From NCBI GenBank assembly GCA_964016885.1, contig OZ024740.1, positions 72,664,001 to 72,728,000 on the forward strand: a stretch of DNA of 64,000 nucleotides, given 5' to 3'. The stretch is from Eledone cirrhosa (Eukaryota). The notes beneath the pieces were generated by a model. That model did no database searches, was not told the origin of the DNA, and worked only from the letters and a program-made list of their open reading frames with translations. Of the stretch, positions 1 through 64,000 are shown piece by piece. Position numbers and translations under genes: made by a program. How positions within the stretch are numbered: the first letter of the stretch is position 1; each line of letters begins with the position of its first letter.

Positions 1-3000
1 ATACAACAACAACAACAACAACAACAATATTGAGAAGTTGGAACACACTGAACTGATACAACAACAACAACAACAACAATATTGAGAAGTTGGAACACAC
101 TGAACTGATACAACAACAACAACAACAACAACAACAATATTGAGAAGTTGGAACACACTGAACTGATACAACAACAACAACAACAACAACAACAATATTG
201 AGAAGTTGGAACACACTGAACTGATACAACAACAACAACAACAATATTGAGAAGTTGGAACACACTGAACTGATACAACAACAACAACAACAACAACAAT
301 ATTGAGAAGTTGGAACACACTGAACTGATACAACAACAACAACAACAATATTGAGAAGTTGGAACACACTGAACTGATACAACAACAACAACAACAACAA
401 CAATATTGAGAAGTTGGAACACACTGAACTGATACAACAACAACAACAACAACAACAATATTGAGAAGTTGGAACACACTGAACTGATACAACAACAACA
501 ACAACAATATTGAGAAGTTGGAACACACTGAACTGATACAACAACAACAACAACAACAATATTGAGAAGTTGGAACACACTGAACTGATACAACAACAAC
601 AACAACAACAATATTGAGAAGTTGGAACACACTGAACTGATACAACAACAACAACAACAACAATATTGAGAAGTTGGAACACACTGAACTGATACAACAA
701 CAACAACAACAACAATATTGAGAAGTTGGAACACACTGAACTGATACAACAACAACAACAACAACAATATTGAGAAGTTGGAACACACTGAACTGATACA
801 ACAACAACAACAACAATATTGAGAAGTTGGAACACACTGAACTGATACAACAACAACAACAACAACAATATTGAGAAGTTAGAACACACTGAACTGATAC
901 AACAACAACAACAACAACAATATTGAGAAGTTGGAACACACTGAACTGATACAACAACAATAACAACAACAATATTGAGAAGTTGGAACACACTGAACTG
1001 ATACAACAACAACAACAACAATATTGAGAAGTTGGAACACACTGAACTGATACAACAACAACAACAACAACAATATTGAGAAGTTAGAACACACTGAACT
1101 GATACAACAACAACAACAACAACAATATTGAGAAGTTGGAACACACTGAACTGATACAACAACAATAACAACAACAATATTGAGAAGTTGGAACACACTG
1201 AACTGATACAACAACAACAACAACAACAACAACAATATTGAGAAGTTGGAACACACTGAACTGATACAACAACAACAACAATATTGAGAAGTTAGAACAC
1301 ACTGAACTGATACAACAACAACAACAACAACAACAATATTGAGAAGTTGGAACACACTGAACTGATACAACAACAACAACAACAACAATATTGAGAAGTT
1401 GGAACACACTGAACTGATACAACAACAACAACAACAATATTGAGAAGTTAGAACACACTGAACTGATACAACAACAACAACAACAATATTGAGAAGTTAG
1501 AACACACTGAACTGATACAACAACAACAACAACAACAATATTGAGAAGTTAGAACACACTGAACTGATACAACAACAACAACAACAACAATATTGAGAAG
1601 TTGGAACACACTGAACTGATACAACAATAACAACAACAACAATATTGAGAAGTTGGAACACACTGAACTGATACAACAACAACAACAACAATATTGAGAA
1701 GTTAGAACACACTGAACTGATACAACAACAACAACAACAATATTGAGAAGTTAGAACACACTGAACTGATACAACAACAACAACAACAACAATATTGAGA
1801 AGTTAGAACACACTGAACTGATACAACAACAACAACAACAACAATATTGAGAAGTTGGAACACACTGAACTGATACAACAATAACAACAACAACAATATT
1901 GAGAAGTTAGAACACACTGAACTGATACAACAACAACAACAACAACAATATTGAGAAGTTGGAACACACTGAACTGATACAACAACAACAACAACAACAA
2001 CAACAATATTGAGAAGTTGGAACACACTGAACTGATACAACAACAACAACAACAACAACAATATTGAGAAGTTGGAACACACTGAACTGATACAACAACA
2101 ACAACAACAATATTGAGTAGTTGGAACACACTGAACTGATACAACAACAACAACAACAATATTGAGAAGTTGGAACACACTGAACTGATACAACAACAAC
2201 AACAACAACAACAATATTGAGTAGTTGGAACACACTGAACTGATACAACAACAACAACAACAATATTGAGAAGTTAGAACACACTGAACTGATACAACAA
2301 CAACAACAACAACAACAATATTGAGAAGTTGGAACACACTGAACTGATACAACAACAACAACAACAACAATATTGAGAAGGTGGAGCACACTGAACTGAT
2401 ACAACAACAACAACAACAATATTGAGAAGTTAGAACACACTGAACTGATACAACAACAACAACAACAACAATATTGAGAAGTTGGAACACACTGAACTGA
2501 TACAACAACAACAACAATATTGAGAAGTTGGAACACACTGAACTGATACAACAACAACAACAACAACAATATTGAGAAGTTGGAACACACTGAACTGATA
2601 CAACAACAACAACAATATTGAGAAGTTGGAACACACTGAACTGATACAACAACAACAACAATATTGAGAAGTTGGAACACACTGAACTGATACAACAACA
2701 ACAACAACAACAATATTGAGAAGTTGGAACACACTGAACTGATACAACAACAACAACAACAACAATATTGAGAAGTTGGAACACACTGAACTGATACAAC
2801 AACAACAACAATATTGAGAAGTTGGAACACACTGAACTGATACAACAACAACAACAATATTGAGAAGTTGGAACACACTGAACTGATACAACAACAACAA
2901 CAACAACAATATTGAGAAGTTGGAACACACTGAACTGATACAACAACAACAACAACAACAATATTGAGAAGTTGGAACACACTGAACTGATACAACAACA

Positions 3001-3980
3001 ACAACAACAATATTGAGAAGTTAGAACACACTGAACTGATACAACAACAACAACAACAATATTGAGAAGTTGGAACACACTGAACTGATACAACAACAAC
3101 AACAACAACAACAATATTGAGAAGTTGGAACACACTGAACCGATACAACAACAACAACAACAACAACAACAATATTGAGAAGTTGGAACACACTGAACTG
3201 ATACAACAACAACAACAACAACAATATTGAGAAGTTGGAACACACTGAACTGATACAACAACAACAACTACAACAACAATATTGAGAAGTTGGAACACAC
3301 TGAACTGATACAACAACAACAACAACAACAATATTGAGTAGTTGGAACACACTGAACTGATACAACAACAACAACAACAACAATATTGAGAAGTTGGTAC
3401 ACACTGAACTGATACAACAACAACAACAACAACAATATTGAGAAGTTGGAACACACTGAACTGATACAACAACAACAACCTCAACAATATTGAGAAGTTG
3501 GAACACACTGAACTGATACAACAACAACAACAACAACAATATTGAGAAGTTGGAACACACGGAACTGATACAACAACAACAACAACAATATTGAGAAGTT
3601 AGAACACACTGAACTGATACAACAACAACAACAACAATATTGAGAAGTTGGAACACACTGAACTGATACAACAACAACAACAACAACAATATTGAGAAGT
3701 TGGAACACACTGAACTGATACAACAACAACAACAACAATATTGAGAAGTTAGAACACAGTGAACTGATACAACAACAACAACAACAACAACAACAGCAAT
3801 ATTGAGAAGTTGGAACACACTGAACTGATACAACAACAACAACAACAACAATATTGAGTAGTTGGAACACACTGAACTGATACAACAACAACAACAACAA
3901 CAATATTGAGAAGTTGGTACACACTGATACAACAACAACAACAACAACAATATTGAGAAGTTAGAACACACTGAACTGAT

Positions 3981-4021
<41 letters not shown>

Positions 4022-7012
4022 ATTGAGAAGTTGGAACACACTGAACTGATACAACAACAACAACAACAACAATATTGAGAAGTTGGAACACACTGAACTG
4101 ATACAACAACAACAACAACAATATTGAGAAGTTGGAACACACTGAACTGATACAACAACAACAACAACAATATTGAGAAGTTGGAACACACTGAACTGAT
4201 ACAACAACAACAACAACAACAATATTGAGAAGTTGGAACACACTGAACTGATACAACAACAACAACAACAATATTGAGAAGTTGGAACACACTGAACTGA
4301 TACAACAACAACAACAACAACAATATTGAGAAGTTGGAACACACTGAACTAATACAACAACAACAACAACAATATTGAGAAGTTGGAACACACTGAACTG
4401 ATACAACAACAACAACAACAATATTGAGAAGTTGGAACACACTGAATTGATACAACAACAACAACAACAATATTGAGAAGTTGGAACACACTGAACTGAT
4501 ACAACAACAACAACAACAATATTGAGTAGTTGGAACACACTGAACTGATACAACAACAACAACAACAATATTGAGAAGTTGGAACACACTGAACTGATAC
4601 AACAACAACAACAACAACAATATTGAGAAGTTGGAACACACTGAACTAATACAACAACAACAACAACAATATTGAGAAGTTGGAACACACTGAACTGATA
4701 CAACAACAACAACAACAATATTGAGAAGTTGGAACACACTGAATTGATACAACAACAACAACAACAATATTGAGAAGTTGGAACACACTGAACTGATACA
4801 ACAACAACAACAACAATATTGAGTAGTTGGAACACACTGAACTGATACAACAACAACAACAACAATATTGAGAAGTTGGAACACACTGAACTGATACAAC
4901 AACAACAACAACAATATTGAGAAGTTGGAACACACTGAATTGATACAACAACAACAACAACAATATTGAGAAGTTGGAACACACTGAACTGATACAACAA
5001 CAACAACAACAATATTGAGTAGTTGGAACACACTGAACTGATACAACAACAACAACAACAATATTGAGAAGTTGGAACACACTGAATTGATACAACAACA
5101 ACAACAACAATATTGAGAAGTTGGAACACACTGAACTGATACAACAACAACAACAACAATATTGAGAAGTTGGAACACACTGAACTGATACAACAACAAC
5201 AACAACAATATTGAGAAGTTGGAACACACTGAACTGATACAACAACAACAACAACAACAATATTGAGAAGTTGGAACACACTGAATTGATACAACAACAA
5301 CAACAACAATATTGAGAAGTTGGAACACACTGAATTGATACAACAACAACAACAACAATATTGAGAAGTTGGAACACACTGAACTGATACAACAACAACA
5401 ACAACAATATTGAGTAGTTGGAACACACTGAACTGATACAACAACAACAACAACAATATTGAGAAGTTGGAACACACTGAACTGATACAACAACAACAAC
5501 AACAATATTGAGTAGTTGGAACACACTGAACTGATACAACAACAACAACAACAATATTGAGAAGTTGGAACACACTGAACTGATACAACAACAACAACAA
5601 CAATATTGAGAAGTTGGAACACACTGAACTGATACAACAGCAACAACAACAATATTGAGTAGTTGGAACACACTGAACTAATACAACAACAACAACAACA
5701 ATATTGAGAAGTTGGAACACACTGAACTGATACAACAACAACAACAACAACAATATTGAGAAGTTGGAACACACTGAACTGATACAACAACAACAACAAC
5801 AATATTGAGAAGTTGGAACACACTGAATTGATACAACAACAACAACAACAATATTGAGAAGTTGGAACACACTGAACTGATACAAGAACAACAACAATAT
5901 TGAGTAGTTGGAACACACTGAACTGATACAACAACAACAACAACAATATTGAGAAGTTGGAACACACTGAACTGATACAACAACAACAACAACAACAATA
6001 TTGAGAAGTTGGAACACACTGAACTGATACAACAACAACAACAACAACAATATTGAGAAGTAGAAACACACTGAACTGATACAACAACAACAACAACAAC
6101 AATATTGAGAAGTTGGAACACACTGAACTGATACAACAACAACAACAATATTGAGAAGTTGGAACACACTGAACTGATACAACAACAACAACAACAACAA
6201 TATTGAGAAGTTGGAACACACTGAACTGATACAACAACAACAACAACAACAATATTGAGAAGTTGGAACACACTGAACTGATACAACAACAACAACAACA
6301 ACAACAATATTGAGAAGTTGGAACACACTGAACTGATACAACAACAACAACAATATTGAGAAGTTGGAACACACTGAACTGATACAACAACAACAACAAT
6401 ATTGAGAAGTTGGAACACACTGAACTGATACAACAACAACAACAATATTGAGAAGTTGGAACACACTGAACTGATACAACAACAACAACAACAACAATAT
6501 TGAGAAGTTGGAACACACTGAACTGATACAACAACAACAACAACAACAATATTGAGAAGTTGGAACACACTGAACTGATACAACAACAACAACAATATTG
6601 AGAAGTTGGAACACACTGAACTGATACAACAACAACAACAACAACAATATTGAGAAGTTGGAACACACTGAACTGATACAACAACAACAACAACAACAAT
6701 ATTGAGAAGTTGGAACACACTGAACTGATACAACAACAACAACAACAACAACAATATTGAGAAGTTGGAACACACTGAACTGATACAACAACAACAACAA
6801 CAACAATATTGAGAAGTTGGAACACACTGAACTGATACAACAACAACAACAACAACAACAATATTGAGAAGTTGGAACACACTGAACTGATACAACAACA
6901 ACAACAACAACAACAATATTGAGAAGTTGGAACACACTGAACTGATACAACAACAACAACAACAACAATATTGAGAAGTTGGAACACACTGCACTGATAC
7001 AACAACAACAAC
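1..7012. repeat. Composite minisatellite: constant 31-nt TATTGAGAAGTTGGAACACACTGAACTGATA alternating with variable (CAA)n; runs off the window start
   Basis: Directly visible. Unit length is 31+3n, mostly about 46-61 bp, with well over 100 near-identical copies. Confidence 0.98.
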
Positions 7013-7625
7013 AATAATAATAATAATGACAATAATAACAGCAACAATAACAACAATAACAACAAAAATATCGACAACAGCAACAATAACAACAATAACA
7101 ACAATAACAACAACAATGACAACAGCAACAGTAACAACAATAACAACAATAACAACAACAACGACAACAGCAACAGTAACAACAATAACAACAATATCGA
7201 CAACAGCAACAATAACAACAATAATAACAACAACAACAGCAACAATAACAACAACAACATCAATAACAACAATATCGACAACAGCAACAATAACAATAAC
7301 AACAATTTCAGCGACTGCACCAATAACAATAACAACATTATCAGCAACAACAACGACAACAGCAACAATAACAACAATAACAACAACAACAACAACAATA
7401 ACAACAATAACAACAATAACAACAATAACAACAATAACAACAACAGCAACAATAACAATAACAACAACGACAGCGACTGCACCAATAACAATAACAACAT
7501 TATCAGCAACAGCAACAATAACAACAATAACTATAAAAACAACGATAGCGACTGCACCAACAACGACAACAACGACAAAAACAGCAAGCAACAACAACAA
7601 AAAACAACAACAGCAGCAAAAACAA
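7013..7625. repeat. Degenerate (AAC/AAT/AGC) trinucleotide low-complexity tract
   Basis: Imperfect ACA/ATA/GCA triplets; source of the spurious poly-Thr ORF. Confidence 0.9.
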
Positions 7626-7846
7626 AATCAAAGAGCTTTTTTTTCTAAGATTTAAGATATAAATTCGTAAAACGTTTGATGAAAAACTATTTTCAACATC
7701 TTTTTATTTTTTCGTTAAGTAGCAGTCAATTTTTAACAGGAATAACACCAACCCTCCACCATTAACCCCGCTCTCTAGTCCATTACTCCACCCGCCAAGT
7801 CCCCCACCCCCACCAAGCAACATATTGTTGTTTTAGATTCACTTAC

Positions 7847-7886
7847 AGTCTATCGGTTTTCAATTTTCTGAGTGGATCCCTCAAAT
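7847..7886 (-). other. Candidate 40-nt exon of an unidentified minus-strand host gene
   Basis: The minus strand reads cttttgaactctctcag|ATTTGAGG...GATAGACT|gtaagtga, with consensus acceptor and donor. One frame is open (xLRDPLRKLKTDRx). No homology recognised. Confidence 0.3.
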
Positions 7887-7997
7887 CTGAGAGAGTTCAA
7901 AAGATCGATAACAACAATCAAAACATTTATTTTCGATTCGAAAAAAAATTAGCAAATCAAAGAAAATATTTTTGCTTTTGCAACTCTACCCTTAGTT

Positions 7998-10640
7998 CAC
8001 TAACTAAGTAATAGTTAGCGGACTCAGGGTAGAGTTACTAAAGTACTAACTAAGTAATAGTTAGTGGACTCAGGGTAGAGTTACTAAAGTACTAACTAAG
8101 TAATATTTAGCGGACTCAGGGTAGAGTTACTAAAGTACTAACTAAGTAATAGTTAGTGGACTCAGGGTAGAGTTACAAAAGTACTAGCTAAGGAATAGTT
8201 AGCGGACTCAGGGTAGAGTTACTAAAGTACTAACTAAGTAATAGTTAGCGGACTCAGGGTAGAGTTACTAAAGTACTAACTAAGTAATAGTTAGCGGATT
8301 CAGGGTAGAGTTACAAAAGTACTAACTAAGGAATAGTTAGCGGACTCAGGGTAGAGTTACTAAAGTACTAACTAAGTAATAGTTAGCGGACTCAGGGTAG
8401 AGTTACAAAAGTACTAGCTAAGGAATAGTTAGCGGACTCGGGGTAGAGTTACAAAAGTACTAACTAAGGAATAGTTAGCGGATTCAGGGTAGAGTTACAA
8501 AAGTACTAACTAAGGAATAGTTAGCGGACTCAGGGTAGAGTTACTAAAGTACTAACTAAGTAATAGTTAGCGGACTCAGGGTAGAGTTACAAAAGTACTA
8601 GCTAAGGAATAGTTAGCGGACTCGGGGTAGAGTTACAAAAGTACTAACTAAGGAATAGTTAGCGGACTCAGGGTAGAGTTACTAAAGTACTAACTAAGTA
8701 ATAGTTAGCGGACTCAGGGTAGAGTTACTAAAGTACTAACTAAGTAATAGTTAGTGGACTCAGGGTAGAGTTACTAAAGTACTAACTAAGGAATAGTTAG
8801 TGGACTCATGGTAGAGTTACTAAAGTACTAACTAAGTAATAGTTAGCGGACTCAGGGTAGAGTTACTAAAGTACTAGCTAAAGAATAGTTAGCGGACTCA
8901 GGGTAGAGTTACAAAAGTACTAACTAAGTAATAGTTAGCGGACTCAGGGTAGAGTTACTAAAGTACTAGCTAAGGAATAGTTAGCGGACTCAGGGTAGAG
9001 TTACAAAAGTACTAGCTAAGTAATAGTTAGCGGACTCAGGGTAGAGTTACTAAAGTACTAACTAAGTAATAGTTAGTGGACTCCGGGTAGAGTTACTAAA
9101 GCACTAACTAAGTAATAGTTAGCGAACTCAGGGTAGAGTTACTAAAGTACTAACTAAGTAATAGTTAATGGACTCAGGGTAGAGTTACTAAAGTACTAAC
9201 TAAGTAATAGTTAGCGGACTCAGGGTAGAGTTACTAAAGTACTAACTAAGTAATAGTTAGCGGACTCAGGGTAGAGTTACTAAAGTACTAACTAAGTAAT
9301 AGTTAGTGGACTCAGGGTAGAGTTACTAAAGTACTAACTAAGTAATAGTTAGCGGATTCAGGGTAGAGTTACTAAAGTACTAACTAAGTAATAGTTAGCG
9401 GACTCAGGGTAGAGTTACTAAAGTACTAACTAAGTAATAGTTAGCGGACTCAGGGTAGAGTTACTAAAGTACTAGCTAAGGAATAGTTAACGGATTCAGG
9501 GTAGAGTTACAAAAGTACTAACTAAGGAATAGTTAGTGGACTCAGGGTAGAGTTACTAAAGTAATAACTAAGTAATAGTTAGCGGACTCAGGGTAGAGTT
9601 ACAAAAGTACTAACTAAGGAATAGTTAGCGGACTCAGGGTAGAGTTACTAAAGTACTAACTAAGTAATAGTTAGCGGACTCAGGGTAGAGTTACAAAAGT
9701 ACTAGCTAAGGAATAGTTAGCGGACTCAGGGTAGAGTTACAAAAGTACTAACTAAGGAATAGTTAGCGGACTCAGGGTAGAGTTACTAAAGTACTAACTA
9801 AGTAATAGTTAGCGGACTCAGGGTAGAGTTACTAAAGTACTAACTAAGTAATAGTTAGTGGACTCAGGGTAGAGTTACTAAAGTACTAACTAAGGAATAG
9901 TTAGTTGACTCAGGGTAGAGTTACTAAAGTACTAACTAATAGTTAGCGGACTCAGGGTAGAGTTACTAAAGTACTAGCTAAGGAATAGTTAGCGGACTCA
10001 GGGTAGAGTTACAAAAGTACTAACTAAGTAATAGTTAGCGGACTCAGGGTAGAGTTACTAAAGTACTAGCTAAGGAATAGTTAGCGGACTCAGGGTACAG
10101 TTACAAAAGTACTAGCTAAGTAATAGTTAGTGGACTCAGGGTAGAGTTACAAAAGTACTAGCTAAGGAATAGTTAGCGGACTCAGGGTAGAGTTACTAAA
10201 GTACTAACTAAGGAATAGTTAGTTGACTCAGGGTAGAGTTACTAAAGTACTAACTAAGTAATAGTTAGCGGACTCAGGGTAGAGTTACTAAAGTACTAAC
10301 TAAGTAATAGTTAGTGGACTCAGGGTAGAGTTACTAAAGTACTAACTAAGTAATAGTTAGTGGACTCAGGGTAGAGTTACTAAAGTACTAACTAAGTAAT
10401 AGTTAGTGGACTCAGGGTAGAGTTACTAAAGTACTAACTAAGTAATAGTTAGTGGACTCAGGGTAGAGTTACTAAAGTACTAACTAAGTAATAGTTAGTG
10501 GACTCAGGGTAGAGTTACTAAAGTACTAACTAAGTAATAGTTAGTGGACTCAGGGTAGAGTTACAAAAGTACTAACTAAGGAATATTTAGTGGATTCAGG
10601 GTAGAGTTACTAAAGCACTAACTATCCCATAGTTAGTGGT
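7998..10640. repeat. 46-bp tandem satellite (ACTAACTAAGTAATAGTTAGCGGACTCAGGGTAGAGTTACTAAAGT), about 57 copies
   Basis: Period 46 seen directly (e.g. 8045 to 8091). Each unit holds the hairpin CTAACTA-AGTAA-TAGTTAG. Confidence 0.97.
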
Positions 10641-10644
10641 CTCA

Positions 10645-11312
10645 GCAATGCCAAATGGTTAAGAAGTTCGCCTTGCAATCATAAATTCGCAGGTTCGATC
10701 CCATTGCTTGGCATCATGCGCAAGTGTCATTTACTATAGTCCCAGGTCGTCCTACGAGAAATTGGGTAGACTGTTTTTTGGAAGCCTGTCCTATGTACTG
10801 TACCTGTAATTCAAAGAGAGAGATATGTCATACACTGCGACATTCTGAATCTCCCTGAGAACTACGCTAAGGGTACACGTCTATGGAATCACCAGCCACT
10901 TACACAGTAATACAAGATGGACTGTACCTGTAATTCAAAGGGCCAGTCACAATACACGCAGCATCACTTTGGATCTCCCTGAGAACTAAACACAGTAATA
11001 CAAGATTGATTACATCTGAAATTCAAATGGCCAGTCATATCACACACTGCGTCACTCTGGATCTCCCCGAGAACTACGCAAAGGGTACACGTATCTGTGG
11101 AATACTCAGCCACTTATACAGTAATACAAGATAGACTGTACTTGAATTTCAAACGGCCAGTCTTGTTACACACTGCACCACTCTGAATCTCCCTGAGGAA
11201 GACGTTAAGTGTACACGTGTCCGTATAACGCTCAGTCAATTGCACGTTAATTTGACAAGTAGGTTATTGCGTTGACCAAACAACTGGAGCACTCGTCATC
11301 GAAACCGATTCC
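10645..11312 (+). mobile_element. tRNA-derived SINE with an internally multiplied body segment
   Basis: A-box-like AATGGTTAAG and B-box GGTTCGATCCC. The body motif (G/A)ATCTCCCTGAGAACTACG occurs four times and is shared with copies at about 35030 and 56805. Confidence 0.75.
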
Positions 11313-11318
11313 TCTCTG

Positions 11319-11359
<41 letters not shown>

Positions 11360-11367
11360 TACACACA

Positions 11368-11728
11368 CAGTTGTCCCCTGGTATTCGCAAGAGTTACGTT
11401 CCTAGTGTACCGCGAAGAGTGAAAAACCGCGAGTATTGGACGTGGTCCATAAAAATGAATATAAACGTCAAAATATAACGTAAGATATAATAAAAAAGAG
11501 GGCCCGTCTTATGCAAAGGGGCGTCTAATAGGCCGGCAAATACGGTATATTGTTATTAATAATTTAGCGTTAAAATCATATATATATTGCCACGAAAAAA
11601 GCCATTAAAAAATCGCGGTAGATATTTACGATTCCGTGGATATGCGATGGTTTCCACGAATAAATATTAGTTAGATTCTAACGAAAATTCCGCGAATAAC
11701 CGGAACCGCGAATACCGGGGATACACTG
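11368..11728. mobile_element. Tc1/mariner (pogo/Tigger-like) MITE
   Basis: Imperfect TIRs CAGTTGTCCCCTGGTATTCGC ... GCGAATACCGGGGATACACTG, followed by TA, in a TA/CA tract. Confidence 0.75.
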
Positions 11729-12139
11729 TATATATATATATATATACCTGTTTCTACTATGGGCTGGTTCATGCATAAGTCTAGTTTACAGCCTCATTCG
11801 ATTCTGTGCTAGCTGGCAGGTGGCAATATATTTTGCCGTTCTTGGGACTTCTGTCCTAAGAAAGGAAAATGCTCTCTGATGATCCGAACATTTCCATTGG
11901 AGATCCCTAGGATCTCCAATCTTTTGTAAGATGGAACAGTCGGTAAAAGCAGAAGGATTCGGTAAATATTTAAATTATATTTTTTAATTTATTTTAAGAA
12001 ATTGTTTGAATTTTACTTGCTCCGCTTATCTCAATTTTACAGTTCTGGTATGTCAAGTTAATACCATGGAACAACCATTGTATCATAGACACCCTATATA
12101 TTTCCAGCAGTACTTAGTACCTGTGGGGATATTAATCTC

Positions 12140-12561
<422 letters not shown>

Positions 12562-12749
12562 GTTATATAGTTATACTTGGGGAGAGTCATATTTGTGTAA
12601 TATTGCCAGAATTAATAACAGAACACACTCACTGTTTGGTTGGTTTTCGCTTTTCGCTTCTGTGTCTTTTATATCGGTAATCTAATTTATTCGGACCTCA
12701 ATGTTGCCATTGACTGACCAACGGTCAAAAATAATACAGATACATATAT

Positions 12750-12803
12750 ATAGTTTATCAAAGTTCTTTCGTTGCACATCTGCAACATCGTCAGTGGTGC
12801 TAT
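12750..12803 (-). ncRNA. Mirror copy of the PLE hammerhead motif
   Basis: Exact reverse complement of 15947-16000. Confidence 0.55.
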
Positions 12804-13059
12804 TGTTTCCTCCCGTTGCATTGTATTTTCTACGCCATCTTTATTTAGTCTGTTTATATATTTATTTATTTGTTTATTTTATTTTGTCTTCTTTGCGCAT
12901 GCGTTTGCGTGTGTGTATAGTGTTTTGTTTGATGTGTGTTCGTGATTGGGTGACTGTGTATTGGTTAATGTATTCTATCTTTACTAGTGTGCGTTTATAT
13001 GTGTTTGTTGTTATTATGCTTGTGTATGTATTTATTTATTTATTTATCTATTTATTTAT

Positions 13060-13982
13060 TTAGACTTCTCTTAGGACAGTGTTGTTTGTTTGGGTGTTGT
13101 TGTTATTCCATTCATTCTTTCTGTTTAGCCTTGGCCTTCTAAGTTCTATTTCACTGGCCTCTCTAATTTGCCTATCTGCTGGGTCATTTCTATGTTTAGA
13201 TATTATTCTAATTTCTATATTGTCTATGTTACCGTCGTGTTGTCTGGCATGTTCGTATAGTACTGAACCGTTTTTTCGTCCTTTTAGTTCCCCCCAGTGT
13301 TGGTCTATCCTTTCACCTATGCTACGAGCTGTCTCGCCTATGTATGTTGTTGTCATGTTTCTGCAAGTACCCTCTGTACATCTTATGCTATAGACTACGT
13401 TTCTAGTTTTACAGTTTATCCGGGGGTTTACCTTACATATGATACATTTCCTATTAGTACAGTGGGTTTTTTTAAAAGGGTAGGTTTTGCTGATCAGGGA
13501 TTTTATGGTGGTTCCTGGCTTTTCTACCACCTTAATCTTTAAGTGGGTCTTTCTCAGGGCCTTTCTACACTGGTTAGCTAATTTCCCTCCAGGGGTAGCG
13601 TCCACAAACATGACACTCTGGTATCTCTGGTTGTCGTACCATGAGGTGGCTTTCCCTATCTTATGTCTAGCCCTATCTAAGCTATTCCATGATTTTCTGT
13701 ATAATGGGCAAATTTCTTTCATGTCCAGTTCTATGAGGGTCTTATACTTCTCCATGGCACCTTCGTATACTCTGACTCTGTCTCTTTGGTTGTAGCCAGA
13801 GAACTGCATGCGGTTGATGAAGTGTTGGATGTGTCCTTCCATTTCTGTTGGGTCGCACATGCGGGACACATTCTTCATCACTCGTACCAAATCTGCGATC
13901 AGAATATTAAACTTAGCACTACTGGACATTGCTGAGTTTTTGAGTATCAGGTATTTGGAGGCCATGGGTTTAGCATAGTGTG
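13060..13982 (-). pseudogene. Inverted duplicate of the PLE RT thumb and GIY-YIG region; open frame of 301 aa from an internal Met
   Basis: Near-identical to the plus-strand copy, with TGC (Cys) where that copy has TGA. Confidence 0.9.
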
Positions 13983-15690
13983 GAACAGGAACCTATCCAA
14001 CTGCATAATAGGCAGCATGGATGTGGTATCAATGTATCCATCCATTAACATTGATTTTGCTGTGGAAAAATGTGTGGAGATGATAATTGAGAGTGAGGTG
14101 GAGTTCTGCGACGTCGACACAGACGAACTGGGCCTCCTATTTAGACTTACCTACGACACTGACTACCTAGACAGCCATGACCTTAGACGTTTCTGCCCCA
14201 GTAGACCCATAAGAGGTAGACCCCCCCCCACCATAACCTCAATGGCTAAAAAGACTCCCATGGGAAGGTGGATTGGATGGACCAGAGCTATACGGACCCC
14301 CCAAAACAATGATCAGGTAAGAAAAATGGTCGCACATGCAATAGGGGCTAGTATCAAAACTACCCTAAAGGGCCACATATTCAAGTTCAACGAGAAGATC
14401 TACACCCAAAATGAGGGAGGAGCCATTGGCGTCAGCATAGCTGGTGATGTTGCCAACCTTTTTATGGTATGGTGGGAAAGGAGACTTAAAGATCTCCTTA
14501 ATGAGAGCTCCATAGACCTCGTCATGTACTCTCGTTATGTAGACGATATCAATATAGTTATAAGAACATCCTCACAAGAGAGCACTAACAAGTTTGATTT
14601 AGAACGTAGCACAATGGAAAGCATCCAGCAGATAGCTAATTCCATACACCAGAGTATAACTGTAACTATCGACTACCCTTCCAAACACCCTAACAGTAGA
14701 CTACCTGTATTAGACACGGAACTCTGGATTAACACTATAGACGAGAGAGCCCAAATTCTCCACTCACACTATGCTAAACCCATGGCCTCCAAATACCTGA
14801 TACTCAAAAACTCAGCAATGTCCAGTAGTGCTAAGTTTAATATTCTGATCGCAGATTTGGTACGAGTGATGAAGAATGTGTCCCGCATGTACGACCCAAC
14901 AGAAATGGAAAGACACATCCAACACTTCATCAACCGCATGCAGTTCTCTGGCTACAACCAAAGAGACAGAGTCAGAGTATACGAAGGAGCCATGGAGAAG
15001 TATAAGACCCTCATAGAACTGGACATAAAAGGAATTTGCCCATTATACAGGAGCAAATCATGGAATAGCTTAGATAGGGCTAGACATAAGATAGGGAAAG
15101 CCACCTCATGGTGCGACAACCAGAGATACCAGAGTGTCATGTTTGTGGACGCTACCCCTGGAGGGAAATTAGCTAACCAGTGTAGAAAGGCCCTGAGAAA
15201 GACCCACTTAAAGATTAAGGTGGTAGAAAAGCCAGGAACCACCATAAAATCCCTGATCAGCAAAACCTACCCGTTTAAGAAAACCCACTGTACTAATAGG
15301 AAATGTATCATATGTAAGGTAAACCCCCGGATAAACTGTAAATCTAGAAATGTAGTCTATAGCATAAGATGTACAGAGGGTACTTGAAGAAACATGACAA
15401 CAACATACATAGGCGAGACAGCTCGTAGCATAGGTGAAAGGATAGACCAACACTGGGGGGAACTAAAAGGACGAAAAAACGGTTCAGTACTATACGAACA
15501 TGCCAGACAACACGACGGTAACATAGACAATATAGAAATTAGAATAATATCTAAACATAGAAATGACCCAGCAGATAGGCAAATCAGAGAGGCCAGTGAA
15601 ATAGAACTTAGAAGGCCAAGGCTAAACAGAAAGAATGAATGGAATAACAACAACACCCAAACAAACAACACTGTCCTAAGAGAAGTCTAA
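13978..15690 (+). pseudogene. PLE reverse transcriptase plus C-terminal GIY-YIG endonuclease; 5'-truncated, with one in-frame TGA at 15385-15387
   Basis: RT motifs GSMDVVSMYPSI, YTQNEGGAIGVSIAGDVANLFM, RYVDD and LPVLD; Cys-rich linker HCTNRKCIIC; VVYSIRC...YIGETAR...R..QH...H...H...E...LN. The linker FVDATPGGKLA...IKVVEKPG resembles the Nematis clade (recalled, not searched). Confidence 0.93.
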
Positions 15691-15946
15691 ATAAATAAAT
15701 AGATAAATAAATAAATAAATACATACACAAGCATAATAACAACAAACACATATAAACACACACTAGTAAAGATAGAATACATTAACCAATACACAGTCAC
15801 CCAATCACGAACACACATCAAACAAAACACTATACACACACGCAAACGCATGCGCAAAGAAGACAAAATAAAATAAACAAATAAATAAATATATAAACAG
15901 ACTAAATAAAGATGGCGTAGAAAATACAATGCAACGGGAGGAAACA

Positions 15947-16000
15947 ATAGCACCACTGACGATGTTGCAGATGTGCAACGAAAGAACTTTGATAAACTAT
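15947..16000 (+). ncRNA. Minimal type-I hammerhead ribozyme motif in the PLE 3' UTR/pLTR
   Basis: CTGACGA-t-GTTGCA(gatg)TGCAAC-GAAA-GAACTTT. Stem II is perfect; stems I and III are weak. Confidence 0.55.
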
Positions 16001-16169
16001 ATATATGTATCTGTATTATTTTTGACCGTTGGTCAGTCAATGGCAACATTGAGGTCCGAATAAATTAGATTACCGATATAAAAGACACAGAAGCGAAAAG
16101 CGAAAACCAACCAAACAGTGAGTGTGTTCTGTTATTAATTCTGGCAATATTACACAAATATGACTCTCC

Positions 16170-16268
<99 letters not shown>

Positions 16269-16277
16269 GAAAGAGAG

Positions 16278-16378
16278 AGATTGACCCAGTATTTCACTGG
16301 TACCTTATATATCAATCGACACTGGAAGGATGAAAAGTAAAGCCGACGTCAGTCTCGGGGTTAGAACTCTCTCCAACA
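16278..16378 (-). mobile_element. SINE fragment (CTTTCATCCTT.GGGGTCGATAAA..AGTACCAG family)
   Basis: Reverse-complement match to the copies at 48640-48910. Confidence 0.6.
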
Positions 16379-16719
16379 CTAATAACTAACAACTCCACAC
16401 ATTTGTCACCATTTTTTCTACAGCATTTAATGAAGCCGAAACATAAATTAATGCAACGCGAATAATTTATGGGCATAAAGATAAAAATGTGCACGAAAAT
16501 TAACACCTAAAACAGATACACAGGCACACACACATTAACATATATGTATACATGCATTAATACACACGCATTCATACATATACACTCACATCCACAAAAA
16601 CACATATTCATATAAATACATACACGTCTATGTTCAGTTATAGACATAAACTCACATTTATGCACACATTCACACACATCTACAAACATTTATACATATG
16701 TACATACATTTATATACAT

Positions 16720-16752
<33 letters not shown>

Positions 16753-17189
16753 GCATATATATATACATTTATACACACACAAACATACATATATGTATAT
16801 ACATTTATACGCTCACCATTTATACACACACACACACATAATGCATATATGTACATTTGTACAGTTGTACACACATTTATACATGTAAACAAATTGGTTG
16901 ACTTAAGAAACATTAGGAAAATTCAAAATTTGAAATGAGTATGTCCTAACGCAAATCACCATAATAACTGTGAATAATCGATGAGAAAATCGGGTGAATT
17001 ATCTCCGGGGATGGAAAAATGATGTCAGAAGCACATACAGGCTTAAAATCTTAAACTCTATAAATTTGTGCGACTTCCGTCCGCCACACAGTGTGTGTGT
17101 TTGTGTGAATGTATATGTGTGTAAAAGGAAGGAAGGAAGGGGATGTTGAAAAAAGTATAGTAAAACAGCAGCTGGCGTTCCATTTGCTA

Positions 17190-17820
17190 CGCTGTCTGTG
17201 AGTGTATGTGTTTGTGTAAATGTATGTGTGTGTGTGTTTGTGTGAATGTATGTGTGTATGTGTTTGTGGAAATGTATGTGGTGTGTGTGTGTGTTTGTGT
17301 GAATGTATGTGTATGTGTTTGTGTAAATGTATGTGTGTGTGTGTTTATGTGAATGTATGTGTGTATGTGTTTGTGTAAATGTATGTGTGGGTGTGTGTGT
17401 GTTTGTGTGAATGTATGTGTGTATGTGTATGTGTTTGTGTAAATGTATGTGTGTGTGTGTTTGTGTGAATGTATGTGTGTATGTGTTTGTGTAAATGTAT
17501 GTGTGTGTGTTTGTGTGAATATATGTGTGTATGTGTTTGTGTAAATGTATGTGTGTATGTGTTTGTGTAAATGTATGCCCCAGCATGGCCTCAGCCGGAT
17601 GGCTGAAACAGGTAAAAGAGTAAAAGAGTGTGTGTTTGTGTGAATGTATGTGTGTATGTGTTTGTGTAAATGTATGTGTGTGTATGTTTGTGTGAATGTA
17701 TGTCTGTGAGTGTGTATTTTAGTAAGTGTGTTTGTGTTTGCACGTTTTTATTTATATATTCATACATATAAATATATACATAAGCACACACATATACACA
17801 CACGCACACACATATACATA
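17190..17820. repeat. Degenerate (TG)n-rich tandem repeat of about 26 bp (GTGTTTGTGTAAATGTATGTGT..) with an embedded SINE tail
   Basis: Visible periodicity. CCCCAGCATGGCCTCAGCCGGATGGCTGAAACAGGTAAAAGA at about 17578 recurs inverted at about 54005 and partly at about 60440. Confidence 0.8.
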
Positions 17821-18164
17821 TACGCGTCGGCGTGGTGAAAACAATTTTAGTCTTCTAAAAAGGGAATTTATGGCCGCCAGTTCATCAGTGAAGTGGTTAA
17901 AACACACACCACTAATCCAAGAGATTCCGGTTTCGATTTCTCACAGACACCTCTGATCACTTTTTTTTTGTCACCCAGGAGTACTTTGCCCCATTTCCTC
18001 AACTATTATTATGTACATTTTTGTTGGGACGCACACATTACAAATTTGAAATATACATACATTTGTACACACACACACACACACATATATATGTGTACGT
18101 ATAGATATACAAACGCATAATTATATTCATGTACACATTTATATTCATATACATACATACATTT

Positions 18165-18223
<59 letters not shown>

Positions 18224-18506
18224 ACGGATGATCAATTTAGAAACAAGCTTTTAGTTACTGCAAAAAATAAACACGAAATATAGCTTTTAACAGAGAGGCC
18301 CAATGTATTGTAGTAATACATAAATATATATACATATATACATATATACATATATACATATATACATACATACATACATACACATATTCATATATACATA
18401 CATACATATATAAATATATACATATATACATACATACATACATACATATATACATATATACATATATACATACATATATTCATATATACATACATACATA
18501 TATACA

Positions 18507-18857
18507 TGATGGCTGCCCCCTCGTTATCGAGTATGACCATTGCACGATATACTATTATTAATAATTATTAATTAATTCCATCGTGCAATGCCTGTGCGTG
18601 AAGATATTTTTAAAGTGAGGAAAGACTGTGCACTGAGCCAATCCCACTCTCTGAGCTACAGTAGCTATAACCCGAAAAGAAGAAAAGATCAACATCATCG
18701 GTAACTACTGAGCCGCAGGTTTTATATCGGAGTTATCCCAGTTGCCTGAGTTGCCTTCTCCTAGAAGAATGCCCTGAGAAAGGCTAGGGGTCCTTCACTC
18801 CCAGTGGTTTAACCGCGCGATCGGGTGTCCAGCCCGACTATTTCTATGTCCCCGCGC
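18507..18857 (-). mobile_element. Short non-autonomous RTE-like element (5'UTR-like part joined to an RTE-type 3' tail)
   Basis: A second copy lies at 51070-51372. The tail resembles the 3' end of the RTE fragment at 54216, and TCTAGGAGAAGGCAACTC resembles RTE 5' UTRs. Confidence 0.6.
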
Positions 18858-19075
18858 ATACACATACACATGCACCCATGCATATACACATATACATATA
18901 CACACATATGTACATGTGTGTATACATATTTACACATTTTCGGATGGCCGTTGACTCTTATGAGTTCTTCCACCCTTTGTCAGGTTTTGTTTTTTGTCCT
19001 GCAGAGTGTCCAAAATCACCCTCCTCACCAAGTAAACTTGGTGGGTTTGCCAGTTTAGTCGTATGTATGTATGTA

Positions 19076-19108
<33 letters not shown>

Positions 19109-19123
19109 TCATACATACATACA

Positions 19124-19156
<33 letters not shown>

Positions 19157-19348
19157 TCATACATACATACATACATATATACATACATACATACATATAT
19201 TCATACATACATACATACATATATACATACATACATACATACATATACATACATACACAGGTACACATGCACACACACACATCATCATCATCATCATCAT
19301 TTTACGTCCGCTTTTCCCTGCTTGCAAGGGTGGGACATACATACATAT

Positions 19349-19412
<64 letters not shown>

Positions 19413-19530
19413 ATATATATACTCATGTACACACATTTATATATATATATATATATACACATACACACACATACACAGTCACACGCACACGCGCACCCCC
19501 CCCCCCACATATATATATATATATATATAT

Positions 19531-20108
19531 ATGAAAAACAAGGGGAGAAGAATACTGCCTGGTTGCACATGGATTACATATTATAAAATTAGTCCCTCAT
19601 CAGTGATTTGCCAACCATCATTGGTATTTCATCGCATTAAAAATCAGATACCTCAGGTTGGTGCGAGCAATAACTAAAATAAGCTATTGGGTCAAGTGAA
19701 ACGCGTAAAGCGAGTGAGACAAGTAAACAACAGAAGGAAAAGCAAACCGAAGGTTGGAAAAACAGCAAGCAACATGGTAGTTATCCGATCAGCATAAACT
19801 GGGGGAATTTCATGAGCGGTCAGAGAAGCAGACCGTACGCCGTGAATGCGGTGTGAGAAAGAAGGAACCCCACTACTAGCGAACGGGGGGAAATGAGAAG
19901 CGGAGAAACAGAGAGTGAGTGAGAGGAAGTGCGAGGAAGAGGTCAGTCGAGAGAAAGTGTAACTGACAGAGAGGGCGAATGAAGGTATGAGAAACAGAGA
20001 GAACGGGGGAGCAGTAAGAGAGAAATAGAGAAACAGATAATCGCAGTTTAGGTAAATATATATGAAAAACAAGGGGAGAAGAATACTGCATGGTTGCACA
20101 TGGATTAC

Positions 20109-20112
<4 letters not shown>
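19531..20112 (-). mobile_element. Short element with about 55-bp direct terminal repeats in a (TA)n site; partial hammerhead core
   Basis: ATGAAAAACAAGGGGAGAAGAATACTGC.TGGTTGCACATGGATTACATATTATA occurs at 19531 and 20062. The minus strand has CTGATGAG at about 19597-19603 without a downstream GAAA. Confidence 0.55.
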
Positions 20113-20147
<35 letters not shown>

Positions 20148-20302
20148 CGAGAGAGATTTTGAGTTTATGTTGGTTGTATACCAACACCTAAGTATGCAGG
20201 CTGTAGCACTCGACGAAGTGCGCAGGTTGGTTTGGTTACTCCGGAGTAGTGTAAAATAAAGTTAAATAAAAGTCAAATGATTAAAATTTAGCTTCGTTTA
20301 TT

Positions 20303-20357
20303 ACTGCTATATATATTTCAGTGACAGCCATCTTTGGCTGTGACCTCTTCAGGCAGT
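20303..20357 (-). ncRNA. Type-I hammerhead ribozyme (mirror arm)
   Basis: ACTGC-CTGAAGA-GGTCACAGCCA(aaga)TGGCTGTCACT-GAAA-TATATA-TA-GCAGT; stem III ATATATAT is palindromic. Confidence 0.8.
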
Positions 20358-20956
20358 TTGAATTAGTATGTTTTCTTCATTTATTGCCTTATATTTCTTC
20401 ATATACATGGAACCCCCCCCCCCCCCCCCCACCACCACCACTACGATGGTGGCAGGAGGGATGAAGAAAAAACACAAACTGGATACTTCTAAATTGTTAG
20501 CAGCAGCAAGATATAAGCTGACCACTACACCAACAAGAGTACCAAAATAATGGTGGAGGTCAAATGTACTGAACAATAAAAGGCAAAAACACTACAGGGA
20601 GCCTCACCCCAGAAAGAATTCTATAGACTTCTGACTGAGGAATGCTCTCAGAGCTGACCAATGGGAAGATTGACACTTTTCTTGTTATTTTGTTCCTTTA
20701 ACACCTTGTCCCTTCTACCATTTTATCAATTTTTAAGCTAACTCCAACAATAACAACACTTAGAATGAGGAATGTTCTAATAACTGACCAATGAGAGGAG
20801 AAGGGGACCTTTGACACTGAAATTCGTTTGTTTGAATTCATATGACTCCAGTCCCTCAGTGATTTAACAACCAAACAAGGAACTGGGCATATCAGAGTAT
20901 TGACAAAATTATACACCTAAACAACATATGTACTTGTCTATACCATACTAATTCAA

Positions 20957-21011
20957 ACTGCCTGAAGAGGTCACAGTCAAAGATGTCTGTCACTGAAATG
21001 TATATAGCAGT
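20957..21011 (+). ncRNA. Type-I hammerhead ribozyme
   Basis: ACTGC-CTGAAGA-[stem II GGTCACAG..CTGTCACT]-GAAA-TGTATA-TA-GCAGT; stem I is ACTGC/GCAGT. Confidence 0.75.
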
Positions 21012-21055
21012 AATAAACGAAGCTAAATTTTAATCATTTGACTTTTATTTAACTT

Positions 21056-21146
<91 letters not shown>

Positions 21147-21177
21147 CAAAAGTTTTATTTAAAATTGTTGGGTTACA

Positions 21178-24100
21178 ACCACCACTTCACCATACCACCA
21201 TACCACCATACCACCATACGACCATACCACCATACCGCCATTCCACCATACCACCATACCACCATACCACCATACCGCCATTCCACCATACCGCCATACC
21301 GCCATTCCACCATACCACCATACCACCATACCACCATACCGCCATTCCACCATACCACAATTCCACCATTCCACCGTACCACCATACCACCATACCACCA
21401 TTCCACCATGCCACCACACCACCATACCACCATTCCACCATACCACCATACCACCATACAACCATACCGCCATACCGCCATACCACAATACCACCATACC
21501 ACCATACCACCATAGCACCATAGCACCATTCCACCATTCCACCATACCACCATTCCACCATAGCACCATTCCACCATTCCACCATACCACCATACCACCA
21601 TTCCACCATACCACCATACCACCACACCACCAAACCTCCATACCACCATACCACCATACCACCATTCCACCATACCACCATACCACCATACCACCATACC
21701 ACCATTCCACCATACGACAATTCCACCATACCACCATACCACCATACCACCATACCATCCATTCCACCCACCATACCACCATTCCACCATACCACCACAC
21801 CGCCATTCCACCATACCACCATACCACCATACCACCATTCCACCATGCCACCATACCACCATACCACCATACCGCCATACCGCCATACCACCATACCACC
21901 ATACCACCATTCCACCATGCCACCATACCACCATACCACCATACCACCATACCACCATACCACCATACCACCACACCACCATAGCACCATAGCACCATAT
22001 CACCATTCCACCATACGACAATTCCACCATACCACCATACCACTATACCACCATACCATCCATTCCACCCACCATACCACCATTCCACCATACCACCACA
22101 CCGCCATTCCACCATACCACCATACCACCATACCACCATTCCACCATTCCACCATACCACCATACCACCATACGACCATTCCACCATACCACCACTTCAC
22201 CATACCACCATACCACCATACCACCATACCACCATTCCACCATACCACCACTTCACCATACCACCATACCACCATTCCACCGTACCACCATACCACCCGA
22301 CCACCATAGCACCATACCACCATACCACCATACCACCATACCACCATTCCACCATACCACCATACCACCATAGCACCATTCCACCATACCACCATACCAC
22401 CATTCCACCATACCACCACTTCACCACACCACCATACCACCATACCACCATAGCACCATACCACCATAGCACCATACCACCATAAGACCATACCACCATA
22501 CCACCATACCACCATATCACCAGACCACCATACCACCATTCCACCATACCACCATACCACCATTCCACCATTCCACCATACCACCATACCACCCGACCAC
22601 CATAGCACCATACCACCATACCACCATACCGCCATTCCACCATACCGCCATACCGCCATTCCACCATACCACCATACCACCATACCACCATACCGCCATT
22701 CCACCATACCACAATTCCACCATTCCACCGTACCACCATACCACCATACCACCATTCCACCATGCCACCACACCACCATACCACCATTCCACCATACCAC
22801 CATACCACCATACAACCATACCGCCATACCGCCATACCACAATACCACCATACCACCATACCACCATACCACCACACCACCATAGCACCATAGCACCATA
22901 TCACCATTCCACCATACGACAATTCCACCATACCACCATACCACTATACCACCATACCATCCATTCCACCCACCATACCACCATTCCACCATACCACCAC
23001 ACCGCCATTCCACCATACCACCATACCACCATACCACCATTCCACCATTCCACCATACCACCATACCACCATACCACCATTCCACCATACCACCACTTCA
23101 CCATACCACCATACCACCATTCCACCGTACCACCATACCACCCGACCACCATAGCACCATACCACCATACCACCATACCACCATACCACCATTCCACCAT
23201 ACCACCATACCACCATAGCACCATTCCACCATACCACCATACCACCATTCCACCATACCACCACTTCACCACACCACCATACCACCATACCACCATAGCA
23301 CCATACCACCATAGCACCATACCACCATAAGACCATACCACCATACCACCATACCACCATATCACCAGACCACCATACCACCATTCCACCATACCACCAT
23401 ACCACCATTCCACCATTCCACCATACCACCATACCACCATTCCACCATTCCACCATACCACCACTTCACCATACCACCATACCACCATACCACCATACCA
23501 CCATACCACCAATCCACCATACCACCATACCACCATACCACCAGTCCACCATACCACCATACCACCATACCACCATTCCACCATTCCACCATAGCAACAT
23601 ACCACCATACCGCCATTCCACCATACCACCATACCACCATTCCACCATACCACCATACCACCATTCCACCATACCACCATACCACCATAGCACCATACCA
23701 CCATAGCACCATTCCACCATACCACCATACCACCATAGCACCATACCACCATACCATCATTCCACCATACCACCATACCACCATACCACCATACCATCAT
23801 ACCACCATACCACCATTCCACCATACCACCATACCACCATACCACCATTCCACCATTCCACCATACCACCATACCACCATACCACCATTCCACCATACCA
23901 CCACTTCACCACACCACCATACCACCATAGCACCATACCACCATACCACCATTCCACCATACCACCATAGCACCATACCACCATACCACCATACCACCAT
24001 ACCACCATTCCACCATACCACCATACCACCATACCGCCATTCCACCATACCACCATACCGCCATACCGCCATTCCACCATACCACCATACCACCATACCA

Positions 24101-27100
24101 CCATTCCACCATACCACCATACCACCATACGACCATTCCACCATACCACCATTCCACCATACCAACATACGACCATTCCACCATACCACCACTTCACCAT
24201 ACCACCATACCACCATACCACCATACCACCATTCCACCATACCACCATACCACCCGACCGCCATAGCACCATAGCACCATTCCACCATACCACCATACCA
24301 CCATTCCACCATACCACCACTTCACCACACCACCATACCACCATACCACCATACCACCATAGCACCATAGCACCATACCACCATACCACCATAGCACCAT
24401 AGCACCATACCACCATACCGCCATTCCACCATACCACCATACCACCATACCACCATATCACCAGACCACCATACCACCATACCGCCATACCACCATACCG
24501 CCATTCCACCATACCACCATACCAACATACCACCGTAACACCATACCACCATACCACCATACCACCATTCCACCATACCACCATAGCAACATACCACCAT
24601 ACCGCCATTCCACCATTGCACCATACCACCATACCACCATAGCACCATACCACCATAGCACCATTCCACCATACCACCATACCACCATAGCACCATACCA
24701 CCATACCATCATTCCACCATACCACCATACCACCGTAACACCATACCACCATACCACCATACCATCATACCACCATACCACCATACCACCATTCCACCAT
24801 ACCACCATACCACCATACCACCATACCACCATTCCACCATACCACCATACCACAATACCACCCGACCACCATACCACCATAGCACCATAGCACCATACCA
24901 CCATTCCACCATACCACCATACCACCATTCCACCATACCACCACTTCACCACACCACCATACCACCATAGCACCATACCACCATACCACCATTCCACCAT
25001 ACCACCATACCACCATAGCACCATACCACCATACCACCATACCACCATTCCACCATTCCACCATACCACCATACCACCATACGACCATTCCACCATACCA
25101 CCACTTCACCATACCACCATACCACCATACCACCATACCACCATACCACCATTCCACCATACCACCACTTCACCATACCACCATACCACCATTCCACCGT
25201 ACCACCATACCACCCGACCACCATAGCACCATACCACCATACCACCATACCACCATACCACCATTCCACCATACCACCATACCACCATAGCACCATTCCA
25301 CCATACCACCATACCACCATTCCACCATACCACCACTTCACCACACCACCATACCACCATACCACCATAGCACCATACCACCATAGCACCATACCACCAT
25401 AAGACCATACCACCATACCACCATACCACCATATCACCAGACCACCATACCACCATTCCACCATACCACCATACCACCATTCCACCATTCCACCATACCA
25501 CCATACCACCATTCCACCATTCCACCATACCACCACTTCACCATACCACCATACCACCATACCACCATACCACCAATCCACCATACCACCATACCACCAT
25601 ACCACCAGTCCACCATACCACCATACCACCATACCACCATTCCACCATTCCACCATAGCAACATACCACCATACCGCCATTCCACCATACCACCATACCA
25701 CCATTCCACCATACCACCATACCACCATTCCACCATACCACCATACCACCATAGCACCATACCACCATAGCACCATTCCACCATACCACCATACCACCAT
25801 AGCACCATACCACCATACCATCATTCCACCATACCACCATACCACCATACCACCATACCATCATACCACCATACCACCATTCCACCATACCACCATACCA
25901 CCATACCACCATTCCACCATTCCACCATACCACCATACCACCATACCACCATTCCACCATACCACCACTTCACCACACCACCATACCACCATAGCACCAT
26001 ACCACCATACCACCATTCCACCATACCACCATAGCACCATACCACCATACCACCATACCACCATACCACCATTCCACCATACCACCATACCACCATACCG
26101 CCATTCCACCATACCACCATACCGCCATACCGCCATTCCACCATACCACCATACCACCATACCACCATTCCACCATACCACCATACCACCATACGACCAT
26201 TCCACCATACCACCATTCCACCATACCACCATACGACCATTCCACCATACCACCACTTCACCATACCACCATACCACCATACCACCATACCACCATTCCA
26301 CCATACCACCATACCACCATACCACCCGACCGCCATAGCACCATAGCACCATTCCACCATACCACCATACCACCATTCCACCATACCACCACTTCACCAC
26401 ACCACCATACCACCATACCACCATACCACCATAGCACCATAGCACCATACCACCATACCACCATAGCACCATAGCACCATACCACCATACCGCCATTCCA
26501 CCATACCACCATACCACCATACCACCATATCACCAGACCACCATACCACCATACCGCCATACCACCATACCGCCATTCCACCATACCACCATACCAACAT
26601 ACCACCGTAACACCATACCACCATACCACCATACCACCATTCCACCATACCACCATAGCAACATACCACCATACCGCCATTCCACCATTGCACCATACCA
26701 CCATACCACCATAGCACCATACCACCATAGCACCATTCCACCATACCACCATACCACCATAGCACCATACCACCATACCATCATTCCACCATACCACCAT
26801 ACCACCGTAACACCATACCACCATACCACCATACCATCATACCACCATACCACCATACCACCATTCCACCATACCACCATACCACCATACCACCATACCA
26901 CCATTCCACCATACCACCATACCACAATACCACCCGACCACCATACCACCATAGCACCATAGCACCATACCACCATTCCACCATACCACCATACCACCAT
27001 TCCACCATACCACCACTTCACCACACCACCATACCACCATAGCACCATACCACCATACCACCATTCCACCATACCACCATACCACCATAGCACCATACCA

Positions 27101-27565
27101 CCATACCACCATACCACCATTCCACCATACCACCATACCACCATACCGCCATTCCACCATACCACCATACCGCCATACCGCCATTCCACCATACCACCAT
27201 ACCACCATACCACCATATCACCATACCACCATACCACCATTCCACCATACCACCATACCGCCATACCGCCATACCGCCATTCCACCATACCACCATACCA
27301 CCATTCCACCATTCCACCATACCACCATACCACCATACCACCATTCCACCATTCCACCACACCACCACTTCACCATACCACCATACCACCATACCACCAT
27401 ACCACCAATCCACCATACCACCATACTACCATACCACCATAGCACCATACCACCATACCACCATACCACCATTCCACCATACCACCATACTACCATACCA
27501 CCATACCACCATACCACCATTCCACTATACCACCACTTCACCATTCCACCATACCACCACACCAC
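21178..27565. repeat. 8-bp satellite (ACCATACC)n with variants and a higher-order duplication of about 2.07 kb
   Basis: Direct reading; rare variants recur at an offset of about 2064-2072. Confidence 0.97.
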
Positions 27566-27944
27566 TATACCAGCACACCATCACTCCACCACACCACTAC
27601 ACCACACTACATCGCTTCACTCCACTCCACCACCATTCCACCAGTCCGCCACACCACCACACCACCACTACATCGCACCACCACTACATCGCTCTACCAC
27701 CACCCCACCACTACACCATACCAGCACACCAGCACACAACCACTACATCACTCTATCACTCAACCACCACACCACTCCACCACTCCACCGCCCCTCCACT
27801 TCACCACTTCACCATACCACCATTACATCGCTTCACCACCACTCCACCACTACATAGCTCCACCACCATTCCACCACATCTTCACTCCACCACTCTCCCA
27901 CTCCACTACCGTCGACACAGCCACCATCGCCGCCACCGCCACCA

Positions 27945-28027
27945 AACATTATTCCAAGAACTGTGTTAGAGTGGAAACCCGCCGGACACTCACGCAGAGT
28001 GAAAGTGGCCCAGATACACTTGGCTGC
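27945..28027 (+). mobile_element. Possible decayed RTE-clade LINE C-terminal fragment
   Basis: Translates as IPRTVLEWKPAGHSRR, then shifts frame to PRYTWL, resembling the RTE 'vLxWxPxGxRxrGRPrxtW' motif. Confidence 0.4.
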
Positions 28028-28157
28028 CTTTCTACTTGCTGCATGCATTATCTGCATTAGCGATAAAAAGTCTTCACATTTTCCAGAAACTTCTTTTCTT
28101 CTTTCACCCTATTTCTTCTGCTGCCGTGGAAGCATGTTAGAAGCATATTTCAGCACT

Positions 28158-30946
28158 TCACACTACACTGCACCACACCACACTGCACCAAACCACACTA
28201 CACCACACTGCACCACACCATACTGCACCATACCACACTACACCACACCACACCACACTACACTACACCACACTACACCACACTGCACCACACCACACTA
28301 CACCACACTGCACCACACCATATTGCACCACACCACACTACACCACACCACACTACACTACACCACACTGCACCACACCACACTACACCACACTGCACCA
28401 CACCATATTGCACCACACCACACTACACCACACCACACTACACCACACTGCACCACACCACACTACACCACACCACACCGCACTACACTACACCACACCA
28501 CACTACACCACACCACACTACACCACACTGCACCACACCACACTACACCACACCACACCGCACTACACTACACCACACCACACTACACCACACTACACCA
28601 CACCACACCACACTACACCACACCACACCACACTGCACCACACCACACTACACCACACCACACCACACCACACTACACTACACCACACTACACCACACTG
28701 CACCACACCACACTACACCACACTGCACCACACCACACTGCACCACACCACACTACACCACACCACACTACACTACACCACACCACACTACACCACACTG
28801 CACCACACCACACTACACCACACCACACCGCACTACACTACACCACACCACACTACACCACACCACACTACACCACACCACACTACACCACACCACACTA
28901 CACCACACCACACTACACCACACTACACTACACCACACTGCACCACACCACACTGCACCACACCACACTACACCACACTACACTACACCACACCACACTA
29001 CACTACACCACACCACACCACTCCACACCACACCACACCACACTACACCACACTACACCACACCACTCCACACCACACCACACCACACCACACCACACCA
29101 CACTACACCACACCACACTACACCACACCACACCACACCACACCACACCACACCACACTACACCACACCACTCCACACCACACCACACCACACCACACCA
29201 CACTACACTACACCCCACCACACCACACCACGCCACACTACACCACACCACACCACACCACACCACACCACACCACACTACACCACACCACACTACACCA
29301 CACCACACTACACCACTCCACACCACACCACGCCATACTACACCACACCACACCACACTACACCACACCACACCACACTACACCACACCACACCACATCA
29401 CACTACACCACACCACACTACACCACACCACACTGCACCACACCACACTACACCACACCACACTACACTACACCACACCACACCACACCACACTACACCA
29501 CACTGCACCACACCACACCACACCACACCACACCACACCACACCACACCACACTACACTACACCACACCACACCACGCCCCACTACACCACACTACACTA
29601 CACCACACTACACCACACCACACCACACCACACCACACTACACCACTCCACACCACACCACGCCACACTACACCACACTACACCACACCACACCACACTA
29701 CACCACACCACACCACACCACACTACACCACACCACACCACACTACACCACACCACACCACACTACACTACACTACACCACACTACACTACACCACGCCA
29801 CACTACACCACACCACACCACACTGCACCACACCACACCACACTATACCACACTACACCACACTACACTACACCCCGCCACACTACACCACACCACACCA
29901 CACTACACCACACCACACCACACAATGCCACACCACACCACACCACACCACACTACACCACACCACACTACACTACACTACACCACACTACACTACACCA
30001 CGCCACACTACACCACACCACACCACACCACACTACACCACGCCACACTACACCACACCATACCACACCACACTACACCACACCACACCACACTACACTA
30101 CACCACGCCACACTACACCACACCACACCACACCACACCACACCACACCACACCACACCACACTACACTACACCACGCCACACTACACCACACCACACCC
30201 CGCCACACCACACCACACCACACCACACCACACTACACCACACCACACAATGCCACACCACACCACACTACACCACACCACACCACACCACACTACACCA
30301 CACCACACCACACCACACTACACTACACTACACCACACTACACTACACCACGCCACACTACACCACACCACACCACACCACACCACACCACACCACACTA
30401 CACTACACCACGCCACACTACACCACACCACACCACACCACACTACACCACACCACACCACACCACTCCACACCACACCACACCACACCACACTACACCA
30501 CACTACACTACACCACACCACACTACACCACACCACACCACACCACACTACACTACACCACGCCACACTACACCACACCACACCACACTACACTACACCA
30601 CGCCACACTACACCACACCACACTGCACCACTCCACACCACACCACACCACACTACACCACACCACACCACGCCACACTACACCACACCACACCACACCA
30701 CACCACACTACACCACACTACACCACACCACACCACACTACACCACACCACACCACACTACACCACACCACACCACACCACACTACACCACGCCACACTA
30801 CACCACACTACACCACACCACACCACACCACTCCACACCACACCACACCACACTACACCACACCACACCACGCCACACTACACCACACCACACCACACAA
30901 TACCACACTACACCACACTACACCACACTACACCACATATCACCAC
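28158..30946. repeat. 5-bp satellite (CACCA/CACTA)n
   Basis: Direct reading; source of the spurious 997-aa and 898-aa H/T/P ORFs. Confidence 0.97.
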
Positions 30947-31482
30947 AACACTTTAGTGAGAAGGAACCACACCAAACACTGATATCTTCAATACTTGGTC
31001 GCCACATTTCCTTGTTTAGCGTCATCTCTCTAATACATTTACTATCAGGTTTAATCATGTGGATCGTTTTGAAAAGTGAGGCTCTTAAATTAGGAAGATT
31101 TTGAAAAGAAAATAATATCACTATCACCTTCACCGCCGCTACCGTCACCACTTCCACCATAATTACCACTGCCACCGTCACCACTTCCACCGACGCCACT
31201 GCCACCCCCACCATCGTCACCAACTATTTAGGAGAAGGACACACCAAAGTAAAGCCTACAAACCGAGGATCTTGCTGTCGCCGTCCTAGCTATGACTGTC
31301 GCTTAACTAGCTATGATTGTCGAACTCCCGGTGTAAAGAGTGGAGTTGACTTTTTGAGGGCAAAGGAAACATCCTGTAAATATGTGTGTATATCTGATTG
31401 TGTTAATTGACTGGTCAAGAGTTCAAATGGGGATAGGGAATTGTAAGCTAGAAGCAAATTCTATGGCAGCAGGGTTAAATAA

Positions 31483-31963
31483 TCATATTGATGGCCTCCC
31501 CACAGCCCCGGCGGACAGAATGGAGAAGGCGTTTCCCCGGAGGGTGGTAAGGGAGACGCGCTGGAAGAGCCATTCCAACTCGCGAAGCTCACAGCTGTGG
31601 CTGGCCATCTCAGCGCCTATGGTGGTGAGCAGGGAGGTAGCCCTAGGGCCGAGGACACCAGAAGTCTCCACTGCCAAGGGTATGACCTGTCGGAGAGCGA
31701 CCGGTATTTGGAGAGTTTGGCCTTCTCAGCCCGACGTGCAGCAGAACCTGGGTTAGTCGCTGACTGCACCAGGTTGCGGCTGGAGAAAGTGTCGCTGCAA
31801 GTGGCATCCCAGACGAGGCGTTTGCCACGGCGGAACGGGAAGATGGTCATACCGTCTGGCCTTTTGCCGTCCCCTCGGTCCAGCCCCACCGGCTCGAGCT
31901 GGGAAGGGAAGCCTGCAGCGTCCAAGCCATGCTTTATGACCTCGTTGAGAGCAGGATGGCGTG
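31483..31963 (-). pseudogene. CRE-clade non-LTR retrotransposon 3' fragment: restriction-like (PD-D/ExK) endonuclease, frameshifted at about 31680
   Basis: RHPALNEVIK...LEPVGLDRGDGKRPDG...LVWDATCSDT...AARRAEKAKLSKY, then AVETSGVLG...LFQRVSLTTLRGNAFSIL; typical of CRE RLE domains. Confidence 0.85.
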
Positions 31964-31984
31964 AAGTATTGTATAATTTTCCCG

Positions 31985-32075
31985 GGATTCTGTGTTCTGA
32001 GTTCAAACCCCACTGAGATCCACTTTGTCTTTCATTCTTTCGGGGGTCAATAAAGAAAGCACCAGCTAAGTGTTA
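31985..32075 (+). mobile_element. SINE fragment
   Basis: TTCTGAGTTCAAA...CTTTCATTCTTTCGGGGGTCAATAAAGAAAGCACCAG, same family as 48640. Confidence 0.65.
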
Positions 32076-32411
32076 GTGCTGCCCTCTCTCCTTCCAACTG
32101 TCACAATCTGGATGTTCCACTGGATTAAGGTTGGGAGAGTCAAGAGGCTGTCTGTGTCTGCTCACAACTGTAAAGGCACTTAAACCTCTAGTGAAAGCAC
32201 TGTAAATAGTACCAAGTTATACTTTATTGAGAGTGACGGCTGTAGTAGAGTTGTCCACACCTGTTTGTGCTGGATCAGCCAAATGCGGCATCAGTCGAAG
32301 AGGGCTCTATATTTATGTGGCCATCAGATGTGTTAGAAATAACAGCCAAATAACCTACATGTCTCGGGCTTTGAAACCTGGCGGATTCCATCTGTAATCA
32401 GTTCTGAATAC

Positions 32412-32474
<63 letters not shown>

Positions 32475-32715
32475 TGTGTGTGTGAGAGAGAGAGAGGGTG
32501 AGAGTGTGTGTGTGTGTGTGAGAGAGAGAGAGAATCGACCTCAGAATGAGTCACTGGTACTTTATTTCAACTCAGTTTCTAGAGAACCGTAAGGTATACC
32601 ACCATCATACTATTCGACGTTCTAACGACTCTGCCACTTCGCCGCCTTACATTGTATATCGCCTCCAATACTTTTGATGGTATGTCTGCTCAGTTAAGAC
32701 CCGAGACTAAGCAAA

Positions 32716-32930
32716 GGCAACAGTAACATCAACAACAACAGTAACAGCAACAGTAACAACAACAGTTACAGCAGTAACAATAACGACAACAGCAACAACA
32801 ACAACAATAACAACAACAGTGACAACATCAACAACAGTAACAACAGTAGTTATAACAGTAACATCAACACCACCAACAGCAACTGTACCAATAACAACAT
32901 CAGCAACAACACTAACAACAGCAGTAACAT
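32716..32930. repeat. Degenerate (AAC/AGC/AGT) trinucleotide tract
   Basis: Direct reading. Confidence 0.8.
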
Positions 32931-34103
32931 TATTATGTAAATAAACATCTCTCTAATAGCTAAAGACTCACTAATCCTATTTTGTACACATTTTTCATTG
33001 CTTAAAAAAATCCCAATCAAACCGTCACAGCATCCAATTTGCTACCGGCATGCAGTGTCCTACAACTTCCGGTGCAATTTGTGATGAATTTGGTAATAAC
33101 ATTTACAAGATGGCCGAGACTTAGCTTTTGAAACATACCTGAGAAAGAAATAAAGAAAGAAAGAATTAAAGAAAGAAAAGATTCTATACATATATCGAAA
33201 TGGAACAGAATGCTAAAATCAAAGAATAAAAAAGCCATTCCTTCCGTCTCCTGTAGGTAATACATAATTAAGAATAGGAATATTTATCTTATTTACTTTA
33301 TTTCTAAATCTCATGTGACCCCGTAGTAGTTTTATGTTCCTCAGTTTTATGCTCAGGCCTAGTCTAGAGTGTAAGTATATTACAGTTCATTAGACTCCCA
33401 TAGCATGTATTTGAAGAGGAAACACTGAGAAGTAGATGGGCCACTTTCATTTAGATTGAGGGGGGATGTAAATCGATTGAATTTATGGCAACATAATGGA
33501 ATGGTTTCTTCAAAGGTAGAATACTCAACACAATAAGAACAATTGATGAACAATTTCTTAATCGAAAATGAAGAATAGAAAATTGATTTGATAAAAGAAC
33601 CTGAAGAGAAAGAGTTGATATTAAAAGCAAGAAATAACACAATTGAAGAAGTTAAGAAATGGCAACAGATGTGAGTGAATCCCGACTGATGTGTTGTGTT
33701 GTGTTATGTTGAAAACAAACACTTCTTTACACCTCATCATCAACGTCAACAGAGAGTGTAGGGTAGTATAGTGTAACATTGTGTTGTGTTGCTTTCATAA
33801 TTAACTACTTAAATAACTGCGGTCGTTTTCTCCCGGAGAATTGCAGTCCGAGATTTTTCCTGATTAGTGATCGCCTTTATATAGGTTCTTTGTCTGTGAA
33901 TAAAAGCACTAATTTATCTTACTTTGTGCTTTCTTGTTAATGGGGAAAGTACTGGAGAGAAAGCGATAGCTACAGATAATATATATATATAGAGAGAGAG
34001 ATGGATAGATAGATCGATAGATAGGTAGATAGATTGGCAGGTAGATAGATAGGTACATAGATAGATAAGTAGGGGGATGGATGGATATATAGATAGGCAG
34101 ATT

Positions 34104-34137
<34 letters not shown>

Positions 34138-34408
34138 GATAGATAAAGTTAGCAAGACAATAGGAAAGTTTTGAAAACTGCCTCATACTTCACAGTAAAT
34201 TTGCTAACAGCTCTATTATAAGGGGGAATATTTATTGTTGATTTCTAGTTAACTGATCTCAATATGAAGATAAGATAACAGGAAATGAGAGCCACTGTGT
34301 CATCTTTTGCTCGCAATAATTTCAGAAATGTTTCAACGTCTCCGATCAAAGACAAATCATTAAGTCAAACACTTCTCTATATTCTACCATGAACTACCGT
34401 CACAAAAG

Positions 34409-35070
34409 TGAAGGCACATAGTTTAGTATTTAAGCTCTCCAGTTCACGACTTAACGGTCGTGAGTTTGATTTCCAAACGGAGCAGTGTGTAGAGGACTTG
34501 GTGCCAATTGACCCCCAATACCCAAACAGTTTCCCAGCCTAGCTTTAAACAGTTATCTATCGATAGTCGATAAGGTCCCTGACCTCGTTCGCTTAACGAG
34601 TAGAGTGGAGCTCGTCAAATCGGACCGAGGAAACAATGTTTCCACTGGTCTTTCTAATTGCTAATGTATCTGTCGGCTGCAAATCCAGGCAGAAGGAGCA
34701 ACGTGAAATAAAGTGTCTTACATAGCGCATCACCCGGTCTGGGAATCGAACTCACAACCTCACGATTGCGAATCCAATTCTCTGGCCACTCAGTCACGCG
34801 CCTTCACAGTTATCTATACAGAATGCTTAAGGTATCACATATGAAAGCACGTAGCTTAGTGGTAAGGATGTTTAGCTCACGATCACAAGATCTTGATTTT
34901 GATTTCTAGCGCCGCGTTGTGTTGTGGAGCAAGGCACCTCATTTTACAATCCTCCGGTTCACCCAGTTTGCAAAAATGTGTTACATCTGAATTTATCGGG
35001 CTAGCCATGTCTCTCACAGTTTTACTCTGAATCTCCATGAGAACTACGTTAAGGATACACGTGTCTGTGT
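34409..35070. mobile_element. Cluster of three tRNA-derived SINE copies (plus 34409-34500, minus 34690-34808, plus 34843-35070)
   Basis: Shared head GTGAAGGCGCGTG.CT.AGTGG ... GTGAGTTCGATTCC with A- and B-box-like motifs. Confidence 0.7.
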
Positions 35071-35084
35071 AATAATTATAGGAT

Positions 35085-38000
35085 GTCTGTCTTAAAACCT
35101 TTTAATATGTTAGGATGGTGGAAGATATTTTAATGTTAGACCGGTGAATGTCAGTCATAAGATTATTTAATGTGTTAGGATGGTTGATGTCAGTCATAAG
35201 ATATTTTAATGTTAGGACGGTTGATGTCAGTGATAAGATATTTTAATGTTAGGACGGTTGATGTCAGTCATGAGATATTTTAATGTTAGGACGGTTGATG
35301 TCAGTCTTAAGATATTTTAATGTTAGGACGGTTGATGTCAGTCATAAGATATTTTAATGTTAGGACAGTGGATGTCAGTCATAAGATATTTTAATGTTAG
35401 GACGGTTGATGTCAGTCATAAGATATTTTAATGTTAGGACAGTGGATGTCAGTCATAAGATATTTTAATGTTAGGACAGTGGATGTCAGTCATGAGATAT
35501 TTTAATGTTAGGACGGTTGATGTCAGTCATAAGATATTTTAATGTTAGGACAGTGGATGTCAGTCATAAGATATTTTAATGTTAGGACAGTGGATGTCAG
35601 TCATAAGATATTTTAATGTTAGGACGGTTGATGTCAGTCATAAGATATTTTAATGTTAGGACGGTGGATGTCAGTCTTAAGATATTTTAATATGTTAGGA
35701 CAGTTGATATCAATAATAAAATTGTTTAATATGTTATGACAACGGATGTCAGTCATAAGATATTTCGATATGTTAGGATGGTGGAAGATATTTTAATGTT
35801 AGGACGGTTGATGTCAGTCATAAGATATTTCAATATGTTAGGATGGTGGAAGATATTTTAATGTTAGGACGGTTGATGTCAGTCATAAGATATTTTAATC
35901 TTAGGACAGTGGATGTCAGTCATAAGATATTTTAATGTTAGGACGGTTGATGTCAGTCATAAGATATTTTAATGTTAGGACAGTGGATGTCAGTCATAAG
36001 ATATTTTAATGTTAGGACAGTGGATGTCAGTCATAAGATATTTTAATGTTAGGACGGTTGATGTCAGTCATAAGATATTTTAATGTTAGGACGGTTGATG
36101 TCAGTCATAAGATATTTTAATGTTAGGACGGTTGATGTCAGTCATAAGATATTTTAATGTTAGGACAGTGGATGTCAGTCATAAGATATTTTAATGTTAG
36201 GACGGTTGATGTCAGTCATAAGATATTTTAATGTTAGGACGGTTGATGTCAGTCATAAGATATTTTAATGTTAGGACGGTTGATGTCAGTCATTAGATAT
36301 TTTAATGTTAGGACCGTTGATGTCAGTCATAAGATATTTTAATGTTAGGACAGTGGATGTCAGTCATAAGATATTTTAATGTTAGGACGGTTGATGTCAG
36401 TCATAAGATATTTTAATGTTAGGACGGTTGATGTCAGTCATAAGATATTTTAATGTTAGGACGGTTGATGTCAGTCTTAAGATATTTTAATGTTAGGACG
36501 GTTGATGTCAGTCTTAAGATATTTTAATGTTAGGACGGTTGATGTCAGTCATAAGTAATTTTAATGTTAGGACGGTTGATGTCAGTCATAAGATATTTCA
36601 ATATGTTAGGATGGTGGAAGATATTTTAATGTTAGGACGGTTGATGTCAGTCATAAGATATTTTAATGTTAGGACAGTGGATGTCAGTCATAAGATATTT
36701 TAATGTTAGGACGGTTAATGTCAGTCATAAGATATTTTAATGTTAGGACGGTTGATGTCAGTCATAAGATATTTTAATGTTAGGACGGTTGATGTCAGTC
36801 ATAAGATATTTTAATGTTAGGACAGTGGATGTCAGTCATAAGACATTTTAATGTTAGGACGGTTGATGTCAGTCATAAGATATTTTAATGTTAGGACAGT
36901 GGATGTGAGTCATAAGATATTGTAATGTTAGGACAGTGGATGTCAGTCATAAGATATTTTAATGTTAGGACGGTTGATGTCAGTCATAAGATATTTTAAT
37001 GTTAGGACGGTTGATGTCAGTCATAAGATATTTTAATGTTAGGACGGTTGATGTCAGTCTTAAGATATTTTAATGTTAGGACGGTTGATGTCAGTCTTAA
37101 GATATTTTAATGTTAGGACGGTTGATGTCAGTCATAAGATATTTTAATGTTAGGACAGTGGATGTCAGTCATCAGATATTTTAATGTTAGGACGGTTGAT
37201 GTCAGTCATAAGATATTTTAATGTTAGGACGGTTGATGTCAGTCATAAGATATTTTAATGTTAGGACGGTTGATGTCAGTCATAAGATATTTTAATGTTA
37301 GGACAGTGGATGTCAGTCATAAGACATTTTAATGTTAGGACGGTTGATGTCAGTCATAAGATATTTTAATGTTAGGACGGTTGATGTCAGTCATAAGATA
37401 TTTTAATGTTAGGACAGTGGATGTCAGTCATAAGAGATTTTAATGTTAGGACGGTTGATGTCAGTTATAAGATATTTTAATGTTAGGACGGTTGATGTCA
37501 GTCATAAGATATTTTAATGTTAGGACGGTTGATGTCAGTCTTAAGATATTTTAATGTTAGGACGGTTGATGTCAGTCTTAAGATATTTTAATGTTAGGAC
37601 GGTTGATGTCAGTCATAAGATATTTTAATGTTAGGACGGTTGATGTCAGTCATAAGATATTTCAATATGTTAGGATGGTGGAAGATATTTTAATGTTAGG
37701 ACGGTTGATGTCAGTCATAAGATATTTTAATGTTAGGACAGTGGATGTCAGTCATAAGATATTTTAATGTTAGGACGGTTGATGTCAGTCATAAGATATT
37801 TTAATGTTAGGACGGTTGATGTCAGTCATAAGATATTTTAATGTTAGGACGGTTGATGTCAGTCATAAGATATTTTAATGTTAGGACAGTGGATGTCAGT
37901 CATAAGATATTGTAATGTTAGGACAGTGGATGTCAGTCATAAGATATTTTAATGTTAGGACGGTTGATGTCAGTCATAAGATATTTTAATGTTAGGACGG

Positions 38001-41000
38001 TTGATGTCAGTCATAAGATATTTTAATGTTAGGACGGTTGATGTCAGTCATAAGATATTTTAATGTTAGGACGGTTGATGTCAGTCTTAAGATATTTTAA
38101 TGTTAGGACGGTTGATGTCAGTCTTAAGATATTTTAATGTTAGGACGGTTGATGTCAGTCATAAGATATTTTAATGTTAGGACAGTGGATGTCAGTCATA
38201 AGATATTTTAATGTTAGGACGGTTGATGTCAGTCATAAGATATTTTAATGTTAGGACAGTGGGTGTCAGTCATAAGATATTTTAATGTTAGGACAGTGGA
38301 TGTCAGTCATAAGATATTTTAATGTTAGGACGGTTGATGTCAGTCATAAGATATTTTAATGTTAGGACGGTGGATGTCAGTCTTAAGATATTTTAATATG
38401 TTAGGACAGTTGATATCAATAATAAAATTGTTTAATATGTTATGACAACGGATGTCAGTCATAAGATATTTCAATATGTTAGGATGGTGGAAGATATTTT
38501 AATGTTAGGACGGTTGATGTCAGTCATAAGATATTTTAATGTTAGGACGGTTGATGTCAGTCATAAGATATTTTAATGTTAGGACAGTGGATGTCAGTCA
38601 TAAGATATTTTAATGTTAGGACAGTGGATGTCAGTCATAAGATATTTTAATGTTAGGACAGTGGATGTCAGTCATAAGATATTTTAATGTTAGGACGGTT
38701 GATGTCAGTCATAAGATATTTTAATGTTAGGACAGTGGATGTCAGTCATAAGATATTTTAATGTTAGGACGGTTGATGTCAGTCATAAGATATTTTAATG
38801 TTAGGACGGTTGATGTCAGTCATAAGATATTTTAATGTTAGGACGGTTGATGTCAGTCATAAGATATTTCAATATGTTAGGATGGTGGAAGATATTTTAA
38901 TGTTAGGAGGGTTGATGTCAGTCATAAGATATTTTAACATTAGGATGGTTGATGTCAGTCATAAGATATTTTAATGTTAGGACGGTTGATGTCAGTCATA
39001 AGATATTTTAATGTTAGGACAGTGGATGTCAGTCATAAGATATATTAATGTTAGGACAGTGGATGTCAGTCATAAGATATTTTAATGTTAGGACAGTGGA
39101 TGTCAGTCATAAGATATTTTAATGTTAGGACGGTTGATGTCAGTCATAAGATATTTTAATGTTAGGACAGTGGATGTCAGTCATAAGATATTTTAATGTT
39201 AGGACAGTGGATGTCAGTCATAAGATATTTTAATGTTAGGACGGTTGATGTCAGTCATAAGATATTTTAATGTTAGGACGGTGGATGTCAGTCATAAGAT
39301 ATTTTAATGTTAGGACAGTGGATGTCAGTCATAAGATATTTTAATGTTAGGACGGTTGATGTCAGTCATAAGATATTTTAATGTTAGGACAGTGGGTGTC
39401 AGTCATAAGATATTTTAATGTTAGGACAGTGGATGTCAGTCATAAGATATTTTAATGTTAGGACGGTTGATGTCAGTCATAAGATATTTTAATGTTAGGA
39501 CGGTGGATGTCAGTCTTAAGATATTTTAATATGTTAGGACAGTTGATATCAATAATAAAATTGTTTAATATGTTATGACAACGGATGTCAGTCATAAGAT
39601 ATTTCAATATGTTAGGATGGTGGAAGATATTTTAATGTTAGGACGGTTGATGTCAGTCATAAGATATTTTAATGTTAGGACGGTTGATGTCAGTCATAAG
39701 ATATTTTAATGTTAGGACAGTGGATGTCAGTCATAAGATATTTTAATGTTAGGACAGTGGATGTCAGTCATAAGATATTTTAATGTTAGGACAGTGGATG
39801 TCAGTCATAAGATATTTTAATGTTAGGACGGTTGATGTCAGTCATAAGATATTTTAATGTTAGGACAGTGGATGTCAGTCATAAGATATTTTAATGTTAG
39901 GACGGTTGATGTCAGTCATAAGATATTTTAATGTTAGGACGGTTGATGTCAGTCATAAGATATTTTAATGTTAGGACGGTTGATGTCAGTCATAAGATAT
40001 TTCAATATGTTAGGATGGTGGAAGATATTTTAATGTTAGGACGGTTGATGTCAGTCATAAGATATTTTAACATTAGGATGGTTGATGTCAGTCATAAGAT
40101 ATTTTAATGTTAGGACGGTTGATGTCAGTCATAAGATATTTTAATGTTAGGACAGTGGATGTCAGTCATAAGATATATTAATGTTAGGACAGTGGATGTC
40201 AGTCATAAGATATTTTAATGTTAGGACAGTGGATGTCAGTCATAAGATATTTTAATTTTAGGACGGTTGATGTCAGTCATAAGATATTTTAATGTTAGGA
40301 CGGTTGATGTCAGTCATAAGATATTTTAATGTTAGGACGGTTGATGTCAGTCTTAAGATATTTTAATGTTAGGACGGTTGATGTCAGTCTTAAGATATTT
40401 TAATGTTAGGACGGTTGATGTCAGTCATAAGATATTTTAATGTTAGGACGGTTGATGTCAGTCATAAGATATTTCAATATGTTAGGATGGTGGAAGATAT
40501 TTTAATGTTAGGACGGTTGATGTCAGTCATAAGATATTTTAATGTTAGGACAGTGGATGTCAGTCATAAGATATTTTAATGTTAGGACGGTTGATGTCAG
40601 TCATAAGATATTTTAATGTTAGGACGGTTGATGTCAGTCATAAGATATTTTAATGTTAGGACGGTTGATGTCAGTCATAAGATATTTTAATGTTAGGACA
40701 GTGGATGTCAGTCATAAGATATTTTAATGTTAGGACGGTTGATGTCAGTCATAAGATATTTTAATGTTAGGACGTTTGATGTCAGTCATAAGATATTTTA
40801 ATGTTAGGACGGTTGATGTCAGTCATAAGATATTTTAATGTTAGGACAGTGGATGTCAGTCATAAGATATTGTAATGTTAGGACAGTGGATGTCAGTCAT
40901 AAGATATTTTAATGTTAGGACGGTTGATGTCAGTCATAAGATATTTTAATGTTAGGACGGTTGATGTCAGTCATAAGATATTTTAATGTTAGGACGGTTG

Positions 41001-44000
41001 ATGTCAGTCATAAGATATTTTAATGTTAGGACGGTTGATGTCAGTCTTAAGATATTTTAATGTTAGGACGGTTGATGTCAGTCTTAAGATATTTTAATGT
41101 TAGGACGGTTGATGTCAGTCATAAGATATTTTAATGTTAGGACAGTGGATGTCAGTCATAAGATATTTTAATGTTAGGACGGTTGATGTCAGTCATAAGA
41201 TATTTTAATGTTAGGACAGTGGGTGTCAGTCATAAGATATTTTAATGTTAGGACAGTGGATGTCAGTCATAAGATATTTTAATGTTAGGACGGTTGATGT
41301 CAGTCATAAGATATTTTAATGTTAGGACGGTGGATGTCAGTCTTAAGATATTTTAATGTTAGGACGGTTGATGTCAGTCTTAAGATATCTTAATGTTAGG
41401 ACGGTTGATGTCAGTCATAAGATATTTCAATATGTTAGGATGGTGGAAGATATTTTAATGTTAGGACGGTTGATGTCAGTCATAAGATATTTTAATCTTA
41501 GGACAGTGGATGTCAGTCAAAAGATATTTTAATGTTAGGACGGTTGATGTCAGTCATAAGATATTTTAATGTTAGGACGGTGGATGTCAGTCTTAAGATA
41601 TTTTAATATGTTAGGACAGTTGATATCAATAATAAAATTGTTTAATATGTTATGACAACGGATGTCAGTCATAAGATATTTCAATATGTTAGGATGGTGG
41701 AAGATATTTTAATGTTAGGACGGTTGATGTCAGTCATAAGATAATTTAATGTTAGGACGGTTGATGTCAGTCATAAGATATTTTAATGTTAGGACAGTGG
41801 ATGTCAGTCATAAGATATTTTAATGTTAGGAGAGTGGATGTCAGTCATAAGATATTTTAATGTTAGGACAGTGGATGTCAGTCATAAGATATTTTAATGT
41901 TAGGACGGTTGATGTCAGTCATAAGATATTTTAATGTTAGGACAGTGGATGTCAGTCATAAGATATTTTAATGTTAGGACGGTTGATGTCAGTCATAAGA
42001 TATTTTAATGTTAGGACGGTTGATGTCAGTCATAAGATATTTTAATGTTAGGACGGTTGATGTCAGTCATAAGATATTTCAATATGTTAGGATGGTGGAA
42101 GATATTTTAATGTTAGGACGGTTGATGTCAGTCATAAGATATTTTAATGTTAGGACAGTGGATGTCAGTCATAAGATATTTTAATGTTAGGACGGTTGAT
42201 GTCAGTCATAAGATATTTTAATGTTAGGACGGTTGATGTCAGTCATAAGATATTTTAATGTTAGGACAGTGGATGTCAGTCATAAGATATTTTAATGTTA
42301 GGACAGTGGATGTCAGTCATAAGATATTTTAATGTTAGGACGGTTGATGTCAGTCATAAGATATTTTAATGTTAGGACGGTTGATGTCAGTCATAAGATA
42401 TTTTAATGTTAGGACGGTTGATGTCAGTCTTAAGATATTTTAATGTTAGGACGGTTGATGTCAGTCTTAAGATATTTTAATGTTAGGTCGGTTGATGTCA
42501 GTCATAAGATATTTTAATGTTAGGACGGTTGATGTCAGTCATAAGATATTTCAATATGTTAGGATGGTGGAAGATATTTTAATGTTAGGACGGTTGATGT
42601 CAGTCATAAGATATTTTAATGTTAGGACAGTGGATGTCAGTCATAAGATATTTTAATGTTAGGACGGTTGATGTCAGTCATAAGATATTTTAATGTTAGG
42701 ACGGTTGATGTCAGTCATAAGATATTATAAATGTTAGGACGGTTGATGTCAGTCATAAGATATTTCAATATGTTAGGATGGTGGAAGATATTTTAATGTT
42801 AGGACGGTTGATGTCAGTCATAAGATATTTTAACATTAGGATGGTTGATGTCAGTCATAAGATATTTTAATGTTAGGACGGTTGATGTCAGTCATAAGAT
42901 ATTTTAATGTTAGGACAGTGGATGTCAGTCATAAGATATATTAATGTTAGGACAGTGGATGTCAGTCATAAGATATTTTAATGTTAGGACAGTGGATGTC
43001 AGTCATAAGATATTTTAATTTTAGGACGGTTGATGTCAGTCATAAGATATTTTAATGTTTGGACGGTTGATGTCAGTCATAAGATATTTTAACATTAGGA
43101 TGGTTGATGTCAGTCATAAGATATTTTAATGTTAGGACGGTTGATGTCAGTCATAAGATATTTTAATGTTAGGACAGTGGATGTCAGTCATAAGATATAT
43201 TAATGTTAGGACAGTGGATGTCAGTCATAAGATATTTTAATGTTAGGACAGTGGATGTCAGTCATAAGATATTTTAATTTTAGGACGGTTGATGTCAGTC
43301 ATAAGATATTTTAATGTTAGGACGGTTGATGTCAGTCATAAGATATTTTAATGTTAGGACGGTTGATGTCAGTCTTAAGATATTTTAATGTTAGGACGGT
43401 TGATGTCAGTCTTAAGATATTTTAATGTTAGGACGGTTGATGTCAGTCATAAGATATTTTAATGTTAGGACGGTTGATGTCAGTCATAAGATATTTCAAT
43501 ATGTTAGGATGGTGGAAGATATTTTAATGTTAGGACGGTTGATGTCAGTCATAAGATATTTTAATGTTAGGACAGTGGATGTCAGTCATAAGATATTTTA
43601 ATGTTAGGACGGTTGATGTCAGTCATAAGATATTTTAATGTTAGGACGGTTGATGTCAGTCATAAGATATTTTAATGTTAGGACGGTTGATGTCAGTCAT
43701 AAGATATTTTAATGTTAGGACAGTGGATGTCAGTCATAAGATATTTTAATGTTAGGAGAGTGGATGTCAGTCATAAGATATTTTAATGTTAGGACAGTGG
43801 ATGTCAGTCATAAGATATTTTAATGTTAGGACGGTTGATGTCAGTCATAAGATATTTTAATGTTAGGACAGTGGATGTCAGTCATAAGATATTTTAATGT
43901 TAGGACGGTTGATGTCAGTCATAAGATATTTTAATGTTAGGACGGTTGATGTCAGTCATAAGATATTTTAATGTTAGGACGGTTGATGTCAGTCATAAGA

Positions 44001-47000
44001 TATTTCAATATGTTAGGATGGTGGAAGATATTTTAATGTTAGGACGGTTGATGTCAGTCATAAGATATTTTAATGTTAGGACAGTGGATGTCAGTCATAA
44101 GATATTTTAATGTTAGGACGGTTGATGTCAGTCATAAGATATTTTAATGTTAGGACGGTTGATGTCAGTCATAAGATATTTTAATGTTAGGACAGTGGAT
44201 GTCAGTCATAAGATATTTTAATGTTAGGACAGTGGATATCAGTCATAAGATATTTTAATGTTAGGACGGTTGATGTCAGTCATAAGATATTTTAATGTTA
44301 GGACGGTTGATGTCAGTCATAATATATTTTAATGTTAGGACGGTTGATGTCAGTCTTAAGATATTTTAATGTTAGGACGGTTGATGTCAGTCTTAAGATA
44401 TTTTAATGTTAGGACAGTGGATGTCAGTCATAAGATATTTTAATCTTAGGACGGTTGATGTCAGTCATAAGATATTTCAATATGTTAGGATGGTGGAAGA
44501 TATTTTAATGTTAGGACGGTTGATGTCAGTCATAAGATATTTTAATGTTAGGACAGTGGATGTCAGTCATAAGATATTTTAATGTTAGGACGGTTGATGT
44601 CAGTCATAAGATATTTTAATGTTAGGACGGTTGATGTCAGTCATAAGATATTATAAATGTTAGGACGGTTGATGTCAGTCATAAGATATTTCAATATGTT
44701 AGGATGGTGGAAGATATTTTAATGTTAGGACGGTTGATGTCAGTCATAAGATATTTTAATGTTAGGACGGTTGATGTCAGTCATAAGTTATTTTAATGTT
44801 AGGACAGTGGATGTCAGTCATAAGATATTTTAATGTTAGGACAGTGGATGTCAGTCATAAGATATTTTAATGTTAGGACGGTTGATGTCAGTCATAAGAT
44901 ATTTTAATGTTAGGACAGTGGATGTCAGTCATAAGATATTTTAATGTTAGGACAGTGGATGTCAGTCATAAGATATTTTAATGTTAGGACGGTTGATGTC
45001 AGTCATAAGATATTTTAATGTTAGGACGGTTGATGTCAGTCATAAGATATTTTAATGTTAGGACGGTTGATGTCAGTCATAAGATATTTTAATGTTAGGA
45101 CAGTGGATGTCAGTCATAAGAAATTTTAATGTTAGGACGGTTGATGTCAGTCATAAGATATTTTAATGTTAGGACAGTGGATGTCAGTCATAAGATATTT
45201 TAATGTTAGGACGGTTGATGTCAGTCATAAGATATTTTAATTTAAGGACAGTGGATGTCAGTCATAAGATATTTTAATGTTAGGACAGTGGATGTCAGTC
45301 ATAAGATATTTTAATGTTAGGACGGTTGATGTCAGTCATAAGATATTTTAATGTTAGGACGGTTGATGTCAGTCATAAGATATTTTAATGTTAGGACGGT
45401 TGATGTCAGTCATAAGATATTTTAATGTTAGGACAGTAGATGTCAGTCATAAGACATTTTAATGTTAGGACAGTGGATGTCAGTCATAAGATATTTTAAT
45501 GTTAGGACGGTTGATGTCAGTCATAAGATATTTTAATGTTAGGACGGTTGATGTCAGTCATAAGATATTTTAATGTTAGGACGGTTGATGTCAGTCTTAA
45601 GATATTTTAATGTTAGGACGGTTGATGTCAGTCTTAAGATATTTTAATGTTAGGACGGTTGATGTCAGTCATAAGATATTTTAATGTTAGGACGGTTGAT
45701 GTCAGTCATAAGATATTTCAATATGTTAGGATGGTGGAAGATATTTTAATGTTAGGACGGTTGATGTCAGTCATAAGATATTTTAATGTTAGGACAGTGG
45801 ATGTCAGTCATAAGATATTTTAATGTTAGGACGGTTGATGTCAGTCATAAGATATTTTAATGTTAGGACAGTGGATCTCAGTCATAAGATATTGTAATGT
45901 TAGGACAGTGGATGTCAGTTATAAGATATTTTAATGTTAGGACGGTTGATGTCAGTCATAAGATATTTTAATGTTAGGACGGTTGATGTCAGTCATAAGA
46001 TATTTTAATGTTAGGACGGTTGATGTCAGTCATAAGATATTATAAATGTTAGGACGGTTGATGTCAGTCATAAGATATTTCAATATGTTAGGATGGTGGA
46101 AGATATTTTAATGTTAGGACGGTTGATGTCAGTCATAAGATATTTTAATGTTAGGACGGTTGATGTCAGTCATAAGTTATTTTAATGTTAGGACAGTGGA
46201 TGTCAGTCATAAGATATTTTAATGTTAGGACAGTGGATGTCAGTCATAAGATATTTTAATGTTAGGACAGTGGATGTCAGTCATAAGATATTTTAATGTT
46301 AGGACGGTTGATGTCAGTCATAAGATATTTTAATGTTAGGACAGTGGATGTCAGTCATAAGATATTTTAATGTTATGACAGTGGATGTCAGTCATAAGAT
46401 ATTTTAATGTTAGGACGGTTGAAGTCAGTCATAAGATATTTTAATGTTAGGACGGTTGATGTCAGTCATAAGATATTTTAATGTTAGGACGGTTGATGTC
46501 AGTCATAAGATATTTTAATGTTAGGACAGTGGATGTCAGTCATAAGACATTTTAATGTTAGGACGGTTGATGTCAGTCATAAGATATTTTAATGTTAGGA
46601 CGGTTGATGTCAGTCATAAGATATTTCAATATGTTAGGATGGTGGAAGATATTTTAATGTTAGGACGGTTGATGTCAGTCATAAGATATTTTAATGTTAG
46701 GACAGTGGATGTCAGTCATAAGATATTTTAATGTTAGGACGGTTGATGTCAGTCATAAGATATTTTAATGTTAGGACGGTTGATGTCAGTCATAAGATAT
46801 TTCAATATGTTAGGATGGTGGAAGATATTTTAATGTTAGGACGGTTGATGTCAGTCATAAGATATTTTAATGTTAGGACAGTGGATGTCAGTCATAAGAT
46901 TTTTTAATGTTAGGACAGTGGATGTCAGTCATAAGATATTTTAATGTTAGGACGGTTGAAGTCAGTCATAAGATATTTTAATGTTAGGACGGTTGATGTC

Positions 47001-48102
47001 AGTCATAAGATATTTTAATGTTAGGACGGTTGATGTCAGTCATAAGATATTTTAATGTTAGGACAGTGGATGTCAGTCATAAGACATGTTAATGTTAGGA
47101 CGGTTGATGTCAGTCATAAGATATTTTAATGTTAGGACGGTTGATGTCAGTCATAAGATATTTTAATTTAAGGACAGTGGATGTCAGTCATAAGATATTT
47201 TAATGTTAGGACAGTGGATGTCAGTCATAAGATATTTTAATGTTAGGACGGTTGATGTCAGTCATAAGATATTTTAATGTTAGGACGGTTGATGTCAGTC
47301 ATAAGATATTTTAATGTTAGGACGGTTGATGTCAGTCATAAGATATTTTAATGTTAGGACAGTAGATGTCAGTCATAAGACATTTTAATGTTAGGACGGT
47401 TGATGTCAGTCATAAGATATTTTAACGTTAGGACAGTGGATGTCAGTCATAAGATATTTTAATGTTAGGACAGTGGATGTCAGTCATAAGATATTTTAAT
47501 GTTAGGACGGTTGATGTCAGTCATAAGATATTTTAATGTTAGGACGGTTGATGTCAGTCATAAGATATTTTAATGTTAGGACGGTTGATGTCAGTCATAA
47601 TATATTTTAATGTTACCACGGTTGATGTCAGTCTTAAGATATTTTAATGTTAGGACGGTTGATGTCAGTCATAAGATATTTTAATGTTAGGACAGTGGAT
47701 GTCAGTCATAAGATATTTTAATGTTAGGACAGTTGATGTCAGTCATAAGATATTTTAATGTTAGGACAGTGGATGTCAGTCATAAGATATTTTAATGTTA
47801 GGACAGTGGATGTCAGTCATAAGATATTTTAATGTTAGGACGGTTGATGTCAGTCATAAGATATTTTAATGTTAGGACGTTGGATGTCAGTCTTAAGATA
47901 TTTTAATATGTTATGACAGTTGATATCAATAATAAAATTGTTTAATATGTTATGACAACGGATGTCAGTCATAAGATATTTCAATATGTTAGGATGGTGG
48001 AAGATATTTTAATGTTAGGACGGTTGATGTCAGTCACAAAAAATATTTACTATGTTAGGATGGTGGATGTCTGTCATAGAGTTGTTTAATATGTTAGGAC
48101 GG
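35085..48102. repeat. 37-bp satellite (TAAGATATTTTAATGTTAGGACGGTTGATGTCAGTCA), about 350 copies, 13 kb
   Basis: Period 37 (36061 to 36098). Two main alleles GGTTG/AGTGG and recurrent variant cassettes. Confidence 0.98.
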
Positions 48103-49050
48103 CGAATTAGTGGGAATTTTATGTCTTACAATATTTAGTTACGACTTTCTATGTTCTGAGTTTAAATCCTGCATAGGTCAAATTTGAAGTGAAGGCGCAT
48201 GGCTTGGTGATTAGAGAATTGGGCTTGCAATCGAAAGGTTGTGAGTTCAATTCTCAGACCGGGTGATGTGTTATTTCCTTGAGTAAGACACTTTATTTCA
48301 CGTTGCTCCAGTTTACTCAGCTATATAAATGAGATGATAGGACTGGGGTCCCTATCATTAAATTACCCAAGACACCTCCAACGAGATATACCTTGGAGGA
48401 AGTCAGCTAAACCTGCATAGGTGTGAGCTGTCACATACACACACATAGGTCAAATTTGTCTTTCATTCTTCCGTGATTGATAAAATAAAGCACCAGTCAA
48501 TTGCTGGGGTCGATATAATCGACGTCCCCTCACCCACCATTGGTGGCCTTGTGCCAAAATTAGAAACCATTTGGCAGTATCGGTAGAGGGTTGGACGCCA
48601 TGCTTTCTAGCATAGAGTTACGTCCCTTTATGATCTGAGTTCAAATCCCGCCGAGGTTAACTTTGCCTTTCATCCTTACGGGGTCGATAAAATAAAGTAC
48701 CAATAATGTACTGGGTAATTGCTGGCCTTGTGCCTAAAGTAGAAACAATTATTAAATTAGGGCGGTGGATTGGCAGTATCGGTAGAGAGTCGGACGCCAT
48801 GCTTTGCAGCAAAGAGTTACGGCCCTTGCCATTCTGAGTTCAAATCTGGCCGAGGTTAACTTTGCCTTTCATCCTTACGGGGTCGATAAAATAAAGTACC
48901 AGTGATACACTGGGATAATTGGTGGCTTTGTGCCAAAAGTAGAAACAATTATTAAGTTAGAGTGGTTGATTGTTAGTATTTAGTTACGGCTTTATATATT
49001 CTAAGTTTAAACTCCGCCGACGTTTATTTTATTTTCACCCTTTTAAGGTG
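48098..49050 (+). mobile_element. Tandem and nested SINE cluster: four copies of one family, the first interrupted by a tRNA-SINE at about 48189
   Basis: Repeated TTCTGAGTTCAAATC..GCCGAGGTTAACTTTGCCTTTCATCCTTACGGGGTCGATAAAATAAAGTACC. CATAGGTCAAATTTG is duplicated at 48172 and 48444 around the insert. Confidence 0.8.
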
Positions 49051-49129
49051 AAGTCATTCTATAAGAGAAGTAATTCTTTTCCTTTTTTCAAATATACCTA
49101 ACTGTACCAATGATTTCAGACATTTTCCA

Positions 49130-49203
<74 letters not shown>

Positions 49204-49204
49204 T

Positions 49205-49237
<33 letters not shown>

Positions 49238-49328
49238 TGAAAAATAACGTGGTCGGCTGTAAAACACTATCCTCAATACAGAGTACTCATAACTTCTACT
49301 TGGATTACCTTAAACGATATCTTGTTAA

Positions 49329-49379
<51 letters not shown>

Positions 49380-50399
49380 CGAGATTATAACAAAGCAATA
49401 ATCATCCTCTCCTATCATAAAACCTTTTCTCATTTATAAAATACACAATTTTATTGCTTTTTTAAACTTTACCACTTTAATCTTATTTTGTCACTTCACC
49501 AATGTCATTTAGGTCAACCCTATCTGACCATCACAATAATATTCTCTATCTAATTTCACTGTTTTCACTTTCCTATCTTCAAAAAATGACTCCCACCCTA
49601 TATGTTTACATTTGTACATACATTCTTACACCACTCTACTCTCTCTATATATACATCATCAACATAACACAACAGATCAGTTTGACAATCACCACCAAAT
49701 GCGAGAAAGTTTCCCAGAAAGTTAACAAGGACTTCTCCATAGATGTTAACAAGGACTTACCAGAACTAATATCATAATGACTTACTGTAAAGATTTGAAT
49801 TATTACAGAATATCAACCACCAGTAAAGTTATTCTTATTTTCTTTTTCAAATGTATCTTACTGTACGAAGGTATTTCCTTCATTTTCCACTATACACACA
49901 CACACATATATATATATACATACACACACACACACACATACATATACTTTATTATAGCTAAATGAGCAATTTCATGATCCGGTGAGTAGACAGGTAAAAC
50001 TCCAGAGTAACAAGATTCAACACTTATCCATAATAAAGAACATTTAAACTTTACTTCGGTATTGAGTACTCATTTTCACGTCCATCAATCACATGCGGAT
50101 ACATCCCCATATATATAAATAGAGGTTGAACAATAAAAACAAAATAGAGAGAGTTTAGTATTTAATTAATCCGTTGTTTTACAATCGTTTCAAAGGTCAA
50201 TATAAACCAAGTTCTTATCAATATATTGATAACAACTTGGTTTTTCTTATCAATATATCGATTCATCGATAGGAGTTAGGCAACTCCATAGTATTAGCCT
50301 CGAATGTATCCATTCGGCCTTTTATCCCCAGAATAAGTTCTAATAGGGTTATAATTCCTAGCCTAATTGAGTAGAATATTAATGTGTATGTATATAAAA

Positions 50400-50582
50400 A
50401 TAATTGTTTCTACTTTTGGCACAAGGCCAGAAATTATTCCAGTGTATTACTGGTACTTTATTTTATCGAACCCGTAATGATGAATAGCAAAGTTAACCTC
50501 GGCGGGATTTGAACTCAGTCCGTAAAGCGGCGTAACTGTGCTGCAAAGCATGGCGTCCGACCCTCTACCGATACTGCCAATA
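50400..50582 (-). mobile_element. SINE copy
   Basis: Reverse-complement match to 48770-48950. Confidence 0.8.
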
Positions 50583-50863
50583 TGTATATAAAAATAATGT
50601 ATATATATATATATAAATATAATGTGTATATATAAATATAATGTGTATATATAAATATAATGTGTATATATATAGATATAATATGTGTTTGTGTATAATG
50701 GGGTAATAACTTGGTAGAATTATTCAAGGTATAGAGCAACTCAAGTCCGTAGGGTGACTTGCAATATTATTATTAAGGCCTTACGGGGTCGATAAAATAA
50801 AGCACCAGTAATGTACTGGGATAATTGCTGGCCTTGTGCCAAAAAGTAGAAACAATTATTATT

Positions 50864-51048
50864 AAGGCCAGTTACTACAACATATCCACACCAGGAAAGT
50901 ACGTTTCGTTGGCCTAGAAGACCAACTTCTTCAGTCTGTACCGGTGGAAAGGAACCGGTTCTTTTCCACCGGTATCTGTTGAAAAGTTGGTCCTCCAGGC
51001 CAACGAAACGTACGTTCCTGCTATGGCTCCATTGTAGTAACTGGCCTT
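50864..51048. mobile_element. 185-bp palindromic element with twin divergent hammerhead motifs
   Basis: Imperfect palindrome centred on AACC|GGTT (50956/50957). The minus arm has CTGAAGA..GTTGGTC/GGCCAAC..GAAAC; the plus arm has GAAACGTACGTT-CCTG. Confidence 0.75.
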
Positions 51049-51069
51049 TATACATACATACATAATATA

Positions 51070-51372
51070 TGATGGCTGCTCCCTCGTTATCGAGTATGGC
51101 CATTGCACGATATACTATTAATTCTATTAATTCTATTTTGCAATGCCTGTGCGTGAAGATTTGTTTTAAAGTGAGGAAAGACTGTGCACTGAGCCAATCC
51201 CATTCTCTGAGCGACAGTAGCTATAACCCCAAAAGAAGGTAAGATCAACATCATCGGTAACCATTGACTTTATGTCGGAGTTATCCCAGTTTCCTGAGTT
51301 GCCTTCTCCTAGAATAATGCCCCAACAAAGGCTAGAGGTCCTTCACTCCCAGTGGTTTAACTGCGCGATCAT
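51070..51372 (-). mobile_element. Second copy of the non-autonomous RTE-like element
   Basis: High similarity to 18507-18822. Confidence 0.7.
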
Positions 51373-51660
51373 ACATACATATATATATATATTATGTATA
51401 TATTTGTTGAGCAAACCTGCCAAAACCACTACTAATTCATTGGTGTGGTAGTAGGCTTCTGTCATCTTACCATCCCACTCCTTCCGACTAGCCTCAGTGT
51501 CACGTGATTGATTCTTTAGAATCTGCCATTTGACCAGAGACAGCGTGCTTTTCAGTGCATGGAATCCAGTCCCCGCTAGCTGTTCCATCTACCGAATTAT
51601 TACTATTTTTATATGAGTCCCCAGTGTCCGCGCATTGCCTGGAGACTTAGCTGAGAATAG

Positions 51661-51742
51661 ACTCCCTGATGACGTAATGAATTCTCGACGGTTATATTAC
51701 GTAACTGTCTTTATCCCATTACAGAAACTAATTAGTTGGAGT
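51661..51742 (+). ncRNA. Type-I hammerhead ribozyme motif with an extended stem II
   Basis: ACTCC-CTGATGA-c-GTAATG...CATTAC-a-GAAA-CTAATTAG-TT-GGAGT; stem III ACTAATTAGT is palindromic and stem I is ACTCC/GGAGT. Confidence 0.65.
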
Positions 51743-51917
51743 GAAAATTTTAGTAAGTAAGTTAATTTTTTAAATTTTTTTTAAAAATTTTCTTATTTTA
51801 CGTCTTTCATATTATTGTTCTGCATCCTCCTGCATTGAACCACCTAGGTACTATGACATAACTTATGTATTTGCTAGCATTAGTGTACATCTGTACGCAT
51901 ATGTTAGTAGATATACT

Positions 51918-51956
<39 letters not shown>

Positions 51957-52026
51957 AGAAAAAAAGATGAAATCGAAAATGCAACTGGAGTCTTATTTAA
52001 AAAAATATATATATATTTATTTGGTT

Positions 52027-52064
52027 CCTTTACTGGTTTCGCAGTTCTTCTGCTTTTCAAAAGT
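52027..52064 (-). ncRNA. Degenerate minimal hammerhead motif
   Basis: CTT-TTGAAAA-GCAG(aagaa)CTGC-GAAAC-CA-GTA-AAG; two substitutions relative to CTGANGA. Confidence 0.45.
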
Positions 52065-52155
52065 AGAGTTGAGATGGAGGGTCTGTGGTTTTTCTCACAT
52101 CTGGTTGGTCTCTGAATGTTACTTGTTTTATATGGAAAAAAGTGGCTCGAAATGC

Positions 52156-52601
52156 CAGGTTTTTAGAGAAGTAATTTGATTGGTTTGTCAATAATTATAA
52201 TAAATTTCGCGCCAGTTCGCGTTACAAAGTTCTTCAAACAAGTGGGGAGGGGGGGGGGGGGGTCACAGGTTGTTTTTTCATATATGAGTGTTTGAATTTC
52301 TTTTTACTTAAAAAAAAAGGGCTCACGAAGGCTTTTTTTTAAATAAACGTAATTTGATTGGTTATAAATGAAATTATGGCTGTCACGTGAACAAGTTTTC
52401 ATTAAATTTTTGCGCCCTTATTTGGAAATCTATTCTGTAGCCTTTTTAGAGAATTTTATGACAAGCAAAAGATAATGGTCAAGAGAAATAGGATGGGAGA
52501 ATTGTTCTGGTTCAGTGAATATGGTTAGTTCACTGGGGTGTCAGAATTCAGATTTTCTATTAAAATAAAGAAAGTAAAGATATGTATGTTTATTTGTGTG
52601 C

Positions 52602-52654
<53 letters not shown>

Positions 52655-52775
52655 TGTTGCGTGTGTGTGTTTGAATTTCTTTTTACTTAAAAAAAGGGGC
52701 TCACGAAGGCTTTTTTTAAATAAAAAGAAATTCAAACGCACACACACAACACACACACATACACACACACACACA

Positions 52776-52853
<78 letters not shown>

Positions 52854-53290
52854 TAAACATACATATCTTTACTTTCTTTATTTTAATAGAAAATCTGAAT
52901 TCTGACACCCCAGTGAACTAACCATATTCACTGAACCAGAACAATTCTCCCATCCCATTTCTCTTGACCATTATCTTTTGCTTGTCATAAAATTCTCTAA
53001 AAAGGCTACAGAATAGATTTCCAAATAAGGGCGCGAAAATTTAATGAAAACTTGTTCACGTGACAGCCATAATTTCATTTATAACCAATCAAATTACGTT
53101 TATTTAAAAAAAAAGCCTTCGTGAGCCCCTTTTTTTAAGTAAAAAGTAATTCAAACACTCATATATGAAAAAAAACAACCTGTGCCCCCCCTCCCCCCCA
53201 CCCCTTGTTTGAAGAACTTTGTAACGCGAACTGGCGCGAAATTTATTATAATTATTGACCAACCAATCAAATTACTTCTCTAAAAACCTG
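52156..53290. repeat. Near-perfect palindrome (foldback) of about 1.13 kb
   Basis: CAGGTTTTTAGAGAAGTAATTTG... is mirrored by ...CAAATTACTTCTCTAAAAACCTG. The arms include (TG)n/(CA)n; the centre is at about 52695-52712. Confidence 0.93.
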
Positions 53291-53437
53291 TGAAAATAAG
53301 TGACTATAACGTCAAAATGGAAAATATTTAACGTAAGATATGGGAAAATAGGTAATTTATTCCAGGTTGAATGGGAGGTAACCACAGTAAGTAAGGTACT
53401 CAATACATAGCAGAGTATACAAGTTTTAATATAGATG

Positions 53438-53488
53438 AGATTCTACAGGACTAGAACTGTTTCATTCTTGAGAAATCATCAGGAATCT
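53438..53488 (-). ncRNA. Type-I hammerhead ribozyme in a dispersed element (same family as 61135-61320)
   Basis: AGATTC-CTGATGA-TTTCTCAAGAAT-GAA-ACAG(ttctagtc)CTGT-A-GAATCT; predicted GUA cleavage site. Confidence 0.7.
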
Positions 53489-54070
53489 GACTGTCCAAAT
53501 AAATGTGGTGGTATTTATATCTTTTCTGGTGGTAGGAGAGGGTGGGGAGTGGGATGGGTAGAGGTCATTGGTTGAAAGAAAAGGGAATTCATTAAAAGCT
53601 AATTCTTTAAGGCTATAATTTATATTTAGAGTGACAAAGGCAGAAAGAATTCTATAAACAAGTTCAAGTTGGGGTGCCACTCCTTATTTTTAAATTTCTC
53701 TTAAGCCAACAATGCCTAGATTTCAGGTGTCTATAAGATGGTTGGGGGTCAGTCATGGTTGATGGGTTTAAAGAAAAGGGAAATTCTTTAAAGCTCTACT
53801 TAGAGTGACAAAGGCAGAGAGAATTCTATAAACAAGTTCAAATATTGGATGCCTGTCCTTATTGTCATGTTTCTCTTAAGCTATATTTCAGGTGTCTACA
53901 GACACATTCACATGCACACAACCACATATAAATAAACACATATACAAACATATACAAACACATATACACACATACACATATATACATACATATATATTCT
54001 TTTATTCTTTTACCTGTTTCAGCCATCCGGCTGAGGCCATGCTGGGGCATATATACACACACACATATAT

Positions 54071-54472
<402 letters not shown>

Positions 54473-54699
54473 ATATATATATATATATGTACAATATATA
54501 TATATGCACAATATATATATATGTACACACACATTCACATATATACACATATGCACACATATATACATACACATACACACACACATACATATACACATAC
54601 ATATATACACATAAAATATACACATATACATATATATACCCATAAACCATACATAAATCATGTAATCAAAATTGTTTAATAAAATACAGACAGAGTTCT

Positions 54700-54934
54700 A
54701 TCGATCCATCCAGCTAGCCATCCATTCATCCAACCACCCAGCCATTCAGCCACCCGTCCATCTAGCTATCCATTCATCCAACCAACAATTCAGCCATCCA
54801 GCTACTCAGCCAGCCAGTCAGATATCATCTATTCTTCCATCCAGCCATCCCACCAGCCAGCCAACCATCATGCCAGCCAGTCAGCCAACTAGCTAGCAAT
54901 GTACCCATCCATCCACCCCATCCACCCATCCATC
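54700..54934. repeat. Degenerate (CCAT/CCAG)n tetranucleotide tract
   Basis: Direct reading. Confidence 0.8.
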
Positions 54935-55247
54935 GGTTTGCATTCCCCTCTCTTTCTCTTACTTTAAATTCAACAAATATGACAACGAAGTGGAAGGTAA
55001 TATATTTAACAACTATTTTCCAATGTAAGTGTCAGTTCTAACACAAAACAAACGTCTTTCAATGTTATCAGAGCAAATGTGTCATGAATGAGAGACAAGG
55101 AATTAATGGAAAAACTTTGTCTACTTTACATTAAATCCCATCTTTGTTAAATTCTTTGCCTAACATTCCAATATATCACCAATTTCGAAAATCCATATAC
55201 AGCACAGATATTACAAAATATTTTGAAGATTATTTAAACTTCATCAT

Positions 55248-55332
<85 letters not shown>

Positions 55333-55369
55333 GTATATATACACACACGCGCATATATATATATATGTG

Positions 55370-55423
<54 letters not shown>

Positions 55424-55529
55424 CAGGATGTCCCCCCCCTCTCCAAATGAATACAGACTTTGATTACCTATACAGGCAATATTTATTAGAATGCACATCC
55501 TTTGTGTATACACTTTTTAGAGACACCTG
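55424..55529. mobile_element. Tc1/mariner-type MITE of about 105 bp
   Basis: TA-CAGGATGTCCCC...AGACACCTG-TA; the internal sequence matches 61380-61480 in inverted orientation. Confidence 0.7.
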
Positions 55530-55579
55530 TATATATATATATATGTATTTACGCACACGCACACACACACCACACACAT

Positions 55580-55704
<125 letters not shown>

Positions 55705-55720
55705 CACACATTCACACACA

Positions 55721-55784
<64 letters not shown>

Positions 55785-56113
55785 CATATAAGTATTGTTA
55801 TATTTATAACTGTGAAAGTTCAATATTTAATATCTTTTGAATTACTAATATATTTAATATATTAATTCTGACAAACAGTTTTTTATCATTCAGATCTTTA
55901 TGAATAACATTTTGATATCTCTATTATAGGATATTAAGATATTACGATATATATGTGATAAATAACGAGATAATTTTGGCGTTTCATTTCATATAAGATT
56001 ATATATTTGTCTGTTTAAATAACTTAATGCAATCCATCTCTATTTTTATTTCAATATTTATTTAAAAAAACATCATCTTTGGTATTTACAAGAGTTGTTA
56101 TTCGTGTAATTTA

Positions 56114-56935
56114 AGGGCGGTGGTTTGGTAGAATCGGTAGGGCGTTAAACCCAAATGCTTTGTGGCGTATTGCTAGGGCCATTTTTGTTCTGATTTCAAA
56201 ACCCTTTGAGGTTAGCTTTGCCTTTCATCCTTACGGGGTCGATAAAATAAAGTACCAGTAATGCACTGGGTCGATTTAATCGACATTGCCCATCCTTTTA
56301 AATTGAAGATTTTGTGCCCAAATCAGAAACAATTATTTATGTAATTTTAGGGCGGTACATTGACAATATTGATTGGGTGTCAGACAAAATACTTTGTAGC
56401 ATATGGCTATGACTTTTATGTTCTGAGTTCAAATCCCACCAAAGTCGTCTTTACTTTCATTCTTCTGGGGTTGGTTAAACAAAGAACCAGTAACACACTG
56501 GGGTCGATTTATTCGAGTTTCCCCTTCTCACAAATTGCGGGCTTTGTGTCTTAATTAGAAACCTTTGTTCATGTAATTTAGTTTATGTGTTTGTGTGGTT
56601 CGTGAACGCAACATGTCTGAATAATTAAGAAATTCTCTTTGCAATCATGAGGTTTGGGGTTCAATACCATTGCCTGGCATACTTAGCCGTGGATCAAACC
56701 ACACCTTGTGAGTAAAATGTTAATAGAAACTGTTTGAAAGCTCGTTGGATGGATGGCATCTGTGATTCTAAAGGCCAGCTTTGTCACACGTTGTGTCATG
56801 CCGAATCTCCTTGAGAACTATGTTACAGCTACACGTGTCTGTGGAATGCTCATCTATTTGCACGTTAATTTCACGAGTAGAATGTTTCATTGTTTCGAAC
56901 AGGTGAAACACTCATCGTCGGAGCCAACGGAAGTC
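56114..56935 (+). mobile_element. Three consecutive SINE copies (two of the GGGGTCGATAAA family, one of the GAATCTCCCTGAGAACTA family)
   Basis: Matches to the 48.6-48.9 kb and 10.65-11.3 kb copies. Confidence 0.75.
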
Positions 56936-56954
56936 TATTACATGTTTTTACAAT

Positions 56955-59900
56955 CAATATCGAATATTTAACTATAGGATATCAATATCGAATATTTAAC
57001 TATAGGATATCAATATAGAATATTTAACTATAGGATGTCAATATAGAATATTTAACCATAGGATGTCAATATAGAATATTTAACCATAGGATGTCAATAT
57101 AGAATATTTAACCAGAGGATGTCAATATAGAATATTTAACTATAGGATGTCAATATAGAATATTTAACCATAGGATGTCAATATAGAATATTTAACTATA
57201 GGATGTCAATATAGAATATTTAACCATAGGATGTCAATATAGAATATTTAACCAGAGGATGTCAATATACAATATTTAACCAGAGGATGTCAATATAGAA
57301 TATTTAACCATAAGATGTCAATATAGAATATTTAACTATAGGATGTCAATAGAGAATATTTAAGTATAGGATGTCAATATAGAATATTTAACCATAGGAT
57401 GTCAATATAGAATATTTAACCATAAGATGTCAATAGAGAATATTTAACTATAGGATGTCAATATAGAATATTTAACTATAGGATGTCAATAGAGAATATT
57501 TAACTATAGGATGTCAATATAGAATATTTAACCATAGGATGTCAATATAGAATATTTAACCATAGGATGTCAATATAGAATATTTAACTATAGGATGTCA
57601 ATATAGAATATTTAACCAGAGGATGTCAATATAGAATATTTAACCATAAGATGTCAATAGAGAATATTTAACCAGAGGATGTCAATATAGAATATTTAAC
57701 TATAGGATGTCAATATAGAATATTTAACCATAAGATGTCAATAGAGAATATTTAACCATAGGATGTCAATATAGAATATTTAACTATAGGATGTCTATAT
57801 AGAATATTTAACCATAGGATGTCAATATAGAATATTTAACCATAAGATGTCAATATAGAATATTTAACTATAGGATGTCAATAGAGAATATTTAACCATA
57901 GGATGTCAATATAGAATATTTAACCATAGGATGTCAATATAGAATATTTAACTATAGGATGTCAATATAGAATATTTAACCATAGGATGTCAATATAGAA
58001 TATTTAACCATAAGATGTCAATATAGAATATTTAACTATAGGATGTCAATAGAGAATATTTAACCATAGGATGTCAATATAGAATATTTAACCATAGGAT
58101 GTCAATATAGAATATTTAACTATAGGATGTCAATATAGAATATTTAACCATAGGATGTCAATATAGAATATTTAACCATAAGATGTCAATAGAGAATATT
58201 TAACCAGAGGATGTCAATATAGAATATTTAACTATAGGATGTCAATATAGAATATTTAACCATACGATGTCAATAGAGAATATTTAACCATAGGATGTCA
58301 ATATAGAATATTTAACCATAGGATGTCAATAAAGAATATTTAACTATAGGATGTCAATATAGAATATTTAACCATAGGATGTCAATATAGAATATTTAAC
58401 CATAAGATGTCAATAGAGAATATTTAACCAGAGGATATCAATATAGAATATTTAACTATAGGATGTCAATATAGAATATTTAACCATAAGATGTCAATAG
58501 AGAATATTTAACCATAGGATGTCAATATAGAATATTTAACTATAGGATGTCAATATAGAATATTTAACCATAGGATGTCAATATAGAATATTTAACCATA
58601 GGATGTCAATATAGAATATTTAACCATAAGATGTCAATATAGAATATTTAACTATAGGATGTCAATAGAGAATATTTAACCATAGGATGTCAATATAGAA
58701 TATTTAACCATAGGATGTCAATATAGAATATTTAACTATAGGATGTCAATATAGAATATTTAACCATAGGATGTCAATATAGAATATTTAACCATAGGAT
58801 GTCAATATAGAATATTTAACTATAGGATGTCAATATAGAATATTTAACCATAGGATGTCAATATAGAATATTTAACCATAAGATGTCAATAGAGAATATT
58901 TAACCAGAGGATGTCAATATAGAATATTTAACTATAGGATGTCAATATAGAATATTTAACCATACGATGTCAATAGAGAATATTTAACCATAGGATGTCA
59001 ATATAGAATATTTAACCATAGGATGTCAATATAGAATATTTAACTATAGGATGTCAATATAGAATATTTAACCATAGGATGTCAATATAGAATATTTAAC
59101 CATAAGATGTCAATAGAGAATATTTAACCAGAGGATGTCAATATAGAATATTTAACTATAGGATGTCAATATAGAATATTTAACCATAGGATGTCAATAT
59201 AGAATATTTAACTATAGGATGTCAATATAGAATATTTAACCAGAGGATGTCAATATAGAATATTTAACTATAGGATGTCAATATAGAATATTTAACTATA
59301 GGATGTCAATATAGAATATTTAACTATAGGATGTCAATATAGAATATTTAACTATAGGATGCCAATATAGAATATTTAACTATAGGATGTCAATATACAA
59401 TATTTAACCATAGGATGTCAATATAGAATATTTAACTATAGGATGTCAATATACAATATTTAACTATATGATGTCAATATACAATATTTAACCATAGGAT
59501 GTCAATATAGAATATTTAACCATAGGATGTCAATATAGAATATTTAACCAGAGGATGTCAATAGAGAATATTTAACCATAGGATGTCAATATAGAATATT
59601 TAACCATACGATGTCAATATAGAATATTTAACTATAGGATGTCAATATACAATATTTACCTATAGGATGTCAATATAGAATATTTAACTATAGGATGTCA
59701 ATATAGAATATTTAACCAGAGGATGTCAATAGAGAATATTTAACCATATGATGTCAATATAGAATATTTAGCCATAGGATGTCAATATAGAATATTTAAC
59801 TATAGGATGTCAATATAGAATATTTAACCATTGGATGTCAATATATAATATTTAACCATAGGATGTCAATAGAGAATATTTAACCATAGGATGTCAATAT

Positions 59901-60208
59901 AGAATATTTAACTATAGGATGTCAATATAGAATATTTAACCATAGGATGTCAATATAGAATATTTAACCATAGGATGTCAATATAGAATATTTAACTATA
60001 GGATGTCAATATAGAATATTTAACCATAGGATGTCAATATAGAATATTTAACCATAGGATGTCAATATCGAATATTTAACCATAGGATGTCAATATAGAA
60101 TATTTAACCATAGGATGTCAATATAGAATATTTAACCATAGGATGTCAATATAGAATATTTACCTATAGGATGTCAATATAGAATATTTAACTATAGGAT
60201 GTCAATAT
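56955..60208. repeat. 28-bp satellite (GGATGTCAATATAGAATATTTAACYATA), about 116 copies
   Basis: Period 28 (57061 to 57089). Confidence 0.98.
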
Positions 60209-60585
60209 TATATGTATCATTTTTGCAAGTGAGTCCATACACTACATTTCCTATTAAAATGTTGCTTCTTAGATGCATTCAATTTACGTATTTTTTTTAG
60301 AACGCGTCTTTACAAATCAACATTTTATTAAGCGTAGTTTCTTTTATAAATCAAACATAGTAACAAAGTATATACTCTTTTACTCTTTATATATATATAG
60401 TAACAATATATATAGTAGCAAAGTATATACTCTTTTACTCTTTTACCTGTTCCAGCCATGCTGGGGCACCGCCCTTGTTGCTACATGTTCTATCTCCACG
60501 TTATATCGCCTCTGTTGGCTGCCCATTGGTGTAAGAAGGAGTTCGTTGATGTTGCCCTTAGGTTACTTTCGTACCGTGTTGTGGG

Positions 60586-60863
60586 CTAACCCAGGATCCT
60601 GGATAGCAGAGTGTCAAGATGCTTCTTGAAAAAATCCACGTTCACAACATGCAGATCTCTCAAATTCCTAGGCAGTTTGTTGAAGAGTTGAGGGCCTTTG
60701 AACCCAAGGCTATTGCAATATCTGGTCCTTATTCTAAAAGACGGGACCTCTGACACCTCACAGTGACCTTCTGTTCGGGGTTTGGTCCAACTGTCAATAC
60801 CAAAGTTTGGTGCTATTCCCTCCATGATTTTCCATATGTATATAACTGCGTATCTCTCCCGTC
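60586..60863 (-). mobile_element. CR1-group LINE ORF2 C-terminal fragment
   Basis: RRERYAVIYIWKIMEGIAPN...SLGFKGPQLFNKLPRNLR...FFKKHLD.LL, the typical post-RT tail of CR1/L2-group elements. Confidence 0.75.
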
Positions 60864-60867
60864 ATCG

Positions 60868-60927
<60 letters not shown>

Positions 60928-60930
<3 letters not shown>

Positions 60931-61065
60931 CGAAGGAAATGTGGTAAGGAACCAGATGGACCATGACGCACCAAAGTACTCAATACTTAGGGTAGTAGAG
61001 TGGGAACGAGTAGGACCCCGACGGCTGAGCTCAAGCCGTTTCGACGGGTAATTCTGGACTAGTCG

Positions 61066-61067
<2 letters not shown>
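60928..61067 (-). mobile_element. Short TA-site element carrying the 3' half of a hammerhead; related copies at 61837-61905, 62436-62647, 62727-62805 and 63088-63140
   Basis: The minus strand reads GTC-GAA-ACGGCT(tgagctc)AGCCGT-C-GGGGTC, with five local copies between (TA)n tracts. Confidence 0.65.
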
Positions 61068-61134
<67 letters not shown>

Positions 61135-61140
<6 letters not shown>

Positions 61141-61320
61141 TTCTACAGGACTAGAACTGTTTCATTCTTTAGAAATCATCAGGAATCTGATTCCTGATGA
61201 TTTCTAAAGAATGAAACAGTTCTAGTCCTGTAGAATCTCATCTATATTAAAACTTTTATACTCTGCAATGTATTGAGTACCTTACTTACTGTGGTTACCT
61301 CCGATTCAGCCCGGAATAAC
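61135..61320. mobile_element. Element starting with a perfect 107-bp palindrome of two divergent hammerheads
   Basis: 61135-61187 is the reverse complement of 61189-61241. Core GATTC-CTGATGA...GAAACAG..CTGTA-GAATC; flanked by (TA)n. Confidence 0.85.
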
Positions 61321-61379
61321 GTATATATATATATATATATATACATTTTTGGGGGACATCCTGTATAAATATATATATG

Positions 61380-61480
61380 CAGGGTGTACCCCAAAAATAT
61401 ATACAGACTTTTACACCCTTCTAATAAATATTGCCTGTACAGGTAATCAAAGTGTGTATACATTTTTTGGGGACACCCTG
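61380..61480. mobile_element. Tc1/mariner-type MITE of about 100 bp, preceded by a solo TIR
   Basis: TIRs CAGGGTGTACCCCAAAAA / TTTTTTGGGGACACCCTG. Confidence 0.75.
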
Positions 61481-61640
61481 CATATATATAGTACTCTTTA
61501 TTCTGGCTAAGTGATGAGTCTGTTACTCTAGAGTTTCACCTGTGTACAAGTCTCGACACTAATCCACAATAAAGAATATTATTAAAGCCCACTTCGCTAT
61601 TGAGTACTAATTTACTCATTCTCGCAACCATCAACATCAT

Positions 61641-61699
<59 letters not shown>

Positions 61700-61903
61700 A
61701 AATTAAGATAGATCAAAGTGAATTTAATCTAAATTAAAATTATGGGTGTCGTGCCAGAAAGGCATGCACCATATCACCCGTAAAATAAGCTCCAATATTC
61801 TAATGAATAGGTCCGAGCATTTTATATATATATATATAGGAAAATGTTTAACCCCCACGGCAGAGTTCAAGCCGTTTCGACCGCTATTTCTGGACTCCAG
61901 AAA

Positions 61904-62044
<141 letters not shown>

Positions 62045-62359
62045 CAAATTTGGACGGGAACGAAACAGAGAGGTAGACAAATATCATATATATATATATA
62101 CATATGATATTAGGATTGGTGCTCTGAATGTATGTATAGTATATTTGGCAATATACCGTATGTTTAATTTAAAACATTTAGAAGACAATACGCTATAAGT
62201 TTTAAAGTAGTGACTATGTCACTTACTTCTTTTCGGCGAAAGAAGAGAGAGAAGCTGACAAGAGCACCAATCACGCTGGGTGGCGTTCATCAGAGCCACT
62301 CACTCCCCTGCTTCCGCTGAAAATTATAGAAGCTGGATTCTTATAGAATTCCAGTAATA

Positions 62360-62438
<79 letters not shown>

Positions 62439-62642
62439 CGAAGGAAATGTGGTAAGGAACCAGGTGGACCATAACGCACCAAAGTACTCAATACTTGAGG
62501 TAGTAGAGTGGGTAATAGGAACCAGTAAGACCCCGACAGTTGAGCTCAAGCCGTTTCGACGGCTAATTCTGGACAGAGTTAGATTGAGTCCAGAATTAGC
62601 CGTCGAAACGGCTTGAGCTCAGCTGTCGGGGTCTTACTGGTT

Positions 62643-62729
<87 letters not shown>

Positions 62730-62889
62730 CGAAGGAAGTGTGCTAAAGAACCAGATGGACCATAACGCATCAGAGTACTCAATACTTAGGGTAGTAGAGT
62801 GTGTAATATATATGTATATATGTGTGTGTGCGTTGTAGTAAAAGTTTGGTAGAAATATCCAAGGGTAAGAGTTGCTCAGACCATAGAAC

Positions 62890-63075
62890 GAGTTAAGTAT
62901 AATTAATCAAAACAGTGACATACACAGGTACTTAAGTTTCGTTGGGTTATGCACCCCAACTCATTCAGTCTGTTATAAAAACAAAGATATATCAGGCTGA
63001 ATGAGTTGGGGTGCATAACCCAAGGAAACTTAAGTACCTGTATATGTCACTGTTGTAATTAATTATACTTAACTC
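62890..63075. mobile_element. 186-bp palindromic element with twin divergent hammerheads (CUGAAUGA core variant)
   Basis: Arms of about 83 bp around a spacer of about 20 nt. CAGG-CTGAATGA-GTTGGG(gtgcataa)CCCAA(C/G)-GAAA-CTTAAG-TA-CCTG. Confidence 0.8.
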
Positions 63076-64000
63076 ATCCTATATATATAGGAAAAGAATC
63101 AGGACCCCGACGGCTGAGCTCCGGCCGTTTGGACAGCTAGATCTGATATATATATATATCTGGAATGGACTTCCGTTGGTTTCGTCCCGGAGTACTGATG
63201 GCTCTAGTTCTTTGACCAAACCCCTCTTTTAGTGATTTAACGCTCAGAAATCCATTTAAAGTTGTAAAAATGACACATGAATTCTACATGAACAGTAATA
63301 CAGCTACCGTCACTCATTTCTCCCCGTTTCCTCCTTTTCACCACAAACTCAATAGCGACTCTTTTGCTCCTTCTCACACCTCATATAACTTGACAGGCTC
63401 GACATATCTCCCCGAGCCGAGTTCTAGAGTGTATATCAACAAAAGATAATCTCTGTGTATGGACGTAACATGGTTGTTTAGTTAAAAAGTCCACTTCGTA
63501 ATGTTCCAGTTTGCGACGATCATTAGCATAAGTATAGTTGTAATAAAGAAACTAATACTGGGAATATCAAAACGAGGCTGCAATGCAGATTTAGTTGGTT
63601 ACGAGTTTACACTGATATTTATGGCGTTCATTAATTGTAGAGAGAGAACGTAGCTTTATTTCATCTTTGATGATGACAAAATTTGGTATGAAATTCTGAC
63701 AAGTCGACACCACGATATGGCTTCAATTCCTGAAGAAGTCATTACACTTTACTTTCCTAGCTCATTCCACTTGGAAATGGATAAATGTCACAACATCCCA
63801 GACCCCCCCCCCACACACACACACGCTGTAAAATACATGTGTTTTGAGCGTTTGTTCACCTATTTATTTAGGAAAAAATAAAATCATAATTTTATCTCGA
63901 ATTTAAAATAAAATTAAACACCCCAGGAAAGTTTTATTTTTTCCATCGTCAGTCATATTATCATAGCCTTAGTTTTGTTCGTTTTGGTTCAATTTTTCCA

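Follow-up and report, generated by a model that had tools for sequence, protein, structure and literature searches.

Within the window, i.e. the whole 64,000-nucleotide stretch of DNA that was analysed, lies a pair of near-identical inverted arms, each of which can be drawn as a hammerhead ribozyme. MITEs are short and non-coding, with inverted ends and TA flanks, and the locus raises the question of whether it is an element of this type, a self-contained ribozyme element, or the product of another kind of transposition. According to the analysis below, it is very probably a single insertion of a high-copy retroelement family moved by Penelope-like element (PLE) machinery, comprising RT and GIY-YIG. 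The feature is real and its kind is known: a truncated PLE-type insertion with a mirrored 3' end and minimal hammerheads.

A full-text literature search, judged by titles and the beginnings of abstracts, gave no paper on octopus hammerhead ribozymes, and for MITEs with hammerheads in their terminal inverted repeats (TIRs) the literature search returned plant work only. The word 'ribozyme' is absent from the main text and one supplement of the Octopus vulgaris repeat paper (PMC13282606). The family may already be catalogued, for example in Repbase, in Dfam or in the supplements of Craig et al.

Boundaries and layout of the insertion

The initial annotation described 119-bp inverted termini around a 573-bp interior, and this layout was confirmed, the arms being identical at 116 of 119 positions (Table 1). 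Its left boundary at 20252 was wrong, as judged from read and contig depth: positions 20147-20251 are part of the same repeat family. The corrected insertion measures approximately 910 bp and is bounded by (TA)17 on the left and (TA)42 on the right. Its arms are unequal by about 100 bp, due to a tail that is present on the left only. There is no target duplication at the original boundaries, and the corrected ones have (TA)n on either side. Because both flanks consist of (TA)n, target site duplications (TSDs) cannot decide here between a MITE and a PLE; microsatellites are described as hiding the TSDs of PLE copies (PMC8557442). We also agree with the initial view that the arms are hammerhead folds and that the MITE label is misleading; the repeats are not fixed TIRs.

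Searches of the interior bear out the claim that it is non-coding. A profile built from 152 PLE endonuclease segments did not match it, and tblastn with 155 PLE-related proteins gave nothing significant (best score 23.5 bits). The profile recovered its positive control with an E-value of 1e-53, but was built around the relatives of the neighbouring PLE, and a distant clade could escape it. An open reading frame that starts within the arm (ATG at 20983) closes after 16 codons. The interior is multi-copy, yet far rarer than the 3' end of the family. Two candidate motifs in it resemble the CCAAT-box consensus. A T-x-x-P-x-x-F-N pattern near 20845-20870 was considered as a GIY-YIG C-terminus and rejected, because it gave no profile match and most reads differ at 20863. 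Upstream of the hammerhead, where D. virilis Penelope has an intron, inspection by eye revealed no convincing splice sites.

Table 1. Features of the insertion, joints of other copies and the neighbouring PLE (positions refer to the window)
Feature	Positions	Strand	Basis
Left flank (TA)17, probable target microsatellite	20113..20146	.	sequence
One-sided 3' extension ('tail', 98-105 bp) of the inverted copy	20147..20251	-	depth; loose (TA)n ends
Left arm: inverted, 5'-truncated copy of the element's 3' end	20252..20370	-	majority letters at the three arm differences
Type-I minimal hammerhead, better preserved, palindromic stem III, predicted cut after 20308	20303..20357	-	
Body of the direct 5'-truncated copy, non-coding; long 3' UTR or non-autonomous body	20371..20943	+	
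CCAAT-box-like candidate motif (second at 20656-20664)	20786..20794	+	motif match
Preferred 5' boundary of direct copies; candidate pLTR or RNA start	20840..20865	+	4/9 junctions and depth step
Right arm: 3' end of the direct copy, short end used, runs into (TA)n	20944..21062	+	
Type-I minimal hammerhead, three private substitutions, predicted cut after 21006	20957..21011	+	
Right flank (TA)42	21061..21144	.	
Joints of other copies, tail or left arm to body or right arm	20190>20845, 20203>20865, 20277>20860, 20305>21007, 20331>20913, 20337>20840, 20364>20923		read/contig mapping
5'-truncated PLE of a different family: RT and C-terminal GIY-YIG, 1.48-kb inverted copy of its own 3' end	12507..16237	+	

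The two hammerhead folds and their predicted activity

As first proposed, each arm is a type-I hammerhead in the outward-reading strand, with a 5-bp Watson-Crick stem I and a long stem II, and the cut positions previously predicted for the two strands match the sequence folds exactly. Both arms share the core CUGAAGA, the long stem II, GAAA, a tiny stem III and a UA cut site, and the conserved core (C3-A9, G12-A14, A15.1-U16.1, H17) is present in both. A strict descriptor matched twice in the 27,606 non-satellite bases of the window, both times in these arms, which are copies of each other and count as one event; it did not match in any of 200 Markov-1 resamplings. Rfam gave no match at gathering thresholds over the whole window, and at E<=10 in 20000-21200 there were 13 low-scoring matches, with no hammerhead model among them.

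The folds are not 'canonical', as had been stated. In both arms stem II opens with G.U instead of G10.1-C11.1, and no extra base follows A9; stem II also has a C/C mismatch at the fourth pair. The extra base after A9 and G10.1-C11.1 are typical, not obligatory, traits of PLE hammerheads, and are present in two other families of the window. The description of both hammerheads as intact holds for the cores only. Likewise, the palindromic stem III claimed for both arms is perfect in the left arm (ATATATAT) and is not found in the right arm (ATGTATAT), where stem III pairs with G.U pairs.

All three differences between the arms (20977, 20986 and 21000) fall within the hammerhead, and two of them change both partners of one stem-II pair in the right arm (20977, 20986). 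X18 reads agree with the left arm at 20977 (17/22 and 38/42 reads), at 20986 (22/23 and 31/33) and at 21000 (16/23 and 26/31). The right arm is thus one stem-II pair short and no longer has a perfect palindrome in stem III. Folding energies of the 55-mers are -9.6 kcal/mol for the right arm versus -15.7 kcal/mol for the left arm, and the modelled folds make the left arm the better predicted cleavage substrate.

The locus had been put forward as the best candidate for an active ribozyme in the window, which appears doubtful. In favour of the proposal, the isolated 55-mers are predicted to form stems I and II, with stem I pairs at 0.56-0.85. In the predicted read-through RNA, the arms pair with each other at a mean probability of 0.97-0.99 and stem I has a probability of 0, with the masking arm being transcribed first on either strand. 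For RNAs that start inside the element, the predicted stem I probability is 0-0.29 (five + strand starts) or 0.07-0.21 (four - strand starts). As the arms are predicted to mask both folds in read-through RNA, the locus is a poor bet for activity. The modelled active dimer is favoured over two monomers, but for both arms a misfolded dimer is 5.6 kcal/mol more stable still.

Minimal hammerheads of PLEs are reported to cleave weakly, or only when protein is present. The minimal hammerhead assayed in PMC4209133 is reported without cleavage as a monomer and with low cleavage as dimers, and the one described in PMC11167929 cut only with protein and was dispensable for insertion. The RNA-seq search reported in the latter source found no evidence of in vivo cleavage of PLE hammerheads, and the role of these hammerheads is presented as still open (PMC8557442, PMC11167929). 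Hammerhead cleavage in this family, if any, would take place as a dimer or with the assistance of protein in the RNA of the parent, and probably not at this locus.

Other copies of the family and neighbouring loci

Four of 20 public runs, with three organism labels among them, were mapped onto 20147-21062 at 80% likeness, a cut-off that mixes related subfamilies. The mapped records comprise 2,696 contigs from X1, 9,181 RAD reads from X18, 48 records from X4 and 30 from X5. They identify a high-copy family, and in all four runs depth heaps up at the + strand 3' end. Summed X1 contig depth, which is not a copy number, is 265-414k at 20860-20952, 38-79k at 20767-20859, 18-33k at 20581-20766 and 9-21k at 20488-20580; positions 20395-20487, where repeats were skipped, were left out of the comparison. 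Along the same gradient X18 depth drops from ~1,050-1,190 to ~238, and X4 and X5 depth is zero at 20395-20549. Seven of the eight listed X1 pieces have a depth of 6-13, and as a rough estimate the X1 depths suggest thousands of copies or more.

The tail is as deep as the 3' body (X1 190-375k). Ends at (TA)n fall into two classes about 100 nt apart, one at ~20154 (one contig each in X4 and X5) and a short end, seen at the equivalent left-arm site in 12 X1 contigs. Pattern scans for the 3' end or the hammerhead gave no match in metagenome, prokaryote-genome and viral collections. Piles of X18 read ends at 20285, 20364, 20824, 20835 and 20953 were considered as element boundaries and rejected as restriction-library artefacts, as all are on AATT.

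Seven of the ten listed joints connect the left arm or its tail with the right arm or the body (Table 1); the remainder are two short skips within the tail and arm and one strand-changing, ambiguous joint. With two low-count joints added (20352>20587, 2 reads; 20355>20758, 3 reads) and a short go-back (20947>20924) left uncounted, there are nine inversion-type junctions, all distinct from each other and from the 20370/20371 junction in the window. Two of the nine are located in the tail, beyond the supposed TIR, and the second hammerhead is complete in just one. The initial notion of an 811-bp unit with two hammerhead termini is thus unsupported, because the other eight junctions cut into or omit the second hammerhead, and the inverted arms differ in length among copies. 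The starts of the direct copies are staggered between 20587 and 21007; together with the depth gradient in the four runs, this points to variable 5' truncation and 3' anchoring.

Taken singly, the junctions are thinly supported: in three of the four X1 junctions the shorter side is under 31 letters long, and the X1 break at 20364 sits on AATT. X18 is a restriction library rich in AATT chimeras, and AATT is near the right break in two of its five junctions and at the left break in none of the five. Partial tandems forming direct pLTRs were found neither at the locus nor among the listed joints, with short contigs and 150-nt reads limiting their detection. A unit-length head-to-tail tandem joint was also found neither at the locus nor among the ten listed joints.

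Four of the nine direct copies begin at 20840-20865, where depth steps too, that is 46-71 nt downstream of the CCAAT-like motif and ~90-120 nt upstream of stem I. D. virilis Penelope has its RNA start at 371 and an intron end at 491 (PMC2377424), the latter at helix I (PMC4209133), so that RNA start and helix I have a similar spacing there. Positions 20840-20865 may be an RNA start. One fold-back X1 contig (20305>21007) has its apex immediately 3' of the predicted cut, at 21007-21008. This contig is a single record with a depth of 7.3, 2 ambiguous letters and a side of 28 letters, less than the 31-letter guide for bridging, and we treat a fold-back junction on the predicted cut site as a lead only.

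The neighbouring PLE, which belongs to a different family, carries an inverted copy that is 97.8% identical, and its flanks are TA-rich microsatellites. Hammerhead cores are present on both strands (15956 on + and 12794 on -), with a 6-bp stem II and a poorly pairing stem I. A stop interrupts the direct copy at 15385-15387, whereas the inverted copy has an open frame there. The best relative among five matches is an 803-amino-acid Octopus vulgaris protein with 60% identity, which makes an octopus the probable host. This PLE has the layout of the 20147-21062 insertion with the open reading frame still attached.

Several other repeats of the window fold back on themselves. A second hammerhead family is represented at 61133-61321 by a head-to-head palindrome that is joined 5-6 nt upstream of the core, flanked by (TA)n at either end and extended at one of them by ~80 bp; within 53357-53490 the family has another, single copy on the - strand (53438-53488). 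An imperfect palindrome of 193 bp at 50860-51052 has a PLE-type hammerhead core on its - strand (50934); the partner on the + strand is decayed and has a palindromic stem III. Short TA-flanked copies at 62438-62647, 60930-61059 and 62729-62801 form a third family, whose member at 62438-62647 is a fold-back with a one-sided extension of ~77 bp, in which a possible hammerhead core is recognisable in its 3' half alone. One-sided extensions of ~77-105 bp thus occur in three families of the window and exceed published tails. Similarity of the 3' end of the insertion to these other hammerhead loci was not significant, as 69, 15 and 55 of 300 shuffles each reached the score.

Adjacent to the insertion and sharing a (TA)n flank with it, a 595-bp stretch (19522-20116) is enclosed by 64-bp direct repeats (97%), each adjoining (TA)n, and contains CUGAUGA at 19603 on the - strand; another element in partial tandem may account for the stretch. 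A 1.1-kb fold-back element at 52156-53290 has inverted arms of ~500 bp around a CA/TG microsatellite core, and scans detected no hammerhead core in it. A 200-bp hairpin at 62883-63082 is 87% self-complementary and ends at (TA)n. Dispersed and tandem copies of a SINE-like repeat that appears to resemble octopus SINEs are found at 48447-48979, 50395-50580, 50779-50861 and 56098-56579. Satellite arrays at 6-7022, 7999-10645, 21188-30951, 35122-48102 and 56954-60208, with periods of ~52, 46, 8-10, 37 and 28 bp, together make up more than half of the window.

Origin of the insertion and likeness to known systems

Near-perfect 119-bp inverted ends, a non-coding interior and TA on either side are what a MITE or foldback DNA transposon inserting at TA would present, its long TIRs having acquired a hammerhead by chance or capture. 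The junctions would then be internal deletions, and the same-strand skips can be read in this way too. However, coverage of the interior leans strongly to one side, two of the junctions fall in the tail, beyond the supposed TIR, the two arms differ in length by ~100 bp, two end classes occur, and the nearby coding PLE shares the layout; we therefore leave this explanation only a very slight chance. A self-contained ribozyme element with hammerheads of both polarities, amplified as a unit through a viroid-like or retrozyme-like RNA circle, would account for the complete cores on both strands, and animal retrozymes are reportedly derived from pLTRs, leaving monomers (bioRxiv 2026.07.22.740005). 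Such an element appears improbable, given that both hammerheads are kept in only one of the nine other inversion junctions, that the listed joints include no unit-length head-to-tail tandem joint, and that the arms are predicted to mask both folds in read-through RNA. Moreover, each strand has just one sense hammerhead, and therefore no unit-length RNA would be released.

The least probable explanation is an assembly artefact or a local fold-back rearrangement without transposition. No listed contig spans the whole stretch, and inverted repeats next to microsatellites are described as assembling poorly (PMC8557442), but three positions distinguish the arms, junctions of this type turn up at other places in independent runs, and the layout recurs in other families of the window.

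A PLE-type insertion accommodates a family that is anchored at its 3' end, and in which the 5' truncation points of the inverted arm and of the direct copy vary from locus to locus. PLE copies are described as 5'-truncated, with an adjacent inverted 5'-truncated copy, a tail of 30-40 bp at one end and a TA bias (PMC8557442), and their inverted repeats as differing in size copy by copy (PMC2377424). This origin is also favoured by the like arrangement of the protein-coding PLE 4 kb away and by three more small inverted loci of hammerhead-like type in the window. Other observations count against it. Profile and tblastn searches on this copy linked no RT or endonuclease coding sequence to the family; similarity of the 3' end to the neighbouring PLE was not significant (186/300 shuffles scored as high); the tail of 98-105 bp compares with a published 30-40 bp; and the hammerhead lacks the extra base after A9 and G10.1-C11.1 of the PLE consensus.

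The geometry of the insertion is shown by the data, and the enzymology proposed here is borrowed by analogy from other PLEs, in which the protein is described to cut and extend both strands, the tail being defined by two internal RT start sites (PMC11167929). On this model, the element's protein would nick the (TA)n tract and prime two cDNAs on opposite strands; self-priming is a published alternative to opposite-strand priming (PMC3846280). The first cDNA would begin at the distal start site, thus including the tail, and stop 13 nt past hammerhead stem I, the second would begin at the proximal start site and run for ~690 nt, and both would be joined head to head. The hammerhead would be the usual pLTR motif, present twice here because both cDNAs happened to run through it. 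The parent would be an autonomous PLE whose 3' UTR measures at least 590 bp, or else a non-autonomous passenger.

A more far-reaching joint reading holds that the main mobile unit is a pLTR-only RNA of ~210-320 nt starting at 20840-20865, which would be copied in trans in very large numbers from two RT starts ~100 nt apart, with the hammerhead cut in vivo. We regard this combination as rather unlikely; published tails are about a third of the ~100-nt spacing that it assumes. If it were true, copies with their 5' end on the scissile bond, such as 20305>21007, would be genomic fossils of cleaved RNA, and a genome-wide map of the 5' ends of the family would amount to in vivo evidence of PLE hammerhead cleavage. 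Given its abundance, the family could serve to test the role of PLE hammerheads, through copy ends counted at the cut site.

As a truncated PLE-type insertion, the locus itself has little significance; it is a clean example of a PLE insertion mimicking a MITE. Such mimicry matters for cephalopod repeat annotation, and PLEs are given as 6.83% of the Octopus vulgaris genome (PMC13282606 supplement).

Among known systems, MITEs differ in that here the arms are not fixed, the copies are 3'-anchored and the ends are asymmetric; the four-run mapping revealed neither fixed TIRs nor a uniform copy length. Metazoan non-LTR retrozymes (PMC7229834; bioRxiv 10.64898/2026.07.22.740005) are similar as described there, being non-coding and probably PLE-dependent with a type-I hammerhead, and the most abundant part here is 210-320 bp. 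Their arrangement is head-to-tail, whereas here it is head-to-head, with a minimal and not a canonical hammerhead; head-to-tail hammerhead units of 150-450 bp, as expected of retrozymes, were found neither at the locus nor among the ten listed joints.

The minimal type-I hammerheads of metazoan PLEs, as described in 2014 by Cervera and de la Pena (PMC4209133), are alike in their 4-5-bp helix I, long helix II and tiny, dimer-suited palindromic helix III. They occur as opposite-strand pairs ~100-700 bp apart and related to truncated PLEs, and the gap between the folds here is 599 bp. The present folds differ from them in the G.U that opens stem II, in a C/C mismatch in this stem and in the lack of an unpaired base following A9. 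From EN+ PLE insertions (PMC8557442, PMC3846280, PMC2377424) the present copy is set apart by its longer tail and by having no open reading frame. It resembles those described in these sources in the 5'-truncated direct copy with an adjacent inverted 5'-truncated copy, both with outward 3' ends, in the one-sided tail, in the (TA)n flanks that hide TSDs, and in the variable arm length.
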